Of a stretch of DNA of 64,000 bases, positions 1-64,000 are shown in pieces (the stretch's first letter is position 1; every line of letters starts with the position of its first letter). This DNA comes from Bryobacterales bacterium (GTDB lineage: Bacteria > Acidobacteriota > Terriglobia > Bryobacterales > UBA6623). The stretch lies in NCBI GenBank assembly GCA_965217195.1, contig CBDCHL010000001.1, positions 182,175 through 246,174 of the forward strand. The letters run 5' to 3'. The translations under genes were made by a program, and so were the position numbers. The notes under the pieces were generated by a model, which saw only the letters and a program-made list of their open reading frames with translations, did not search any database and was not told the origin of the DNA.

Positions 1-467
1 TCTTGCAGGCGCAAAACGTCGCTGGTGAAATCGGTGTCGAGGAAGGCCTCGTCATTGAAATTGATGATGAACACTTCGTCTTTAGGGTTGGAGGCCTTGA
101 CGAAATTCACGGCGGCGGTGTTCACTTGTTGGCGCTTGTCCCGCATGCTCCCGCTGTTATCGACCAAGATGCCAAGCGAGACGGGAACGTCCTCGCGGCG
201 AAAGACCTTGACGCTCTGCAGGACGTCCTCTTCGTAAACCTTGAACGCACCTTGCGACAGATTCGTGACGAAGTGCTCTTCTTTGTCAAGAACGGAGGTG
301 TGCAGGACAACCAGTTTCGTGTCGGCCTTGAAGGTCAGCAAGGGATCGGACTGCAATTTCTTGCCCGTCGCCTGAGCGCCCGCAAGCACAGCCGAGAGCC
401 CAAGAAGGGCGACGTAGCGGACAAAGAGCGGGAGGTCGACGATCGATCCGCCGCGAGTAGACGCCAT
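1..467 (-). CDS. VWA domain-containing protein, N-terminal part (runs off the window start); acidobacterial VWFA-related type
   Basis: Absent from the ORF track because it has no stop in the window. My reverse translation from ATG at 467 gives MASTRGGS..LLGLSAVLAGAQA (signal-like), then FKADTKLVVLHTSVLDKEEHFVTNLSQGAFKVYEEDVLQSVKVF..LGILVDNSGSMRDK (DxSxS MIDAS start). The listed + ORF 3..650 is its antisense shadow. Confidence 0.7.
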   Translation of the reverse strand, partial: MASTRGGSIVDLPLFVRYVALLGLSAVLAGAQATGKKLQSDPLLTFKADTKLVVLHTSVLDKEEHFVTNLSQGAFKVYEEDVLQSVKVFRREDVPVSLGILVDNSGSMRDKRQQVNTAAVNFVKASNPKDEVFIINFNDEAFLDTDFTSDVLRLQ

Positions 468-705
468 AGCGCGGAAGCGAGGTCGGGGGTCCTCATCTGC
501 CGAGTTAACGATCATCAAGAGCATCCTGGAGTTTATCGATCGCCCATTCTATCCTGCCAATCTCGACGAGGGCTTGCGCAAGCAAGTAACGCGCTCGAAA
601 CGCGCGGTTCCCTATGCCGGCTGCGACGGCAAGATTTATTATCGCCTTGATTGGGTCACCTTGTTTCAAATAACATTCTTCGAGCCGCTCCTACGTCAAC
701 GCCCC

Positions 706-2349
706 TCACCCCTTCGGCGGAATCGCCATATCCGGTTCCTCGCACGTGATGAACTCCAGCAATGCCGGCTTGCCGTCTTTGGTTTGCGCGATGGCGCGCT
801 CGATGGCGGGAATGATCTCGCCGGGCTGGTCGATCCGCTCCGAATAAGCGCCCAGGCCCCGGGCCACATCGCTATATTTCCCGCTCAAGTACTTGGTCCC
901 GTACCGCTCGACCGCCTTGGGGATGTGCTGTTCATAATTCCCCATGGCAGAGTTGTTGAGCAGCATCGTAAGAATCGGGATTTCCTCGCGGACCGCCGTT
1001 TCGACGTCCATCCCAACCATCCCGAACGCCGCGTCACCCAGGAAATTGGCGACCAGCTTTTGCGGTGCGGCCATCTTCGCTCCCATCGCGGCGCCGAGCG
1101 AGAAGCCGAGTTGCGTCGAATGCCCCCAGCCGAGATAACCGCGCGGGTTGACCGATTCATAAATCGGCAGCAGTTGGTCTCGCGGATTGCCCGAATCGTG
1201 CGTGACGATCGTGTTCTGCGGGTCGGTGACTTTCATGAAATCGCCGATCACGCGGTAGGGGTTGATCGGCGTCTCATCGGAGCTCAGCTTGGGCGCCCAG
1301 CGAGCCTTCCAGGCGGTCCGCTGTCCGGCCAGATATTCCTCTACCTGCGCTCGCCCGGGGCGACCCGTACCGCCGGTCTGCGAACGCACTTGCTCGATCA
1401 TGGCCGCGAGAACGAGCTTGGCGTCCCCGAGAATTCCAACATCGGCCACCGCGTCTTTGTTGAGATCTCTCGGGTCGACGGTGGCGTGAACGATCCTCAG
1501 GCCGCTCGGAAGCACCGGCGCGAAGACGGTCGATGTCAGACTCGCTCCAACAGCGAACAGAGCATCACATTGGCCGAGGTAGTCGCCGACCAGCGCAGTC
1601 TGGCTGTAGCCGGCGGCACCCAGTGCCAGCGGGTGCCGTTCGTTGAAGTTGCTTTTACCCAGCAGCGTGCTCAACACCGGCGCGGCCAGTAACTCGGCGA
1701 GTTCCTGCAATTCCTCGGACGCTTCCGCATACAAAACGCCCTGCCCCGCCCAGATAGCGGGCTTCTCGGCAGCGACCAGCAGCTTCACCGCTTCCCGAAT
1801 CGCGTCCGGGTCGGGTGCGGTCCGCACGCGCTCAACCGGGCGGTAGTCGACCTCCTTCGTGCACTCCTCCTTCGCCACATCGACCGGTACCTCGATCAGC
1901 ACCGGCCCGGGACGCCCCGACCGCAGCGCCGTAAAAGCGCGCCGCAACCGGTTTGGCACATCGTTGGCGGACGGAATCGTATCCGCCCACTTCGTCGTCG
2001 CCGAGTAGTTCTTGACCGCGTCGAAAACCGAAGGCACCCCGGCGCGGCTGCGGCCCGGATGGCCCGGCAGGAACAAAATGGGGCTCGAGTCGGTATAGGC
2101 TTGCGCGATGCCGGCAAAGGCGTTCTCCGCCCCGGCGGCCTGCTGCACCGTCACCGCGCCAATGCGTTTCCCCAACGTGGTTCGCGAAAACCCGTCCGCC
2201 ATGTTCTCGGCGACGCGTTCCTGGCGGGCAACAACGATCCGAATCTCCTCCTCGGCCAGCGACTCGATAATCGGCGTAAGGGGAAAGCAGAAAACTTGCT
2301 CGATGCCTTCCTGCTTCAGAATGCGGGCGATCAATTGGCTGCCTGTCAT
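706..2349 (-). CDS. Thiamine pyrophosphate-dependent enzyme (acetolactate synthase large-subunit-like family)
   Basis: ORF 706..2562, with start moved to the internal ATG at 2349 (MTGSQLIARILKQEGIEQVFCFP..). It shows typical TPP N-terminal, central and C-terminal domain motifs (GDAAFGMVGMDVETAVRE..LLNNSAMG). The specific reaction is not assignable. Confidence 0.8.
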   Translation of the reverse strand: MTGSQLIARILKQEGIEQVFCFPLTPIIESLAEEEIRIVVARQERVAENMADGFSRTTLGKRIGAVTVQQAAGAENAFAGIAQAYTDSSPILFLPGHPGRSRAGVPSVFDAVKNYSATTKWADTIPSANDVPNRLRRAFTALRSGRPGPVLIEVPVDVAKEECTKEVDYRPVERVRTAPDPDAIREAVKLLVAAEKPAIWAGQGVLYAEASEELQELAELLAAPVLSTLLGKSNFNERHPLALGAAGYSQTALVGDYLGQCDALFAVGASLTSTVFAPVLPSGLRIVHATVDPRDLNKDAVADVGILGDAKLVLAAMIEQVRSQTGGTGRPGRAQVEEYLAGQRTAWKARWAPKLSSDETPINPYRVIGDFMKVTDPQNTIVTHDSGNPRDQLLPIYESVNPRGYLGWGHSTQLGFSLGAAMGAKMAAPQKLVANFLGDAAFGMVGMDVETAVREEIPILTMLLNNSAMGNYEQHIPKAVERYGTKYLSGKYSDVARGLGAYSERIDQPGEIIPAIERAIAQTKDGKPALLEFITCEEPDMAIPPKG

Positions 2350-2539
2350 GTTCAAAGTGAATTGCTCGTCAGAGCAACAATCCTTTCCATCGAAAACGGA
2401 TTCGATTGTAGCGCGAACTCCAAACCCGCGGCAGCGCCGGCCAATGCCCCGGCGATGAACTCTTCGGAATTCGGCGGACAGCTCGGCGAGTCTGCGATGT
2501 AGACTGATGGGCCGATGGGTCTGCCCGCCGGACTTCCAA

Positions 2540-3358
2540 ATGTCCTCTCCGCAACCGTCCATTCACACCCGGCGAGCCGCGCGAGCTCGCGAGCTCGCTA
2601 AACGTTTTCCCGCCTCCGTGGAGCCACTGCGCTTCATCGCCGAGGTCGTCGACAAACAAGCCCGCCTCGACAAACTCATCTCTGATTCCGCCGAGTACGG
2701 AGCCCGAACCCCACATGGCCCCGTCAACGACCCGAGTCTGCTCGCGCAACTCGCCCAACACAGCGGACCGCTCATCGAGCTTGTTCTGAGAAATGGACCA
2801 CGGCCCTTGCGCGATGCGGCCCTCCGTCTGGACGAAGCCGGCTGCTGCGAAATGCTCGATCGCTTCCTTCGCCGCGAGGATACCACTTCGCCAGGAAGCT
2901 TCTTCGCGCGCGTCTTGCTGCAAGCCGTATGGGCGAGCAGAACGCCGAATCCCGAACCCTCCACAAATGTCGAGCCGGACCCGCCGAGTCCGCCAACCGC
3001 AACGTGCGCGGGCTGCGGGCACGCCCCGCAGCTCGTTGTTCGCCGCCCAGTCGGCGACGGCTCCGAGCTCCGGCTGATGTGTTCGCTGTGCCTGGCGCCG
3101 CGGCCCTTTCCTCGGAGCCAATGCCCCGCGTGCGGAGAGTCCGTGGGAAAACGAATCGCTTACTACGGGGCCGGGGACGAATTCCCGCATCTCAGCGTTC
3201 GTGCCTGTGAATCATGCCGGCGCTACGTAGTGCAAGTCGACCTCATGAAAGAGCCAAAAGCCGTCCCGGATATTGACGAAATGGCCGCCCTGCCTCTCGA
3301 TGTTTGGGCCACGGGCCAAGGCTTGCGCAAGCTCTATCCGAACCTGCTCGGCATCTGA
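2540..3358 (+). CDS. FdhE-like protein (formate dehydrogenase accessory protein family, four CxxC motifs)
   Basis: The C-terminal half has CAGC..CSLC..CPAC..CESC and ends ..ALPLDVWATGQGLRKL, which resembles FdhE. Start chosen at ATG 2540 (MSSPQP). No formate dehydrogenase genes are in the window. Confidence 0.6.
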   Translation: MSSPQPSIHTRRAARARELAKRFPASVEPLRFIAEVVDKQARLDKLISDSAEYGARTPHGPVNDPSLLAQLAQHSGPLIELVLRNGPRPLRDAALRLDEAGCCEMLDRFLRREDTTSPGSFFARVLLQAVWASRTPNPEPSTNVEPDPPSPPTATCAGCGHAPQLVVRRPVGDGSELRLMCSLCLAPRPFPRSQCPACGESVGKRIAYYGAGDEFPHLSVRACESCRRYVVQVDLMKEPKAVPDIDEMAALPLDVWATGQGLRKLYPNLLGI

Positions 3359-3371
3359 GCCGATCGCTCGA

Positions 3372-4265
3372 TCAACCTTTCTCCACCGCTTCAAAGACTC
3401 GATCGACGAACCTCGCCACATAAGCAGGTCCTTCTACGTCGCGAACCCGCAGCACATGCGCGCCCGCCAGCAAGGCCGCGGTCGCCGCTGCCGCCTCCGC
3501 ACTGTGCCGCTCGGCGTCCGAGGCCCGAACTGATTCGGTCAAGAATCTCTTCCCCGAAAGGTTCACGAGGATAGGCTGGTGTAGGCCCGCCAATACATCG
3601 AGCCGCGCCAGCACGGCCAAGTTCTCGGCGCCCTTCTTGCCCTGTTCAAACCCTGGGTCGAGTGCAATGCGACGCCGATCGATCCCCGCGGCGCGCGCCC
3701 TCGCCATCGCGTTGTCCAGGTCCTTCGTTATCCCCGAGACAGGGTCGGAGAGCGGCGGCAGCTTGGCCCAACTGTCGGGCGTCCCGCGAACGTGTCCCAA
3801 CACCAGCCCGGCGTCGTAACGGTTGACGACTTTCGCCAAAGACGGGTCGAAGCACAGACCACTCCAATCGCGAATGACCGCGACACCCAACTCGAGGGCC
3901 CGCTCCGCCGTGGCGGCATGATGCGTCGTCACGCAAATAGGAATATCGAGGCTATGACGCAGTTTTCGGAGGACCGGAACGAGCCGACGCAACTCGTCGT
4001 CCGAGTCGAGAAGGGACGAGGCCGTGCCGGCGCCGCGAGCCTGCTCTTCCCCAAGCACACGCCCGGACACCTCAATGTCCAGCAGGTCAGCGCCGTCTCT
4101 CTCCAACCCGACGGCCCGCTCCAGCAAACCGTCCGGCGAGACGTGATCTTCAGCCGAGGCCGTTGCGAAACCCGCGTCAAGAACCCCCATCAGCAACGTT
4201 CGGGGACCGAGAATCAGTTCTCGGTTCCTGAGTTTCCAAGGCAAACGATCTCGAACGAGGTCCAT
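3372..4265 (-). CDS. folP: Dihydropteroate synthase
   Basis: Pterin-binding domain pattern: LLMGVLD..DGADLLDIE..ELRRLVPVLRKL..IPICVTTHHAATAERALELGVAVIRD..IALDPGF..GK. Confidence 0.8.
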   Translation of the reverse strand: MDLVRDRLPWKLRNRELILGPRTLLMGVLDAGFATASAEDHVSPDGLLERAVGLERDGADLLDIEVSGRVLGEEQARGAGTASSLLDSDDELRRLVPVLRKLRHSLDIPICVTTHHAATAERALELGVAVIRDWSGLCFDPSLAKVVNRYDAGLVLGHVRGTPDSWAKLPPLSDPVSGITKDLDNAMARARAAGIDRRRIALDPGFEQGKKGAENLAVLARLDVLAGLHQPILVNLSGKRFLTESVRASDAERHSAEAAAATAALLAGAHVLRVRDVEGPAYVARFVDRVFEAVEKG

Positions 4266-4270
4266 GGGCG

Positions 4271-4600
4271 CTAACTTAACGTAATCGTGACCGCCGCGGC
4301 AAACGGGTTCGGCACATTGGCCGAAAGGTCGTGCAGCGCGGCCTCGTGAGATTCCTGCCGCGGGCCGCCTGCCTCTATGATGCCGCGGGAAGGCGTTATG
4401 GGCTTGAGGAGTGGAATCGACCCACCTTTCCTACGCCCCATCCGGGGCTCTCCATGATGTGTGGTCGGCTTGACCCACGGTTCCGCTTCGCTGCACCGTG
4501 GGCTACTATCCCGGCCCCCGTCCGCGGGCCGGTGCAGCGAAGAGAACGAGACCAGCCGCATCGCCGCGGGAACATCGGACGCAGCCATCGGCCGGATCAC
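4271..4600 (-). CDS. Hypothetical protein (weak; GTG start, N-terminus VIRPMAASDVPAAMRLV is GNAT-like but the rest is not)
   Basis: A 109-aa ORF fills the gap between folP and the TVP38 gene on the same strand. No recognisable motif follows the first 17 aa. Confidence 0.25.
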   Translation of the reverse strand: MIRPMAASDVPAAMRLVSFSSLHRPADGGRDSSPRCSEAEPWVKPTTHHGEPRMGRRKGGSIPLLKPITPSRGIIEAGGPRQESHEAALHDLSANVPNPFAAAVTITLS

Positions 4601-5244
4601 TATCGACCCCGCCTGCGTTCGTACAGGAAGAACCCCGCCGCCGCCGCGACGGCAACCACTACGGTCACACCGAGCGAAAAGTAGTCGCGCTCGTAAAGCT
4701 GCGAACCGATCATCGTGCTGAACAGCAACGCCGGGGCGCGGCCCAACCCTGAAAGGACCACGAACTCCCCCAGCTTGAATTCCGTGAGCCCGACAGCAAA
4801 CGACATGCTGTCCTTCGGCATTCCCGGGATGAGAAACAGCGTGAACAGCGCCGACTTGCCCCTCCGCGTCTCAAGCACGTGATCGATCTTAGCGAGCCTC
4901 TTTGCCCCAAGGATCCGCTCCATCACGGGACGGCCAACCAAGCGCGAGAACCCGAACGCGCACGACGAACCCAACATGATCCCGACCCAGGAATAGAGGA
5001 AACCCGCCCAAGCTCCGAAGACATACCCGGCGGCAACCTGGGTCACTTCGCCCGGAATCGCGAAGATAATCACCTGGACAAACTGCACCCCGATGCACGC
5101 CAGGGGACCCCAGAGCCCGTCCCGGCGCAGGGTCTCGACCAGCCGGTCATAGTCACTCAGCTCCGCCGCCAGACCGGATTGATAGGCATAGTAGCCGGCT
5201 GCGAGGAAAGCGAGAAACAGCAGCAGGGCGAGGATTTTCCTCAT
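4600..5244 (-). CDS. TVP38/TMEM64 (DedA-related, SNARE-associated) family membrane protein
   Basis: Start moved to ATG 5244 (MRKILALLLFLAFLAAGYY). Multi-TM protein with ..IFAIPGEVTQVAAGYVFG..GSSCAFGFSRLVGRP..FLIPGMPKD. Confidence 0.7.
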   Translation of the reverse strand: MRKILALLLFLAFLAAGYYAYQSGLAAELSDYDRLVETLRRDGLWGPLACIGVQFVQVIIFAIPGEVTQVAAGYVFGAWAGFLYSWVGIMLGSSCAFGFSRLVGRPVMERILGAKRLAKIDHVLETRRGKSALFTLFLIPGMPKDSMSFAVGLTEFKLGEFVVLSGLGRAPALLFSTMIGSQLYERDYFSLGVTVVVAVAAAAGFFLYERRRGR

Positions 5245-5669
5245 AAAGGAAGCGATCCCGTATTCTACCCCGGGGCTCCGCGCACACCTTCCCCCGACAG
5301 GGTCCAGCATGCCTTCGCGGTGAAACGGGACGCCTAGGTAGCGACCGACCCGCGTGGCGATCCAGGTCCGCAAGAACCTAAAGAACCAGTAAGTTTTCGC
5401 AAGAAACACCCGGACGGGGCCGATCGCAAGTCCCGCCGACGGACAATGTACTCGTATTCTCGATCGGCTTCGACCGAAAGGCCAGGGTCACCCGACCGCG
5501 GAGCGCCCCGCCGCCGTATCGGGCCGGGGTCGGCGGGCTTGTCGTAGAAGTTGCAGTCGAACTCCTCCGCCGGCGTGCCGCTATCAACGGCCCGCACTTG
5601 CTTGCCTGCTGTCGTGAGTGCCGGCAACCGATATCTGTAACATCGGCCCCGCGGCCGACGTGGAGAGCT

Positions 5670-6776
5670 ATGAAAGCGCTGGTCACCGGATCCGGAGGTC
5701 TGATCGGCTCGGCGTGTGTCGGGTTCCTGGCGGAACAGGGCTGGGACGTGGTCGGCCTTGACAACAATATGCGGCGCGAGTTCTTCGGAGAAAAGGGTTC
5801 GACCAGCCCTATCGTCGAAAGCCTGCAGGCGTCGTTCCCCGGCTACCGTCACCTTTCGCTCGATATCCGCGATCGCGAGGGTATTCGAAGGGTCTTCCGC
5901 GACGAGCGTCCCGACTTCATCATTCACGCCGCCGGGCAGCCGTCGCACGATAAGGCGGCGTCAATCCCCTATGACGACTTCGACGTTAACGCTGTCGGGA
6001 CGCTCAACGTGCTTGTGGCCGCCCGTGACTTCTGCCGCGACTCGCCGTTCTGCTTCACGAGTACTAATAAGGTGTATGGCGACCGACCCAACGCGTTACC
6101 GCTGAGCGAGTTCGCGACCCGCTTCGACTACGCGGACGGTCGTGCCGGCATCGATGAACAAATGTCGATCGACGCTTGCCTGCACTCGCTCTTCGGGGCG
6201 TCGAAGGTTGCCGCCGATGTGATGTGCCAGGAATTCGGCCGCTATTTTGACATGCCGGTCGGCATTTTCCGCGCCGGGTGCTTGACCGGCCCGCAACATG
6301 CCGCCGTGGAATTGCACGGGTATCTTGCGTACATCGTTCACTGCGCGGCCACCGGCCGGCCGTATGCCATCTACGGCTACCAGGGCAAGCAGGTGCGGGA
6401 TCAGATCCACTGTCGCGACGTCGCTTCGCTGTTTCTCGCGTTCTACAACAAACCGCGAGCCGGCGAGGTCTACAACCTCGGCGGCGGTCGGGCCAATAGC
6501 CTGTCGATTCTCGAGACGATCGAGCTGCTGGATTCGATGGGGTTGCGCCTCGAACATCGCTATCAACCCGAGAATCGCGTTGGCGATCACATCTGCTACA
6601 TCACGGACTTGAAGAAGGTCCGCAGCCACTTCCCCGAGTGGGCCCCCCAATACTCGCTCCAACAGATCGTGGAGGAACTCATCGCCGACCGCCGGGCAGT
6701 GCGCCCCGGGGCGATCGCGGTCACAAGCGCCGTCCCACCGGTGCCGGCAGTCAGGTCGGAACCGGTCGCCGGCTAA
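5670..6776 (+). CDS. NAD-dependent epimerase/dehydratase (CDP-paratose 2-epimerase-like SDR)
   Basis: Start at ATG 5670: MKALVTGSGGLIGS (Rossmann GxxGxxG), ..FIIHAAGQPSHD.., TSTNKVYG. Extended SDR pattern. Confidence 0.8.
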   Translation: MKALVTGSGGLIGSACVGFLAEQGWDVVGLDNNMRREFFGEKGSTSPIVESLQASFPGYRHLSLDIRDREGIRRVFRDERPDFIIHAAGQPSHDKAASIPYDDFDVNAVGTLNVLVAARDFCRDSPFCFTSTNKVYGDRPNALPLSEFATRFDYADGRAGIDEQMSIDACLHSLFGASKVAADVMCQEFGRYFDMPVGIFRAGCLTGPQHAAVELHGYLAYIVHCAATGRPYAIYGYQGKQVRDQIHCRDVASLFLAFYNKPRAGEVYNLGGGRANSLSILETIELLDSMGLRLEHRYQPENRVGDHICYITDLKKVRSHFPEWAPQYSLQQIVEELIADRRAVRPGAIAVTSAVPPVPAVRSEPVAG

Positions 6777-6854
6777 GCTAGGGGCTTCGGAATACCTGTC
6801 ATTCCAGACAAGATGCGGCGCCATCTGTTGAAATGTTATACTCTTTAGGACGAA

Positions 6855-6882
6855 TTAACCAAGTCTTTATCTCGGTTATACT
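6855..6882 (+). promoter_or_regulatory. Candidate sigma70-type promoter (TTAACC-16 nt-TATACT) for the response regulator gene
   Basis: AT-rich island in an otherwise GC-rich intergenic region. The hexamers lie 24 nt upstream of ATG 6906, and GGAAAGAG acts as a possible RBS. Confidence 0.3.
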
Positions 6883-6905
6883 CGGCAAATACGCTGGAAA
6901 GAGAC

Positions 6906-7634
6906 ATGAGTCACTCAGACAATCCTTCGCGGGTACTCGTCGTCGACGACGACGAGACCATTTTACGAGTCGTCCGACTCGTTCTCGAAAGAGAAAACTA
7001 TCACGTTGGCTTGGCCTCTACGGGACACCAGGCGCTCGACAGCCTGGCGAAGCGAACTCCCGATCTCATCATTTTGGACCTTTCCCTGCCGGACATAGGC
7101 GGCCTGGACCTCCTTCACGATCTACGAACGTGGTATCGCGGACCGATCATGATCCTGTCCGCCAACGGGGAAGAAATGATGGTGATCGACGCGCTCGACG
7201 GCGGGGCGGATGATTATTTGACCAAGCCTTTTCGGCCAAGCGAAATGCTGGCGCGGATTCGTGCTTTGCTGCGGCGCACGAACGCTTCGCTGGAGAGCCC
7301 GAGAGTCATTGAAGCCGGCGGCCTGAGAGTGGATCTCGCAAAACGCCGAGTGATTCGCGACGGCCGAGAGATTCGGCTGACGCGCACGGAGTTCGATATC
7401 CTCGTGTATTTGGCACAGAATTTGGAGCGTGTTGTTTCATCGAAGATGATTCTCGATAAAGTGTGGGGGCCGATGCATGGGGACTATATCCAGACGCTGC
7501 GGGTCCATGTCGGGCATTTACGGAAGAAAATCGAACCGATGCCCTCGGTGCCTCGGTATATTTTGACCGAGCCCAGCGTGGGCTACCGCTTCTCGGTGCC
7601 TTCTGAAACCCCGGTTTCGGCGATAGCCGTGTGA
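6906..7634 (+). CDS. OmpR/PhoB-family response regulator (KdpE-like), orphan
   Basis: Receiver domain (VLVVDDD..DLIILDLSLPD..LTKPF) plus winged-helix output (LTRTEFDILVYL..VWG..YIQTLRVHVGHLRKKIE..GYRF). No histidine kinase or kdp genes are adjacent. Confidence 0.85.
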   Translation: MSHSDNPSRVLVVDDDETILRVVRLVLERENYHVGLASTGHQALDSLAKRTPDLIILDLSLPDIGGLDLLHDLRTWYRGPIMILSANGEEMMVIDALDGGADDYLTKPFRPSEMLARIRALLRRTNASLESPRVIEAGGLRVDLAKRRVIRDGREIRLTRTEFDILVYLAQNLERVVSSKMILDKVWGPMHGDYIQTLRVHVGHLRKKIEPMPSVPRYILTEPSVGYRFSVPSETPVSAIAV

Positions 7635-7739
7635 TCTTTCCGCCGAAAGCGGGCTATTTTCTCGGATAGGATGTCGCGACTCGGCGGCTATGATGTCGTT
7701 GGTTCGCTCGGGGTTCGGCTGGTCTTCGAGGAAAGGCTG

Positions 7740-9279
7740 CTAGCGGCTTTTTCGCACGTAGAAGCGTCGGGCTTCTTCATAGAGAACGAGGACGGCGTCA
7801 CGCTCCTCCTCGCTCGAAAAGCGCCCTTCTTCCTGCTTTGCTAACTGGATCAGCTCGTCCATCCACTCCACAAAGTATTTGGGCGTCGGCGCGGCCGTCC
7901 CAGGCACCGTCAACCAGCACAATGGGGCGCGAATGGGCCATTCGGATCGTATCCTCGGAGCGGACGAAACAGCGCGCCGCCACCCAACTGTGAAATCCGC
8001 TGTCCATTGACAATTCGGTGTGGAACGACGTTTGGCCGGGCTCCGGCTCGAAGGTCTGGATGATCTTGCCGTTGGCTACCAGTTCAACGCTCTCAATCGG
8101 TTCGCGGCTTTGAACCTCCAACGCCATTTCAACTTCTCGGACGCCTTCGACAACATCGAAGAACAGCATCGGCCCGTTGGTCACGAAACTCGGTGCGTGG
8201 CGCAGCGCGTCGTAAAAGGACCGTACCGAAAACTTCTCTCGCGGACGAACGTAAACGCGGTTATACCCAACCGGATTCGGCAACACGCCACTGGCGGAAC
8301 CAGCCGAGGCCGGAATGTCCATACCCAAGTTCAGAAAACGGTAATAGAGATTCAGCGAGTGATCGACGAAGCCCTGGTCGCCGGGGAATTCTTTCTCATC
8401 GCGCGGGCGCCCCCACTCTTCGCTGTTATGAATACCGTATTGGTTGAAGTGATTGTGCAAGAGGCCGATCGAGTCGGGCGGCGAAAGCGCCATCACCACG
8501 GGCACTTCCCACCAAAAGGGTTTTTCCACATCAACCCACGGAAACCCTTCCGCGTAGTAGCGTTGGCCCTTGGCTTGCTGGATGAACTCGATACCCGGCG
8601 GGAACCAGCGACCGTCCACCGCCAGGTTGATCTTCTTGCGGAGGTTGTGGAGCATCCAAGCTCCGCCGCCGCGTTCATCCTCGGCGTTAAGAACGGTGAT
8701 CAAATGGCGGGGCGAGAGCTGGATGTGGGGCTTGCGAGGAAACGGGAGGCCCTCCCACTCGCTCGCTTTGTTCCACATCGTAAACACCACACTCAAGTTG
8801 AGGTCCTCGGCCAACGCCAGCTTCTTGACGTCCTCGACCGGACGATGGATATGAAAATCCCCGGAGTACCAGCCACGTTTTTCCATGTCGATCCAGCGTT
8901 CGAGGTGAATCTGGAGTTGCAGCGGTTGCTGATCGGACAGGGTGATGGTTTCTTCAAATCGATCGAACTCGGGGCCGCGCTCGGCGACGATCGTGTAGTC
9001 TCCTTCGGGGGCGGTGACCAACGCGGGCCCCTGGAACACGAAGCTGCCCAGGTACCACTGCTTGCCGCCCTCGCGAGGTTGGGCGGTACGGTCGCGCAGG
9101 GCGAATTCGGGCTGGACCATTCTGCCGTTTGACGCACGGATTTCCATGCGCGCCCACACCGGCTGCGCTTCACCGTCAACGACGCTGATCTCCAGCTCAG
9201 CGCCCCAAAGCGCGCCGAAATTGCACGATAGGATACAGAGGACATGGACAGCTGTCCGATAAAAGGGCCGCATTGTCAT
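7740..9279 (-). CDS. Secreted PHP/CehA-McbA-like metallohydrolase; C-terminus appears frameshifted near 7878-7883
   Basis: ORF 7798..9426, with start moved to ATG 9279 (MTMRPFYRTAVHVLCILS signal). It carries GWYSGDFHIHRP (PHP-like His cluster). A better-looking C-terminal tail (..KYFVEWMDELIQLAKQEEGRF..) lies in the neighbouring frame (ORF 7740..7922). Confidence 0.55.
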
Positions 9280-9305
9280 TGAATACCGCTTTTGGACGAA
9301 GGAGG

Positions 9306-11468
9306 TCAATAGAACGAACGTCCCGATAATTCTATTCTCGCAAGCTCGGCAACGATGCGATACAACGCTTCGATGTCGTGGGGGTCGGCGACCTCGACCG
9401 GAGTGTGGGCGTAACGCAACGGCCAACTCAGCGGGATGTTCACGGCGCCTCGGGTGACGAAGCGCGATCCGTCGTTGCCGCCGGCCGTTACGCCGTATTG
9501 CACCGGGATGCCCTTGGCGCGCGCCAAGTCAGCGATCGCGCGGACCGCCTGAATCGGGCTGATTCCGCTGTTGTCCATTGCCCGGATCACAAAACCCTCT
9601 CCCAGTTCGGCGAATCCGATGCGCCGGTTCTCGAGCGGTGAATCGGAGCTGACGAAACTGTCGATCGCATAGACGCGTTCGGGTTGCGTCCGGTCGGCCA
9701 CGGCCTTGGCGCCGACCAATCCGGCTTCTTCCTCGACGCTGAAAACGAACCAAACCGGACGCCGCGCCGGCCGAGTTGACGGTTCCGCGGACTCAAACGA
9801 TTGCAGGAGCCGCACGAGCACCGCGCAGCCGACGCGGTCGTCGAGCGAGCGCACGGAGACGCGGCCGCGTGCTAACGCGCGAAAACGCTTGGGAACCGTC
9901 GCTGTCGATCCTGGCTTCACACCCAACTCCGCCGCCTGTTCGGCGGATTCGGCGCCGATATCGATCGTGCCGTGTCGGGTCATGATCCCCGGCAGAGAAC
10001 CCTCGTCACCGTGCACCAGAATCGGGTGGAACGCGAATCTTTGCGCGGCGCCTCCGCCGACCGCATCCGCGGCGAGCGATCCGTCGGAGCGTATACGCGA
10101 GACGCGAAAGCCGATCTCATCCATGTGCGCGATAAAGAGAGCGCGAGGCTTTCCCTCCCCCAACCGGACGATCAGGTTGCCCGCCTCGTCGATGGAGGAT
10201 TGCTTGCGAGCCCAGTCGGGCAGCAGACGGCGAATCGCTTGTCGCACTTCGGCTTCCGCGCCGCTGACCCCGGGGACTTCGACCAACGCACGGATCAATT
10301 CCAACTCCGGCGCGAGAGCTTCCGGCGCCGGCGCCGCTTCCCGCCGGCTGGTCTCGGGGTAATTGCGAGACACGGTCGAGCCGAGAAAGTCCGCCAACCA
10401 ACGGCTCATCCGCTGCAATCGTCCGCGGTCGACGATCTCCACGGGCGTGCCGGCGTTTTCGACGCCCACCGTCAGAAGGGCGCTGTGCTCGGGGCGGGGC
10501 CAAATGTTTTTCTCGCCGAACGGTCCGAGCTCGAGCGATTCGCCGCGGACCTGCAGCAACTCGATACCCGCCTCGACGGCGAGCGCCGTCAGCCGATCCA
10601 CCCATTCCGAGGACCATCCGGCCGCGGCCGCAATACCCGGGCTCTCGCCACCCCCGGGCCTAAAGTAGATGACGCGGTCAGCGTTGGCCCGTCGCAAGAC
10701 GCGCGCCAAGCCGGCATGCTGGAAATACTGCCTGGCGGCAAACGCGAGGGTCACCGCTTCTCGAGGCGGAGACGCCTCGAATTGCCGCGCAAGATCGAGG
10801 AGTATGGCGGCGCCGGCAAGACTCGATATCCATGGTCCGCTCACCCGATTGCCGCCGGCCAACACGAGCAGGTCGCTGTCGAGAACGACCGAGTCGAGTC
10901 GATCCACTCCGGCGCGCAGCACCTCGTCGCGTGAGCGTGCACCGATATCGACATACAAACCGTCGACTCCCGAATGCCCGGGCGACCGCCCGGACTTCTG
11001 GAAATGCACCGAAGGCGCGGCGACGACCCCCTGGACGAGGCCGGCTTTTGCGGTCCGGATCCGCACTGCCTGTCCGACGAAAAACTCGTCGAAATCATAG
11101 TGCGGTTTCGGGTCGGCCGAGCGCTGCAAGCGCAAATAGCCGCTATCGTCGATGTGGGAGACGATGTAACCCGGCCCGTCGAGCCCCGCGATCAGTAACG
11201 TGTGCGGGCTACCCGAGCCGTATCGGGCCGTGAGCGACCCTAGATTGTCGACCGCCGCTCGGGCGCCGACCACGGACTGAATGTAAGTAAGGGCGTCGGC
11301 TTCGTGACCGGAGACTGCGTGCCGACGCGTCAGCACATCGAGGTCGGACGCAAGGCCCGGGCCGGCCGACACCAAGACCACCAGGATCAGGGCGGCCCGG
11401 CATTGGTTCTGAATGGGAGCGGCCGTCGACAACGAGTCCTTCGAATGGGGGGCGAAGCGGCTCCGCAA
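9306..11468 (-). CDS. Tandem-domain M42 (glutamyl aminopeptidase/FrvX/CelM-like) family peptidase with signal peptide
   Basis: The C-terminal half matches M42: VPGVSGAEAEVRQAI..ALFIAHMDEIGFRVS..SLDDRVGC..VFSVEEEAGLVGA..RYAHTPVE. The N-terminal half repeats the fold with metal and catalytic residues replaced. Confidence 0.75.
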   Translation of the reverse strand: MRSRFAPHSKDSLSTAAPIQNQCRAALILVVLVSAGPGLASDLDVLTRRHAVSGHEADALTYIQSVVGARAAVDNLGSLTARYGSGSPHTLLIAGLDGPGYIVSHIDDSGYLRLQRSADPKPHYDFDEFFVGQAVRIRTAKAGLVQGVVAAPSVHFQKSGRSPGHSGVDGLYVDIGARSRDEVLRAGVDRLDSVVLDSDLLVLAGGNRVSGPWISSLAGAAILLDLARQFEASPPREAVTLAFAARQYFQHAGLARVLRRANADRVIYFRPGGGESPGIAAAAGWSSEWVDRLTALAVEAGIELLQVRGESLELGPFGEKNIWPRPEHSALLTVGVENAGTPVEIVDRGRLQRMSRWLADFLGSTVSRNYPETSRREAAPAPEALAPELELIRALVEVPGVSGAEAEVRQAIRRLLPDWARKQSSIDEAGNLIVRLGEGKPRALFIAHMDEIGFRVSRIRSDGSLAADAVGGGAAQRFAFHPILVHGDEGSLPGIMTRHGTIDIGAESAEQAAELGVKPGSTATVPKRFRALARGRVSVRSLDDRVGCAVLVRLLQSFESAEPSTRPARRPVWFVFSVEEEAGLVGAKAVADRTQPERVYAIDSFVSSDSPLENRRIGFAELGEGFVIRAMDNSGISPIQAVRAIADLARAKGIPVQYGVTAGGNDGSRFVTRGAVNIPLSWPLRYAHTPVEVADPHDIEALYRIVAELARIELSGRSFY

Positions 11469-11493
11469 AAAGAATCAATCGGCGCCGGTTGGT

Positions 11494-13437
11494 CTAATCC
11501 TTCGTGTCCTTTGTATCAATCAGGCCGCGCACTCGACCGATGAACTCGTCGACGCCGGCAGAACCTTCCGTGCCACGCTTGCGATGTCGTACCGCCACCG
11601 TGCCGGATTCAGCTTCACGTTCCCCAACAACCAACATGTAGGGAATTTTTTGTAGTTGGGCTTCGCGGATTTTGAAGTTAACCTTCTCGCTGCGGGCGTC
11701 GAGCTCGTTGCGTATGCCGGCAGCTTCGAGCTGCTCGCGCACTTGTTCGGCAAAGCCGTTCTGCCGATCGGTGATTGGCAGAACAATCACCTGCACCGGC
11801 GCCAACCACAATGGAAACGCTCCGGCGTAATGTTCGATCAAGACACCGAAGAAGCGCTCCACGGAACCCCACAGCGCGCGATGAACCATCACCGGCCGAT
11901 GCGCTTTGCCGTCCTCGGCGATGTACTCCAGCTCAAAGCGCCGCGGCAAATTGAAGTCAAACTGCACTGTCGAAAGCTGCCAGGGCCTGCCGATGGCGTC
12001 GACCAGCTTGACGTCGATCTTCGGACCGTAAAAGGCTGCTTCGTCGGGCATGACCTTGGCGTCGATCTCGCGTTCCTTGAGGGCGCTGAAGAGCCCGTCT
12101 TCCGCCATCTTCCATTCCTCGGGCGACCCGGCATATTTGTCGCTCTCTCCGCCGTCCCAAGTTGACAGCTCGACTTCGAAGTTGTCGAACCCGAAGGTCT
12201 TTAGAACGTCGAGCGCGAAGTCCACGCACCCGACGACTTCGTCTTTTACCTGATCGGGCGTACAGAAGATGTGGGCGTCGTCTTGCGTGAATCCTCGCAC
12301 CCGCAGCAGCCCGTGCATCACGCCCGAGCGCTCGTAGCGGTAGACGGTACCCAACTCGCCCAAGCGCACCGGCAGGTCGCGGTAACTGCGCAGACCGTTC
12401 TTGTAAATCAAGATGTGGAAGGGGCAGTTCATCGGCTTGAGCTGGTAGTCGGAATCATCCAGCTTCATCGTCGAGAACATGTAGTCGGAGTAGAAGTCGG
12501 CGTGTCCGGAGGTGCGCCAAAGATCATGCCGCGCGACGTGCGGCGTGTAGACCAATCCGTAACCGCGCGCGACGTATTGCTCGCGCAGCCAATCTTCCAT
12601 CAGACGCCGGATCATGCCTCCCTTGGGGTGCCAGAAGATCAGACCCGGCCCGGCTTCTTCCTGAATGCTGAACAGGTCGAGCTGCTTGCCGAGCTTGCGG
12701 TGATCGCGCTTCTTGGCCTCTTCGAGCCGGTGAAGATAGGCAGCGAGATCCTTCTTGTTGAAAAACGACGTGCCGTAGATCCGCTGCAGTTTCTGGTTTC
12801 GTTCATCGCCCTTCCAATAGGCCCCCGCGACGGAGAGCAGTTTGAAGGCCTTGATGCGACCCATGCTCGGAATGTGGGGACCTCGGCAGAAGTCGAGAAA
12901 TTGATCGCCGGTCTTATAGACCGAGATCTTGTCACTATCGGTCTTCTCTTCGATCAACTCACACTTCATGCTCTCGCCGGCCTCGCGATACTTCGCGAGC
13001 GTTTCCTCGCGCGGAAGCCAGACGCGGTAGTTTTCCGCGCCTCGCGCGACGATCTCGCGCATGCGCGCCTCGATTTTTTCAAGATCGTCGGGCGTGAACG
13101 GCTCTTCGCGCTGGAAGTCGTAGAAGAATCCCTGCTCGGTGGGCGGGCCGATCCCGAGCTTCGTCTCGGGATGGAGCTCCAAGACGGCCGCCGCCAACAG
13201 GTGGGCGCTCGAGTGGCGGTAGACTTCGAGGCTTTCGGGGTCCCGCTCCGTGAGGATTCTTAACGAACCGTCGTGGTCGATTGGCTGAGCGAGGTCGACG
13301 ATGTCGTCGTTTAGCTGAGCGGCCAGCGCGGCTCGGGCAAGCTTCGGGCCGATCGACTCCGCAACGGTACGGGCGGTTGTGCCCTTTTCGACCGTCTGCT
13401 CGGTACCGTCCGGCAGGGTGACCAGAATCGATTCCAT
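11494..13437 (-). CDS. thrS: Threonine--tRNA ligase
   Basis: Start moved to ATG 13437 (MESILVTLPDGTEQTV, TGS domain). Also has HSSAHLLA (editing domain), class II motifs (..FRGPHIP-like CRGPHIP, ..GFTQDDAHIF..) and an anticodon-binding C-terminus. Confidence 0.95.
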   Translation of the reverse strand: MESILVTLPDGTEQTVEKGTTARTVAESIGPKLARAALAAQLNDDIVDLAQPIDHDGSLRILTERDPESLEVYRHSSAHLLAAAVLELHPETKLGIGPPTEQGFFYDFQREEPFTPDDLEKIEARMREIVARGAENYRVWLPREETLAKYREAGESMKCELIEEKTDSDKISVYKTGDQFLDFCRGPHIPSMGRIKAFKLLSVAGAYWKGDERNQKLQRIYGTSFFNKKDLAAYLHRLEEAKKRDHRKLGKQLDLFSIQEEAGPGLIFWHPKGGMIRRLMEDWLREQYVARGYGLVYTPHVARHDLWRTSGHADFYSDYMFSTMKLDDSDYQLKPMNCPFHILIYKNGLRSYRDLPVRLGELGTVYRYERSGVMHGLLRVRGFTQDDAHIFCTPDQVKDEVVGCVDFALDVLKTFGFDNFEVELSTWDGGESDKYAGSPEEWKMAEDGLFSALKEREIDAKVMPDEAAFYGPKIDVKLVDAIGRPWQLSTVQFDFNLPRRFELEYIAEDGKAHRPVMVHRALWGSVERFFGVLIEHYAGAFPLWLAPVQVIVLPITDRQNGFAEQVREQLEAAGIRNELDARSEKVNFKIREAQLQKIPYMLVVGEREAESGTVAVRHRKRGTEGSAGVDEFIGRVRGLIDTKDTKD

Positions 13438-13486
13438 CGTCGTTGCGATCTCCCTCTGGAAAGGAACAAGGCGCCCGTGCCGGGCT

Positions 13487-13807
13487 TCAGGTCTTCGTAG
13501 GGGTGGATGTCGGCTTGGCCTCGGAAGATGCGCCAGCGGCCTTATCGGACTTCTCGGCTTTTTCGGTTTTTTCGGCTTTCTTCTCTCCGCCGTCCCCGTC
13601 CTTGTTGGCGTCCTTCGATCCGTCCGACTTTTTCGCATAGTCGGTAACGTACCAGCCCGTCCCTTTGAACTGAATCGCGGGAGCAGAGAGCAATTTTCGC
13701 AATTCGCCTCCGCACTCCTCGTGCTCAGTCAGCGGCGGATCAGAGAACTTGCGAATCTCCTCGAAGCGCTTCCCGCACTGTAAACATTCGTACTCGTACA
13801 AGGGCAT
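13487..13807 (-). CDS. FmdB-family zinc-ribbon protein (CxxC_CxxC_SSSS) with Lys/Glu/Asp-rich tail
   Basis: MPLYEYECLQCGKRFEEI...HEECGGELRKLLSAPAIQFKGTGWYVTDY is the canonical family signature. Confidence 0.85.
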   Translation of the reverse strand: MPLYEYECLQCGKRFEEIRKFSDPPLTEHEECGGELRKLLSAPAIQFKGTGWYVTDYAKKSDGSKDANKDGDGGEKKAEKTEKAEKSDKAAGASSEAKPTSTPTKT

Positions 13808-14345
13808 GGCAAGCCGTCTTGGGTGTGGGACGACCCCGACCGAGGCCGAAACTTCAGTATATCAGGGGTAAAGTTTCGGACCTGAGAACCGAACACCAGC
13901 TCGGTTTCGCTATCCGCGTGTCACTTAGAGCCCGGGCCCCACGCGACACGATACCCCAAGATCGAGCTGATTCTCCAGTCGCTTCGGGAGAGGCTCGATG
14001 TGGATGAACCCCCGACAGTAAAGAGATAAACAGAGGATAGGCTACTATTGTTTTTTTGTCGAGGCCTTCATTTCGAGTGACAGCACTTCCAAAAATACGA
14101 GAACCTGTTGAGCGACCCAATTCAAGCGATGACGAAAGTTGCCGAGGATCGTGGGATCGATTGGTCTCAGTCTTTGCACGATCCACGATCAATGACCCCA
14201 AGTTCGTGTCTCCCAAGGAAGCAGCAAAGTGGGTTAGCCCCAATGAGCCCGGAATTTCTGATTTGGACGTCCGGCTCGCGCAGAATGCACACTTGCTCTC
14301 CGTAACACAAGAAATTTTTCGCCCGACGGCAGTTCCGAGGTGGGT

Positions 14346-14868
14346 CGGTGATGGTCGCTGTTGAGAAACGCGGGAAGCGTTCCGGGCGCGTTCGCATGTC
14401 CGTTATTCCAGACTTCAAGAAGGTGACGATCGACAGGTTTCTTGCCCAGAACGTTGTTCCCGGCTCGACCATCTACACGGACGGTCTGAAGACCTTTACC
14501 GCCCTCGAAGAGGCCGGCTACAAACACATCTCTCGTCCGCAACCTCACCGGACTGACTTGCGGAAAGGCGCCAAGTCGGTGGTGCCGCTGGCGGATCGTG
14601 CCATTGGCAACCTGCAACAATGGCTGACCGGAACGTACCACGGCGTGAGCCGCGCTCAGCTCCAGGTTTACCTCGATGAGTTCGTGTTTCGACACAACCG
14701 CCGCAAGACCCCAATGGCAGCTTTCCAAACCCTCCTCGGTCTGGGAACCCAACACGCTCCTACGCCTTACGCCCACATCCGCCGCGCGCGTGATCTGGAC
14801 AAGACGCGATGACCTCCACCCCAACATCTAGTACCTTGCTGAAACAACCGGATAAGCAGGAGGTAGCT
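14346..14868 (+). mobile_element. 5'-truncated IS1595-family element (3' 523 bp only; carries the C-terminal transposase ORF 14348..14812)
   Basis: Near-identical to 29438..29960 of the full copy, including the right terminal sequence ..tagtaccttgctgaaacaaccggataagcaggaggtagc. Homology starts abruptly at about 14346. Confidence 0.85.
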
Positions 14869-15044
14869 AGGGCGGATCCACAAGGCCGTGTGCCACATTA
14901 CCTCGCTGAAGGGGCGTGTCCGGATTTCCGTTGAAACTCGCGGCTCTCCGGTGGATCTAGTTTACGCCGCTTTGGACGTTGGCGAGGAGGTTCCCCGCCG
15001 TTTTTCAAGCAGCTCCAATAACTTCGGCAAATCCTTATAACCCT

Positions 15045-15530
15045 TCACGCGGCGAAAGTTCTTTTCGCCACCCACAACGCCGAGCCGACCCAGCGTTCAA
15101 TGTGGTCGCCTCGTTGCCAACACTTCACCCGCGAACAAATCCTCTCCACCACCGAAAACGCCGACTCGATCGGATTCGTTGTGCTGAAGGTCCGGCGCAG
15201 CTGCGGCGACAACGGCAGCCCGTGCACGGTCAAGGTCTCCTCCATCCCTTCGGCCAACGAGTGCGCTGCCGAGGGGTTCAGCTCCATCAACTCGCGATGC
15301 ACTTGCTCCCACGCTCGCTTCGCATCGGCCGTGCTCGTCATCTGATAGGCGTTGGCCAACTTGCGATCGATCGATTCTCGATACTCGTCGGGCAAGTGCG
15401 CCGCCACGTTGCGCCGCTTGTGAATTGGACAGCGCTGGATCAACGCCGCCTTCCCGGCCTGTTTCTTCAGCGCTTTCCCGAGCGCCTTCTGCTCGAGGTC
15501 AGCCAATAATTCGCCGCGTTTGTTCGTGGA
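15045..15530 (-). pseudogene. IS256-family (mutator-type) transposase, C-terminal fragment
   Basis: ..AALIQRCPIHKRRNVAAHLP...RTFSTTNPIESAFSVVERI.. is the conserved IS256 C-terminal pattern (QRC.vHK.RNv, TTN.iES). The N-terminal roughly 250 aa are missing. The listed ORF 15045..16112 extends artificially across pyrD. Confidence 0.75.
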
Positions 15531-15577
15531 GGTCGGGTTTCGTGTGGAGGGTCGGGTTGTGCGGAGGCTCGTCATGC

Positions 15578-16498
15578 TTACTCGCTCATATCGAGGCTTC
15601 CGATGAGCTCGCGGGCCGCGGCGATGTCGTGGATTTCGAGGAACTCTTGGAATTCCCCGACGAGGCGGGCCGGGCGTTCGGGGTCCCAGAAGGTTGCGGT
15701 GCCGACTTGCACCGCCACAGCGCCGGCTTCGAGGAACTCGGCCACCTCTTCTCCGTCGGCAATGCCGCCGAGGCCAATGACGGGGATGTTCACAGCCTGG
15801 GCCACTTGGTAGACCATCCGCAGCGCTAGGGGCTTGATGGCCGGGCCGGACAGGCCTCCGAATTTCGCGCCGAGTAGAGGCTTGCGTGTCGCGGGGTCGA
15901 TCACTAACCCGAGAAAGGTGTTGACCAGTGAGACGGCATCGGCCCCGGCCTGTTCGGCGGCAACCGCCATGGCCGCGATGTCGGTGACGTTGGGCGAGAG
16001 CTTGACGATCAGGGGCCGGCGACGGGCGGCTTGTTTCGAGACGGTGACGACTTCGGAAAGCAGTTGCGGGTCGGCGCCGAATTGGAGTCCGCCGTGTTTG
16101 GTGTTGGGGCACGAGACGTTCAGTTCGTATCCGGCCAAGCCTTCGGCGTCTTCGAGTACGCGGATCACCTCGACGTAGTCTTCGGGTTCATAACCGAAAA
16201 CGTTGGCGAAGACGGCGGTGTCGATGCCGGCGAGTTTCGGCAATTTCTCGTCGACGAAGGCGTGTACGCCTACGTTCTGCAGGCCGATCGAGTTCAGCAT
16301 CCCGGATGCGGTTTCGACGACTCGCGGCGGGGCGTTGCCGGCGATCGGTTCTCTTGACAGACCCTTAACGACGAAACCGCCTAGGGCGTTGAGATCGAGG
16401 ATTTTCTCGAACTCGAGCCCATAGCCGAACGTCCCGCTTGCGGCGATGATCGGGTTCTTGAGAGTGAGCCCACAAAAGGATGTTTCGAGGTTGGGCAC
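15578..16498 (-). CDS. pyrD: Dihydroorotate dehydrogenase, class 1 catalytic subunit
   Basis: LKNPIIAASGTFGYG..GFVVKG..NSIGLQN..ELNVSCPN (Cys base, class 1)..KLSPNV..GGLSGPAIKP..IGLGGI. No pyrK is adjacent. Confidence 0.9.
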   Translation of the reverse strand: MPNLETSFCGLTLKNPIIAASGTFGYGLEFEKILDLNALGGFVVKGLSREPIAGNAPPRVVETASGMLNSIGLQNVGVHAFVDEKLPKLAGIDTAVFANVFGYEPEDYVEVIRVLEDAEGLAGYELNVSCPNTKHGGLQFGADPQLLSEVVTVSKQAARRRPLIVKLSPNVTDIAAMAVAAEQAGADAVSLVNTFLGLVIDPATRKPLLGAKFGGLSGPAIKPLALRMVYQVAQAVNIPVIGLGGIADGEEVAEFLEAGAVAVQVGTATFWDPERPARLVGEFQEFLEIHDIAAARELIGSLDMSE

Positions 16499-16501
16499 GA
16501 G

Positions 16502-18115
16502 TTATTCCGGGGTCGGGGGACCCACCAGGGCGCTTCCTTTCCCGCCGGTTTCGAGGACCTGGTGCAAGACAGGAACTCGCGCAAGCGAAGGGGCAGCGAT
16601 TTCGAGAACCGCGGAGATGGTCGGGGCGATCGAAGCGGCGTCGGCCGGTTCGGTAAAGCGTCCCCGGTTGAAACCCTTGCCGAGGAAGATCAGCGGGACG
16701 TCGGCGTCATAGGGGTAGGGCGAGCCGGAACTCGTGCCGCGCCCCTCGGCGAAGTCTTCGACGAAATAGGGTTCGTAGGCCAACAGCAGATCACCGGTGC
16801 GGCCGGCATGCCGGGATCTCTCGAACGGCACGCGCAAGCCGGCGGGGACGGCGCCGAGGCCCGGCGCGAGATAGCCCGCGACCCCCTCGACCGAAAGGGC
16901 GGCTTTTCCGGCGGCTTCGAGGGCCCCGCGACGTTGAGCGGCCGGTAGCCCGGCGGCTTTGGCGTTCAGGTAAAGCGAGGGGTAGATGTACTTTTCGACG
17001 AAAAGGTCCGGCCCAAACCTTTCGGCCAGGGCGCGGTCGACGGCCGCGACGATCTGTTCCCCGTTGACGCGTCCGGCGGACAACCCGGCGGCTTGCGCGG
17101 CTTCGGGCGAGGGGGGAGTGCCGTGCAGCGCGGTGAAGACGAGGCTGGTGCGATCGAGCCCGACCTGCTCGTCGAGATAGTCGAGGAACCCGCCGAGCGC
17201 GCGGTCGAGCTGCAGAACCATGTCGCGCATCAGCGGCGAAAACGCCCCGGTTTCGCGCGCCAAATAAGCCGGGGCGCCGACGTGGACGATCAGCAGGTCA
17301 GCGTAGCTGCGCCCACCAAGATTCTCGGCCTCGACAGCCCGCCGAGCCAGCGCGAAAACGTCATCCGCGGCAAGGGGCGAGGCGCGGTAGAGGGCGAGGA
17401 ATTCCTTGAATCTCTTGCGGTCGAGGCTGCCGAGGATTCGCAGCGGCGGGGCGCTTGGATCCGCACCGATCGCCCTCCAGGCCGCTCCCAAATGACGCAG
17501 CGGTGGCGTGGCTTGGTTGAACGCCTCCACCCACGGTGCTGTTTCCGAACTGGAGTAACGGGCGGAGGTGAAGCGCGCCTCGTTGTTCATCCAATAGCAG
17601 GCGTCGGGCTTTCGGCCCGCCAATAGCACGACGGGAGCGGCGTGGTCAGACACCGCCACGACGCGCGAACGGCCTGCGGTGGCCAGCTTCAGCTCGTCGG
17701 CCGGCGTGGAACCGATCAATCGGCGCGGCGAGATGCCTCCGGGGGTTCCAACCTCGACAGCGTCGACGACCTTTTTCTCCACGCGGTCGTACCAGCGGTT
17801 GCCGACAATTCCGTTGTGTTCCGGGTAGGCGCCGGTGGCGAGCACGGCGGCGTTGGGGGCGGCCAGGGTCGCAAGATGATCGAAGCGACAGCGCGGGAAA
17901 ACGGCCCCTTCACGCAGCAGGCGCCCGAAGCCGTTGTCTGAGAACCCGGCGCGATAGAGTTCGAGATAGTCGGCGCGAAATTGTTCGAAGACGACGAGAA
18001 CCAACAAATGAGGGCGTTCGGCGAAGAGCTTGGCGGGCAGCGCAAGCGCAATAACAACGACCGGCAGCAGGGAGATCGATTTGACCGGAAACCGGCGTCC
18101 GCTCAGGCGCAGCAC
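16502..18115 (-). CDS. Alkaline phosphatase superfamily protein (nucleotide pyrophosphatase/phosphodiesterase-like), secreted
   Basis: Signal/TM at the N-terminus, then LLVLVVFEQFRADYL..LATLAAPNAAVLATGAYPEHNGIVGNRWYD, typical of type I phosphodiesterase/AP-family enzymes. Confidence 0.7.
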   Translation of the reverse strand: MLRLSGRRFPVKSISLLPVVVIALALPAKLFAERPHLLVLVVFEQFRADYLELYRAGFSDNGFGRLLREGAVFPRCRFDHLATLAAPNAAVLATGAYPEHNGIVGNRWYDRVEKKVVDAVEVGTPGGISPRRLIGSTPADELKLATAGRSRVVAVSDHAAPVVLLAGRKPDACYWMNNEARFTSARYSSSETAPWVEAFNQATPPLRHLGAAWRAIGADPSAPPLRILGSLDRKRFKEFLALYRASPLAADDVFALARRAVEAENLGGRSYADLLIVHVGAPAYLARETGAFSPLMRDMVLQLDRALGGFLDYLDEQVGLDRTSLVFTALHGTPPSPEAAQAAGLSAGRVNGEQIVAAVDRALAERFGPDLFVEKYIYPSLYLNAKAAGLPAAQRRGALEAAGKAALSVEGVAGYLAPGLGAVPAGLRVPFERSRHAGRTGDLLLAYEPYFVEDFAEGRGTSSGSPYPYDADVPLIFLGKGFNRGRFTEPADAASIAPTISAVLEIAAPSLARVPVLHQVLETGGKGSALVGPPTPE

Positions 18116-18174
18116 CAGTGCTAGATTAACAGAAAGCCGGCGGCGAACTCGCGGGCGGCTCGCATGTGTAACCC

Positions 18175-19176
18175 GTGGCGCGCGTTCTGGTGATCGGCGG
18201 AACCCTCTTTATCGGACGGGCGTTGGTGCGCCGCTTGCTCGCGCGCGGCGACGAGGTGACGATCCTGCATCGCGCGGAGACGACCCCGTTCGGCGACCGC
18301 GTCTCTTCGATTCGTTGTGACCGTAATGACGTAGACGGGGTCCGTCGCGTGCTTAGGGGACGAGGTTTCGGCGTCATCTACGACAACGTCTACGATTGGC
18401 AGCGCGGTACGACAGCCGAACAGGTGACAGCCGCGGCCTTGGCTTGCGAGGGCCTCAAGCGTTATGTATTCACGTCGAGCGTGGCGGCCTACGGGGACGT
18501 TGACGAGGCGGATGAAGACGCGCCGTTGGCGGCTGCCGATCATCCCGACGATTACGTCCGCAATAAGGCCGAGAGCGAACGCGCGCTGTTGCGTCTCCAC
18601 GCCGAAAACGGTTTGCCGGCGGTTAGTTTGCGGCCTCCTTATATATATGGTCCCGAGAATCCGTTCTATCGAGAGGCTTTCTTCTGGGACCGCCTGCTTG
18701 TGCCGCGGCCGATTATCGTTCCCGGGGACGGCTCGCGCTTGATGGGGTTTATTCACGCGGATGATTTCGCGCGGGCGTCGATCTTGGCGGCGGAGTCGGA
18801 GCGGGCCGCGGGGCGTGCGTACAACATTGCCCACGCGCATCCGGTGACACAGGAAGAGCTGGTACGGACGTTGGCGCGCGTCGCGGGCGTCGAGCCCCGG
18901 TTGGTTTTCGTGCCGCGAGAGACGTTGACAGCTCGGGGTGGTCGAGTTTTCGAGCCGCCGTACTATTTTGGACAGTACTTCGATATGCCGGCGATTGTGC
19001 AGAAGACCGACCGCGCGCGTGACGAGTTGGGATTTGAGGCGCGGGATTTCGAAGAGGGGCTTGCCGATAGCTTCGAGTGGTATCGCCGCGAGGGCGTGCG
19101 AAAAGAGCCCGATGTCTCGTGGGAAGACGAGCTGCTTGGGTCGTTGGAGCGGAGCCAGCCCCAGCTCCTTCCATGA
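18175..19176 (+). CDS. NAD(P)-binding SDR-family epimerase/dehydratase-like protein
   Basis: GTG start; VLVIGGTLFIGRALVRRLLARGDEVTILHR Rossmann motif; ..YVFTSSVAAYG... The 387-aa minus ORF 18121..19284 is its antisense shadow. Confidence 0.75.
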   Translation: MARVLVIGGTLFIGRALVRRLLARGDEVTILHRAETTPFGDRVSSIRCDRNDVDGVRRVLRGRGFGVIYDNVYDWQRGTTAEQVTAAALACEGLKRYVFTSSVAAYGDVDEADEDAPLAAADHPDDYVRNKAESERALLRLHAENGLPAVSLRPPYIYGPENPFYREAFFWDRLLVPRPIIVPGDGSRLMGFIHADDFARASILAAESERAAGRAYNIAHAHPVTQEELVRTLARVAGVEPRLVFVPRETLTARGGRVFEPPYYFGQYFDMPAIVQKTDRARDELGFEARDFEEGLADSFEWYRREGVRKEPDVSWEDELLGSLERSQPQLLP

Positions 19177-19197
19177 ACGCGCCGCATTCATGAAACC

Positions 19198-19878
19198 GTG
19201 ATGAAATCTAATTTCAGGCGACGCATTTTCGAGGCAGAGATGTCGCCACGAATGGCGACACGGCACGCTGTAAGCGTGCGCCACGTCGGGGCGTCCGGCA
19301 TAGCGGAGCTTCCGGGCAATTTTCGGGAGAGGCCCGTCTGGTTATGCGGAAAACCGTGCGCAGTCAGCCTGACGTTGTTTGTGACGGCGGTCCTTTGTGC
19401 TTGCCGGGGCGACGTTGTGGTTCATCCGCCGCCGGCCGAGGAGCGCTGGGTCTCGCCGTTTCCCGAGCCGCTTGACTCTTGGGTCGAGATGCGCCGGCCT
19501 GACGTCGAACGTTATCTGGTCTCGGGTGTTTGGGAAGTGCATTCGGAAACGAAGCGCTGGGTCGAGAAGCGCGGCGTTTTTCGGGCTCTTGTGCCGCCCT
19601 ACTATCCATTGAAGTTTCACATGGATTTCGAGCTGGCCGCCGAGCTGGTCGAGAAGGCGGGCGAAGTGCGGTTGAATATCGACGTCAACGGTGAGCGGTT
19701 CGGGACGTTCAGCTATGACACGCCGGGCCGCCACCGACTTGAGCAGGCCGTGAAACAAGGTAGCCTCCCCTGGGAGACCGATAGCGAAATCGCGATTGAG
19801 ATAATTCCGGCGCGCGAGCACCGTTGGAAGGATTTCGAGTTGGGGTTTCTGGTGACGAGCCTTGGGTTTCGGCTGTAG
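19198..19878 (+). CDS. Hypothetical lipoprotein (start uncertain)
   Basis: Hydrophobic stretch SLTLFVTAVLCAC with a lipobox-like L-C-A-C. No recognisable domain afterwards. Confidence 0.45.
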   Translation: MMKSNFRRRIFEAEMSPRMATRHAVSVRHVGASGIAELPGNFRERPVWLCGKPCAVSLTLFVTAVLCACRGDVVVHPPPAEERWVSPFPEPLDSWVEMRRPDVERYLVSGVWEVHSETKRWVEKRGVFRALVPPYYPLKFHMDFELAAELVEKAGEVRLNIDVNGERFGTFSYDTPGRHRLEQAVKQGSLPWETDSEIAIEIIPAREHRWKDFELGFLVTSLGFRL

Positions 19879-19897
19879 GGCAGACCTGCTGCGATTG

Positions 19898-19964
19898 GAC
19901 CGGCTGCCGGGCGGCCGGTCATGGCTCGCCCTGAGCCCCGAACGACCGTTGCCCACGGTCGTTC
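19898..19964 (+). terminator. Two consecutive GC-rich hairpins downstream of the lipoprotein gene (candidate intrinsic terminator without a U-tract)
   Basis: GACCGGC-9 nt-GCCGGTC (19898-19920), and an 11-bp perfect stem CGAACGACCGT-tgccc-ACGGTCGTTCG (19939-19965), starting 20 nt after the stop at 19878. Confidence 0.35.
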
Positions 19965-20025
19965 GCCCAAGCGGGGATTGTCGGTCGGTTTGCAGTGCCG
20001 GCCCGGACGGACCGGCCCAGTACTA

Positions 20026-20104
20026 AAAGACGCGGACGTCGCTGAAGTCTTCTGCGCGCGTGATTTGGAGCTGCCAATTCCAAAACCGACTGCGCGCAGT
20101 TCGG
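20026..20104 (+). repeat. 79-bp direct repeat, upstream copy (copy of an internal segment of the DUF5671 gene)
   Basis: aaagacgcggacgtcgctgaagtcttctgcgcgcgtgatttggagctgccaattccaaaaccgactgcgcgcagttcgg differs at 3 positions from 20444..20522. Confidence 0.9.
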
Positions 20105-20341
20105 AGCCGATGTGGAGCACGAGTTGAGCGGCAACCTGCTCGTGGATCCGAACGTCCGCCTCGCGGTTGATTCGAATCTCGAGCGCCCCGACCAGACCAT
20201 TGTGACACCTCACAAACTGTCACACCTCAGGTAGGCACAAAGCTCACTCCGCTCTAAACTCAACCAGACAAAAGGAACAGCAAGTCTCTCGTGCCGAGCC
20301 GGGCACCTCAACTCTCAAGGAACGAATCACCGATCAAAGGA

Positions 20342-21034
20342 ATGCGAACGATGGACGAAAAGCTCATCCGGTTTGTCGACCATGCGAGGGAGCAGCGCAT
20401 GGACTACGCGACGATCCGGCAGCTTTTGGTGTCAGCCGGTTGGAAAGACGCGGACTTCGCTGAAGTCTTCTGCGCGCGTGATTTGGAGCTGCCGATTCCA
20501 AAACCGACGGCGCGCAGTTCGGTTCGCACCCGGGGCCGGCCGGGATCAGTCTGGCCACGCAGAGCTCGGGATGGCTTTTCCCACCTGCTGACGTTCGGTG
20601 CTCTCTACACTTGGGCGACCAGCGTGATCCTGCTGTTCTTTACCTACATCAATTTTTCGTTTCCTGATCCGGCCTGGCGAACCAGCAATGCCCAACTGGT
20701 GCAGATCTTGTCGAACATTCGCGCTCAGCTGGCTATCGTCATCGTCGCTTTTCCAATCTTCCTGGCTCTGTGGCACTTCCTGTTGCGCGAGGTGGGACGG
20801 GATCCCGAAAAAGCGAGAGGAGCCATTCGCCGCTGGCTGGTGTATATGTCGATCTTCGTCGGCGCGCTTACGCTGGCGGGAGACGCTATCACCCTCATCT
20901 ACTATCTGCTCGAAGGGCAACTGACGCTTCGCTTGCTGCTGAAGGCGGCCGTCCTATTCCTGATCGCAGGAAGCCTGGTTCTCTATTTGGTGCTTACCGT
21001 GCGTAGCGAGACACAGGCGGAGGTGGAGAAATGA
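20342..21034 (+). CDS. DUF5671 domain-containing membrane protein
   Basis: ..SHLLTFGALYTWATSVILLFFTYINFSFPD.. and ..IRRWLVYMSIFVGALTLAGDAITLIYYLLEGQLTLRLLLKAAVLFLIAGS.. match the DUF5671 pattern as I remember it. Start at ATG 20342 or 20351. Confidence 0.65.
   Translation: MRTMDEKLIRFVDHAREQRMDYATIRQLLVSAGWKDADFAEVFCARDLELPIPKPTARSSVRTRGRPGSVWPRRARDGFSHLLTFGALYTWATSVILLFFTYINFSFPDPAWRTSNAQLVQILSNIRAQLAIVIVAFPIFLALWHFLLREVGRDPEKARGAIRRWLVYMSIFVGALTLAGDAITLIYYLLEGQLTLRLLLKAAVLFLIAGSLVLYLVLTVRSETQAEVEK
20444..20522 (+). repeat. 79-bp direct repeat, intragenic copy
   Basis: Pairs with 20026..20104. Encodes KDADFAEVFCARDLELPIPKPTARSS inside the DUF5671 gene. Confidence 0.9.
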
Positions 21035-21462
21035 CACCAAGAGCACATGTGGTGTTCTCAGTTGCTATGTCGATGGTGGTCGTTGTGGCCGTCGTTTGGG
21101 GTGTCGCCGTGGTCGGAACGCCAACGACGGCGCGTCTTCAGCGTTTCGATCATCAGAGACTCGAGGATTTGCGCACAATCTTCCGCGAGGTTCAATCGCT
21201 CTGCCAGGATCCGGACATCAAGGAAGAACTGAAGCGCGTCCTGCCCGATACGCTGGATGAATTGGCGACGCTGGCGCGATCCGAGCGGATCAATCTGACC
21301 GATCCACAGACGGGCCGGCCCTACATTTATACGGTCAAGGACGCGACGACCTACGAGTTGTGCGCCACGTTCTCATTGGAAAGGGATTCGGACGCGGAGG
21401 TTTTTTGGAACCATCCGCCAGGCAAGCACTGCTTCGCCGTAGATGCTTTGGACCCGCCGTAA
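21031..21462 (+). CDS. Hypothetical membrane-anchored protein, translationally coupled (ATGA overlap) to the DUF5671 gene
   Basis: One N-terminal TM helix (VVFSVAMSMVVVVAVVWGVAVV), then a soluble domain ending ..CATFSLERDSDAEVFWNHPPGKHCF. Confidence 0.55.
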   Translation: MTPRAHVVFSVAMSMVVVVAVVWGVAVVGTPTTARLQRFDHQRLEDLRTIFREVQSLCQDPDIKEELKRVLPDTLDELATLARSERINLTDPQTGRPYIYTVKDATTYELCATFSLERDSDAEVFWNHPPGKHCFAVDALDPP

Positions 21463-21561
21463 GGGATAAGGATCAGCAACGCCAGTGACGTAAGTCTCTG
21501 AAGTGAACCGGGTGACCTGATGACCCTTGCAACAAAAACAAGCTCGGCAACCGGCCGCACG

Positions 21562-22464
21562 ATGCATCGTCGACACAGTCTATCCGCCGTTCTGGTTCTT
21601 GGAGGATTTCTATCGGGATGCATGACGCCGGCGGTTGCGCAAGTTACTAACGACCTCTTTGAACAGGACGAGGTTGTCACCGGCCCTGCGAAACGACAGA
21701 CCGTTCTGACGGGCCACGCCCTCGTGCCGGCGACGGTGTTCGCCCCGCCTGCATCGGGGGAGCTAAGCGCGGGCTCGTCGAACGTGACAGAGCCGCGCGC
21801 GACACCGGGCCACGACGAAATCGACCTGTTCATGAAGCCGCGGTTCGACAACCGCACTTTCGCGCTCGCCACGCCGGCGGGAATTCCGCGGTCCAGCTTC
21901 CGGCGCGACGACGATGAAGTCCATGGCGACAGTGCTAAACGAGAGCTAAAAAGGCACCACATCGGTATTCAGGCAGGCATTTTTAACCCATCTACTGATG
22001 TCATTGAGCTGGAGGACGCAAATCTAGATGTTGAAGGGAACAGGTTTGTGGGCGCCCTCAACATACCCAGCTACCGCTATTCGCTAAGTCCGTTCATCGA
22101 TGTCGCCGTAGATCTTGTAAGGCATTGGATAGGCCGGTGGCCTAGTCCTGCATCGCAGGGAGTTAAAGTGGCAGGCGGCTACATAGGGCCGGGCATACGC
22201 GTCAACGGGCTGGACAGGACAAAAGGGAGCAGAGTCATACCATACGTTCAAGGGAACATCTACCTCGTTCAGGAGCAACTCACGACACCTGAGGAGACAT
22301 TTATTGAATACGGTGTTGGATTTGGCTTCAGTGGTGGCGCGGATCTCGCTATTAGCCGTCTGATTTCCATTCCGATTGAAGCCACTTACGTCGTAACAGG
22401 CGGTGACAAGATAAATGATTTATCCGGATTCGGTCTGTTTGTGGGAGTCAACTTCAATTTTTGA
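21562..22464 (+). CDS. Lipoprotein-signal protein with C-terminal outer-membrane beta-barrel-like domain
   Basis: MHRRHSLSAVLVLGGFLSGC (lipobox LSGC). The C-terminus has alternating beta-strand character and ends ..GFGLFVGVNFNF (terminal Phe, OMP signature). The 3' half is about 50% GC by eye. Confidence 0.55.
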   Translation: MHRRHSLSAVLVLGGFLSGCMTPAVAQVTNDLFEQDEVVTGPAKRQTVLTGHALVPATVFAPPASGELSAGSSNVTEPRATPGHDEIDLFMKPRFDNRTFALATPAGIPRSSFRRDDDEVHGDSAKRELKRHHIGIQAGIFNPSTDVIELEDANLDVEGNRFVGALNIPSYRYSLSPFIDVAVDLVRHWIGRWPSPASQGVKVAGGYIGPGIRVNGLDRTKGSRVIPYVQGNIYLVQEQLTTPEETFIEYGVGFGFSGGADLAISRLISIPIEATYVVTGGDKINDLSGFGLFVGVNFNF

Positions 22465-22466
22465 CT

Positions 22467-23113
22467 ATGCCGGGACAGAGATTCGCCGGCCCGGCCGCTC
22501 AGCAGTTCGGCACGCCCGTCTCCCTCTTTTCCTCCGATCGGGAGCAGCGCCTCTGGGCCCGGACACCGGCCGTCGTGGTTGCGATCTACTCGACCCTCGC
22601 GTTGGGGGGGCGCTCGCGGGCGCAGTGAGCCAGGACCTGCTCGCGGCCGGTGTTCTTCTCTGCATGCTCCTGGTCTTGGCGACCATCATGACGCAGGGGC
22701 TGAGGGCGAGGCCGGGCGGCGCCGAGATCGGAATCGCGTTGGGCATCCCAGCCGCCTACATATTGGTGTTCCTCCGGATGAACGGTTCCGTGACGGAACG
22801 CACCCACCTCATGGAGTACGGCGTGGTGACCGTCTTCATCCATGAAGCGCTCACGGAGCGAGCGGGCCAAGGTCGCCGCGTCCCCGTACCCGCCCTGCTC
22901 GCCGTCCTGGCGGCGTCGCTGGTTGGAGTACTCGACGAATGTATCCAGTTGTTTCTGCCCAGCCGCGTGTTCGACCCCGAGGACATCCTGTTCAACGTCC
23001 TGGCAGCCGTGATGGCGGTCGCCGCGAGCGTGGCGCTGGGTTGGGCACGGCTGCGGATGGGTGAACCGGGGGAACCCCGAGGGAACCCGGGGAACCGGGA
23101 CAGGAAGGCGTAA
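22467..23113 (+). CDS. VanZ-like family membrane protein; reading frame broken at a G7 run (22604-22610)
   Basis: ATG 22467 starts 3 nt after the upstream stop and gives MPGQRF..RLWARTPAVVVAIYSTLALGG, then hits a stop. The rest (..ALAGAVSQDLLAAGVLL..LDECIQLFLPSRVFDPEDILFNVLAAV, VanZ motif) is in the -1 frame (ORF 22415..23113). One extra G would restore the frame. Confidence 0.55.
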
Positions 23114-23254
23114 AGGAGTTGTCCATTGCCAAAGATCCGTGCCGGCGGGCGTAGCAAGCTACGCCCCTACGTCAGTGATTCGTCGGTCTTTGCGGGTTGT
23201 AGGGGTGCAGCTTGCTGCGCCCGCTGCTACCGAGTCGCCCATTCAGAAGCCGGC

Positions 23255-24901
23255 TTGGCAACCGAACGCACAAGGCGCCATCGGCGCACCCTGTCCTCCG
23301 TTCTGGTTCTTGGAGGATTTCTATCGGGATGCGTGACGCCGGCGGTTGCGCAAGTTCCTAACGACCTCTTTGAACAGCACGAGGTCGTCATCGGCGCCGC
23401 GGAACGCCAGACCGTTTTGACGGGATTTTTTCTCGGACGAGCTATGGCGGAACTTGCCGTGGTGAACATCGACGAGAACGACGACCGCCGCTTGCGCATC
23501 TACGCGTTCGCCGACGGCACCTGGGCGCCGAGACTCGACGCAACGCTCGGTCCCGAAGTGTTGTTCGTCGACGTGGCCAACATCGGCGGGCGCGACCGGT
23601 TGGTGACGTACGAGCGCGACCGCCTGAACTGGTTCGATCCCGAATCGGCGACGGAACGCGCGCTGGTGGCGGTTACTTCCAACTTCAACCCGCCTCGCCG
23701 AGGCGAAATCCCCCATGTAGACGTCACTCGGGACGTGAACGGCGACGACCGCGACGACCTGGTGGTGCCGGACGTCGACGGCTTCTGGGTGTTCATCCAG
23801 ATGGAGGGCGGCGCGTTCGCCCATCCACTGAAGGTCGGTCCCTCCACCGACATGAGCCGGATCCTGGGAGCCGACGGCTATCGATACGACCCCTGGAGCC
23901 AGAGCCGTGTCCACGAGATCGACTACGACCAGGATGGTCGAAGCGATCTGGTGTTCTGGAACGAGGACCACTTCGAGGTCCACACCCAGAACGAGCGAGG
24001 GTTGTTCGCCCCGGTGGCGGAGACCTTCACGACCGACGTGGCCTTCGACTCCGACGAGCTCTCCTCGGTCGCCACCGGAGACATGACGGGGAGGGTGCTG
24101 CACTCGTTAGCCGACCTGAACGGCGACGGCGTCGGTGACCTAGTAGTTTTCTCGCTGGAGGGCCGGAGTATCTCCAGAAAGCAGTCCGCCTACGAGGTGC
24201 ATTTTGGCAGACCTGTACCCGCCGGCGGCACTGCGTTCGCGCCGGAGGTCGGGGCCGCGTTCAGATCGGACGGCAGAATCCAGCTCGGGATGGACCGACA
24301 CGACTTCGGTCCCGACGGCGGGACCCTGCTGATGTTCACAACCATCGAGGTCAGGTTCCTCAGCGGCAGCCTCTGGAAGAGCATCAAAGGGTTCATGGGC
24401 GATGACATCTGGCTGGAGCTCGAGTTCTACCGCATGGAAGGGGGCCGCTATCCCGACAAACCCAACGCCACGCGCAGAATCGCTTTGGACGGTCCGCCCA
24501 GCCATCGCGAGCCGGGGTGGGTGCCACTGGACATCGTGCTTCGAGGGGGGTCGCACGAGAGCCGGAAGACGCAGAAGGGTTACCCGCGCGCATTCAACAC
24601 GACCTTGCGCATCGGGGATGTGACCGGCGACGGCCGCTCGGACCTGCTTCGCGCGGATCACCCTCGGATCATGGACGTCTTCGTCGGCGTGCCGGGGCCG
24701 GACGTGTTCCCCCAGCGGCCTCAGAACGTGAGGGGCGTCTTGCCCAACGACGAGGAATACACCTGGCTGGTGGATCTCGACAAGGACGGCAAACAGGATG
24801 TCCTCATGCATCACCCGTTCACTCTGAAGGATGCTCACGGGGGGCGGAAACTGCCGCCGGGAACCGAGCCGCATCGGGTGACGATGTTGATCGCCCGATG
24901 A
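23255..24901 (+). CDS. FG-GAP/VCBS repeat lipoprotein
   Basis: Repeated D.(N/D)GD(G/D)..D(L)(V/L)V motifs (DVNGDDRDDLVV, DYDQDGRSDLVF, DLNGDGVGDLVV, DVTGDGRSDLL, DLDKDGKQDVLM). Signal ..LSSVLVLGGFLSGC with lipobox. Start guessed at in-frame TTG 23255; the longest ORF starts at 23126. Confidence 0.7.
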   Translation: MATERTRRHRRTLSSVLVLGGFLSGCVTPAVAQVPNDLFEQHEVVIGAAERQTVLTGFFLGRAMAELAVVNIDENDDRRLRIYAFADGTWAPRLDATLGPEVLFVDVANIGGRDRLVTYERDRLNWFDPESATERALVAVTSNFNPPRRGEIPHVDVTRDVNGDDRDDLVVPDVDGFWVFIQMEGGAFAHPLKVGPSTDMSRILGADGYRYDPWSQSRVHEIDYDQDGRSDLVFWNEDHFEVHTQNERGLFAPVAETFTTDVAFDSDELSSVATGDMTGRVLHSLADLNGDGVGDLVVFSLEGRSISRKQSAYEVHFGRPVPAGGTAFAPEVGAAFRSDGRIQLGMDRHDFGPDGGTLLMFTTIEVRFLSGSLWKSIKGFMGDDIWLELEFYRMEGGRYPDKPNATRRIALDGPPSHREPGWVPLDIVLRGGSHESRKTQKGYPRAFNTTLRIGDVTGDGRSDLLRADHPRIMDVFVGVPGPDVFPQRPQNVRGVLPNDEEYTWLVDLDKDGKQDVLMHHPFTLKDAHGGRKLPPGTEPHRVTMLIAR

Positions 24902-25118
24902 GATCCATTCAGGAACAGCGGGAGACCGGGCAAACGATGATGACGAGGGTTGAACGTGCCAGTGTCGGATAGGGCTTGTGGCTTCAATGGGTGCCGGCAA
25001 GCACCATAAGCGGCGGCACGGCCTTCGGCCTGCTCAGGGCCCTGACCCTGTCCGGGCACCAGGCCCCGGGCTCGGTCTATCAGTGCCCTGAGACGGCGTT
25101 CGGTGGCGGCGAGAGCCC

Positions 25119-25147
25119 TTGACAGACCTGGATTCACGGCCAAGAAT
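25119..25147 (+). promoter_or_regulatory. Candidate promoter TTGACA-17 nt-AAGAAT upstream of rpiB
   Basis: Perfect -35 hexamer at 25119-25124 and a weak -10 at 25142-25147, 13 nt before ATG 25161. Confidence 0.3.
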
Positions 25148-25160
25148 AGGAACTGTGAAG

Positions 25161-25625
25161 ATGGCAGTTGGCAGTGACTCCGTTTCCAATCTGACTCACC
25201 AGATCACGGCTTATCTGGAAGAGAAGGGCATTGAACTGATCCGTTGCGGCAGCCTGGCGGGAGAGGAGGCGGACTATGTGGATGCTGCCCGTGACGTGGC
25301 TGAAGCCGTAGCGGCCGGAAAATGCGAACAGGGACTGATTTTTTGCAACACGGGGACAGGAGTCACGATTGTGGCGAACAAGGTCCCCGGCGTTCGAGCG
25401 ACCCTTTGCCCGGACAGCTTTTCCGCGAGTATCGCTCGACTGGCCAACAATGCCAACGTGATCGTGTTGGGGATGCGGCTGACCGGAGAGATGCACGCCA
25501 GGGAAATCGTGGACACTTGGCTGGCGACCGGTCCTTCCACGGAAGAGCGCCGGGTCAACTTCCACCGCAAGACGGACGAGTTGGATCGACAGTACCGCAA
25601 GACCTCGTCCCCGACGACCGACTGA
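25161..25625 (+). CDS. rpiB: Ribose-5-phosphate isomerase B (RpiB/LacA/LacB family)
   Basis: MAVGSDS..GLIFCNTGTGVTIVANKVPGVRA..ARLANNANVIVLGMRL.. is the canonical RpiB pattern. GTG 25155 is an alternative start. Confidence 0.85.
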   Translation: MAVGSDSVSNLTHQITAYLEEKGIELIRCGSLAGEEADYVDAARDVAEAVAAGKCEQGLIFCNTGTGVTIVANKVPGVRATLCPDSFSASIARLANNANVIVLGMRLTGEMHAREIVDTWLATGPSTEERRVNFHRKTDELDRQYRKTSSPTTD

Positions 25626-25664
25626 GTTTCGCCGGCCTCGGGGCAGGAATGGCAGACAAGGAGG

Positions 25665-26561
25665 ATGGGAGAAAGACGAATGCCCAACCGTAAAATTTCA
25701 GAAGTCGACCCTTATGATCGAAAGCGCGTTCAGATATTGGATAGTCATATTTCCTATATAGATGTTGGGGTTGGCGATCCCGTAGTCTTCTTGCACGGAA
25801 ATGGCACCTTTTCTTACCTATGGCGCAACATCACACCGTATGTGGAACCCCTGGGACGCTGCCTCGTGCCGGATCTGATGGGGTGTGGTGACTCGGGGAG
25901 AATTCCCGGAGGATCGTACCGTATCGCTGATCAAGCTAAGTATCTAGACGCCTGGTTCGAGGCGATGGATCTCGGGGGGAGGATTACCCTTGTTTTACAC
26001 GACTGGGGCGGTCCTCTCGGATTCGATTGGGCTTTCCGCCACCAAGATCAGATCAAGGGCATCGTCTACATGGAGACACTGGTCCAACCCGTAAGTTGGG
26101 ATGACTGGCCGGAAATAAGAAGAGACCTATTTCAGCAGTTTCGCTCGCCCAGGGGCGAAGAGCTCGTACTGCGGGATAACTTCTTTCTCGAGACCATCCA
26201 GACTCGTATGGTGCGGAACCTGACAGAGAAGGAGATGGATACCTATCGCCGGCCGTATCTAGAACCGGGCGAATCTCGACGTCCTACCTTGACATTTACC
26301 AGGGAGTGCCCGATAGGAGGAGAACCAGCCGACGTCATTGAGATGATTAACCGCTGCGGAGCGTGGTTGTCTACCAGTCAGTTGCCGAAGCTGTTTATTA
26401 ATGCCTATCCGGGCTCCATCTTGACAGGGCGACAGCGAGATTTTTGCCGAACGTGGCCGAACCAAAAAGAGAGAACTGTGCTAGGCATACACTATATCCA
26501 GGAAGATTCGCCTCATCAGATTGGCGAGGGGATTTCAGATTTCATGAAATCAATAGGCTGA
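25665..26561 (+). CDS. Haloalkane dehalogenase family alpha/beta hydrolase (HLD-II-like)
   Basis: VVFLHGNGTFSYLWRNITPYV, DLMGCGDSG, LVLHDWGGPLGFDWAFRH (nucleophile Asp), GIVYMET, and the C-terminal GIHYIQEDSPHQIG (catalytic His). Noticeably lower GC than its neighbours. Confidence 0.8.
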   Translation: MGERRMPNRKISEVDPYDRKRVQILDSHISYIDVGVGDPVVFLHGNGTFSYLWRNITPYVEPLGRCLVPDLMGCGDSGRIPGGSYRIADQAKYLDAWFEAMDLGGRITLVLHDWGGPLGFDWAFRHQDQIKGIVYMETLVQPVSWDDWPEIRRDLFQQFRSPRGEELVLRDNFFLETIQTRMVRNLTEKEMDTYRRPYLEPGESRRPTLTFTRECPIGGEPADVIEMINRCGAWLSTSQLPKLFINAYPGSILTGRQRDFCRTWPNQKERTVLGIHYIQEDSPHQIGEGISDFMKSIG

Positions 26562-26617
26562 ATCCGACGCAGTCCCCATCGAGAACTTTATCCTGAATCA
26601 CTTCCGCGTGCCGATCG

Positions 26618-27799
26618 ATGGCGGCGCCGTGGTCCTTCCCCCCAGCGCATCTTGGAGTTGTCAGGGTTATGCCGAACGTCGTTGAGGAAATTCCTATCGA
26701 GTTGAAACCCGCCGCGGACGCTGCGCTGGCCTGGATCAACCAGGAACGCGGTGCACAATTCAAGCTCACAGGACTCGTTGACCCTGACAAGGCTATGGGC
26801 CAAAAAACAGGTCAGCCGATCGAATTGGGGCTGGTCCTATGCGAGGGCGACCTGCGTCGTCGCGAGCAGGTGCGGGTGGAGGCCAAGGGCCAAGGCTTCG
26901 AGGTCGGCGCGATCGAAGCCGAGACGTCGGTGATCCCGCCCCATCTCGACCCGCCGTCCGGTGTGCGACAGAGCTGGCTGGACGATCAACTTGGGAAGCA
27001 CGCCTTCATCGTGCTCCTTTTCTACCGCGGGCTCTGGTGACCGCCCTGTCGCTCCGAGTTGCGGAGCTATGCAGAGTCCGGGGTTGTCGACGCGATCCGC
27101 CAAGCCGGTGGTGAAGTCTTCGGCCTAACGAGTGAGCCGCAGAGCCTCGCGACAGAGGCCGAGGAGACGTGGGAGATCGGTTTCCCTTCCGTCGGCGATC
27201 CCCATCACGAGATTCGGGGCGCCTGTCGAGCGCACGGTTTCTTAGACCTATTCGCGAACGAGGACTACGGACATTTGAGGTCGAGGTCCTGGGCCGCCCA
27301 TCCGAAGGGCTATTTCCAACCGGGCGTGTTGGCGCTCACGAATGAAGGCCGAGTGCTCTATCGGTGGCGATTGCGCCCGACGCGCAAGAATATGAGCGGC
27401 GCCGGCCGGCGCCCAACCCCTGGATACGTGTGGGCGCAGATGCAGCCGCGGCTCGCGGACGGCACCGATGACGCGAAGTTGGACGAGTTTCCTGAGTACG
27501 CCAAGAAGGACCGGTGGTGGCCGTACAACGTCGCGATAATGCTGGCGCACGGTTGGTTCTTGCGTCCAAAGGCGTTCCCGCTCGCGCGTACCGGTGACAA
27601 GCCGTCCGCGAAACCTCAGAGGATGAAGTGGCGCATCGCCATTTTCGTCGGCGCTTGGATCGCGGCGTTCGCGCTCCTTCCGACCGGTTGGGTGGCGCTG
27701 GGTCTGGCCGCCTGGGGAGCACTCGCATGCCCCGGGGTGGTGGAGATTCACCGACAGTTCCAGAACGTACCAAAAAACCGTGAACCCGATCCGGTTTGA
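26618..27799 (+). CDS. Prx-like2/AhpC-TSA-type redoxin with in-frame TGA (27038-27040) at the first Cys of the CxxC motif: candidate selenoprotein, with a C-terminal membrane region
   Basis: ORFs 26618..27040 and 27059..27799 share one frame. Read-through gives ..GKHAFIVLLFYRGLW-[TGA]-PPCRSELRSYAESGVVDAIRQAGGEVFGLTSEPQ..FPSVGDPHHEI..YFQPGVLALTNEGRVLYRW, and the family motif is FYRG.WCP.C. The C-terminus has hydrophobic helices (IAIFVGAWIAAFALLPTGWVALGLAAWGALA). Confidence 0.6.
27046..27074 (+). promoter_or_regulatory. SECIS-like stem-loop immediately downstream of the in-frame TGA
   Basis: Upper stem GCUCCG/CGGAGC (27051-56/27062-67), apical loop AGUUG (27057-61), lower stem CUG/CAG (27046-48/27072-74). 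The stem starts 11 nt after the UGA, and the loop starts 19 nt from its U. Confidence 0.45.
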
Positions 27800-27860
27800 C
27801 GCTCAACCGCCCGGATAGCCTGGCCGCCTTATCCGGGGGTCGATCGGAAGTGGAGGATGT

Positions 27861-28874
27861 ATGAATCCAGCTGAAACGAGAGAGCTGGGTCGCACAGGGG
27901 TCAAACTGACACAGTTCGGGTTCGGGGCAGCCAGGCTCGGGGAACTCTTTGTCAGGGTGAGCGAGGAGGACTCGCTGGCGACTCTGCAAGCGGTCTGGAA
28001 GAGCGGTGTCCGCTACTTTGACACTGCGCCCTTGTACGGATTTGGCCTCAGTGAGCACCGGGTGGGTGGTTTTCTCTATCAACAACCACGCCGGGAATTT
28101 GTCCTCTCCACCAAGGTGGGACGCGTTCTCAGAGCCCCTGAAGTCAAGGCCAATTTCAAGGCTCCTCTCTTTCTGGGAGGACTTCCCTTCGATCATGTCT
28201 TCGACTACACCTACGACGGGATCATGCGGTCCTTCGAAGACAGTCTGCAAAGGTTGCGGCTCAATAGCATCGATCTGGTGGTTATTCACGACCTGGAGCC
28301 CGATCACCACGGCGCGAAATTGCAGACCTACGTGGACCAATTTTCGGAAAGCGGCTGGCGGGCCCTCGAGAGGCTGCGCTCCACGGGCGAGATCCGCGCC
28401 ATTGGAGCAGGAGTCAATGAGCGGGGAGTGATGCCTCGTTTTCTGGAACGATTCGACCTCGATTTTTTCGTCCTTGCGTGGTCCTACACACTACTGGAGC
28501 AGGAAGCCCTGGAAGAGCTGCCTTTGTGCCAGGCGCGCAATGTTGGGATCATTCTGGCGTCCGTGTTCAACTCGGGGATTCTAGCTACGGGCGCAGTCGA
28601 CGGCGCGAAATACAACTACCAGGATGCGCCTGCCGAGGTTCTTGAAAGGGTCTCGAAGATCGAGCAGGTTTGTCGTCGCCACGACGTATCCATGGCGGCT
28701 GCAGCACTGCAGTTTCCTCTGGCCCATCCCTCTGTCGCCAGTGTGATTCCCGGAGCGGTGCATCCGCGCGAGGTGGAGGAGAATCTAGGCCATTTTCAAG
28801 AAGAGATTCCGGCGGCGCTGTGGGCAGAGCTCAAAGCCGAAGGATACATTCGACAGGATGCTCCAATCCCTTAG
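27861..28874 (+). CDS. Aldo/keto reductase family oxidoreductase
   Basis: LGRTGVKLTQFGFGAARLG..GVRYFDTAPLYGFGLSE..VLSTKVGR..DLVVIHD..IGAGVN.. AKR signature. Confidence 0.85.
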   Translation: MNPAETRELGRTGVKLTQFGFGAARLGELFVRVSEEDSLATLQAVWKSGVRYFDTAPLYGFGLSEHRVGGFLYQQPRREFVLSTKVGRVLRAPEVKANFKAPLFLGGLPFDHVFDYTYDGIMRSFEDSLQRLRLNSIDLVVIHDLEPDHHGAKLQTYVDQFSESGWRALERLRSTGEIRAIGAGVNERGVMPRFLERFDLDFFVLAWSYTLLEQEALEELPLCQARNVGIILASVFNSGILATGAVDGAKYNYQDAPAEVLERVSKIEQVCRRHDVSMAAAALQFPLAHPSVASVIPGAVHPREVEENLGHFQEEIPAALWAELKAEGYIRQDAPIP

Positions 28875-28900
28875 GACCCGCCCCGATGCCGGCTAGTGCG

Positions 28901-29957
28901 CTCCTGCTTATACGGTTGGTTCAGCAAAGCACCAAGATGTAGGGTAGGGCGTGGCCCGGCCGCCGTTTCCGAAGAGTCTGCGTCAGTTTCAGGCGGAGTT
29001 CGCGACCGAAGAGGCTTGCCAGAAGTACCTGGCTGCTTGTCGTTGGCCCGACGGGTTCCTTTGTCCTCAGTGTGGGCATCGGCAGGCCTACATTCTCGAG
29101 CAGAAACGACGGTGGCAGTGCGCGGCGTGTCGACACCAGGTCTCGTTGACCTCGGGAACGGTGCTCCACAATACGAAGACTCCGCTGATGGTTTGGTTCT
29201 GGGCCGCGTACCTGATGACAACTGATAAGCGAGGTGTGTCGGCGGTGCTACTGCAGCGTCAGCTCGGCCTGTCGCGTTACGAAACCGCATGGATGATGCT
29301 GCACAAACTTCGCCGGGCCATGGTGAACGCAGCTCGCGAGCCCTTGCACGGAGAAGTAGAGGTCGATGACACCTGGATTGGCGGCCCGCAAGCAGGTTTA
29401 CGAGGCAGCCGACAACTGAAGGGGCGCCGCGCGGCCCTTGTGATGGTCGCTGTTGAGAAACGCGGGAAGCGTTCCGGGCGCGTTCGCATGTCCGTTATTC
29501 CAGACTTCAAGAAGGTGACGATCGACAGGTTTCTTGCCCAGAACGTTGTTCCCGGCTCGACCATCTACACGGACGGTCTTGAAGACCTTTACCGCCCTCG
29601 AAGAGGCCGGCTACAAACACATCTCTCGTCCGCAACCTCACCGGACTGACTTGCGGAAAGGCGCCAAGTCGGTGGTGCCGCTGGCGGATCGTGCCATTGG
29701 CAACCTGCAACAATGGCTGACCGGAACGTACCACGGCGTGAGCCGCGCTCAGCTCCAGGTTTACCTCGATGAGTTCGTGTTTCGACACAACCGCCGCAAG
29801 ACCCCAATGGCAGCCTTCCAAACCCTCCTTGGTCTCGGAACCCAACACGCTCCTACGCCTTACGCCCACATCCGCCGCGCGCGTGACCTGGACAAGACGC
29901 GATGACCTCCACCCCAACATCTAGTACCTTGCTGAAACAACCGGATAAGCAGGAGGT
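28901..29957 (+). mobile_element. IS1595-family insertion sequence, full length (about 1.06 kb) with imperfect terminal inverted repeats
   Basis: Left end ctcctgcttatacggttggttcagcaaagcaccaagatgt (28901-28940) matches the reverse complement of the right end, cctcctgcttatccggttgtttcagcaaggtactagatgt (29917-29957). It is inserted 27 nt after the AKR stop. End coordinates are good to about +/-4 bp. Confidence 0.85.
28951..29905 (+). pseudogene. IS1595-family transposase, disrupted by a 1-nt insertion at about 29580
   Basis: N-terminal zinc-ribbon CPQCGH..CAAC and the DDE region are split between ORFs 28951..29649 and 29534..29905. This copy reads ggtcttgaagacc where the truncated copy at 14486 reads ggtctgaagacc. 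Confidence 0.85.
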
Positions 29958-30047
29958 AGCAACATAGACAGCCTCATCAGGCTGGGCATCCTCTGGAGGG
30001 CGGTTGCGTCATGCTTCGCGGCATCCGTTTGGCTCAAGGAGGATGCC

Positions 30048-30450
30048 ATGACTCGATTACGTCAGAAGCTCATCGAGGATCTCGAAGTCCGCAATTGTGC
30101 GGAGTCCACGATCCATTCCTACGTGCGACACGTGGCGGCGTTCGCCGCCCACTATCCTCAGTCGCCCGACCAACTCGGCCCGGAGCAGATCCATCGCTAT
30201 CAGCTCTATCTCATCCGCGAACGCAAGCTCGCTCCGGCGACGATTGCTCAGATCGTGTCCGGGCTGCGCTCCTCTTATGAAACGACGCTGGGCCGTCCTG
30301 GCTGAGCGAGCACGTTCCGTATCCGCACCGCGAGCGTCGCTTGCGGGTCGCGCTCAGCCGCGCCGAAGTGGCCGTGCTACTCGACCCCCCCGCAATCTCA
30401 AACACCGTGCCATGCTGATGACGCTCATCGGCTCGACTTGCGCAGCCAGC
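30048..30450 (+). pseudogene. Tyrosine recombinase/integrase remnant (SAM-like N-terminal domain intact, then multiple frameshifts and truncation)
   Basis: MTRLRQKLIEDLEVRNCAESTIHSYVRHVAAFAAHY..IHRYQLYLI.. then ..LSRAEVAVLLD.. and ..PRNLKHRAMLMTL.. lie in two other frames. The catalytic half is absent. Confidence 0.75.
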
Positions 30451-30557
30451 GGCGAGTGGACACTGCACGCCCTCGAGAACCTCAGCAAGTACCTGGAAGT
30501 CCACATCGAACTCAAGGGGTACACGAAACACTCTTTATTACGTGGATGTCGTTGGAT

Positions 30558-31181
30558 TTAGAACTGTCGCCTGATGGTCATAGTTGTCGTCAGGCGAGGA
30601 ATTGCCCGAAGGGTACCCGAGGGTGCCAAAACACGCCCTAACTCGACACAGATCATTTTTTTGCCGACCCAAAAAGAGGCCCAGCGCGGTAGATTTCTCG
30701 GACAAATTGTTCGGGCTTCCTCCTGCGCGCTTGCTTGGCGCAACGGTACACGAAGGCCAGCGTTTGGGCGCGGCGGGGCGGGGAAGAGGCTACGGTCTTG
30801 ACCGAAGGCGACGAGAGGGACCCAATGATGGCCGGTGTTCTGGACCCGAGAGGCGGAGTTCAGATCGGCTGAAGTCGCCGGACATCGCTTGAGTTCGTTT
30901 GGGCACGGATGCTTGCGGGGAAAGGCACTGAGGAGGCACTGGTCTTCCGACCGTGCAATGGTGCCGTCCTCATCAACCGGATCAGTCAAGACACGCATGT
31001 CGAGTTCATAGTCCAGGATCGATTTCACTGTGGTAACGACCTCCGCGTCGATCTGCTCTTTGTCCATCGTGAGAGCAATCAGCCCGAGCAGCCGAAGACC
31101 AATCGTGTCCAGTCGACGGCAGTGTTCGCTTTGAGGAAGGTTGTCGTACCTCCAGCTGAGGCGGCACGCTAAGCGCATCAT
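30558..31181 (-). CDS. Hypothetical protein, probably a mobile-element gene fragment
   Basis: Only the first 75 aa or so look protein-like (..RRLDTIGLRLLGLIALTMDKEQIDAEVVTTVKSILDYELDMRVLTDPVDEDG). It is preceded on the same strand by a short HTH-like tail (..RFVTVKTIGEAPRDRIRTVQNWYEEF, ending at 31192) that abuts the IS630 insertion. Confidence 0.3.
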   Translation of the reverse strand: MMRLACRLSWRYDNLPQSEHCRRLDTIGLRLLGLIALTMDKEQIDAEVVTTVKSILDYELDMRVLTDPVDEDGTIARSEDQCLLSAFPRKHPCPNELKRCPATSADLNSASRVQNTGHHWVPLVAFGQDRSLFPAPPRPNAGLRVPLRQASAQEEARTICPRNLPRWASFWVGKKMICVELGRVLAPSGTLRAIPRLTTTMTIRRQF

Positions 31182-31348
31182 CCAGAGTGCTTTACTCCTG
31201 CTCCCGCTCCCGGAACTCCTCGTACCAGTTCTGCACGGTTCGGATGCGATCCCGCGGCGCCTCGCCGATGGTTTTCACCGTGACGAAGCGCTGACTGTCG
31301 AGCGAGACGTCGGAGCAGGCGATTCTATTGGTTCCTGATCGGCCCTTA

Positions 31349-32441
31349 CTGAGTCTCGCATAATATACTGTCAATCGAGACAAAGAGAAGACTGTTTCCA
31401 GAAAGCGGTAATCAAGCGCGGTTTGCGGCGCATTCGCCGCAGCGCTTTGCGGGCGCGCTCGTCGAGTTCCCAGTAGTCCTTCGGGCAGACGTTGGGCAAC
31501 TCGTGCTGCTTCCAGTACGCCCAAATGTATTCCACCGGGTTCAACTCCGGCGCATAGGGCGGCAAGTACTCCGTTGCGATGTGATCCTCGGAGAGCTGGA
31601 TGAACTCCCGCACCAGGCGGCTGCGGTGCGCCGGCAGCCGGTCCCAGACGATCAGCAGTGGGCCGTCGATGTGGCGCACCAAAGCCTTCAGGAAGTCGAT
31701 GACCTCCAGCTCGCCGATCGCGCCGGGATAGAGCCGGAAGTAAAAGTTGCGCAACGTCAGCCCGGCCGACACCGACAGCTTGTCCCAGTTGAAGTTGAAC
31801 TCCAACACCGGTGTCTCGCCGCGCGGCGCCCAGGTGCGGCAACGATGCGGCTTCTGACTCAATCCGCTTTCGTCGATGAAGACGATCGTACGTTCTTCTT
31901 TGCGGGCTTTTTTTTAATGGCCGGCCAAGTCTTGCGCTGCCAGCCGCGGATGGCCTCTTCGTTGCGCTCCCGCGCTTTGCCGACGGGCCGTTGCGGGCTC
32001 CAACCGAGCGCCCGCAGGATCTTCCAGACATGGCCCTCGTGATAGCGCACGCCGAACTCGTCTCCGATCAGACGAGCGACCCGCGGACAGCTCCACAGCG
32101 GCGTCGGGAAGCCGTGCGCCTCGGGGCCTTCCAGCAGCAACGCCTCGAGGCGTTCGAGCTGCGCGGCGTCCAACAGCGGCTTACGGCCGGCGCGGCCGGC
32201 CTGGCGCAACCCGGCTTCGCCGTCACGCCGGTATCGTCGCAGCCACTCGCTGACGCTTTGCCGCGCGACCTTCAATCGCCTCGCTGTCTCGGACTGACTA
32301 CAGCCTTGCTCGACCAACCGGATCGCTTTGAAACGGCGCTTCTCCAGGGCCTCGAAATCCCGCCGTACGCCTTTTGTATTTCCCATACATACAAAGACGT
32401 ACGTACCCCAAAAAGGTGTCACTTTATTTTGCGAGATTCAA
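31349..32441 (-). mobile_element. IS630-family insertion sequence, copy A (1,093 bp), flanked by TA on both sides
   Basis: Ends ctgagtctcgcataata.. / ..tattttgcgagattcaa form imperfect IRs (14 of 17). TA at 31347-48 and 32442-43. Matches 53367..54459 in inverted orientation; I saw one mismatch, in the IR. Confidence 0.9.
31371..32422 (-). CDS. IS630-family transposase (two ORFs joined by a putative -1 frameshift on an A8/AAG run, T-run 31908-31915 on the + strand)
   Basis: ORF 31859..32422 (HTH domains: ..SQSETARRLKVARQSVSEWLRRY..) and ORF 31371..31862 (DDE: ..LIVWDRLPAH..YLPPYAPELNPVEYIW). A -1 slip yields ..IKKKARKEERTIVFIDESG, restoring the first Asp. Confidence 0.85.
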
Positions 32442-32537
32442 TAGGGCCGACAACAATCTACATCCACCGTGAGAGACTGACTTTTTTCAAGCAGTAGATA
32501 GCCCACCGATGTAACAATCGGGGACAATGGAAGCGGA

Positions 32538-34757
32538 ATGACCACAACCCGTGTCCTCGGCGTCGGCGCATTGGCACTGGCCGGCGTACTACCGTTGTCA
32601 TCGGCGCCGGGCACGGGCGGAATCAGCGCCGCAACCCCAACCACGGCGCCGCGTTTGAGCTCGATGTGGCCGCAGGGCGCCCAGCGCGGCACGGAGGTCA
32701 CCGTCACTATTGAGGGAACCAACCTCTTGGAGACGTCCGCGGTCCGCTTTGCAAGCGCCGGCCTCGACGCGAGGATCCTCTCAACAACAGCGCAAAGCAT
32801 AAGGGCCGGGATAACCGTCGCCCTCGAAGCGCACCTTGGCCGGCACGACTTCCGAGTCAGCACACCCACGGGCAGCACCGTGGCGGTCTTCCAGGTCGGC
32901 TCACTGCCGGAGATCTTCGAGACGGAACCCAACACGGAGTTCGAAGCGGCGCAGCTGGTCGAACTGCCGGCAATCGTCAACGGCACTCTGGGGATTGATG
33001 AGAGTGGCGCTAAGCCGGGTACGGAAACTGACTACGACTTTTTCAGGTTCAGGGCGGAAGCCGGACAAACGCTCACCTTCGACGCCATCTCGACCCGCAT
33101 CGGCGGCACCGCGGACACATATTTGACGCTCTTTGATGCCAAGGGGAATGAACTAGCCGGCAACGAGGACTACTACCAGGACAAGGATCCTTTTCTTGCC
33201 TACAGCTTCGATCGCGAGGGGGACTACCTGCTTCGTGTCGGAACGTTCGCGGACGGCTCGAGAACCTCGGTGTACCGTCTGGTCATCGGCGAGCTGCCCT
33301 ACATCCTGCACGCCTTCCCAAACGGCGGTCAACGCGGCCGGACAGTGGAGTTCACCCTCAAAGGATTCAACCTTGCCAAAGTCACTAAGGTCGTTCTGGG
33401 CAAGGGCATCGCCACCGGCGAAGTGGTCGAAAGCTCACGAGACCAAGCGAAGTTCCGGATGAAGATCCCTCTGGACACTGAGCGGCGCGACTACTGGCTT
33501 GCGGCTATCCAGGATGACGGTGTGGCGACCACCTGGCCGGTTCTTTTTAACGTTGATGAGCTGCCGGAGATCAACGCTGGAGGCGAGGCCGCGCGCTATT
33601 TCGACAACCCGGTGCCGGTGCCAACCTTGATTGTTGTGAACGGTCGCATCGAGCGTCACGATGTCGCGGATCACTTTCTGATTGAGGCCGAAGCTGGGCA
33701 GCGGTTCTCCTTCCATGTTCACGGTATGCTTGCCGGATCACTTATCGATCCCGTTGTGGCGCTCTATGACAGCGCGGGCGGCAAGATCGCTTTTCAGGAT
33801 GATCCCGCCTCCACGGACATGTGGAAACAGCGAATTGACCTGGACCCCCACCTGACCCACCGCTTCCAGCAGGCGGGGCGGTACACGGTTATGGTGCGCG
33901 ACTTGACCTTCCGCGGACACCCGGACTGGCTGTACCGCCTCAAGATCCGTCCCGTGGAGCCGGATTTCGAAATCCAGATTCTCACGCCGCATCAAACAAT
34001 TCTGCGCGGTCGAACCACGAAGGACAATGGCCCGGACCGCTTTGACCCCGTCCATCTCTACGTCCAAGTACGGCGCCGCGGAGGATGGGACACTCCCGTT
34101 GAGGTTTGGGCGGAGAATCTGCCGCCCGGCGTTACAGGAGAGAAGGTCAGCGTTCCGCCGGAGAACACCTACTACCGCGGTACGGACGCCGAGGACAAGT
34201 GGTTGGATGGTACGCGGGTCGAGGTACCGTTGATCGCGGCGCCGGATGCTCCCTTAGCGTCGCAGCCCATCCGGATTCGCGCCCGGGGAGTGATGGAGGG
34301 AAGAACCGTAGAACGTGAGGGACGGGTGCTTTACGAGTACAACCCGACAGGTTTCATGGCGCGTCGGCGGGTCAACTCTTTGCCCGACGACGATCGGATG
34401 ATTCTCACCATCACGGACGCACCCATGCTAACTCTGGACGCTCCCGGAGAATTCACAATCGTGAAAGGAGAGCCAAAGAAGCTAAAGGCGTCCCTGCGGT
34501 GGTGGGGAGAGCCGGCCGGCCCTGTAAAGCTGAGGATTGAAAGTTTGCCCGACGGTGTCTCAATCCCCGAGATCGAGGTCACGCCGGAGCAAGAGGAAGC
34601 TGTCTTGACGGCGCTGGCTACTCTGGAAGCCCTGGAGGGCGTGACGCGGGCCCTCCTTATCTCCGAAGCGTTCTCGGCGGGCGAGGCCGTTCCGCTGCAC
34701 TCCCGCGACATCCTGATTAGGGTGGGCGGAAAGCCGGATTCCAAAGCAGGATACTGA
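32538..34757 (+). CDS. Secreted protein with two pre-peptidase C-terminal (PPC)-like domains and Ig-like repeats; function unknown
   Basis: Signal peptide; ETEPNTEFEAAQLVELPAIVNGTL..DYDFFRFRAEAGQTLTFD..YLTLFDAKGNELAGNED, and a second unit DVADHFLIEAEAGQRFSF..VVALYDSAGGKIAFQDD. Confidence 0.6.
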   Translation: MTTTRVLGVGALALAGVLPLSSAPGTGGISAATPTTAPRLSSMWPQGAQRGTEVTVTIEGTNLLETSAVRFASAGLDARILSTTAQSIRAGITVALEAHLGRHDFRVSTPTGSTVAVFQVGSLPEIFETEPNTEFEAAQLVELPAIVNGTLGIDESGAKPGTETDYDFFRFRAEAGQTLTFDAISTRIGGTADTYLTLFDAKGNELAGNEDYYQDKDPFLAYSFDREGDYLLRVGTFADGSRTSVYRLVIGELPYILHAFPNGGQRGRTVEFTLKGFNLAKVTKVVLGKGIATGEVVESSRDQAKFRMKIPLDTERRDYWLAAIQDDGVATTWPVLFNVDELPEINAGGEAARYFDNPVPVPTLIVVNGRIERHDVADHFLIEAEAGQRFSFHVHGMLAGSLIDPVVALYDSAGGKIAFQDDPASTDMWKQRIDLDPHLTHRFQQAGRYTVMVRDLTFRGHPDWLYRLKIRPVEPDFEIQILTPHQTILRGRTTKDNGPDRFDPVHLYVQVRRRGGWDTPVEVWAENLPPGVTGEKVSVPPENTYYRGTDAEDKWLDGTRVEVPLIAAPDAPLASQPIRIRARGVMEGRTVEREGRVLYEYNPTGFMARRRVNSLPDDDRMILTITDAPMLTLDAPGEFTIVKGEPKKLKASLRWWGEPAGPVKLRIESLPDGVSIPEIEVTPEQEEAVLTALATLEALEGVTRALLISEAFSAGEAVPLHSRDILIRVGGKPDSKAGY

Positions 34758-34759
34758 GT

Positions 34760-37291
34760 TTGATGGTTGATCAGGATGTAGCGCCGGTTCGATGGCCTGA
34801 GTTTCGGGTCACCGCTGCACTGCGACTCACGCTGAGCACATGGTCCAGCCTCCTCTGCGTTCTGCTGGCCTTGGGCGCGGGCTCCGCCTGGGCTCAGGAC
34901 CAGCCCTCCTTGGAGGGCATGGGGCGCTTAGTTAACCTCCGTCTCTACCCCTCCGAGAGTGTTTTGGATGGCCATCAGGCGCGCCAAACGATTACTGCGA
35001 TTGCTACGGACGTCAATGGTGTCGAATGGGACGTCAGCGAGCAAGCGTCCCTCGAATTCAAAACCCGGAGTATTGCCGGCAGGGATGCGGACGGGAGGAT
35101 CTACGGCCTTGCCAATGGCGGCACCGCGGTGGATGTGGACTTCGGCCCGGTTTCCACGAGCGGTACGGTAATCGTCAAGAACTTGGCCGGCCGCCGCGGC
35201 ATGAGCTTTGTGAGAGATGTGGTCCCTGTGCTGACCCGAGGCGGCTGCGCGGGCTCCAACTGCCACGGCTCGGTACGAGGCAAGAACGGGTTTAAGCTCT
35301 CCCTATTTGGGTTCGAGCCCGAAGCCGATTACGAGGCAATTACTGCGGCCGGCGAAGGCCGTCGAGTCAACTTTGAAACGCCCGAACAAAGCCTGATCCT
35401 ACTCAAGCCCACATTTACGATCGCCCACGGTGGCGGAGTGCGCTTTGAAAAGCAGTCCCCTGAGTACGAGATGTTGCTCGAGTGGCTGAAACAGAACGCG
35501 CCCTTTGAGCGCGAATCGCCTCAGCGGATCGCCTCGCTCCGCGTCTATCCGGATGAGCGGGTGCTCGTGGGCATCAACAGTACTCAGCAGCTCGTCGCCA
35601 CCGCCTCGTTTGAGGACGGCACGAGGGAGGATGCCACCCTCAAAGTCCAATACAGCACGGGCAACGACAGGGTAGCCGAGGTCAGCAAACGTGGCCGTCT
35701 GATCGCGACAGGGCCTGGGGAAACCGCGGTCATGGTCCGAATGCTCGGTAAAGCCGTTGCGGTCCGAGTGGCCGTTGTGGAAGATCCGCCGATGGCGGAT
35801 TACCCCGAGGTGGCCCGCAACAACTTCATTGACGAATTAGTCTTCTCCAAGCTCGAGCGGCTGAACATCATCCCCTCGGAGTTGAGCACTGACGAAGAGT
35901 TCGTTCGCCGTGTCTACTTGGACACTATTGGGCTGCTACCCACCATCGAAGAAGCCCGGTCCTTCTTGACCTCCGAGGACCCGCACAAGCGTGCTGCTCT
36001 GATCGATGAGCTTCTCGAGCGCCAAGAATTCAACGATGTTTGGGCCATCAACTTCAACGTCATATTTCGGATCGGGTCCGGGACGATGGCACAAGGCACG
36101 CGGCGAGGGCATCGCTGGATCCGACAAGCGTTGGTATCGCGCAAGCCCTACGACCAACTCGCGCGGGAGATGGTCACCGGGCAGGGAATGCTCTACTGGG
36201 ACGGGGCGCCCAACTTCTACGCCGTCGGCAGTCAGAACGAGCCACCCGATACCTACGCGGTCAACGTCAGCCAAACGCTCCTCGGCGTGCGGCTGGAATG
36301 CGCCAAGTGCCACAACCACCCGTTTGAGCGCTGGTCGCAGGATGACTTTTGGGGCTTCACGGCGTTCTTCTCGCGCATCAAGCAAAAGGAAGTCTACTTT
36401 GCCAACGAGATGAGCATCTTCCTCAAGCAGCAGGGAGAAGTGCTTCATCCTAATGCCAAAGAGCCGGTGAAGCCGAAGTTCCTCGATGGCGCGGTAGTGG
36501 AAGAAAAGCAGGATGAGGATATCCGCGAAGAGCTGGCTGATTGGATCACAGACCCAAAGAATCCTTGGTTCGCACGGACCGCCGTTAACCGTATCTGGAA
36601 ACACTACATGGGGCGGGGCCTCGTCGAACCGGTCGATGATTTCCGCGTCACCAATCCGGCCGGCAACCCCGAGCTACTGGATGCGCTTGAGGCCTACTTC
36701 ATCGAGCACGAGTTTGGTTTGCGCGCTCCCATCCGCGCCATTCTCAACTCGCGGACCTACCAGCTCTCGTCCGAGGCCAATGAGACCAACCGGGGGGACG
36801 AGATCAACCATTCGAGGTGCTACATCAGGCGTTTGGGCGCGGAGCACATCCTCGATGCGGTCAGCCAGTCGACGGGGGTTCCGGACAGATTCCCCGGCTA
36901 CCCGCTGGGCGTCAGGGCGATGGAAATCCCCGAAGGCTCGCCCTCCTACTTCCTGAAGGTGCTGGGTCGCGGGGAGGTTGCGGACAAGATCCGGGAAAGA
37001 GATCTGGCGGTTGACCTCTCTCAGATTCTGCATCTGATTAACGGCGATACACTACAAAAGAAGATCGGTTCGGAGAAGGGCGTCCTGCGCCACTGGCTCG
37101 TTGACAAAACGGTCTCGGACAGCGAGGTACTCGACCGCATCTACCTCGCGACCCTTAGCCGCCATCCAACGACGGATGAATCAGAGTACGTGGCCACATT
37201 GATCAATGAGAGCCCGGACGAACGGGCCGGCATTTTCGAGGACGTCTACTGGGGCATCTTCAATTCCAACGAGTTCTTCTTCAACCACTAG
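34760..37291 (+). CDS. DUF1549 (PSCyt2) + DUF1553 (PSD1) domain protein with N-terminal Ig-like (Big_2-type) domains
   Basis: ..RGGCAGSNCHGS.., ..RRVYLDTIGLLPT.EEARSF.., ..LECAKCHNHPFERWSQDDFWGFTAFF.., ..WFARTAVNRIWKHYMGRGLVEPVDDF.., and a C-terminus ..FNSNEFFFNH typical of PSD1 proteins. Starts 3 nt after the upstream stop. Confidence 0.85.
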   Translation: MMVDQDVAPVRWPEFRVTAALRLTLSTWSSLLCVLLALGAGSAWAQDQPSLEGMGRLVNLRLYPSESVLDGHQARQTITAIATDVNGVEWDVSEQASLEFKTRSIAGRDADGRIYGLANGGTAVDVDFGPVSTSGTVIVKNLAGRRGMSFVRDVVPVLTRGGCAGSNCHGSVRGKNGFKLSLFGFEPEADYEAITAAGEGRRVNFETPEQSLILLKPTFTIAHGGGVRFEKQSPEYEMLLEWLKQNAPFERESPQRIASLRVYPDERVLVGINSTQQLVATASFEDGTREDATLKVQYSTGNDRVAEVSKRGRLIATGPGETAVMVRMLGKAVAVRVAVVEDPPMADYPEVARNNFIDELVFSKLERLNIIPSELSTDEEFVRRVYLDTIGLLPTIEEARSFLTSEDPHKRAALIDELLERQEFNDVWAINFNVIFRIGSGTMAQGTRRGHRWIRQALVSRKPYDQLAREMVTGQGMLYWDGAPNFYAVGSQNEPPDTYAVNVSQTLLGVRLECAKCHNHPFERWSQDDFWGFTAFFSRIKQKEVYFANEMSIFLKQQGEVLHPNAKEPVKPKFLDGAVVEEKQDEDIREELADWITDPKNPWFARTAVNRIWKHYMGRGLVEPVDDFRVTNPAGNPELLDALEAYFIEHEFGLRAPIRAILNSRTYQLSSEANETNRGDEINHSRCYIRRLGAEHILDAVSQSTGVPDRFPGYPLGVRAMEIPEGSPSYFLKVLGRGEVADKIRERDLAVDLSQILHLINGDTLQKKIGSEKGVLRHWLVDKTVSDSEVLDRIYLATLSRHPTTDESEYVATLINESPDERAGIFEDVYWGIFNSNEFFFNH

Positions 37292-37302
37292 GGCTTAGTG
37301 CA

Positions 37303-38604
37303 ATGAGCTTTACCACAGGTCAATTCGATCGCAGGCACTTCGTCAAACTGGGCTCCTTGAGCCTGTTTGGGTCGTTGAGCTTGGGGGATCTTCTATCGCT
37401 CCAAGCAGCGTCGCCCTCCAAGGAGTCGAAGACGGACATCTCGGTCATCCTGTTCTGGCTTCAGGGCGGGCTAAGCCAGCTCGAGAGCTTCGACATGAAG
37501 CCCGGCGCGCCGTCGGAATACCGCAGTCTCTACAAGCCGATCCCGACCAACGTGCCGGGCTTCCAGATATGTGAGAAGCTCCCGGAGCTGGCCAAACGGG
37601 CGGACAAGTACGCGACCATCCGCTCGATGACGCATCCGTTCCCGGACCACGGGGCCGCTTGCGTGATGATGATGACCGGCCATAAGCAGTTGGCTACCAT
37701 CGAGTTTCCAGTAATCGGGTCGGTGGTCGCGAAAGAGTTGGGTCCCAAGACAGACCTGCCTCCTTATATCCGCATCCCGAGGGCAATCATGGGCATGGAA
37801 ACGCCCGGGTACCTGGGTCGGCAGTACGCTGGTTTTACGGCGGGGGACCCCAACGCGGAGAACTATCAGGTTCGCGATCTGACCCTTCCCATGGGCGTGG
37901 ACTGGGGCCGCATGGATCGGCGCCGTGGCCTGCTTGCGATGGCTGATCAGTCCTTCCGCCGGATCGAGTCCGCTAATCAGTTCGAGACCATGGACTCCTA
38001 CCACCAGACGGCCTACGCGATGATGAGCTCGCCGGTCACCAAAAGGGCCTTCAACATCCACGAGGAGTCTGACGCTATCAAGGAAAAGTACGGCCGCACC
38101 TCCATGGGCCAGGGCGCCCTGTTAGCGCGCCGCCTAGTGGAAAACGGCGCGCGGTTTGTGACCGTTTCCCAGGAAACCCAGATCTGGGACATGCACTGGG
38201 ACATCTTCCAGCGCAGCGACGAGAACATGCCTCCGCTCGACCGGGCCGTCGCTGCGCTCCTGGACGATCTCGAAGACCGCGGGATGCTCGACACGACGTT
38301 GGTGATCGTTACCGGCGAGTTTGGTCGGACGGTGGAGATTAGCTCTGTCGTGGGCCGCGATCATTGGCCCAATGTTTTCTCACTGATCGTGGCCGGCGCC
38401 GGGATTACCGGCGGCAGGGTGTACGGCGAATCCGATGAGATCGGTAAGTTCGTCAAGAACGATGCCGTCCAGGTGCACGACTTCATGGCCGCGATTTACC
38501 ACAAGCTCGGGATTGACTACACCCACGAGTACATGAGCAACGTCGGTCGACCGGTAAGAGTCCTCCCCGACGGCAGCGAGCCGCTCGAGTTCCTCATGAG
38601 CTAG
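37303..38604 (+). CDS. DUF1501 domain protein (sulfatase-fold, Tat-like signal)
   Basis: FDRRHFVKLGSLSLFG.., ..ILFWLQGGLSQLESFDMKP.., ..GEFGRT....GRDHWP.. are hallmark DUF1501 motifs. This is the usual partner of DUF1549/1553 genes. Confidence 0.85.
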   Translation: MSFTTGQFDRRHFVKLGSLSLFGSLSLGDLLSLQAASPSKESKTDISVILFWLQGGLSQLESFDMKPGAPSEYRSLYKPIPTNVPGFQICEKLPELAKRADKYATIRSMTHPFPDHGAACVMMMTGHKQLATIEFPVIGSVVAKELGPKTDLPPYIRIPRAIMGMETPGYLGRQYAGFTAGDPNAENYQVRDLTLPMGVDWGRMDRRRGLLAMADQSFRRIESANQFETMDSYHQTAYAMMSSPVTKRAFNIHEESDAIKEKYGRTSMGQGALLARRLVENGARFVTVSQETQIWDMHWDIFQRSDENMPPLDRAVAALLDDLEDRGMLDTTLVIVTGEFGRTVEISSVVGRDHWPNVFSLIVAGAGITGGRVYGESDEIGKFVKNDAVQVHDFMAAIYHKLGIDYTHEYMSNVGRPVRVLPDGSEPLEFLMS

Positions 38605-38650
38605 GCCCGGGACTCTCCTCGGCTGAAGTGCCTCCGGGGCGGCTGCACAA

Positions 38651-39016
38651 ATGAAGTCAGACTCTGCCTATGAATACGATCTGATCTGCAGCTTCGACTG
38701 CATTCATGACATGGTAGACCCGCTCGGCACGCTCGAGGCCATCCACGGAGCGTTGGCGGACGATGGAGTCAACCTGTGGGCCGAACCCAACGCTTCACAC
38801 AACGCACACGAGAACCGAAACCCGCTAGGCCAGGTTTTTCACTCCATTAGCCCGCTCCACTGCATGACCGTCTCACTCACCTATGATGGTGCCGGCCTGG
38901 GCACTGTGATCGGGGAGAAGGGTGCGAGAGAACTAGCCGAACAGGCCGGCTTTTCGTGTTTCGAGAAGGCCCCCATCGACGATCCCTTCAATCAGTTCTT
39001 TGTTCTTCGTAGGTGA
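38651..39016 (+). pseudogene. Class I SAM-dependent methyltransferase, C-terminal fragment only
   Basis: ..YDLICSFDCIHDMVDPLGTLEAIHGALADDG.. is the post-motif-II region. The GxGxG SAM-binding N-terminus is missing. Confidence 0.55.
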
Positions 39017-39029
39017 ACCTACAGCGCGC

Positions 39030-39179
39030 CGATTTAGTGAGCGGCGGTCGAACCAGCCGGCCCGCGCCGTTCGTGGTCGCCATGACGTAGTGGATGGCGT
39101 CTTGCTGTCCGCCGCCGTGCGGGATGACCGGGATGTCGTAAGCCGCCGCGAGCGCTGCCCCGCAGCATCCGTTTTTCAC
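39030..39179 (-). pseudogene. Short fragment resembling the C-terminal part of an enolase-superfamily (mandelate racemase-like) enzyme
   Basis: ..AAAYDIPVIPHGGGQQDAIHYVMATTNGA.. only. Very short and weak. Confidence 0.25.
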
Positions 39180-39186
39180 CGGCTGG

Positions 39187-39931
39187 ATGACGGGACGCGA
39201 TGAAACCCTCGCGGCCTGGCCCCGCAGCGAAGAAGTCGTCCGCAGCCAGATCGCTGAATACTACGGCCTCGTCACGCACATGGATCACGAGATCGGGCGA
39301 ATTCTCGAAGCGCTGGAGAAGACCGGCCAAAAGGAAAACACGATCATCATCTACGCCGCCGACCACGGGCTGGCGATCGGCAGCCACGGCCTGCTCGGCA
39401 AACAGAATCTCTATGAGCACAGCACGCGCGCTCCCTGGCCTTTGTGGGCGGCAGCATCCCGCAAGGCCGGTCGTCCGAAGCCCTGGTCTACTTGTTTGAC
39501 ATCTTTCCGACCATTACCGAACATCAACTCGCCTGAAGGCGTCGAGGGTGAGAGCCTGGCGCCCCTCTGGCGAGGCGAGAAAACCGGCCTGAGGGACTCG
39601 CTGTTCACCGCGTATGAAGAAGTCATGCGGGCGGTGCGCGACAGCCGCTGGAAGCTGATCCGCTATCCCCACATCAACAAGTCGCAGTTGTTCGACTTGG
39701 CGAACGACGCCGGCGAGATGAATGACCTGTCGGCCGACCCGGCGCAGGCCGAACGGCTCCCAGGCCATGACGACCCTGCTTGCCGACTGGCAGCAAAAGG
39801 TCGGTGACGAAACGCCGCTGGTCTCCGCCGAGCCCCAAGACGAAGCCACCGACCTCACCGGCCGAGAGCGAACCCCCGATCAGCACCAGCCCGACTGGAT
39901 CCTGGAGAAGTATTTCTCAAAGACCGAATGA
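39187..39931 (+). pseudogene. Sulfatase (arylsulfatase family) C-terminal remnant with at least 3 frameshifts
   Basis: ..IAEYYGLVTHMDHEIGRILEALEKTGQKENTIIIYAADHGLAIGSHGLLGKQNLYEHSTRAP, then ..LVYLFDIFPTI.. in another frame, ..GESLAPLWRGE.., and the tail ..LLADWQQKVGDETPL.. in ORF 39722..39931. The catalytic N-terminus is absent. Confidence 0.75.
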
Positions 39932-40386
39932 AGCCGTGGCGCGCGCGTTGCGATGCCTGCAATTCGGGCGGTGATTGCTATTGCGTCCTGAGATCAAACT
40001 CAGTCAGCGAAACCGTCACGACGCAAGAAACTCCAGCTCGGCTTCCACCAGCAACCCCTCTTGCCGGCGCCCAGTGCGTATTCCCGATAACAAGGAAACA
40101 CTAGTTCGCTTCGGTCGAATCCCCTCCCACCAGTGGTGTTGATGCATCAACGTGAGCGCTCGATCGACACGCCCCGCTTGATCGATGGTGATAACAATCG
40201 ATCTGTTGAGCAAAGGTTTTTTGCGGCTCCAGCGCCCGGCATCGGCTCGGTTTTCGGTCCCGGTTTCCGGCCCGTCGCCCTATCCGCCCCTACCCGCCCT
40301 GTCCCCGGATCGCCAAGTCGATTCGGGCGGCCGATTGCGGTCGCGCCCGACAACCTTGCCGTCTTTGCGGCTACCATAGCTGAACG

Positions 40387-41658
40387 ATGTCGTCGGGTGT
40401 TCAAAGACGGGCCGTCCAGATGTTGGCGCTGGTTGTTTCCGGTGAGGCGATTTTCGTGTTGCCGTTCGTTCTTGCGCGTGTCTTTCGCCCGACCCTCCTC
40501 GACGTGTTCGGTCTCACCAACCTGCAGCTCGGCACGATGTTTTCGCTCTACGGAATCGTCGCCATGGCGTCGTACTTCCTGGGGGGGCCGCTGGCCGACC
40601 GGTTTTCCGCTCGCCGGCTGATGTCCGTCGCGCTGGTCGCCACCGCGGCCGGCGGAGCGGTTTACGCAACCATCCCGCCGGCCGGGACGGTTGCCGTTCT
40701 CTATGCCTATTGGGGAGCCACCACGATCTTGCTTTTCTGGGCGGCCTTGCTTCGGGTGACGCGAGAATTGGGCGGACCGGCCGGCCAGGGTAGGGCTTAC
40801 GGGATCCTGGACAGTGGACGCGGCTTGACCGCGGCGTTGTTGGCTTCCGTAACGGTCACCTTGTTTGCGTTTCTGCTTCCCGATCCGGCGGCCGCGACCT
40901 TAGAGCAACGCACCGACGCCTTGAGCAAGGTGATCTGGGTCGCGGTCGGCCTGGCGTTCGGGGCCGCGGTCTTGGTATGGGCCGCTTTGCCCGAGGCTCG
41001 CCCGACGACGCCCGACGCGCGGCCAAAGCTTACGCTCCAGGGATTACGCTTCGTTATCCGCCTGAAAACCGTTTGGTTGCAGGCCGTCATCGTAGTCTGC
41101 GCCTACGTGGCCTTCAAGAGCACGGATAACTTTTCTCTTTTCGCCCGGGATGCACTGGGCTACGACGATGTCGCGGCGGCGCTAATCGGAACGCTGGCGC
41201 TGTGGATGCGGGCGATCGCGCCGGTCGCGGCGGGGTTGCTGGGCGACCGGATCGGCGTTGTTCGGGGGATCTCGATAGGCTTCATCTTGTTGACCCTGAT
41301 CAACGTCGCCCTCGCGTGGGGAGTTCTTAGTTCGGGAGTCCCTTGGAGCGCTTTCGCGGCCGTGATCGCGGGCGCAAGCGTCGCGACGTTTGCGCTTCGA
41401 GGCCTCTATTTTGCCGTGTTCGACGAGGCGAAAGTGCCGGTAGCGTTTACGGGGTCGGCGGTCGGAATCGTTTCGGTGATCGGCTACACCCCCGACGTTT
41501 TCGCGGGTCCGATGATGGGTTACCTGCTCGACCGCTCTCCGGGATCGCCGGGGCACCAGCACGTGTTCGCCGTGGTCGCCGCATTCGCCGCCACAGGGCT
41601 TGTCGCCGCTTTGCTGTTCGATAGGGAAGCACACAAGCCCGCTCCACGAGGGCCGTGA
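40387..41658 (+). CDS. MFS transporter
   Basis: About 12 predicted TM segments; ..LGGPLADRFSARRLM.. matches the MFS loop 2-3 motif (G..aDR.GrR). Confidence 0.75.
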   Translation: MSSGVQRRAVQMLALVVSGEAIFVLPFVLARVFRPTLLDVFGLTNLQLGTMFSLYGIVAMASYFLGGPLADRFSARRLMSVALVATAAGGAVYATIPPAGTVAVLYAYWGATTILLFWAALLRVTRELGGPAGQGRAYGILDSGRGLTAALLASVTVTLFAFLLPDPAAATLEQRTDALSKVIWVAVGLAFGAAVLVWAALPEARPTTPDARPKLTLQGLRFVIRLKTVWLQAVIVVCAYVAFKSTDNFSLFARDALGYDDVAAALIGTLALWMRAIAPVAAGLLGDRIGVVRGISIGFILLTLINVALAWGVLSSGVPWSAFAAVIAGASVATFALRGLYFAVFDEAKVPVAFTGSAVGIVSVIGYTPDVFAGPMMGYLLDRSPGSPGHQHVFAVVAAFAATGLVAALLFDREAHKPAPRGP

Positions 41659-42000
41659 AAAAATGGGGGCTGCACCGAGCGCCGACCGAATAAGTTCCAT
41701 GGAATCAATCGGCTTCGACGGCGCGAAGCGGACTGTCCCCGATTTTTTCACACCCCATCACGGTCGCGGACCTGAAGCGCACCGCGCGGCTTTCGGCCGC
41801 GAGGGGCAAACATACCAAAGAAGCCGAACCGGCTGCCCGAGCGACCGCGGGCACACCTGGCGAACCCGTGCCGAGCGGGCGTCGATGATCGGTTCACACC
41901 GGAGCCGCGGCGAAACCGGATTTCGGCGCCTGCCGCGGTGCAAGATTCGGCACACAGCGCGAATCCGGGACCTAAGCTCTTGAAAATAAAAAAGCAATCT

Positions 42001-42027
42001 TGGCGGAAGCTAGTGGGAGTCGAACCC
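42001..42027 (-). other. Orphan tRNA 3'-end fragment (T-loop to CCA), likely an att-site scar
   Basis: The minus strand reads GGGTTCGACTCCCACTAGCTTCCGCCA (GTTCGA T-loop, 7-nt acceptor strand, discriminator G, CCA). The 5' side of the T stem does not pair, and no 5' half lies within 100 nt. Confidence 0.5.
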
Positions 42028-42184
42028 TTTCCGGGCTGTTTTCGGGGGCCTTGCAGGGGACTAAGACGCTTATTTTTCAACAAACAGGTTCCCCCGCAGT
42101 CCCCTCCTCCCGGGCGGCTCGTCTCCCCACGGTGTCCGGGGCCCAAGTCGGCAAGAACGGGGGGTGGGGGTACACTGTGAAACG

Positions 42185-42448
42185 ATGCCGCCCCGGCCTG
42201 AATCCACTGCCCGTCGAGAAGCTTCCCGTCAACTGCGCGCCATCCTGGATGCCGTTGACCGTGGAGACGTGCAGGCCGATTCCCCTTTAGCGAAACGCAT
42301 GCTCCGACGTATCGAGGGCGCAATTACGGCACTGGAGGCGAAGCGGAAGGGAAAGCGAAGCGACCCAGAGAAGGCGAGTCGGGTATTCGGAGAAGGCGTT
42401 CCCGCCACGATGCCCGGGGGTCCATTGGTGTGCACGCCCCCGTGGTAA
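42185..42448 (+). CDS. Small hypothetical protein (87 aa)
   Basis: MPPRPESTARREASRQLRAILDAVDRGDVQADSPLAKRMLRRIEGAITALEAKRKG.. is helical and resembles small ORFs I recall from integrative elements. No family name assigned. Confidence 0.4.
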   Translation: MPPRPESTARREASRQLRAILDAVDRGDVQADSPLAKRMLRRIEGAITALEAKRKGKRSDPEKASRVFGEGVPATMPGGPLVCTPPW

Positions 42449-42463
42449 TCAGTAGTTTTAGAC

Positions 42464-42551
42464 TGGACACAGTGGACATTGTGAGCGATTTGTTGTCCAC
42501 AGCGTGTCCAAAGTGGACGTTTTGACGTTGTCCAACATATGGACATGTCCA
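42464..42551. repeat. Array of eight TGGACA/TGTCCA hexamers in 88 bp, including a perfect 12-bp palindrome TGGACATGTCCA
   Basis: TGGACA at 42464, 42473, 42540; TGTCCA at 42494, 42505, 42529, 42546; variant TGGACG at 42514. The palindrome is at 42540-42551. Confidence 0.85.
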
Positions 42552-42821
42552 CATCGGGTCATCGACAGATACTGCGAGAGTTCTGGCCCCCTAGGCCGTA
42601 ACGCCGCGCCGGAAGTTACTTCCTCCCCGTTAAGTCCCGTCTGCGAACGGCAATCGCGCGATTTTGGCCCGTAAGTCCTTGTAGTATCTATAACTTGAGA
42701 CCGGTATGGCGCTTCTGCAATCGGTAACCAATCGCTTCGGCCGCTCCGATTGCTAATGCTAACCCGATATCGCAACAGTTATCCGCGGACGAGCGCTATA
42801 TGGCTCGTTTCGGGGGGGCTT

Positions 42822-42990
42822 AGTCCCTCTTGTGATCGAGGAACTCTTCGTGCCAGTTCACAACCACTCGGATTGACGGGTTAGGAGTTTCTCCGTTCAC
42901 GGGCTCAACGAATACGAAGCGCTGGCGATCCGCCCGACGGGAGCGGGATCTTCGGGCCGTTGAAACCCACTCGGACGACAAACCTTGTCT
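42822..42990 (-). pseudogene. C-terminal fragment of a TolB/PD40-like beta-propeller protein
   Basis: My translation: ..ADRQRFVFVEPVNGETPNPSIRVVVNWHEEFLDHKRD*. The ending (I.VV.NW.EE(L/F)) is common in acidobacterial propeller/kinase proteins. No upstream part is present. Confidence 0.35.
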
Positions 42991-43065
42991 GTTCCGTCCT
43001 TCCGCATAATGCAGCGGTTTAGGATGCAGATAGGCACGATGGCTTCCGGCACTCTCAGCGATTGA

Positions 43066-44043
43066 CTAAACAGCGCACAACTCGAACTGAATCCATTGTG
43101 CCTGCTGCGAGTGCCACCATCTGTGAAAGGCGCCCGAGCGTCTCGTAGCTGAATCGATGATCCGCGCGGGAACAACCACCCGCAGCGGGTCCACGTCGAA
43201 TGGATACGGCTTCAACGCGATCCGACGGGCGTCGGCGGGCCGCACCTCAATTGTCACCCTGTCCATCCAGCTTGCACGAGGGACTTCCAGCAGGTCGAAT
43301 GGATGTTCACCAAGTCCCGTGGCTTCGCCGGACAAGGGCGGGATGTGTGGGGAACACAACGACAACGATAGCCCATCGAGGAGTTGAAGCAGGCGCACAT
43401 TCGGTTTCAGGTTTTCCGGGTCGACCCACGATGCGGTGACTGGGTTCCCCCGAAGCCGGGTCGAGAAATCGGCCTGCTGCGCTTCGAGATCAGCGACAAA
43501 CTTGCGGGCTTCGTCGATAGATCCCCCGACGAGCTTTTCGGGCGCACGCTTCCAAAACAGGGGATGAAGAAACGCCGGATCGGGGTCACGTTTGGACCTA
43601 GCAGCGTAGAGCCAGTAGGCATGAAAGCTGATCAGCAGACTGACATAGGGATGCTCCTCGCTGAAACGGGGAATGCCCCGCTGCCAGCGGTCCATCCCCT
43701 CCTGTTGGTTCTTCAGCACCTCGGCAAGATCCAGCGGAAGATCGTCAAGACCCCCTAGCTCTGGAATGGCCTCCCATTCCCACCAGCCGTTGTCGTGTTC
43801 AGCAATGGCCAACACCGTCTCCGCACAAAGCTGCTCAGGATCGTGCGCATGGGCGAAGTGTCCGGGAGCGGCAAACTGATCATTTCCCCAGTGGGCCGCC
43901 AGATACCCAGCGACACCCCCGTGATCCGGCTGACTGACCAACCAGGTATAGTTGTCGCGGTGAGTTTTCAGCACTGCACTTGACTCCTTTTCCGATGGTG
44001 GACCGTCCAATTCTACCGTTTCGCGGATAGCTGTCGCGAACAA
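43066..44043 (-). CDS. Hypothetical protein, DUF3891-like (HD-related motif HDNGWWEWE)
   Basis: ..WLVSQPDHGGVAGYLAAHWG..VLAIAEHDNGWWEWE.. resembles DUF3891 as I recall it. Start (TTG 44043) uncertain. Confidence 0.45.
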   Translation of the reverse strand: MFATAIRETVELDGPPSEKESSAVLKTHRDNYTWLVSQPDHGGVAGYLAAHWGNDQFAAPGHFAHAHDPEQLCAETVLAIAEHDNGWWEWEAIPELGGLDDLPLDLAEVLKNQQEGMDRWQRGIPRFSEEHPYVSLLISFHAYWLYAARSKRDPDPAFLHPLFWKRAPEKLVGGSIDEARKFVADLEAQQADFSTRLRGNPVTASWVDPENLKPNVRLLQLLDGLSLSLCSPHIPPLSGEATGLGEHPFDLLEVPRASWMDRVTIEVRPADARRIALKPYPFDVDPLRVVVPARIIDSATRRSGAFHRWWHSQQAQWIQFELCAV

Positions 44044-44167
44044 TCGATGTCACAAACTATGACATTTTTTGTCCCCAGGTGCTTGAGACGGCTCGGGTTG
44101 CCGTCAGACGGACCTCGTGCTGAGGGATCCCTCACCGCCGATTGTCGAGTGGGAAATCATTTCTCGA
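44039..44167 (+). repeat. 130-bp structured repeat, copy 1 (inverted relative to 56422..56551)
   Basis: About 88% identity by eye to the reverse complement of 56422..56551. Contains ATGTCA-n7-TGACAT, the palindrome TGAGGGATCCCTCA, and a GTCGAG..CTCGA hairpin. Confidence 0.85.
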
Positions 44168-45055
44168 AACCTATCTCTCCACGGTGCCCCGGGGCTCCGG
44201 GGCATGCCCAAAGGGGCGCGGAGTTGGCTCGCTGGAACGTGCGATCCGGCTTCTAACGGACCGGAAGGTGGAGGGTACACCACACCACTCGGACGTCGCT
44301 TCAGCTTTATTGGTTGGAGGCGACGGGACTCAACAGCCCCAGAGGCCTTGGACCAGCGGCTTTCTCCCCAAACCGAGCAAGCCCTTCAACTGATGTTCAG
44401 CCTCCAGCGCGACGACGGCGCCTGGCACTCAGTGGACACTTGGCCGCCGTTTGAATCGGACGTCTATCAGCTCGCGACCGTCGCGGCGATGGGCGTGGGC
44501 ATGGCACCGGGATGGCTGGAGCAGGCCACGTCCGGCGAGCTGCCGAAACACATTTCCGGTCTGCGAGAGCACCTTGGACGGGTGGCTCCGCCGCATGACT
44601 ACGCCCGCGTAGCGTTGCTTTGGGCGGATCAATATTTCCCGGGCGTGATCGGCGCCGAGAACAAGCGGGACGTGATCAGGATGATCCTGGACCATCAGCG
44701 CCCGGACGGAGGATGGTCGATTCGCTCTTTCTCTGAGCCTGAGAAGTGGGGGCGGGGCAATCGCGCGGAACGCTTGCGAGCCGAGACAGACTTCGGCGAT
44801 CCCCCAAGTGATGGTCATCAGACTGGCTTGTCGGTTGTGGTTCTGTCGTCCGCGGGGGTGCCGCCAACTCACCCGGCTGTGAAGCGAGGTGTTGCCTGGC
44901 TCGAGGCGAACCAGAGACAATCGGGCCGCTGGTGGACGAAGTCACTCAATACGGACAAGTGGCACTTCATCACCTATACGGGGACACTCTACCCAGCGAT
45001 GGCCCTGGCGGTGACTGGTTCCGTGCCGAGTCTGAGGGATCGAAGTTTCGACTGA
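44117..45055 (+). CDS. Prenyltransferase/squalene-cyclase-repeat (alpha/alpha toroid)-like protein, probably 5'-truncated
   Basis: ..LQRDDGAWHSVDTWP.., ..LDHQRPDGGWSIRSF.., ..WLEANQRQSGRWWTKS.. are repeated QxxDGGW-type motifs. The N-terminal 50 aa or so of the ORF overlap the 130-bp repeat and are unlikely to be coding. Confidence 0.5.
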   Translation: MLRDPSPPIVEWEIISRNLSLHGAPGLRGMPKGARSWLAGTCDPASNGPEGGGYTTPLGRRFSFIGWRRRDSTAPEALDQRLSPQTEQALQLMFSLQRDDGAWHSVDTWPPFESDVYQLATVAAMGVGMAPGWLEQATSGELPKHISGLREHLGRVAPPHDYARVALLWADQYFPGVIGAENKRDVIRMILDHQRPDGGWSIRSFSEPEKWGRGNRAERLRAETDFGDPPSDGHQTGLSVVVLSSAGVPPTHPAVKRGVAWLEANQRQSGRWWTKSLNTDKWHFITYTGTLYPAMALAVTGSVPSLRDRSFD

Positions 45056-45292
45056 TTGATGAAGTTTGCCGGCTGCTGATCGAGGTCCTGGACCCAAAGT
45101 TGCCTATCTGCGGCCCCGGCGAGAAACGCGATATGCCTTCCATTGGGCGAGATCGCAAGGTCGGTGCTGTAGGGGTCGGTTCGGACAGTTTGTCGGCGGC
45201 GTAAACGAAAAGGGGGTTAGAACGAAGCCGCTCGCGCGACGGACGCTACGCGTGGGGGGATGAGAACGGGGTTTCCCTAAAAGAAATATCTT

Positions 45293-45323
45293 GGGTCACA
45301 AGAAAGAAGGTTTCTTGTGACCC
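45293..45323 (+). promoter_or_regulatory. Perfect 13-bp hairpin GGGTCACAAGAAA-gaagg-TTTCTTGTGACCC enclosing an SD-like loop and the GTG start of an integrase remnant
   Basis: Arms at 45293-45305 and 45311-45323. The loop GAAGG looks like a ribosome-binding site, and GTG 45317 lies in the 3' arm. Confidence 0.5.
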
Positions 45324-45415
45324 GTTTACGCAAAACGATGCTGGAAGAACTCCAGCGTCGCAATTACTCTCAGACTACCGTAAAGGCCTACCTGAGCACC
45401 GTCGAGGCCTTTGCC
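45317..45415 (+). pseudogene. Tyrosine integrase N-terminal remnant (about 33 codons)
   Basis: MTRLRKTMLEELQRRNYSQTTVKAYLSTVEAFA parallels the N-terminus of the remnant at 30048. The similarity then ends. Confidence 0.65.
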
Positions 45416-45530
45416 ACAGATGACCTTGGGAGTCACACCGGTACCCCACACGCCACCAGTTCGGTGGATCGTGCGAAAGATCCGTCCGGTTGTGATACGG
45501 CCGGCGCTCGTCCAGTCGTCGACCGCACAC

Positions 45531-46763
45531 TTACAGCGCCGCCGGCAAACGAGCGATCACGCCCATCTCTTCCCACTCCTTCAACTTGCGGTGAATCTCC
45601 CCGGCGTGTTGGAACTGCGGCGCGGCTTCGAGAAACCTTCGCATTGCGGTGGCGGCCTTGGGATGGTCGCCCTTCCGAGCATGCAGGAACGCCGCCATGC
45701 GGAACCCCTGCGGGAAACGGCCGGCGTCTTCACTGGCTTGGAAAGCGTCCAGAGCCTTCTCAACCGTGGAGACCTCCCCGAGATTGAACCCGGCCACGGC
45801 GTGATAGTAGGCGGCCTCCCCCAGGTAAGGATTCAGGCGTCTGCACTTCTCCGCCAGCTTCGCCGCGCGCTTCCAATTTTTCTCTGTCAGCTCCATGCGG
45901 ATCAGCGGGAGGCGTCAAGTAGCTCGGGTCGGCGTCGATGGCCTTTCCAAAAGCCTGGCGGGCGCCCTGCCTGTCTCGTGTCCTCATCCGCAGGTCCCCC
46001 AGCATGCTCCAAGCGGCAGCAAACTTCGGAAACTTGTCGACTGTCTTTTCGAGTTCTCCGACCGCCTTTTCCACATTGGGCTTCTTCTTGCCCATTTCCT
46101 TGAGCGCCTTCTCGAACATCTTGTGGCCTTTGTCGGGAAGCTGCAAAGACGTGACGCTCACCGAGTTCCCGGCGGCCTTATTGATGGAACGAAGCACGAA
46201 CGTTCCCAGGTCCGAGTCGCCGATCGACCGCCGGCCCAGCGGAAGGCGGCTCGGCCGGTAGCCGGTTAATTCGGCGCGCACCTCGCAGCCAGTCAAGTCG
46301 ATGGTCCCCGAGCCGTGGGTCGTCGTCCGCCCAAGCCTCCGAAGGCGATGTTCAGCGGATCGTCGAAACCGTCGTTGGCCAGGGTGCCGGTTGGTCCGCC
46401 CTCGGGGCCGCCGGGAACCCCCGACCGGGAGGCGTCGCCGGTGGCTTCCCTCGAGTTTTCCGCCGGCCGGAAGCTAAAATACCCCTTCAAGTTGGAATAC
46501 CCAACAGGGCGTGTCTGCCCGTTGCAGTACATTTGAATCACGACCGGCGCGCCGGGCGACGAGCCGTCTTCGAGCGTCACCTGACCCTCAAGATACATGT
46601 TGCGGCGCATCTCGATACCGGTCTGCTGTGGTTGGCCGGGATTGCGCGGCCGCGCGCCGGGCAGCGGGGTCCCCCCTTGGCCGCCGATCCCTTGCGCGGA
46701 AGCAGGCAAGGTTGACAGCCCCGCCAAAACGAGCAATAGAGCGGGGCGCAGCGTGACCAACAT
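45531..46763 (-). pseudogene. CarboxypepD_reg-like domain + TPR repeat protein, broken by two frameshifts (about 46290-46330 and 45896-45915)
   Basis: Three consecutive minus ORFs. 46293..46763 has the signal MLVTLRPALLLVLAGLSTLPASAQ and ..VTLEDGSSPGAPVVIQMYCNGQTRPVGYSNLKGYFSF. 45760..46296 has ..TGCEVRAELTGYRPSR... 45531..45896 has TPR ..RLNPYLGEAAYYHAVAGFNLGE... They join as ..AIDADPSYL/PLIRMELTEKNW... Confidence 0.75.
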
Positions 46764-47177
46764 AAGAACCCCAATCAGGATGACCTGACAACTTAACCAG
46801 GATTTCCCTGGCACTGTGACAGTATACAGCCACGCCGCAACGAATACTACGTGTTTTCGCGCTGAACCCTGCACATCACCTCCCCCGATAGGCCCCAAGC
46901 CCTGTCCGTCCGCTCTCAGGCAGTGATTGAGCGGGCTGAACGGCGCTCCGGCCGACACCTCTCCATGCGAAACCTTTTCGGAACCAAAAGCTGTTGATCC
47001 TCGTGCAGGCAACGCTACCCGCTCGGCAATGGCAGCGCCCAGATCCGACTTAGCATGCCGCCAAACAGCCCGCGGTTCAGATGCCCCTCGGCCCGCAGCA
47101 GCCACCTTGAGTGCTTTCACACCCGCATAAATAAAGGCGTCCGAGGCAGTCGAAAGGTTAGCCGAACCGAGGCTAAA

Positions 47178-48234
47178 GTGGGAATCTGGGCTAAGCTAAA
47201 GGCATTGTCAAGGCTGGAATCAGCGGCTATTTTTGTTACCTTCGGCGCCCTCGTGTGCGTAGTGCCGGGCCACTCGGCCGAGAAGCAGACCCTGCCTTCA
47301 TTCCGCGACATCACCGACGAAGCCGGCCTCGCTTACAAGATCACTTGCGGAGATCCAGTCACCAAGTCTCTGCTCGACGTCAACGGGCAAGGCGCCTGCT
47401 TCCTCGACTACGACGGCGACGGGCGTCTGGACATCTACCTTGTCAATGGATCGTCGCGCTCCCTCGATCTTGCCGGCAATCCTCCCCATGACTACTTGCT
47501 CAAGAACCGAGGGGACGGCACATTCGCGGATGTCACAAAAGGCGCCGGCCTCGGGGACACAAATTGGTCGAGCGGCTGCGCTGTCGGCGACTACGACAAC
47601 GACAGCGATCCGGACCTCTATTTGACCAACTATGGGCCCAATAAGCTCTACCGCAACGATGGCGGAGCTTTTCGAGACGTGGCGGAGAAAGCCGGCGTCG
47701 CCGGGCCGGAACGGACACCCCCAAAGTGGAGCATACGACGGCCAGCAGGATCTGCTTTATCTGAATAGCGGAGACGGTACTTTTCGTGACGTTAGCGCCA
47801 CGGCCGGCATCATCCAAGAAGAGCCGGGCCATGGCTTCGCCGCGGTTTTCTCTGACTACGACGACGACGGCGACCAAGACCTCTACGTCGCGAACGACTC
47901 GGGGCCGAACTTCTATTACGCAAACAACGGTGCCGGGACCTTTGAGGACATCAGCTGGGAATCGGGCGCAATGGTCAATGAGCATGGGGAGCCTGAAGGC
48001 TCGATGGGCCTCACGGTCGGCGACTACAACAACGACGCGCGGCTCGATATCTTCATCACGAATTTCATCGAGCAATCCAACACGCTCTACGAAAACGACG
48101 GCGACAACATGTTCCTCGACCAAACGACCAGCCTGGGCCTCGATCCGGTGGGGTTCAACTATAGCGGGTGGGGCACGAAGTTCATTGACTTCGACAACGA
48201 TGGCCGGCTGGACCTTTTCATTACCAATGGACAC
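47178..48234 (+). pseudogene. CRTAC1/ASPIC-UnbV family FG-GAP repeat protein, 5' part (also frameshifted near 47730-47745)
   Basis: Signal from GTG 47178. Repeats ..FLDYDGDGRLDIYLVNG.., ..VGDYDNDSDPDLYLTNYGPNKLYRNDG.., ..FSDYDDDGDQDLYVAND.., ..VGDYNNDARLDIFITNF.., ..FIDFDNDGRLDLFITNGH. Family similarity stops after ..ITNGH (48234). Confidence 0.75.
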
Positions 48235-48442
48235 ACAGATGAACGCCTAGGCCTGCCCAGCCCCATAGCGCAAGACCACAAGAAAGCAGTCCCCGCGGAA
48301 GGGCCCTGTTTTCCATGGCCGTGCCAAAATGTGGCCAAGAAAACTTCAGGCCGGACAGAACCGCTGAAATAAGTCCGCGGTGGAAGCGGCGCGGGGCAAG
48401 CCCAAATGAGGCTCCACCACACTACCGCTCGGCCCCGGAAGG

Positions 48443-49003
48443 CTATTCCAGAGGCGGTAAGGGTTCAACCCGAAGCGCCTGCCCCTCGACCGCCAGATAG
48501 AACTTGCCGGCCGCCACCGCGTCGTGCCGGTCTTCCCGGCCGGAAGGCCAGCGAATGCCAATGTCCGCCGAGGTGGTATCTCCCAGGCCCACGTGGACTC
48601 GCAGGTCGTTGCTCGATAGGTAACTGTCGCTGCCCCGCACCTCGAAAACGCGCTGCTCGCCCCCGGCCGCGACGACAATTTTGGCGCCAATACCGTCTCG
48701 GTTGCTCGCCACCCCCTGAGTTCGAATCGCGAGCCAGTTCCGGCGGTTTCCACCGCTGTTCAGCAGAAAGGTGGGAATGTCGTTCTTGTTGATCACGAGA
48801 ATGTCTACGTCGCCGTCGTTGTCAAAGTCGGCGAAGGCGGTGCCGCGGCCCACGCGATTCTCAACCTTCCGCATGCCGACCGAGTTTGAGACGTCCACGA
48901 ACCGTTTGCCCGCGCTATTGCGCAGCAAGTAATTCGGCTGGGCATAGGTGTCCGCCGGAAAGCGCTTCTCCAACACGTTGGCCAAGTTGGACGGAACGGG
49001 AAC
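48443..49003 (-). pseudogene. CRTAC1/ASPIC-UnbV family protein, 3' part, on the opposite strand
   Basis: VPVPSNLANVLEKRFPADTYAQPNYLLRNSAGKRFVDVS..GRGTAFADFDNDGDVDILVIN..NWLAIRTQGVASNRDGIGAKIVV..RGSDSYLSSNDLRVHVGLG..IRWPSG (UnbV/ASPIC C-terminal domain). It starts where the + strand part ends. Confidence 0.75.
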
Positions 49004-49379
49004 CGAGAACGCGCAGGGGGCGGACGGGCGTAGCGCCCGCTGGCAGAACCCCATCGAAGCCCACGTGAAAACGCTCAGCTCCGATGACATGCGCAACAGC
49101 GCCTTTATGGCCTGGACCTATCAACTGCCCTTCATGAGGGATAAGAAGAGGGGTCTGGCGAAGCTCGTCGGCGGCTGGAGTTTTTCCGGCGTCTTCCGGG
49201 TTGACCAAGGACGGCCTCTCAACATCTTCATGGCGAATGATATGGGCGGCATTCTGTTCAATCCCCAGAAGCGTCCCAATCGTGCCGGCGGCGAGGGGAC
49301 AACGAGCGGCAGTTTCGACCCCAACGCCGATCGCTACCTCTCTTCGTCCGGGTGGACCGATCCGGGTTCGTTCAACTTT
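49004..49379 (+). pseudogene. Fragment resembling the C-terminal barrel region of a TonB-dependent receptor-like outer membrane protein
   Basis: ..WTYQLPF..LAKLVGGWSFSGVFRVDQGRPLNIF..FNPQKRPNRAG..SFDPNADRYLSSSGWTDPGSFNF. No N-terminal plug and no terminal Phe strand. Confidence 0.35.
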
Positions 49380-49382
49380 GAG

Positions 49383-49539
49383 ATCACCGTCGTTGTCGAC
49401 GTCGGCGAAGGCCGCGCCCTCCGGGGCTGGACAAACCGAGGAATCGGTTCGCGGCAAGCGTGGACGCTCACGCGTTGGCTTGCCCAAACAGGGATGCCAC
49501 GGAGCAGAGGAGCAGAAGGAAGACTTGAGCTTTGCGCAT
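49383..49539 (-). pseudogene. N-terminal stub (signal peptide plus first FG-GAP motif) of another secreted repeat protein, frameshifted
   Basis: MRKAQVFLLLLCSVASLFGQANA from ATG 49539, then a stop. ..GAAFADVDNDGDL follows in another frame. Confidence 0.3.
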
Positions 49540-49625
49540 TACAGGAGACCTCTCTAGACCCAGCAGAAAGAAGGCAGACTGCACCCGTCGGCCCTCAAAT
49601 ATATCCCAGGGCGACCCCGAGGTAA

Positions 49626-50189
49626 TTATGAGGCAATTGCGGATGCTGCGGCAACACCCGCGCAACTGCTGCTCGATGTCTGCCCAGCCGTCTGCTCGCT
49701 GTGCCGTGCGAACATCAGTCGCCGTAGGACTTCGGCGTCCGCCATGCTCGGGTGGTAGTTGCCGTTGGTTTGTCGTCGGTCGGACTCAGAGGAAACTCCG
49801 TTGATCTTGGCCTTTCGACTTTGTTTTGTAGGATTTCGATCGACGATGTTTTTTGTGTGTGCAGCGTAGTGCACAGGTACCCGTGCAGTCGGTTGCACAG
49901 GTTCAGGGCAAAGGAAGCGGTATTTCGTGGCAAAACCAGGACGAAAAACCCTCTTAACGAGGTCCTGCTTCTCGAGTTGTTCAAGAGCCTGGAAGGCGGT
50001 TCGTCGCTTGAGTCCGGTGCCGTGGCTGAGTCGCGTACCGTCCTTCTTGAACACTCCATCGGTTATCTGCTTCACCGAGATCGCCTCCTCCTTCTGGAAC
50101 CCTGCAGTCTGCCTACATTCGAAAAGCCACACGCGCACCTCCGCGGCCGGCAGACGTGCAAGCCAGTAGTCGATGAAGGCGTTGGGCAC
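49626..50189 (-). CDS. Phage/plasmid replication-protein-O-like winged-helix protein
   Basis: GTG start: VPNAFIDYWLARLPAAEVRVWLFECRQTAGFQKEEAISVKQI..LKRRTAFQALEQLEKQDLVKRV is typical of the N-terminal wHTH of replication initiators of mobile elements. The C-terminal half is low-complexity. Confidence 0.55.
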   Translation of the reverse strand: MPNAFIDYWLARLPAAEVRVWLFECRQTAGFQKEEAISVKQITDGVFKKDGTRLSHGTGLKRRTAFQALEQLEKQDLVKRVFRPGFATKYRFLCPEPVQPTARVPVHYAAHTKNIVDRNPTKQSRKAKINGVSSESDRRQTNGNYHPSMADAEVLRRLMFARHSEQTAGQTSSSSCAGVAAASAIAS

Positions 50190-50255
50190 TTCGTGTACGG
50201 CGCGTCGTCAGTTGGGGTGAATCGCTCGCCGGATTTCATGGCTGCCGGAATACTG

Positions 50256-50490
50256 CTAGGAATCCGGGATAACTAGGAAGATCTCTCTGATTGGCTTCGA
50301 CGAGCCTCCATGCGGCTGCCGGTCCAGCCATTCCATTACACCGCAGCGGGAGTACCCAGCCAATCTTCCAATCCTTCTGAACCGAGGACCCTCTCCCAAG
50401 ATCCGCCACCTCCGCAACGTGGCGACGGACACCCAATAGGTGCGCTACGTGGCGGCCGCTGAGGGCGGAAACCGTCAGCGCACTAGCCCG
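50256..50490 (-). pseudogene. AlpA/excisionase-type HTH gene with an internal frameshift (about 50421-50440)
   Basis: Frame a: ..LTVSALSGRHVAHLLGV. Frame b continues SVATLRRWRILGEGPRFRRIGRLAGYSRCGVMEWLDRQP (classic ..LGVS..T(L/I)(Y/R)RW..G..P..(I/V)G). The listed ORF 50236..50667 carries only frame a. Confidence 0.6.
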
Positions 50491-50766
50491 GCTAAAGATT
50501 CCTCTTGGTTTGAAGCGGCGACGGGAGACCAGACTGGGATCGACAGCTTCAACTTGACGTGACACATAGCTTGCGACTCTAACCCCTTCGACTGTCGGAT
50601 AGCCCCACTTCGCCCTGGGGCTCGCGCCCGCAAGGTAAGAAAGACTCTGCCCATTTTCTGCCCACAAAAGTGAGCATCTGCTCCTTTTAGGGCATACCGC
50701 CGCTCTTACCGAAATTCCGGTGTTTCTGGCAAGTGACTTGTTTACAGTGGATTATGCCGAGGATGT

Positions 50767-50832
50767 TGGCGGGCGCGGCAGGACTCGAACCTGCGACCCT
50801 CTGCTTAGAAGGCAGATGCTAGCTTCACACCC
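50767..50832 (-). tRNA. tRNA-Arg(UCU)-like sequence lacking a D-arm (66 nt): degenerate tRNA or att-site remnant, probably not functional
   Basis: The minus strand reads GGGTGTG-AAGCTAGCA-TCTGC-CTTCTAA-GCAGA-GGGTC-GCAGG-TTCGAGT-CCTGC-CGCGCCC-G-CCA. The anticodon arm, T-arm and a 7-bp acceptor (2 G-U pairs) are intact, but only 9 nt sit where roughly 19 nt of D-arm should be. Confidence 0.5.
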
Positions 50833-51339
50833 TTTCCATGGTTTCCCTTTACTTCACAGAGACTTGCATCGTTTCGGGGCGTCTGCTTTCGCTCAAGCCA
50901 CAACCCCGTTAGCCTCAAGGACATGGGTTTTTGACACATTTTTAGCACAGCAAACGTGATCGGGAACGAGCGGCATCCTAACGATTGCCTGTCGTAACAA
51001 AAACAGGGGTACTCCAGCGGCGCTCTCTTCTGTCTGGAGATGCCGACAAGCTGGTATGTATGCACCCCCTTAGCCAACTCGCAATCTGCAGTCATGCGCC
51101 AGGTCGGTGATGCTCACGTGATCTCGCCCTAACCGGTCTGCGGCTCTTGGTCGCGATCCAGTTGCTCAGTCTTCCCCTTTTTCGTTTGTTCTTGTGCGGG
51201 GGCTCCCTCTCCACTTTTGGGGACTCCGCTTCTGCTCGGCCTCCGTAGATTTTCGGACTTGCAGACGCGGGGTTTGTCCTGAAAACGTAGCGATCCCTCG
51301 CTCCTGACTCCCGCCTCATAAAAAGTGGAGGTGGTCGCT

Positions 51340-51510
51340 ATGACCGCACAAGACGAAAAGAAGGAATACCGAAAGAACGTGCCGGAGCTGGAGACGCGTG
51401 TCCGGCTCAGCCAAGACCGCAAGTGGGTGATCTCCCAAACCGTGCTTACCGACATCCGGCCGGCAACGTACTTTGAGCGGATGCTCGCGGACAGGGGTGA
51501 GGGGGCGTGA
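51340..51510 (+). CDS. Small hypothetical protein (56 aa)
   Basis: GGAGG lies 8 nt upstream of ATG 51340. MTAQDEKKEYRKNVPELETRVRLSQDRKWVISQTVLTDIRPATYFERML. Confidence 0.4.
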   Translation: MTAQDEKKEYRKNVPELETRVRLSQDRKWVISQTVLTDIRPATYFERMLADRGEGA

Positions 51511-51970
51511 GCCCACCCACCTCGGTCGTGCAGCGCGCGTCGGCTGATTTCACAGCTGGCTACCACGCGGGATATGAGGCCGCGGCAGGTCCTGCCTGCA
51601 AGAAGTGTCAGCACGAGATGTAACTCAACACTTTTCTCTTTTCTTCTGACGTGTGTTTCTCTGGGTGACGAGCTCAAGCAGCGAATGCGAGCACTGCAGC
51701 ACACAGCGTGACGCCCCCCAGTCCGTCAGTTCCAGAACAAAACCACCCTGCAACAACCTCCCCGCCCACCACCCAGGAATTGAGGCCGCTTTCCTCCTGC
51801 TCTCGGGCTCGCATACGCACCGTTCATGAAGGTTTCGCCTCAGGCTGAAACCTTCTGAGGGCAGTACGCTCGCTTCGAGCAGGCGCGGCACTTTTAATCA
51901 TCGCGGGGCTGAAGGGCAGGCCCCGCGAAGGGATCGTGGGAACCGAGCAAACAGAAAGGAGGTGTCGAAC

Positions 51971-52663
51971 ATGGGATATACACATTACTGGGAGCGAAGG
52001 TCGAACTTCGAGCAGCAGCCGTTCCAGCGAGTGGTGGCAGATTGCAAGAAATTGCTGCCGCTGTTGGAGCACGTTGGTATACCGCTAGCCGGTTGTGATG
52101 GAGAGGGAGTGCCCGAGTTCACCGACGGGCAGATCGCCTTCAATGGCGTGGCGCGATGTGGGCATGAGCAGCGCAATCTCGGCATTACGTGGCCGTCGCG
52201 TGGAGCGCATGGCGTGGCAGGCGCGGTGCAACGCGGTCCGCCGGTTACAGTCGGAGAGACGTTGTGTGCGGCCTTGACTGGCAAGTCAGAGGCATTGGCG
52301 CTCAGGGATAGTGACGTCAGCGACCAGTGGCTAGCGGGGTGCACGGTTTGCACACGCACCTGCGACGGGGACTGCAGCCACGAGTCGTTTGTGCTGCCAC
52401 GAACGTACCGCGTGGAAGCGTGGCAAAAGCTCCGAAACGAGCGCTGCTTCTGCTTCTGCAAAACGGCGTACAAGCCGTATGACCTTGCGGTGAATCTCGC
52501 GCTGATCATCGCCAAGCATCATTTGGGTCATGCGCTCCTTGTGGATAGCGACGGCAGCAGTGAGCAGTGGGACGAGGCGATGTTGATTTGCCAACAGGTT
52601 TTGGGCTTTGGCAAAGATTTCCGGTTGGCTGACCGGAAGAAGACACGACGAGGGGGTGAGTGA
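51971..52663 (+). CDS. Hypothetical protein (MGYTHYW.. family, uncharacterised; phage-associated in my recollection)
   Basis: AGGAGG RBS then ATG 51971. MGYTHYWERRSNF..IAFNGVARCGHE..FCFCKTAYKPYDLAV..VDSDGSSEQW. Confidence 0.5.
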   Translation: MGYTHYWERRSNFEQQPFQRVVADCKKLLPLLEHVGIPLAGCDGEGVPEFTDGQIAFNGVARCGHEQRNLGITWPSRGAHGVAGAVQRGPPVTVGETLCAALTGKSEALALRDSDVSDQWLAGCTVCTRTCDGDCSHESFVLPRTYRVEAWQKLRNERCFCFCKTAYKPYDLAVNLALIIAKHHLGHALLVDSDGSSEQWDEAMLICQQVLGFGKDFRLADRKKTRRGGE

Positions 52664-52668
52664 AGGTG

Positions 52669-52806
52669 ATGATTGAGCAAAGCGTCAAAGAGTACCCCAA
52701 GGAGTTGATAGAAAAAATGGTGATCTGTTGGAATTGTGGAGCAGGAGCCACAACGACCGTCGAGTGGCGCGACCTCTGCGCAGGATGTGCCCTCTATTTC
52801 AGCTAG
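52669..52806 (+). CDS. Small zinc-ribbon protein (45 aa; below the ORF-track size cutoff)
   Basis: My translation: MIEQSVKEYPKELIEKMVICWNCGAGATTTVEWRDLCAGCALYFS (CxxC..CxxC). Starts 3-6 nt after the upstream stop. Confidence 0.45.
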   Translation: MIEQSVKEYPKELIEKMVICWNCGAGATTTVEWRDLCAGCALYFS

Positions 52807-52817
52807 AGGTGATCTCC

Positions 52818-53000
52818 ATGAAACCGCACATATTCGGCGGCAACCGCATCAAGGCTTTCCAGCACAGAAGCTACAATTGGGGAACGTCGGCACCCCGGCA
52901 TCGGGCGTGTATGCATTGCGGTAAGGCGGTAGGGGATGACGACCTCCATTGGCACGCCCTCACCGGCAGATGCGCAGAGTGCGGACTTGGGCTGCCGTAA
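52818..53000 (+). CDS. Small zinc-ribbon protein (60 aa)
   Basis: MKPHIFGGNRIKAFQHRSYNWGTSAPRHRACMHCGKAVGDDDLHWHALTGRCAECGLGLP (CxxC..CxxC). ATG lies 12 nt after the previous stop. Confidence 0.45.
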   Translation: MKPHIFGGNRIKAFQHRSYNWGTSAPRHRACMHCGKAVGDDDLHWHALTGRCAECGLGLP

Positions 53001-53230
53001 GCTCGGCGCTACGGATATCGCTACAGAGGAACAGCGGCAGACGCTGACAGAGTTGGCACGCCAACACACCGAACTAGCCCAATCGCGCAGGCAGGGAAGT
53101 CGGAAAAGGCGAGGGTGGCGGCGGCCAATGCACTGCTCGACCGAGGCTACCTCAAGCCCCGACAGACTCTCTTGAGCAGCACGACCTGACTTCAGATGGC
53201 GAGCCGTTTAGGTTCACGATCAAGATCAAC
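53000..53230 (+). pseudogene. Phage terminase small-subunit-like remnant spread over three frames
   Basis: ..EEQRQTLTELARQHTELA.., ..KSEKARVAAANALLDRGYLKPRQT.. (the aa..LLDRG.GKP.Q motif), ..DGEPFRFTIKINGG.. lie in different frames. Cut by IS630 copy B at 53365. Confidence 0.35.
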
Positions 53231-53366
53231 GGGGGCGACAATTGAAACGACGAAACAAGGACCTTGAGGCGACGATCCACGACACCGCGCGGGGGTTGGT
53301 GTATCGGATAGAGAAAAATCCCGACGAAGGCGCTGTCAGGGGACCAGAAGGGCAGGAGGAGGCTTA

Positions 53367-54459
53367 TTGAATCTCGCAAAATAAAGTGACACCTTTTTGG
53401 GGTACGTACGTCTTTGTATGTATGGGAAATACAAAAGGCGTACGGCGGGATTTCGAGGCCCTGGAGAAGCGCCGTTTCAAAGCGATCCGGTTGGTCGAGC
53501 AAGGCTGTAGTCAGTCCGAGACAGCGAGGCGATTGAAGGTCGCGCGGCAAAGCGTCAGCGAGTGGCTGCGACGATACCGGCGTGACGGCGAAGCCGGGTT
53601 GCGCCAGGCCGGCCGCGCCGGCCGTAAGCCGCTGTTGGACGCCGCGCAGCTCGAACGCCTCGAGGCGTTGCTGCTGGAAGGCCCCGAGGCGCACGGCTTC
53701 CCGACGCCGCTGTGGAGCTGTCCGCGGGTCGCTCGTCTGATCGGAGACGAGTTCGGCGTGCGCTATCACGAGGGCCATGTCTGGAAGATCCTGCGGGCGC
53801 TCGGTTGGAGCCCGCAACGGCCCGTCGGCAAAGCGCGGGAGCGCAACGAAGAGGCCATCCGCGGCTGGCAGCGCAAGACTTGGCCGGCCATTAAAAAAAA
53901 GCCCGCAAAGAAGAACGTACGATCGTCTTCATCGACGAAAGCGGATTGAGTCAGAAGCCGCATCGTTGCCGCACCTGGGCGCCGCGCGGCGAGACACCGG
54001 TGTTGGAGTTCAACTTCAACTGGGACAAGCTGTCGGTGTCGGCCGGGCTGACGTTGCGCAACTTTTACTTCCGGCTCTATCCCGGCGCGATCGGCGAGCT
54101 GGAGGTCATCGACTTCCTGAAGGCTTTGGTGCGCCACATCGACGGCCCACTGCTGATCGTCTGGGACCGGCTGCCGGCGCACCGCAGCCGCCTGGTGCGG
54201 GAGTTCATCCAGCTCTCCGAGGATCACATCGCAACGGAGTACTTGCCGCCCTATGCGCCGGAGTTGAACCCGGTGGAATACATTTGGGCGTACTGGAAGC
54301 AGCACGAGTTGCCCAACGTCTGCCCGAAGGACTACTGGGAACTCGACGAGCGCGCCCGCAAAGCGCTGCGGCGAATGCGCCGCAAACCGCGCTTGATTAC
54401 CGCTTTCTGGAAACAGTCTTCTCTTTGTCTCGATTGACAGTATATTATGCGGGACTCAG
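53367..54459 (+). mobile_element. IS630-family insertion sequence, copy B (1,093 bp), TA-flanked; the target reconstructs to CTAG
   Basis: TA at 53365-66 and 54460-61. Flanks ..gaggct/TA/gtggtt. Near-identical to copy A in inverted orientation. Confidence 0.9.
53386..54437 (+). CDS. IS630-family transposase (ORF 53386..53949 and ORF 53946..54437 joined by a putative -1 frameshift at A AAA AAG, 53893-53901)
   Basis: Proteins identical to copy A. The slippery run of 8 A followed by G lies in the overlap of the two frames. Confidence 0.85.
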
Positions 54460-55250
54460 TAGTGGTTAATGATGAAATTCCGGATCGTGAGTCCGGCGGT
54501 GTCAACTCACTGGGCACGAAGCAACGGAATCAACCTCATTGATTCACCTTGCCGAAGACATTGCAGCCTTCGTCCCCCGACTCCTCACGAGAAGCCGAAT
54601 ATGGTGATCGGCTCGTTCTGAAGCGCACCAAAACTGGGCCGCCTGTCTCCGCCGGTCGGAGCTTACCGGAGCGATGGCCGGTGGACGGATTTCCGCCGCC
54701 TCCTCCGGCTCCCGAACATCCAGCGCTTGATTCGACGATCGTGCTTGACGAGCGTCGCGATCACTGTCAGCAAAATGCCGACCAAGGCCAGATCTAGAAG
54801 CTGGTAGGGCATAGGACTCCGACGCTTCCGGGGTTAATGCAAGCGGAAGCGCCGGCAGACGGAGACAAGGCGATAGAACGGAACAGTAAATAGACCTAGT
54901 GACTGAGCCATACGAAGATCCGGATGGCATGCGGTTGCCCCACGCGCCACATGCGGGAAACAGAAGCGCAAGGCTCGCCTTCGTCGTCTGCCAACCGGTC
55001 CGTCTTGAAACGAACGCTGTCAGCCGATCCGACATCCACCCATACGGCGGTGACGCCGAAACCCTCGCGCAATCACTCGTTGCAATCCAGAAAGCCGCTG
55101 CACTGATCATCCGCGAGATTCAACCCTCTCGCGCGCACCCGTCGAGTTCTCTTGGCCCGGTCCGGAGCGTCACCTCTCCCTCAAGCGACCGCCGTGCACC
55201 GGATCATTGTTTGGCGCGTCGCAAGCTCAACAGTTACCTAGATCGACATG

Positions 55251-56348
55251 CTACGAATCGGGACGGTGACTCCGTGCCGGACTCGCTGCCGTGGGGCCGC
55301 TCACAGGTTTGAGTTCGGCGGCATCGAGCCCTTGGAGGACTTCTTCGTCCGCTACCCGTTGACCCGTCCATCCCGTGTTTGCCGTCAGGTCTGTGATACG
55401 AGTCCGGACGACACAGAGCTGGATTCGGTCATTCACAGCCTGCCCCAGTTGTTGTTTGCAGCCGATATAACGTTCGGTCGTCAGCACCGAGGCGTGACCG
55501 AGCAGAAACTGGATCTGCTCCAACTCTCCACCCGCTTCATGACACAGCCTGGCGCAGGTGCGTCTCAGGTCATGGGGAGAAAGCTTCTGAATCCCCGCTC
55601 GCTGGGCACACTGCTTGACGACGTACCAGACCACATTCTGCGTCAATCCATGTCCCCACATCACGCCGTTCTTGCGGATCGCCCGGAACAGCCGGCCTTC
55701 CGTGATCTCCGCCGAGCAGACCCACTCATCCACCGCCTGCTTGACCCAACCCGGCATGGGCACCGTACGCACGCGGCCTCCCTTGCCGATCAGGTCAAGG
55801 ATCACCCAGTGCTGCTCCCGCTGTTGGATCTGATCCACGTCCAATTCGACCAGCTCGGAACGTCGTAATCCGCAGCCGAGCAGCAGACCCAGCATAGCGG
55901 CGTCCCTCTTGCCCCGGAGCGTATCGGTGCTGACAGCACTCAGCAGGCGCTGACCCTCGTCAGAAGTGAGCCAGTTGCCCATACGGCGACCCAACTGCTT
56001 GACGCCGCGGACCCGTCGAATGCCCGCGATGAGATCCGGGCTGAGCAGGCCGCTGTCGGCGGCTTCGGTAGCAAGACGGCGAACAGCCGCCATACGAACG
56101 TTGATCGTGGCAGCGGCCAGACGCAGACTTTCCAGGCGGAGGCGAAAGCGGAGCACGACGGCACGGTTGAGAGCCAGTCGCGGCTCCGAACAGTACCAGG
56201 CGATGAACTCCTCGATGGCACGGCCGTAGGACCGGCGAGACTGCAGAGACCCGAGAGTGTTGAGGACGCCGGCCTTGGCCTGTTCGAGTTCGGGCAAGGT
56301 GGGAGATTTCCTCCGCCGACGAGTACGTCGATGAGTCGATTGATTCAT
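55251..56348 (-). CDS. Tyrosine-type site-specific recombinase/integrase (apparently intact)
   Basis: ..GCGLRRSELVELDV (box I Arg), ..GKGGRVRTVPMP.., ..LSPHDLRRTCARLCHEAGG (HxxR), ..LLGHASVLTTERYIG (catalytic Tyr). The C-terminal tail is about 55 aa longer than I would expect. Confidence 0.85.
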   Translation of the reverse strand: MNQSTHRRTRRRRKSPTLPELEQAKAGVLNTLGSLQSRRSYGRAIEEFIAWYCSEPRLALNRAVVLRFRLRLESLRLAAATINVRMAAVRRLATEAADSGLLSPDLIAGIRRVRGVKQLGRRMGNWLTSDEGQRLLSAVSTDTLRGKRDAAMLGLLLGCGLRRSELVELDVDQIQQREQHWVILDLIGKGGRVRTVPMPGWVKQAVDEWVCSAEITEGRLFRAIRKNGVMWGHGLTQNVVWYVVKQCAQRAGIQKLSPHDLRRTCARLCHEAGGELEQIQFLLGHASVLTTERYIGCKQQLGQAVNDRIQLCVVRTRITDLTANTGWTGQRVADEEVLQGLDAAELKPVSGPTAASPARSHRPDS

Positions 56349-56421
56349 AGCTAAGCGGCCTCCTAATGCCGCCTGCCCAAGCTAGAATCTTTCGAGGTGG
56401 AAGTGTCGCAGCCGATCGCTG

Positions 56422-56551
56422 TCGAGAAATGATTTCGCACTCGACAATCGGCGGTGAGGGATCCCTCACAAAGAGGTCAGACTGACGGCAACCCACGCCG
56501 CCTCAGGCACCTGGGGACGAAGAAATGTCATAGTTCATGACATCGATTGTT
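56422..56551 (-). repeat. 130-bp structured repeat, copy 2, directly upstream of the integrase gene on its coding strand
   Basis: The reverse complement aligns with 44039..44167. Contains ATGTCA-n7-TGACAT, a perfect 16-bp palindrome GTGAGGGATCCCTCAC, and the hairpin TGTCGAG-13 nt-CTCGACA. Ends 74 nt before the integrase ATG (56348). Confidence 0.85.
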
Positions 56552-56751
56552 ATCACCAGCTATCATCTGTCAGTACAACCACGGCGTGTTCAACGAGGGT
56601 GTTTCCACACAGGGGCCATGCCCCGCGCCACATCGGCACCTACGAAAAAGCCGAGCCTCGCTAAGCAAAAACCATAGTGATGCGCGGCAACGTCACGCGC
56701 AAGGGACCAAGAACACACATGGTCACGGTGGAGTTGTTGCCACGCGGCCCG

Positions 56752-57147
56752 TTACTGCTGGTCCGCTCTGCCGAGCGTTTCGGCTTCCATCACCCGGGCG
56801 CCGCGCATGATGCCCCTGAAGGAATAATTCGCTTCGTGGCAGGCGTACTCTCGTAGACTCGGTTGTCCGTTGCCGGCCAGACGTAGCAGCACAGGCGGTC
56901 GAGCACAAATTTGACGAACTCGGTTACCGGTTGACCTGATATCTCTGGTTCCGCGGCAGTGACGCCCGTGCCTGTATGCGCGTACTTCACGCGCGCCAGC
57001 GTCCATCCCGTGTGTTCGATGGCGTTGCGGCTTTCGACCAGGCGTCCGGGACCAGGTGCGGGTGTGCCGCACATATTCCGCCAGCAGCGGGTCCGTGGCC
57101 TGAAGGGCAGCGATGCCCGCTTCAAACGCACCCTGCTGCTTGAACAC
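56752..57147 (-). pseudogene. Unidentified gene remnant spread over at least 2 frames
   Basis: ..FKQQGAFEAGIAALQATDPLLAEYV.., ..VTEFVKFVLDRL.. and the tail ..YACHEANYSFRGIMRGARVMEAE.. sit in overlapping minus ORFs 56752..57147 and 56790..57236. No family assigned. Confidence 0.3.
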
Positions 57148-57351
57148 TTGACGAGCTCAAACGCCTCATTGCCGCGATCACCAACAAGCGCGACCGCGCC
57201 TTGTTCTGATCGCCTATCGGCACGGGCTCCGAGCAAGCGAAGTCGGCCTCTTGCAGCTCCCTGACCTTGACCTCAAGCGCCTGACCATCCACGTGCACCG
57301 GCTCAAAGGATCCCTCTCCGGCGTCCATCCCTTGCAGCCGGACGAAGCCTA
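57144..57351 (+). pseudogene. Tyrosine integrase remnant, 5' half (1-nt deletion near 57206; interrupted after ..HPLQPDEA)
   Basis: ..DELKRLIAAITNKRDRALF / LIAYRHGLRASEVGLLQLPDLDLKRLTIHVHRLKGSLSGVHPLQPDEA (box I region). The N-terminal domain is missing. Confidence 0.75.
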
Positions 57352-57421
57352 AGCCCTCAATAAAAGGGTTTGCAGGATCATCTTGCTAGGATGAAATCCT
57401 GATCCAACCTAGCGGAGTTCC

Positions 57422-58582
57422 GTGATGAAGAAGCACCTTGTCGTTGCCCTTTCTCTTGCCGCCCTCGGCGCGGTCGCCCTCGCCGAGCAGAATGCGCAAA
57501 CCGTCAAAAACGTTGTCGTCTACCAAGAGAAAGGTCGCTTCGGCGGGTGGCCTGCCAATCACGGGATCTGGTCGTGGGGGGACGAAATCGTGGTCGGCTT
57601 CGAGGCCGGACACTATAGCCGCAGCGAGCGCGGCCACGCGATTGACTACAACCGCCCGGCCGAACACTTCCTGGCGCGCAGCCTCGACGGCGGCGAAACC
57701 TGGAAACTCGAAAAACCCGCAAGCCTGCTGCCCCCGCCGGCAACGAAAATGGCCAATGTACCCACCGAGGAAGGCGGCAAACCGGCCGGCGACTGTCCCG
57801 GCGGCATCGACTTCACCCACCCCGACTTCGCCATGACGCTTCGCATGGCGAGCAATCAAAACGGACCTTCACGTTTCTACTACTCCTATGATCGTGGAAA
57901 GTCGTGGACCGGCCCGTTCAAGTTTCCCGACTTCGGCGAAGCCGGCGTCGCCGCGCGCACCGACTATCTAGTCAACGGAAAGCACGACCTGACGGCTTTC
58001 ATCACCCTTTCCAAGCCCAACGCTCGTGAAGGCCGTCCGGCATGTGTTCGTACGCGCGACGGAGGAAAGACCTGGCAAATCATGGCGTTCATCGGCCCCG
58101 AGCCGCCCGGCCGGGACTACGCCATCATGCCGTCGTCGGTTAGGCTGTCCGAAAACAGCATCTTGACCGTCTTTCGGAGGCGGCATTGGATCGAAGCCTG
58201 GCGTTCCGACGACGGCGGTCGCTGGTGGTCGTTCAAGAATATTCCGGTTCCCGATACCGGTCGCGACAGTCCGCCCAGCATGGTGAAGCTCCGCGACGGT
58301 CGTCTCGCCGTTACCTACGGATATCGCGCGGAACCCTACGGGATTCGAGCCCGGCTGAGCTCCGACAACGGCGAGACCTGGAGCTCGGAGGTTATCTTGC
58401 GTCAAGACGGGGGCAACTGGGACCTGGGGTATCCCCGCACCGTTCAACGCAGTGACGAGAAACTCGTGACCGTCTACTACTACAACAACAATGCCGACGC
58501 CGAACGCTACATCGGCGGAACCATCTGGGACCCAGGGAAGGGAAGCGGCTTGGCGCGGGAGGCCGGGGCGGCGTCGCGGTGA
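57422..58582 (+). CDS. BNR/Asp-box repeat protein (exo-alpha-sialidase / GH33-like), secreted
   Basis: Signal MMKKHLVVALSLAALGAVALA. Asp-boxes SLDGGETW, SYDRGKSW, TRDGGKTW, SDDGGRWW, SSDNGETW. Confidence 0.75.
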   Translation: MMKKHLVVALSLAALGAVALAEQNAQTVKNVVVYQEKGRFGGWPANHGIWSWGDEIVVGFEAGHYSRSERGHAIDYNRPAEHFLARSLDGGETWKLEKPASLLPPPATKMANVPTEEGGKPAGDCPGGIDFTHPDFAMTLRMASNQNGPSRFYYSYDRGKSWTGPFKFPDFGEAGVAARTDYLVNGKHDLTAFITLSKPNAREGRPACVRTRDGGKTWQIMAFIGPEPPGRDYAIMPSSVRLSENSILTVFRRRHWIEAWRSDDGGRWWSFKNIPVPDTGRDSPPSMVKLRDGRLAVTYGYRAEPYGIRARLSSDNGETWSSEVILRQDGGNWDLGYPRTVQRSDEKLVTVYYYNNNADAERYIGGTIWDPGKGSGLAREAGAASR

Positions 58583-58707
58583 CGAAGTCGGCCGCCCGGG
58601 AAACCAACCCGCAACGAACCTCAACCCGTCCTCGGGCCCCCGCCAACCAGAATCATAGCCCCGAGCGAAAGCGACGGGCCATAGACCTCAATTCCGCTCA
58701 AAGCCTA

Positions 58708-58866
58708 CCTGCGCTCCCGCAAGCTCGACTCCCCTGTCCTGTTCTTGAGCAACCGTGGCGACCCCATCAGCCGCAAGACCCTCGACTGGCTCATCAAGAA
58801 GTACGGGCGGCAAGCGAAACTACCTCCTGACAAGTTGCACTTCCACGCCCTCAAGCACTCCATCGA
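58708..58866 (+). pseudogene. Tyrosine integrase remnant, 3' continuation (truncated before the catalytic Tyr)
   Basis: (Y)LRSRKLDSPVLFLSNRGDPISRKTLDWLIKKYGRQAKLPPDKLHFHALKHSI (box II HxLKHS). In frame with the 5' half if 57352..58707 is removed. Confidence 0.75.
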
Positions 58867-59280
58867 TCGCATGAACAATCCCGCGCCCCAGCGTGAACAC
58901 GGCCTTCCTGAGTGCACGGTAGTAGCTCCGGGCGGTCTTGGCTGAGGCTTGATCTTTGGGCCTGGACCCCGCCAAAAGTAGGATGGAATGGTTGCATCAC
59001 AGCCGTGGACGGGCTACGCTACCAGGCGGCGAGACCCAAAACTGAAACCCTTCCTCAAATGCTTCGCCCCCTCCTGCTGATCGCTTTCTTCCTGGCCTTG
59101 GCATTTGCCGGCACCGTTGACTCACATTCGAGAACTGGGAAACTTTTCTCCCCGACGGCGGCTGATTCGGCCACGTAAAGCGCTAGGATTGCAACCAGGA
59201 ACACCTCCCGCCGTTCGCTGTCTCGCTCTGTTCGGATGGCACCGATGTTGCCGAACAGCAGATGCTTCAAGTTTGATCCT

Positions 59281-59316
59281 GCGCCGCCTGCGCCGCCTGC
59301 GCCGCCTGCGCCGCCT
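59281..59316. repeat. Tandem repeat, 9-bp unit GCGCCGCCT x4
   Basis: Read directly. Encodes (APP)n in ORF 59236..59448, or poly-Arg on the other strand. Confidence 0.9.
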
Positions 59317-59431
59317 CCCGCAACCCCGACTCCGCATGTAAATGTCGATGAAGGTGCGCATGCCGCTGCCGAGGCGCTGCTTCCGGTGGTTGACGAAATG
59401 AGCAGCTCCGAACCTGAACTAGAATGGGGCC

Positions 59432-59842
59432 ATGGAACCCAACCTTGAAGACGAAGTGAACGAGGCCGCGGCTATGAAGACATCCGGCGGGATGGTGAAA
59501 AACCTGGCCGATCAGGTGGAAGCGGTTATGGCATCGCTCCGTCGGGGCGGAGAGTTGGACGACAAGGAGCTCCGGCAACGGTTGCTGGTGACGGGGGACT
59601 TGGCGCTGCGGGAGTTGGTAGAGCTGGTGCCGCGTGTGCCGATTCGGACTCGGGCGCGGATTTTGGAAACGCTGGTGAAGCTGGCGGCGCAGGAGTCGAA
59701 CAAGATGGCCGGGCAGCACACGCACCACCACACGCACATGGAGAAGCACGAGCATGTGCATTGGGAGGGGTCGCAGCTTCAGGCAGCGGCCAAGGCGGCC
59801 GAGGAGCAGGACCGGTTAAGGGAGAGGACGGTAGAGGGGTAA
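59432..59842 (+). CDS. Hypothetical protein with His-rich stretch (HTHHHTHMEKHEHVH)
   Basis: A 136-aa ORF with helical-looking sequence. No recognisable family. Confidence 0.4.
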   Translation: MEPNLEDEVNEAAAMKTSGGMVKNLADQVEAVMASLRRGGELDDKELRQRLLVTGDLALRELVELVPRVPIRTRARILETLVKLAAQESNKMAGQHTHHHTHMEKHEHVHWEGSQLQAAAKAAEEQDRLRERTVEG

Positions 59843-60196
59843 CGCCGGAAGTCGTCAAGTCCGAGCGTGAGCCGCATGCCGCTTGGGGTCGCGGTCGCGA
59901 ATAGCCATCGGCCCGAGCTTCACAGGGTTCAAACAAACAGAGACCCGGAGGGTCACCGGCGGCCGAGGATCATCGACAAGCCGTACCAGCTTCTGCAGCG
60001 ACGCCGACGCTTCGCGCAACAGGTTCGCGCCCAACCTCGTCAAGAAAAAGGTTCGCACAGAGTTGGGCAGGAAGATGAGGGTTGAGGTACGCGCTAGCGT
60101 GTAGAATTCACCCGGATTCCTTGCGGGCACAGGTCGGGGGGGGGTATCCCGCCGCATGTCCGGCGAGCCCCATCTGTTGCTTGAGGAGCCTTCAAG

Positions 60197-60421
60197 TCAG
60201 CCTGGAGACCGCACGGCGTCGAGGATCATTCGGACGGTGATCAAAGCCTCTTCCTCGGACAAAAAGCACTTGCCGTCAACGAGCGGGTTATTCCAGCCTT
60301 GCGGTATCACGACCCATCGGCCACCCTCTTTGACCACATGCGCGAAGACAGGGCACGGAGAATCTTCCCTTTCGCTGAATGCGATTCGTCCGTCCAGAGT
60401 CCTCCATTCGCTGTACGTCAC
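60197..60421 (-). CDS. Small hypothetical protein (74 aa)
   Basis: MTYSEWRTLDGRIAFSEREDSPCPVFAHVVKEGGRWVVIPQGWNNPLVDGKCFLSEEEALITVRMILDAV has protein-like composition. No family. Confidence 0.35.
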   Translation of the reverse strand: MTYSEWRTLDGRIAFSEREDSPCPVFAHVVKEGGRWVVIPQGWNNPLVDGKCFLSEEEALITVRMILDAVRSPG

Positions 60422-60595
60422 GCGAATACTGGTGGATACGGTAACTCAAAAGACTCACATTCCGGCTCTTGGGAACCGATTTTCCGAAATCGGAACAGCT
60501 TCTTAGGTTCCGTCCGGCCCGACTTCCCTCAGGTTTTTGGGACACCGGGACGGTACTTACGGCCTGTTGACTTGGGGGTGTCGGCGGGTGCCTGA

Positions 60596-61207
60596 TTGCT
60601 AAGAGGCGCATTTTGTCCAACCGGGCGTGCGTCCTCGCCCCCGATCCGATTGAAGACCCGCCACCTCGTCGTGACTGTCTTAACTGTGTTGCTGAGTCTG
60701 CTTCTGATGATGGCGGCCACACTGGGACTGTGCCTGGTGCGTCTGAATCGTCCTGATCCACATGTTCTCGACAAGCCGGATGAGTTGCTTGCCGAGTGTA
60801 CGAACTTGGACGGCTACGCTCCGATGGCGAGGTTGTTTTCGGGAATCGACCGTGATTTCCTTCGGAACCGCCCACCCCGGTTGATCCGAAATCTGCGGCG
60901 GGGCCGCCGGCGGGCGATGCTTCTCTTCCTCGGTGATGTGCGGCGTGATTTCCAGCGAGCTTGGTCGGTGTGTTGGCTGTTGGCACCGCTGAACGACGAT
61001 CCCGACCTTCCCGCTATGTTGTGCCGCCAACTGGCGGCCTTCTACATCCGTTATTCTCGGCTCCGCCTGCGGTGCCTGGTCGGTCCCAATGGACACGTAG
61101 CGGTAGACGTTGAGGAGGTAGTGGGAGCGCTCCGCAGCCTGCAAACAAGTGCCGCTCAAGTACTAGAGGTAGCCCAAGCCCGCGCATGTGAAGCAGCAAG
61201 CGCCTAA
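60596..61207 (+). CDS. Hypothetical membrane-anchored protein
   Basis: One TM helix (LVVTVLTVLLSLLLMMAATLGLCLV), then a soluble Arg-rich domain. The antisense ORF 60288..60986 is judged a shadow. Confidence 0.4.
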   Translation: MLRGAFCPTGRASSPPIRLKTRHLVVTVLTVLLSLLLMMAATLGLCLVRLNRPDPHVLDKPDELLAECTNLDGYAPMARLFSGIDRDFLRNRPPRLIRNLRRGRRRAMLLFLGDVRRDFQRAWSVCWLLAPLNDDPDLPAMLCRQLAAFYIRYSRLRLRCLVGPNGHVAVDVEEVVGALRSLQTSAAQVLEVAQARACEAASA

Positions 61208-61478
61208 ACGGAGGGTGTTAAATCCGCACATCGTGTGAGGCACTCTCGGAGGCGCTCCGCGGCCCGCTGGTCCGGCCAAAAACAACCCGATTTTCGGGGT
61301 GTCCATTGGTCGGGGGGTAAGTCTATCGTTCAGCCTGATCGCGCTTTTTGGGGCCCGTCGAGTATGGGACCCATCCTACGAGGGACCCGCTCGGATGTCG
61401 AAAGCGATCAGCGGAGCATCGGCGGTATTCATTGGAACCGCGACAGAATCCGCTGGGCGGCCGAAAGCGTCGTCGTCC

Positions 61479-62171
61479 TCACCGAAGCCCGTCAGCCACC
61501 TGGCCCCGCCCCTTGCCGGTGAGAATCTTGTTCACCGTTAGCCCCCACCACTGTTTCCCCCGCCGGGGTTTGATGCCGTCCTCGTTGAGCTGGCGGGCGA
61601 TGCGGTCGAACCCCATTCCCTGAGCTCTCAGCGCTTTCATGCGCTCTATCACGGCCTTCTCGCCGGTATAGTAGCCGTACGGCTTTGCGCCTTCACACCG
61701 GCCCGTACGCGCCTTCTTACGGAGCCGTGCGGCGCGTAGCTTGGTGACAATCATGGCCTTGTCGTATTGTGCGACCGCACCCATCATCTGGCGCAACAGT
61801 ACCCTGGTCGGGTCGTTGGCCATCAGGTCGGGCTCGGCAACCGAAACGAGCGTGAATCCGTGCTTTGCAAGGTCGGCAAGGATGGTTTCCTGAATCAGCA
61901 AATCGCGTGCGAGCCGGTCAAGACGCTCGACGATGATGGCATTGACTCCGTTACCGTGAAGGGCTTCGAGTAACTCGGTGAAAGCGGGACGGGTCGTAGA
62001 TTCAGCCGCTCCGCTGACGCCTTCCTCCCTGAAAATCCGCACCACTCGAATGCCGTTCTGCTCCGCGTATTGGCGAATCGCGGCACTTTGTCGGCGGAAA
62101 CCGTCACCTTTGAGCTGACTTCGTCCGCTCACCCGTACATAGCCGAACGCTCTGCTCACGGTCCGAAGCAT
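61479..62171 (-). CDS. Serine recombinase (resolvase/invertase-type catalytic domain)
   Basis: Start at ATG 62171: MLRTVSRAFGYVRVSGRSQ (catalytic Ser motif), ..IIVERLDRLARDL.., ..RAARLRKKA.GRCEG.KPYGY.. and a C-terminal HTH-like ..GFDRIARQLNEDGIKPRRGKQW. Confidence 0.8.
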   Translation of the reverse strand: MLRTVSRAFGYVRVSGRSQLKGDGFRRQSAAIRQYAEQNGIRVVRIFREEGVSGAAESTTRPAFTELLEALHGNGVNAIIVERLDRLARDLLIQETILADLAKHGFTLVSVAEPDLMANDPTRVLLRQMMGAVAQYDKAMIVTKLRAARLRKKARTGRCEGAKPYGYYTGEKAVIERMKALRAQGMGFDRIARQLNEDGIKPRRGKQWWGLTVNKILTGKGRGQVADGLR

Positions 62172-62223
62172 AACGCGGCATCGCACGACTGTCAATAACT
62201 ATTCTTAAGATAAATAATCAACA

Positions 62224-62804
62224 TTGAAAACAACGGACTTACGCCAAGGCCGTTGCCAAGGAACCGCCACCGTGGACTTGCTCGCGCAAGCCCTGGCGCG
62301 GCGAATCTACCACGTCACGCCGGAGCCGGAGCGTGACGCGAAGAAAAAGCGGCTCGCGAAAATCCTGTCGGTTTCCGAGCGCACCATTCGCGACTGGCTC
62401 TCGCGCATCGACAAGGACTCGAAAGAGGCGCGAAACAAGCGGATCTTTGAGCTTTGGCTGGCTTGTTGGACACAGCAGCAGATCGCGAAATCTGTCGAGG
62501 TTGATCAGAAAACCGTTCACAACGTTTTAGGAGAAATGGCAACCTGCCAAAACTCCTGAGATCCGCTGCCGAGCATTCCGACTTCGAGCCGGAGCTTTAC
62601 GACGTTTGGAAGCAGCAGAGCAAGTCGAACGGAACCGGCCACTTCGGGAATTCAGAGGTTCGCTGGCTCGACAACCTTCTTTACCGCTATACGAAGACAT
62701 TCGGCGTAGTCGTCGATCCATTTGCCAGCGGCGGCTCCACCGTGGGAGTGGAGGAGGGGAGGCGCGGTTCCCGATCGGAACGCAAGGCGCTAATACTAAT
62801 TTAG
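62224..62804 (+). pseudogene. DNA methyltransferase-like gene (HTH/ParB-like N-terminus plus N6/N4 MTase motif I), frameshifted near 62530-62545 and C-terminally degenerate
   Basis: ..ILSVSERTIRDWLSRI..KRIFELWLACWTQQQIAKSVEVDQKTVHNVL.. then, in another frame, ..PELYDVWKQQSKSNGTGHFGNSEVRWLDNLLYRYTKTFGVVVDPFASGGST (DPFxGxGxT). Confidence 0.6.
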
Positions 62805-62997
62805 AAACCTCACTCAACTAGCTACCCAACCCTACGGAGGGGTAAGCAGCTCGCAGGCGTCACTATAAAGCCCCCCCGACGGTTGTGTAAACGCCGAATC
62901 GAGGCGTGCACAGCTCGAAAAGCCGTGCGGGGTGCGCAGGGTTCGGCCGGACTGAAGCGGCTCGAAGGGGGTGTTGTTGGCCGCGTTCCGTGTAGGT

Positions 62998-63093
62998 GTG
63001 TATGGTTGTGTAGGGTTTCTCTCTTCTCTTATACGCGCGCGCGGGTAAGGGGAAGTTTCCGGAAAACCCTTCAACCATGCACAAACCATACAC
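62998..63093. other. Long imperfect hairpin / repeat-rich non-coding element with a central (CG)5 tract
   Basis: GTGTATGGTT (62998-63007) pairs with AACCATACAC (63084-63093). GGGTTTC (63013-19) pairs with GAAAACCC (63062-69). cgcgcgcgcg is in the middle. Internal direct repeats are GTGTAGG x2 and AACCAT(G/A)CAC x2. Confidence 0.6.
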
Positions 63094-63173
63094 TGGGGGT
63101 AGTCGGGGGGGCCGGAGGTGAAGCTTGGCAAAACGGACCCCATCACAACCAGCAGGTGGACCGGTGACGGTCC

Positions 63174-63785
63174 GTGCGAGGCGGCGCGACTCCGAAAGCC
63201 TGGGGCCGAGCCCTCGATGGATCCCGGAAGCAACATACCTCATCAAACGGTACGGGACGGTTGAGGCGGCGATCCCTCATGCCTTCCCCGGATGGGCGGC
63301 CAACAAGGAATTTCGGTCCATCTTGGGGAAGTACTCGGGCAGACTATCAATTTCTCCAAAGCAAGTTGGGCGATGTGGAGCGGTGGTGTGAGCTGGCCGA
63401 CAAGGATCCCGAGGGGTTCGAGCGGGCATTGCCCGTATTCCTCAACAGCGTCGGCCTGTGTCTTCGACTCCTTTGTGGAAGCAAGAGTGCCGTGCGATCA
63501 CGAGGAAGACCCAGTAAGCGTTTAGATCGCGACAGGGCGGTCTACATGCTGTACGTTCTGGATCTGGCCGAGTACGACGAGTCCGCCAGTACCGATTACA
63601 ACTTCGCAACCCTCGCCCGGCGGTACAACGAACTCTACGAGCCGAGCAAGCTTCTCAGCCGACATCAGGTGAGCAACATCGTCCATCGGGAAACAGATCG
63701 GGAAATTGAAGATTTGGCCCACATCATGACCGACGCTCCGCCGGGGATGGACCCCGACGCGATGCCTCCTCCACCTCTACGGTAG
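63174..63785 (+). CDS. Hypothetical protein (possibly the frameshifted continuation of ORF 63125..63391)
   Basis: ..YQFLQSKLGDVERWCELADKDPEGFERALPVFLNSVGLCLRLL..AVYMLYVLDLAEYDES.. The upstream ORF also looks coding (..ATYLIKRYGTVEAAIPHAFPGWAANKEFRSILGKYSG). Confidence 0.4.
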   Translation: MRGGATPKAWGRALDGSRKQHTSSNGTGRLRRRSLMPSPDGRPTRNFGPSWGSTRADYQFLQSKLGDVERWCELADKDPEGFERALPVFLNSVGLCLRLLCGSKSAVRSRGRPSKRLDRDRAVYMLYVLDLAEYDESASTDYNFATLARRYNELYEPSKLLSRHQVSNIVHRETDREIEDLAHIMTDAPPGMDPDAMPPPPLR

Positions 63786-63905
63786 CCTTGATTTCGCCAC
63801 GCTTGACCCGCGCGTCACGAAATTCGTTTTTGTTTTCGTGACGGTCTTCGAGTGCCCTTACCGTTAAGAGAAATACAAGATTTTCTTCTTTCGGAGGTGG
63901 CCATC

Positions 63906-64000
63906 GTGAGCATCACTCAACTCAAAACCCGGCGAGTTTCGGCCGGGATTCCCGGCCAACTGGTTTGTCAACGGGCAGGTTTGCGACGTGCTCGGCTCAG
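63906..64000 (+). CDS. XRE-type HTH protein, 5' end only (runs off the window)
   Basis: GGAGG lies 8 nt upstream of GTG 63906. VSITQLKTRRVSAGIPGQLVCQRAGLRRARLS resembles ..lr..R...gls...la...g(v/l)s...(l/i)s. Confidence 0.35.
   Translation, partial: MSITQLKTRRVSAGIPGQLVCQRAGLRRARL

Follow-up and report, generated by a model that had tools for sequence, protein, structure and literature searches.

Dispersed repeats beside a Xer-like integrase gene in a soil acidobacterium, each made of two short probable recombination sites at which near-identical strains have swapped neighbouring DNA

Two similar sequences of about 150 bp lie in inverse orientation some 12 kb apart in a chromosomal contig of a Bryobacterales bacterium (GCA_965217195.1, CBDCHL010000001.1), and one of them directly adjoins the leader of an integrase gene, which raises the question of whether they delimit a mobile element, an invertible segment, or something else. 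Throughout, "the window" refers to the whole 64,000-nucleotide stretch of DNA that was analysed (contig positions 182,175 to 246,174, forward strand). The original prediction described the repeats as a structured inverted pair enclosing 12.4 kb and offered three readings: the termini of a mobile unit, recombination sites allowing inversion of the interior, or a duplicated operator or 5' leader of which the second integrase gene was lost.

The inverted repeat as such was confirmed. A BLAST comparison of both regions and a repeat search yielded one and the same alignment of 44026-44175 (+) with 56564-56414 (-), spanning 151 nt with 86.1% identity, one 1-nt gap and an E-value of 4e-46, which is slightly longer than the originally proposed 44039-44167 and 56422-56551. 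The three symmetric elements that had been described, ATGTCA-n7-TGACAT, TGAGGGATCCCTCA and GTCGAG..CTCGA, are present in both copies. The integrase ORF hits the Pfam family Phage_integrase at 1.5e-27 and its ATG lies 65-74 nt beyond the repeat, while copy 1 precedes an ORF with a weak SQHop_cyclase_C hit. On the contrary, the designation "structured" was not confirmed, since single-strand folding gave z-scores of only -1.3 to -2.1 against shuffled sequences, and the four stems showed no convincing covariation on five related copies, where the only compensated changes came from one poorly aligned divergent copy and other substitutions broke pairs. The term "pair" is misleading as well, because the window contains a third, degenerate copy start at 40180 and a collapsed site at 42748, and the family is dispersed genome-wide. 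The features relevant for the following considerations are:

40180..40215 (+): third site of the left type (IRL) with a diverged inner arm (GATCGATGGTGATAAC, centre AATCGAT, CTGTTGAGC..), upstream of an MFS transporter gene; its flanks are the same in all contigs
42748..42783 (+): collapsed site made of two outer arms (GATTGCTAATGCTAAC, CCGATAT, CGCAACAGTTATC), followed to 42849 by the tail of the type-A repeat and bounding the 3' side of the DUF3891 gene module
43066..43974 (-): DUF3891 gene, occupying the module position that Ser/Thr kinases usually hold and driven by the kinase-type -10 box TAGAAT (minus strand, 44010-44015)
44026..44175 (+): copy 1 of the 150-bp unit (c-type mini-module); similarity to copy 2 starts and stops exactly at the outer ends of its two terminal sites
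44026..44061 (+): left site (IRL) of copy 1, GATAGCTGTCGCGAAC, centre AATCGAT, GTCACAAACTATG
44140..44175 (-): right site (IRR) of copy 1, read on the minus strand, GATAGGTTTCGAGAAA, centre TGATTTC, CCACTCG..; by comparison with the other sites, the near-invariant CTG of the outer arm is changed to GTT, and this site is probably defective
44176..56413 (no strand): the 12.2-kb interior, not a coherent element, with a truncated SHC-like ORF, integrase fragments, FG-GAP/ASPIC pseudogene pieces, a damaged tRNA-Arg, an IS630 copy (53364-54461) and the integrase
55251..56348 (-): Xer-like tyrosine recombinase of 365 aa with the catalytic motifs GLRRSE, GKGGR, HDLRR, GH and Y present; proposed cognate recombinase
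56355..56373 (-): hairpin GGCGGCattaGGAGGCCGC enclosing the ribosome-binding site, conserved upstream of integrase homologues down to 70% identity and the only family-wide part of the leader
56414..56564 (-): copy 2 of the 150-bp unit, directly upstream of the integrase leader
56414..56449 (+): right site (IRR) of copy 2, read on the plus strand, GATCGCTGTCGAGAAA, centre TGATTTC, GCACTCGACAATC; homology to the sister-lineage integrase module starts just inside it, at 56409
56529..56564 (-): left site (IRL) of copy 2, GATAGCTGGTGATAAC, centre AATCGAT, GTCATGAACTATG; this is the synteny breakpoint
56565..64000 (no strand): module joined to copy 2 in this genome only (BNR protein, serine recombinase 61479-62195); in other assemblies the same DNA is joined through the same site to three other partners

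Whether both ends of the 12.4-kb segment move together was addressed by comparison with near-identical contigs (comparison DNA is designated by L numbers). The flank outside copy 1 is identical in the window and in all four contigs that span it (L003-L006), whereas the flank outside copy 2 differs in the window and in each of three contigs. The integrase-side homology of L001, L002 and L004 (99.8-99.9%) ends at 56559-56565, while the other-side homology of L008, L009 and L010 (99.9-100% over 7.46 kb) begins at 56538. Since the variable outer-arm bases stay with the flank, the exchange is placed inside AACAATCGATGTCA, which gives four partners on one side and three on the other. A second class of breakpoint lies inside the IRR centre: L008/L010 and L016/L020 are identical up to ..CATGCGAACC and then switch, inside AACC|GGA.

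The copies belong to a Bryobacterales-specific family of at least 25 distinct copies, most of which sit just upstream of Ser/Thr-kinase promoters. Each unit is bounded by two inversely oriented sites of about 36 bp, IRL and IRR, comprising a 16-nt outer arm (GATwsCTGkyGskAAm), a 7-nt centre and a weaker inner arm. A scan with the outer arm alone retrieved 25 distinct sites in 282 kb, as opposed to 0.7 expected by chance, and 18 of the 20 AAC-class sites have the centre AATCGAT. The centres are essentially identical within a lineage (AATCGAT here), while sister lineages keep the arms but use their own centres, namely AAGCCTT/AAGCCAA, AACGCAA, AGCCCTw and TCCCCTT; conserved arms with a lineage-specific centre are expected for a strand-exchange region and not for an operator. 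In these sister lineages, identical integrase proteins were found in four contexts (integrase P0008: L028-L031) and on at least four different kinase-promoter left flanks (integrase P0004: L035, L037, L041, L043). The outer arm is always flank-linked and the sequence is constant from the centre onward; the joining occurs exactly at the arm/centre border. Shared identity at these junctions is too short for homologous recombination. Moreover, a site of this type lies 80-100 nt upstream of the integrase ATG in homologues down to 70% identity (L026, L032).

The sites alternate in orientation in arrays. In L028 the order is IRL867/IRR997, PD40 plus kinase, IRL3899, integrase, IRR5852, further DNA and IRL8838/IRR8988; in L026 it is IRR3903, esterase, IRL4918, integrase, IRR5999, protease and IRL7375; and L002 holds three units in series.

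Taken together, these observations are interpreted, with moderate confidence, as a chromosomal module-reassortment system run by a Xer-like tyrosine recombinase. In this view, each 150-bp copy is a gene-less mini-module bounded by two core-type recombination sites, dozens of which lie in this Bryobacterales chromosome. Typically, the IRL outer arm ends about 8-10 nt upstream of the -10 box of a leaderless Ser/Thr-kinase gene and the IRR follows the 3' end of the preceding gene, whereby gene modules and mini-modules alternate. A tyrosine recombinase would exchange strands in the centre between sites that share the same centre and thereby re-pair whatever lies on the two sides, with inversion, or module replacement by two crossovers, as the outcome. 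Copy 2 would be an active junction and copy 1 a resident copy with one damaged site, whose inverse orientation relative to copy 2 is incidental. The analysis itself established the family, the anatomy of its sites, the breakpoints inside the centres, the lineage-specific centres and the repeated joining of one integrase to different flanks at the arm/centre border; recombination of the sites is well supported, while both the assignment of catalysis to the intact Xer-like integrase next to copy 2 and the topological outcomes are inferred.

Some observations weigh against this interpretation. Direct evidence that this integrase binds or cuts the sites is lacking, most sites are far from any integrase, and the orthologue in the reference MAG (L019) is split by a frameshift, which may be a real change or a sequencing error. 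No reciprocal junction, circular form or opposite orientation was recovered from the comparison DNA, all of which comes from metagenome assemblies, some at 4-9x coverage. Furthermore, the site lies over the -35 region of the kinase promoters, roughly -33 to -49, so a regulatory role could also constrain it, and copy 1 shows no rearrangement in the window or in the four contigs that span it despite having the same IRL centre as copy 2. One copy, L035, carries a different centre with the same integrase.

The interpretation offered by the original prediction is partly supported. It was right in spirit, in that the repeats carry recombination sites functionally tied, by inference, to the neighbouring integrase. 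The 12.4-kb mobile unit is not supported, since transposon or IS movement would provide new flanks on both sides and a target-site duplication, whereas the two ends never move together and no duplication is present at the ends. It is unlikely, though conceivable, that copy 2 is instead the attachment-site end of a very large integrative island (more than 56 kb) that carries the integrase at one end and inserts at kinase-upstream sites, copy 1 being irrelevant. The integrase side does stay constant for at least 21 kb while the other varies, as expected for an island inserted at different attB sites, and the P0004 lineage shows the same asymmetry. However, no directly oriented partner site exists anywhere in the 56 kb on the integrase side, that side carries ordinary chromosomal genes and continues colinearly in all contigs, and in the P0008 lineage the unit that moves is only 2 kb and both of its ends vary. 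Inversion of the 12.4-kb segment under control of the integrase is mechanistically allowed, as both copies carry an IRL with the identical centre AATCGAT in inverse orientation and the recombinase gene lies inside the segment. It is nevertheless considered unlikely, because the window and all three contigs that span both copies (L001+L003, L002+L005, L004) have the same orientation, the interior is a collection of pseudogenes with no obvious switchable gene, and the other site of copy 1 is damaged.

A duplicated integrase leader is refuted as stated: integrase homologues at 70-83% identity lack the 150-nt unit, and most family members precede or follow genes that are not integrases; the condition set beforehand for reducing the element to a leader duplication, namely that all other copies sit only upstream of integrase paralogues, is not fulfilled either. 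A structured RNA or 5' leader, or ordinary MITEs moved by a DDE transposase, are very unlikely. The units do have a discrete length and imperfect terminal inverted repeats of about 15 nt, and their ends can pair when folded; yet neither target-site duplications nor a transposase-bearing relative were found, the only larger relative carries the tyrosine recombinase, and exchange occurs inside the unit rather than at its tips. Rfam searches gave no match, and the consensus fold is weak at -5.7 kcal/mol. The strongest, albeit still unlikely, alternative is that the repeats are paralogous regulatory intergenic regions of an expanded Ser/Thr-kinase family, with the conserved box as a promoter or operator element (TTGAT-N4-ATCGA resembles an FNR/CRP-type site centred near -41) and rearrangements by ordinary homologous recombination between dispersed repeats. 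In at least nine copies the kinase start lies exactly 38 nt from AACAATCG, with a conserved -10 box TAGAAT; type-A copies carry fossil 3' ends of the upstream PD40-kinase gene, which shows duplication of whole intergenic regions; and breakpoints fall in the longest identical stretches, as homologous recombination would also predict. On the other hand, the centre is invariant within a lineage but replaced between lineages while the arms persist, which is the opposite of what an operator would show, and integrase modules are joined to flanks that share at most about 16 imperfect nucleotides, which is too little for RecA-type exchange. In addition, at least five junction variants occur among contigs that are 99.9-100% identical over 7-20 kb, a rate comparable to IS movement, and kinase paralogues without the element keep their promoter.

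Among the closest known systems are the dif modules bounded by pdif (XerC/XerD) sites in Acinetobacter plasmids (PMC13141974, PMC6449649). Common to both are discrete modules bounded by inversely oriented core-type sites with two alternating module classes, crossovers within sites and between sites with identical spacers, replacement of single modules through exchanges at a left and a right pair of sites (an outcome that is inferred here), and a Xer-like recombinase. However, the sites are unrelated in sequence and geometry, being about 16-7-13 with GATwsCTGkyGskAAm as opposed to the 28-bp, 11-6-11 ATTTCGTATAA-n6-TTATGTTAAAT, and comparison of the consensus by eye with published pdif sites revealed no resemblance. 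The present system is chromosomal, in Acidobacteriota, and typically sits at Ser/Thr-kinase promoters, many of its modules are gene-less units of 100-200 bp, and a dedicated integrase rides on a module and is inferred to do the work in place of host XerCD, a linked Xer-like integrase being all that is seen.

Integrons (IntI, attI, attC cassette arrays) likewise feature a tyrosine recombinase gene with an array of directly repeated, internally symmetric sites, here of 150-240 bp on its 5' side in L002, and each repeat has outer and inner inverted arms like the R''/L''..L'/R' arrangement of attC. Nevertheless, the integrase is not an IntI, as it scores 57.9 bits on TIGR02249 against a cut-off of 265, with XerD/XerC models as best matches, also below their cut-offs. 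No GTTRRRY / RYYYAAC cores are present in the two family alignments (A1 and A3), the modules are several kb long and have their own promoters, for example the kinase -10 box TAGAAT, and crossovers are seen at both ends of each repeat. In integrase-driven chromosomal inversions of Thermococcales (PMC5495485) and shufflon- or Fim-type invertases, a tyrosine recombinase acts on short dispersed chromosomal sites and re-pairs flanks in otherwise near-identical genomes, as is inferred for the present system, though inversion as the outcome is also only inferred here and was not observed directly. Moreover, the present sites are long, specific and organised as paired units at defined gene boundaries, and there is no clustered shufflon that switches a single gene.

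In a more far-reaching and tentative reading, which is somewhat less likely than not, Bryobacterales chromosomes carry a self-encoded analogue of the dif-module system, in which a mobile Xer-like integrase recognises a new palindromic site of about 36 bp placed at the promoters and 3' ends of PD40-type Ser/Thr-kinase genes, while each lineage keeps its own strand-exchange centre. Such a system would reassort kinase genes, other gene modules and promoter-proximal mini-modules around the chromosome, amounting to a genome-wide, recombinase-programmed shuffling of signalling-gene neighbourhoods.

Modules bounded by alternating Xer-type sites are so far described essentially for Acinetobacter plasmids, where how they move is still debated. 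A second, unrelated system, in the chromosome of an abundant soil phylum and with its own recombinase and lineage-specific exchange centres, would show that module reassortment by core-type sites is a general strategy. It would also constitute a compact natural set of sites with different centres, which is easily amenable to tests in vitro. Finally, it would offer an explanation for the frequent synteny breaks and the expansion of kinase families in large acidobacterial genomes.

The inverted repeat that had been identified from sequence alone in the original prediction exists, since positions 44026-44175 (+) align with 56564-56414 (-) over 151 nt at 86% identity with one gap (E 4e-46), and the three palindromic motifs that it had named are present in both copies. 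The interpretation offered along with this observation, namely that the pair might form the termini of a 12.4-kb mobile unit, the sites of an invertible segment or a duplicated integrase leader, was only partly supported. The window derives from a Bryobacterales (Acidobacteriota) chromosome, and the box motif of the repeat recurs 11 times in the 6.9-Mb MAG OZ250179.1. The features of the window that are relevant to the following considerations are:

44026-44175 (+), copy 1 of the repeat, which precedes a truncated ORF with an SQHop_cyclase_C hit and abuts a divergent DUF3891 gene
56564-56414 (-), copy 2 of the repeat, which lies 65-74 nt upstream of the integrase gene
55251-56348 (-), an intact tyrosine recombinase (integrase) gene (Pfam Phage_integrase, 1.5e-27)
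56355-56373 (-), the hairpin GGCGGCnnnAGGAGGCCGC, which encloses the Shine-Dalgarno sequence immediately before the integrase ATG
54879-55160, a stretch just downstream of the integrase, which appears scrambled in one contig
53364-54461 and 31345-32443, two IS630-family copies, the former inside the interior between the repeats
28902-29956 and 14348-14863, one full and one partial IS1595-family copy
50770-50832 (-), a tRNA-Arg(UCU)-like sequence
46806-47104, a member of another dispersed repeat of about 300 bp
45317-45787 (+) and 45419-45532 (-), fragments of a second, unrelated tyrosine recombinase
61479-62195 (-), a small serine recombinase gene in the DNA joined to copy 2

The reading of the two copies as ends of a 12.4-kb unit is not supported by the near-identical metagenome contigs (99.5-100% identity) that were retrieved by exact-protein look-ups, though it has to be considered that all comparison sequences are metagenome assemblies, some of them at low coverage. 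Four contigs cross copy 1 (L003-L006) and stay colinear with the window through DUF3891, the MFS transporter and the sulfatase as far as 35531. On the contrary, the homology of the three contigs that cross copy 2 (L001, L002, L004) stops at 56559-56565, and each of them continues into a different flank. Three further contigs, which were found through the BNR gene on the far side (L008-L010), match the window from 56538 to 64000 at 99.9-100% and then continue into three other partners. The two homology blocks overlap by 27 nt, GATAGCTGGTGATAACAATCGATGTCA, and since the variable bases of the first 13 nt stay with the outer flank, the exchange lies inside AACAATCGATGTCA. The window and the three contigs that span both copies have the interior in the same orientation. 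The DNA joined to copy 2 carries the small serine recombinase, HTH proteins and, beyond the window in L008/L009, a D5_N/primase gene, and looks like a separate integrative element.

The interior itself holds fragments, comprising integrase remnants, FG-GAP/ASPIC pieces, a damaged tRNA-Arg and IS630. The fragments of the second tyrosine recombinase lie about 1.2 kb inside copy 1 and consist of an N-terminal SAM-like domain and a 38-aa catalytic-domain piece on the opposite strand. The tRNA-Arg(UCU)-like sequence scores 51.5 bits on the Rfam tRNA model but lacks the whole D-loop and was missed by ARAGORN, which found nothing; it is probably a decayed tRNA or an att remnant of an old island. The IS630 copy inside the interior is absent from L001, L002 and L004, while other strains carry IS3 and reverse-transcriptase insertions at other points of the interior, which shows high mobile-element activity at this level of divergence. 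The IS630 and IS1595 copies in the window have unrelated ends. In L004, a contig of 4x coverage, six blocks of about 46 nt (L004 1823-2111, corresponding to window 54879-55160) appear in the order E' F D A C B', with two blocks inverted and no repeats at the block borders, whereas all other contigs and the 87%-identical orthologue keep the window order; this constitutes either an assembly artefact or an unexplained local scramble. Moreover, the dispersed repeat of about 300 bp (about 84% identity) lies at the 5' end of FG-GAP/ASPIC-type genes and also occurs in the fetched contigs L012, L013, L014 (two copies), L017, L021 (three copies), L028 and L030, often in two or three copies about 2 kb apart in loci that also hold the recombination sites.

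BLAST, a box search and an HMM of the non-box part recovered at least 25 distinct related units in 282 kb of fetched DNA. The similarity between copy 1 and copy 2 starts and ends exactly at two terminal motifs, which are imperfect inverted repeats of each other and which resolve across the family into two site types. The first, termed IRL, consists of the outer arm GATwsCTGkyGATAAC, the centre AATCGAT and the inner sequence GTCAyrAAC. The second, termed IRR and read on the other strand, is composed of GATTACTGTCGCGAAA, the centre TCCGGTT and CGCATGAAC in type-A units, and of ..GAGAAA, the centre TGATTTC and GCACTCG in the c-type units that include copies 1 and 2. A scan with the outer arm alone found 25 distinct sites against 0.7 expected by chance, and 18 of the 20 AAC-class sites have the centre AATCGAT. 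Ascertainment through the box pattern inflates the apparent conservation in the contigs L011-L024, yet the sites found independently of the pattern agree with the rest. A fourth box-like hit in the window, at 19500, lies in coding sequence and is a chance match. Two scans of the JGI metagenome collection, with the c-type core and with the box, returned nothing; the family is absent from that collection at exact-match level.

The IRL outer arm usually ends 8-10 nt upstream of a GGTAGAAT -10 box, which drives a leaderless Ser/Thr-kinase gene located 38 nt from AACAATCG. Since the site overlaps the -35 region of the kinase promoters, a regulatory role may coexist with recombination; kinase paralogues without a unit keep the -10 box. 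Type-A units extend past the IRR into the fossil 3' end (..NWYEEFRDREQD and stop) of the preceding PD40-kinase gene. A second class of breakpoints was observed in two pairs of contigs, L008 and L010, which are near-identical strains, and L016 and L020, which come from one genome. Each pair is identical through the whole unit up to ..GGATTGTTCATGCGAACC and then switches inside the IRR centre, AACC|GGA. Both site types are therefore exchange points, and in each the switch maps to the 7-nt centre. In addition, an IRL outer arm next to a kinase promoter in L020 (near position 26, minus strand), GATTACTGTTGATAAC, is followed directly after the arm by unrelated sequence (ACCTTCC..), which is what an exchange with a non-cognate partner at the cleavage point would leave.

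The integrase next to copy 2 is Xer-like and belongs to a large family: its best NCBIfam hits are XerD/XerC (about 124 bits, below cut-off), the integron model gives 58 bits against a cut-off of 265, and the closest solved structures are a XerC-like protein and XerD. In a sister lineage, an 83%-identical integrase (P0008) occurs with the identical protein sequence in four contexts, where it sits in a 2.0-kb unit whose copies are 98.5-99% identical. At the left junction of that unit the outer arm differs with each flank (GATACCTGTCGGG, GATACCTGGCGGG, GATAGCTGGCGGG, ...), while the sequence is constant from AACAAGCCAA onward; at the right junction the sequence is constant up to ..GGGAAGGCGATTTC, and then the outer arm varies. 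A second lineage (P0004, 85% identity) shows at least four different kinase-promoter flanks joined in the same way, and homologues at 70-73% identity (contigs L026 and L032) have a site of the same form 80-100 nt upstream of the ATG, with sites alternating around the neighbouring genes in L026. Each lineage has its own centre while the arms persist, namely AATCGAT, AAGCCTT/AAGCCAA, AACGCAA, AGCCCTw and TCCCCTT. The 150-nt unit itself is absent from these relatives, and only the hairpin around the ribosome-binding site is shared; the unit is therefore not an integrase leader. This hairpin, which was also found in L019, L025, L026, L028, L035 and L045, is conserved in homologues down to 70% identity and may control translation of the recombinase. 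Furthermore, an HU/IHF-type DNA-binding protein gene (Bac_DNA_binding) sits next to the integrase in two sister lineages (L035-L042 and L045/L046, integrase homologues at 85-86% identity) and may provide an architectural cofactor for recombination, though no such gene lies beside the integrase in the window.

Several other identities of the repeats were considered and rejected. Rfam scans of the whole window at gathering thresholds and of the repeat regions at E<=10 found only the damaged tRNA, and RNA folding and covariation tests on the c-type and type-A alignments were weak or negative; the unit is not a known RNA. It is likewise not an integron, given the score on the IntI model and the missing attC cores, nor a classical transposon, and the reading as a DDE-type MITE was rejected because there is no target-site duplication and the exchange lies inside the unit. 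A chromosomal dif reading was rejected because the sites are multi-copy and do not resemble dif. No description of the system was found in the searchable literature. The closest known system is the dif-module system of Acinetobacter plasmids (PMC13141974), which also features alternating inverse sites, crossovers between sites with identical spacers and single-module replacement through two exchanges. The present system differs in site sequence and geometry, in host and replicon, in its association with kinase promoters, and in carrying its own recombinase.

Taken together, the analysis demonstrates a dispersed family of paired core-type sites, strain-level and paralogue-level exchanges confined to their centres, centres that are uniform within a lineage and differ between lineages, and one integrase that was repeatedly re-joined to different flanks at the arm/centre border, where shared identity is too short for homologous recombination. 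That the linked integrase catalyses strand exchange between sites with matching centres is, by contrast, an inference, as are the outcomes attributed to it. Copies 1 and 2 share the IRL centre in inverse orientation, so inversion of 44.0-56.6 kb is possible, but it was not observed; the IRR of copy 1 has lost the conserved CTG, and a search among the fetched contigs recovered no reciprocal junction product, circle or inverted form. Because the IRL and IRR centres differ, the two ends of one unit should not recombine with each other, which fits the constant orientation of the units. In this view, strand exchange by the linked integrase would give inversions when the sites are inverse, and module replacement when a left and a right pair are both used.

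Follow-up and report, generated by a model that had tools for sequence, protein, structure and literature searches.

A single-gene insertion bounded by a 5-bp direct repeat in a tyrosine-recombinase remnant of a Bryobacterales genome

Several kinds of passenger DNA are known to move without a transposase of their own. Mobile insertion cassettes (MICs), MITE-like elements and the Tn3-derived TIMEs have terminal inverted repeats as their defining feature and are present in multiple copies; pdif or Xer-dependent modules need XerC/XerD sites of about 28 bp at both ends. A 5-bp target duplication is a classic mark of DDE transposition, typical of the Tn3, Mu, Tn7 and Tn402 families and also seen in the IS3 family. 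Chromosomal DNA can also be captured during break repair. In Streptomyces ambofaciens, endogenous fragments ranging from 30 bp to 18.8 kb were inserted where breaks had been repaired by non-homologous end joining (NHEJ), a process that involved fill-in synthesis (PMC5869714), and that paper cites alternative end joining (A-EJ) in Escherichia coli (Chayot et al. 2010) as a second example of capture by end joining. Conventional Ku/LigD NHEJ is enriched in Acidobacteria (PMC7719229).

Here we describe a split recombinase gene in 64,000 nucleotides of the chromosome of a soil Bryobacterales bacterium (Acidobacteriota), referred to below as the window. The interruption is probably a one-off, non-homologous capture of an ordinary chromosomal fragment of 1,336 bp that left a 5-bp duplication behind. 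Read in this way, the locus shows cleanly, and in nature, how a chromosomal gene of housekeeping type may arrive, promoter included and with no transposon of its own, inside a strain-variable, recombinase-rich island, and it illustrates gene capture by illegitimate recombination in a phylum where NHEJ is common.

The split recombinase and its true junctions

As originally predicted, the reading frame of a tyrosine recombinase (PF00589) lies on both sides of the insert in a family profile search, and the joined fragment matches with E=7e-20. The interrupted gene belongs to a short FimB/FimE/XerD-like family of ~190 aa, with 1,019 homologues, the top one 91% identical. Its left part (57144..57360, plus strand) covers aa 13-85 of the family and its right part (58697..58865, plus strand) aa 84-139, stopping inside the HxxK(R) box at ..HALKHSI; both were placed by tblastn, blastn and protein alignment, with the intact genes P0001/L001 and P0002/L002 as references for the left part. 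At the DNA level, homology to L001 and L002 extends as far as 57360 on the left side and resumes at 58697 on the right. The segment between the two HSPs is thus 57361..58696 (plus strand), 1,336 bp in length, or 1,341 bp measured from repeat to repeat.

The original prediction had described a 1,356-bp insertion with a 7-bp target-site duplication, AAGCCTA, whose removal would restore ..PDEAYLRSRK... Both copies of the heptamer are present, at 57345-57351 and 58701-58707, and they share the same codon phase. However, 12 of 12 aligned intact homologues carry KALK between ..PDEA and AYLRSRK.. (HPLQPDEA-KALK-AYLRSRK), so the two halves are not contiguous at that join, an outcome that the original prediction had itself named as refuting it. 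The nine bases past the earlier left junction (AGCCCTCAA) match the intact recombinase, with a chance probability of about 4e-6, and the only stretch on which the two HSPs overlap is the 5-nt CTCAA. Both heptamers are recombinase sequence. The left one reads GAA GCC TAA and marks no junction, and the right one reads AAA GCC TAC, its first base being the last base of the right CTCAA. In the intact recombinase sequence GAAGCCAAAGCCCTCAAAGCCTAC (codons E-A-K-A-L-K-A-Y), AAGCC occurs three times, and the 7-bp match arises because an AAA-to-TAA (A-to-T) nonsense change lengthened the AAGCC match. We give the 7-bp version virtually no credence.

The true direct repeat is CTCAA. Its left copy (57356..57360) falls in the Leu-Lys codons of ..KALKAY.., at nt 550-554 of the L001 gene segment where the HSPs overlap, and its right copy (58697..58701) lies in the overlap with the left half. 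The intact recombinase gene has one copy at this site, and the interrupted one has a copy at each junction. An apparent overlap of at least 5 nt at a random blunt insertion has a calculated probability of about 0.005, and the repeat is therefore beyond chance. Reconstructed in silico, the uninterrupted site reads ..GAAGCC[T/A]AAGCCCTCAAAGCCTAC... The passenger-only insertion and its short direct repeat within a recombinase frame thus stand as first noticed, while the size of the one and the length of the other do not. There is a methodological lesson in this, namely that short direct repeats in a split gene need to be checked against an intact homologue: the false 7-bp duplication lay 9 bp off the real one and had its source in an internal triple repeat and a nonsense mutation.

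The label of integrase gene likewise holds for the sequence but not for an entire gene. What remains covers aa 13-139 of about 190, with a 1-nt deletion near or after 57205 that shifts the frame, a TAA stop at 57350-57352 in place of the AAA (Lys) codon of homologues, and loss of the C-terminal ~50 aa that bear the catalytic Tyr. The missing N- and C-terminal parts were found neither within the window nor in three related contigs (L088-L090), and the window has no synteny with the neighbourhoods of the L001 and L002 recombinases. Judged from its sequence, the interrupted recombinase is a truncated, frameshifted, stop-containing pseudogene, and because of this the in-frame property of the insertion is a 1-in-3 coincidence without functional meaning.

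A passenger gene with its own upstream region

The only gene between the recombinase halves is, as predicted, a BNR/Asp-box beta-propeller gene of the sialidase superfamily (57422..58582, plus strand), and it is the only open reading frame of the insert with a family match. It is intact and encodes a BNR_2/Asp-box protein of 386 aa from GTG, or 385 aa from the ATG at 57425, with a predicted signal peptide. The protein matches PF13088 (BNR_2; E=1e-15, 58 bits against a cutoff of 31.4) and PF02012 (30 bits), contains five S-x-D-x-G-x-x-W-type boxes and has 4,725 homologues. Among solved structures the nearest is that of Dfer_1899 (5hx0, E=2.5e-15), an uncharacterised protein, and the matches to true sialidases are limited to some 80 residues at E~1e-4. 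A dN/dS of 0.058 against the orthologue in L010 suggests that the gene has evolved under purifying selection across its divergence from its orthologues.

Upstream of the gene lies an extended -10-like motif, TGCTAGGAT (TGnTAnnAT; 57384..57392, plus strand), which may act as a promoter, followed by a GGAG ribosome-binding site (57413-57416, plus strand). A 14-nt match around the motif, CTTGCTAGGATGAA (57382-57395), is also present upstream of BNR orthologues in five other loci (L007, L014, L016, L018 and L019), and related TGnTAnnAT motifs precede those in L004, L010 and L011. A promoter and terminator consensus scan gave no sigma-70 match, and no plus-strand terminator 3' of the BNR gene. The conservation of the motif indicates that the left flank of the insert is the BNR gene's own upstream region and that the insert is of chromosomal ancestry. 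In related Bryobacterales, the closest orthologues (87-91% aa identity; L004 and L010) are found downstream of an amidase gene, and the upstream sequence of L010 is common to L008 and L009; the window holds neither an amidase gene nor a second BNR copy. All exact copies of the protein recovered in an exact-protein look-up sit in the same island context. We also considered RNA-mediated (retro) insertion and rejected it, as the segment is tailless and includes the promoter-like motif, which would lie ahead of the start of any transcript.

The insert begins with TAAAAGGGTTTG.. and ends with ..CAATTCCG. Its 3' flank (58583..58696, plus strand) is C-rich and T-poor (A30 C47 G27 T10) and resembles nothing else found. 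The original prediction of no transposase, terminal inverted repeats or attC site was borne out. There are no terminal inverted repeats at the corrected ends, where the best inverted alignment scores 13, a value matched by 308 of 1,000 shuffles; an anchored comparison in all six possible boundary registers gave 5-13 matches in 30 positions and no TG..CA termini, and the two ends share nothing beyond 5-10 nt. No transposase, tnpA or tnpB is encoded in the insert, and no RYYYAAC/GTTRRRY pair was seen by eye in its 3' flank. Neither end forms a significant hairpin or attC-like structure (fold z = -1.7 at the left, +0.2 for the right 3' flank). IS200/IS605-type (HUH) elements and PATEs have subterminal hairpins at both ends, insert 3' of a fixed 4-5-nt target and exist in multiple copies; here one weak hairpin (-9.1 kcal/mol, z = -1.7) was seen, 17 nt in from the left, and it overlaps the conserved promoter-like motif. 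When both ends were searched for elsewhere, in the window and in 0.94 Mb of retrieved loci (L001-L087), the searches returned only the promoter-like motif upstream of orthologues, and no repeats like those of the insert were seen around BNR orthologues elsewhere. With ends unique in these searches, a native left flank and orthologues that are not bounded by similar repeats, the earlier suggestion of a recurrent non-autonomous element or cassette loses its footing. To go by its ends, which bear none of the hallmarks of mobile elements, the insert is probably no discrete mobile element.

These end comparisons also bear on transposition in trans, in which a DDE transposase would have acted on cryptic ends flanking the BNR gene, either as a non-autonomous transposable unit or as a one-off pseudo-transposition, and produced a 5-bp target-site duplication. 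The direct repeat lies exactly at the junctions, as such a process would leave it, and IS elements and rve-type transposases abound both in the window and in related contigs. We nevertheless regard this course as rather unlikely, given the absence of inverted repeats in any of the six registers, of TG..CA termini and, within the window and L001-L087, of further copies of either end, and a left end that is simply the native upstream region of the gene. The IS elements of the window are IS630-like, IS1595-like and Mutator-like, families that are not known to make 5-bp duplications.

Site-specific integration would offer another path, with a circular BNR molecule entering at a short core (CTCAA or CCTCAA) through a tyrosine or serine recombinase of the region. 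A circle joined at a shared core leaves that core on both sides, as here; (A)CCTCAA occurs two further times in the 3' flank of the insert (58618 and 58685), and there are recombinase genes close by (55251-56348 and 61479-62195). Yet the flank contains no attC-like imperfect palindrome, CTCAA is not surrounded by inverted half-sites, and ACCTCAA, though about 2x as frequent in the window as expected, follows no structural pattern and is not linked to gene boundaries (AGMCCTCAAT was also examined). Typical cassettes lack a promoter-like motif of the kind that the BNR gene brings along, no further unit of this sort was found, and the 365-aa recombinase next to the locus falls below the cutoffs for an integron integrase, IntI (TIGR02249, 57.9 bits against 265; NF011946, 30.6 bits against 435). 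Cassette-like integration is thus distinctly unlikely, and an integron as such was dismissed, the neighbour not being IntI and attC being absent. It is very unlikely that the BNR segment is the first copy of a transposase-free single-gene unit without terminal inverted repeats, moved in trans by a recombinase or nuclease at a CCTCAA-type core with a 5-bp duplication. If true, such a unit would mean that ordinary chromosomal genes, promoter included, can be loaded onto mobile islands.

The surrounding patchwork and possible routes of capture

The recombinase remnant is one piece in a patchwork of gene fragments within a strain-variable region rich in mobile elements. Head to head against its truncated 5' end lies a fragment of an unrelated mobile-element gene (56790..57147, minus strand; 147-161-aa family), which is frameshifted and has lost about 50 residues from its C-terminus. 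A repeated motif, TCGCATGAACAATCCC... (58866..58903, plus strand), starts exactly at the 3' cut of the remnant, and a second copy, 84% identical, is found in the flank of L088, L089 and L095. The palindrome ATGTCAT-AGTTC-ATGACAT (56525..56543) marks the left limit, at 56538, of the block common to four contigs. Joining the sequences outside the remnant, as if they belonged to a single interrupted host gene, was uninformative, since open frames occur everywhere in this high-GC sequence.

The block with the split recombinase is 99.9-100% identical in four independent metagenome contigs (L088, L089, L090 and L095), which come from four other ENA assemblies (ERZ25068966, ERZ25766727, ERZ26167216 and ERZ25069191) and have the junctions alike base for base. 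An assembly chimera or sequencing artefact might be suspected, as the window and its relatives resemble low-coverage long-read assemblies with many broken ORFs. Such an origin is scarcely credible, however, because the same structure recurs in four independent contigs, and one would not expect a chimera to pick up the interrupted gene again with 5 bp of overlap.

Microhomology-mediated or illegitimate capture fits best among the three explanations first offered for the insertion. A short FimB/XerD-like recombinase gene in this region would have received a single non-homologous insertion of a chromosomal piece, made up of one BNR gene together with the promoter-like motif and ribosome-binding site that belong to it, and the event would have duplicated 5 bp of target (CTCAA). 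The duplication could stem from fill-in of a break with a 5-nt stagger, followed by end joining to the captured fragment, or from one crossover by which a circular fragment entered at 5 bp of microhomology. We count the neighbouring illegitimate junctions in favour of capture, both where the mobile-element gene fragment meets the 5' truncation of the recombinase and where its 3' end is cut at the repeated motif. Several points speak against it. The clean 5-bp duplication is a classic signature of DDE transposition too, and a simple fill-in model does not explain why CCTCAAT, identical to the left junction (57355-57361), recurs at 58685-58691, 11 bp in from the right end. A break-inducing agent, Ku and LigD were all looked for among the features of the window and not identified there. 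Two deletions between tandem recombinase copies were set aside as unparsimonious, since they would need a chance 5-nt overlap.

JGI metagenome contigs gave 0 matches both to an exact 28-mer taken from the left flank of the insert (for the donor locus) and to a degenerate 45-mer across the uninterrupted site (for the empty site), so the direction and mechanism of the event are deduced rather than directly observed. As a single instance, without recurrence, donor locus or empty site, the locus allows no statistics on mechanism and neither establishes a new mechanism nor raises a new question.

Comparison with known systems

MICs, MITE-like elements and TIMEs resemble the insert in having no internal transposase and a short target-site duplication, 5 bp being that of the Tn3 family, but searches for terminal inverted repeats and extra copies found neither here. 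Integron gene cassettes, including those inserted at secondary sites, likewise move a single gene as a unit, and a recombinase gene is nearby in this case; the insert differs in having no attC, IntI or GTT-type core, in its own promoter-like motif, and in a target that is coding sequence rather than attI. The pdif and Xer-dependent modules are also discrete gene modules without a mobility gene, whereas the two ends of this insert share too little sequence to provide a common site. The closest likeness is to bacterial capture by end joining (NHEJ or A-EJ; PMC5869714), where kilobase-sized, passenger-only endogenous DNA is taken up with no transposase and no specific ends, where fill-in can duplicate a few bases of the target, and where dispensable, plastic genome regions receive the DNA. 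In S. ambofaciens the breaks were made by I-SceI, whereas the present event is natural, took place in an uncultured acidobacterium and is read from the sequence, and the captured piece is one complete, putatively still functional gene.

Junctions of the insert within the recombinase gene

Joined together, the reading frames flanking the insert fit the tyrosine-recombinase catalytic domain (PF00589, E=7e-20), but their 119 residues cover 130 profile positions, an early sign of something missing. Searching for proteins similar to the joined fragment yielded 1,019 homologues. Most are complete and about 190 aa long, and the best match, P0001, is 91% identical. Comparison with intact homologues, named in the original prediction as a way to refute it, went against its junction: it had taken the two halves to be contiguous at ..PDEA/YLRSRK.., and every intact protein aligned carries four more residues there, with the consensus HPLQPDE(A/V/S)-K/R-A/I-L/V/I-K/R-A/S-.. 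in 12/12 and ..PDEAKALKAYLRSRK.. in the closest homologues.

Alignment at the DNA level to the intact genes of P0001 (locus L001) and P0002 (L002/L003) resolved the junctions. The left match spans window positions 57149-57360 and the right match 58697-58865, and the two share exactly five bases of the intact gene, CTCAA. Where the intact gene reads GAC GAA GCC AAA GCC CTC AAA GCC TAC, the left junction reads GAC GAA GCC TAA GCC CTC AA/T... and the right ...CCG/CTC AAA GCC TAC (slashes mark the breakpoints). The two AAGCCTA heptamers are indeed present in the same codon phase, at 57345-57351 and 58701-58707. The intact gene contains AAGCC three times, and the left heptamer exists solely because a lysine codon, AAA, became the stop codon TAA. 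On these alignments, the true insert is 57361-58696, 1,336 bp, with CTCAA on either side at 57356-57360 and 58697-58701. By our own sum of chance extension on both sides, an arbitrary blunt insertion would show an apparent overlap of at least 5 nt with a probability of about 0.005, so the 5-bp repeat is meaningful. The split recombinase and its passenger-only insert are thus real, but the 7-bp repeat, the 1,356-bp size and the restored sequence first proposed are incorrect.

A recombinase remnant in a mosaic, strain-variable island

The interrupted gene is itself a remnant. Only residues 13-139 of about 190 remain, one T has been lost after 57205 (TT vs TTT in L001 and L002), and the TAA stop lies at 57350-57352. 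The missing ends, N-terminal as well as C-terminal and with them the region of the catalytic tyrosine, were found neither in the window nor in related contigs. Against L001, dN/dS is about 0.07 at a dS of 0.45, indicating that most of the divergence is older than the inactivation. Across the alignment of this ~190-aa family, lysine replaces the second catalytic arginine of the HxxR box (HFHALKHS, window 58848-58865), which is unusual among tyrosine recombinases.

Four ENA long-read metagenome contigs from four assemblies match the window from 56538 at 99.9-100% identity. Three of them (L088-L090), reached by a search with the gene fragment at 56790-57147, match to the window end (64000); the fourth (L095), reached through an exact match to the BNR protein, matches to 62582, the end of the locus fetched. 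Both junctions of the insert are preserved base for base in 4/4 contigs, excluding an assembly artefact. The insertion is older than the spread of the shared block, and so none of these contigs provides an empty site. A serine recombinase gene (61479-62195, minus strand; 238 aa, with a Resolvase domain and part of a Recombinase domain) and an adjoining small HTH gene (62224-62559) are kept in all copies of the block. The stretch common to L088 and L090 is 9,712 bp long in all; it starts within a histidine-kinase ORF and, past the end of the window, takes in a D5_N primase gene.

Left of 56538 the flanks differ and are of four kinds, those of the window, L088, L089 (identical to L095) and L090. 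Identity breaks off within a perfect palindrome, ATGTCAT-AGTTC-ATGACAT (56525-56543), which looks like a site-specific recombination site and lies at a distance of 190 bp from the gene for a 365-aa tyrosine recombinase (55251-56348, minus strand). The 143 bp around the palindrome (56422-56564) recur in inverted orientation, with 87% identity, at 44026-44167, where a DUF3891 gene and a prenyltransferase-like gene lie on either side.

Immediately left of the remnant, and head to head with it, lies a frameshifted mobile-element gene fragment (56790-57147, minus strand) from a family of 147-161 aa without a Pfam domain; its last ~50 residues are missing here, and homologues lie among genes of conjugative or mobile elements (T4SS coupling protein, ArdC, ParA, Rad52, IS66). 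Exactly where the recombinase is cut off at its 3' end (58865), a repeated motif begins, TCGCATGAACAATCCC.. (TCGCATGAACAATCCCGCGCCCCAGCGTGAACACGG, 58866-58903); it scans as terminator-like on the minus strand. A second copy, 84% identical, is present in L088, L089 and L095, some 122 nt beyond the 56538 boundary, and there L088 and L089 begin to diverge. The BNR insertion is thus accompanied by other illegitimate junctions within about 2.3 kb, at least four or five in all.

Up to about 50 kb the window is ordinary chromosome (among others ThrRS, peptidases, PSCyt/DUF1501 genes), interspersed with insertion sequences of the IS630-like, IS1595-like and Mutator-like types; beyond that point come recombinases, small HTH genes and unknown ORFs, and a perfect tandem array of 4-5 copies of the 9-nt unit CCTGCGCCG (59278-59313) in a region without an assignable gene. 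The IS630-like element (~1.1 kb; two ORFs, the first with HTH domains; apparent TA flanks) is present in two copies 99.9% identical, at 31345-32446 (minus) and 53365-54479 (plus). Both are 99% identical to L009 8092-9211 from a different Bryobacterales species, in which the BNR gene is only 84% identical, a disparity in sequence that suggests recent horizontal spread of the element. The IS1595-like element (~1.06 kb) lies at 28901-29958, with a partial second copy at 14348-14870. The stretches 39187-39807 and 47055-49625 are full of gene fragments and of overlapping ORFs with frameshifts (a sulfatase C-terminal part, FG-GAP/ASPIC pieces on both strands, a piece of an outer-membrane barrel protein), either genuine pseudogenes or long-read assembly indel errors.

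The BNR gene and the origin of the insert

The sole long ORF between the two heptamers is the BNR gene (57422-58582, plus strand). Its 386-aa product carries a signal peptide, a BNR_2 domain (PF13088, 58 bits) and Asp-box repeats. The family is very large (4,725 matches at E <= 1e-20); among species-representative genomes, the closest relatives are in the Bryobacterales MAGs L008-L010 (90-91% aa, 84% nt), which places the source organism in the Bryobacterales (Acidobacteriota); its own genome is absent from that representative set. The gene is intact, and with a dN/dS of 0.058 against L010 it has, by this measure, evolved under purifying selection. At 58562-58582 the window has GAG where orthologues stop at TAG (..GLAR*), making the protein seven residues longer (..GLAREAGAASR*).

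An amidase gene lies directly upstream of the orthologue in L004 and L010, the upstream sequence of L010 is common to L008 and L009, and more distant paralogue groups each have stable neighbours of their own. Neither the amidase gene nor a second BNR copy was found in the window. The only extra matches to the insert's left flank are to a 14-nt motif, CTTGCTAGGATGAA (57382-57395), at the equivalent spot upstream of orthologues in L007, L014, L016, L018 and L019. Across orthologues it reads TGnTAnnAT, like an extended -10 element, and is a putative promoter element of the gene. The left flank is therefore the gene's own upstream region rather than a transposon end, and inclusion of this motif excludes an RNA-mediated origin. 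Downstream of the stop codon, the sequence differs in every genome compared. In L013, an IS1595-like copy (7133-8193) 96% identical to the window's sits directly at the stop codon of that genome's BNR paralogue. On these comparisons the insert is ordinary chromosomal DNA.

Routes of insertion

Among the options of the original prediction were a non-autonomous element and a cassette-type insertion. The insert bears no mobile-element hallmarks, and a recurrent element or cassette is not supported. The best inverted alignment of the 70-nt ends scores 13, equalled in 308/1,000 shuffles, and there are neither terminal inverted repeats (TIRs) nor TG..CA ends at any register of the 5-bp ambiguity. 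No further copy of either end occurs in the window or in 0.94 Mb of compared loci, and JGI metagenome contigs gave 0 matches both to the insert's left flank and to an uninterrupted recombinase site. Lacking TIRs and further copies, the segment is unlikely to have been mobilised by a DDE transposase acting in trans on cryptic ends, consistent as the 5-bp duplication is with that origin; a trans-mobilised, TIR-less single-gene unit is very improbable.

Site-specific, cassette-like integration at a CTCAA/CCTCAA core is improbable: (A)CCTCAA does recur at 58618 and 58685, but half-sites, an attC and recurrence are all lacking. Single-strand folding gave no signal of attC-like or IS200/IS605-like end structure (z = -1.7 left, +0.2 right). 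The 365-aa tyrosine recombinase was rejected as an integron integrase (TIGR02249, 58 bits vs a cutoff of 265) and is XerC/D-like instead. Eleven bp inside the right end, AGACCTCAAT (58682-58691) matches AGCCCTCAAT at the left junction (57352-57361) at 9/10 positions, a score equalled in 121/1,000 shuffles of a 70x70 comparison; the likeness could be chance or the scar of a locally templated repair.

The likeliest explanation, which we favour with moderate confidence, is that a chromosomal fragment was captured non-homologously. Microhomology-mediated capture, already among the options first offered, or illegitimate capture best fits the data, which show one insertion, a duplication of 5 bp and no dedicated machinery. 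Overhangs of 5 nt at a break may have been filled in and the ends then joined to the fragment, or a small circular fragment may have integrated by a single crossover at 5 bp of microhomology; either route would leave CTCAA on each side. In Streptomyces ambofaciens, NHEJ repair of I-SceI breaks took in endogenous fragments, 30 bp to 18.8 kb long, along with fill-in synthesis (PMC5869714), and the Acidobacteria are enriched in conventional Ku/LigD NHEJ (PMC7719229). The insertion is an ordinary, if tidy, case of a known type of event.
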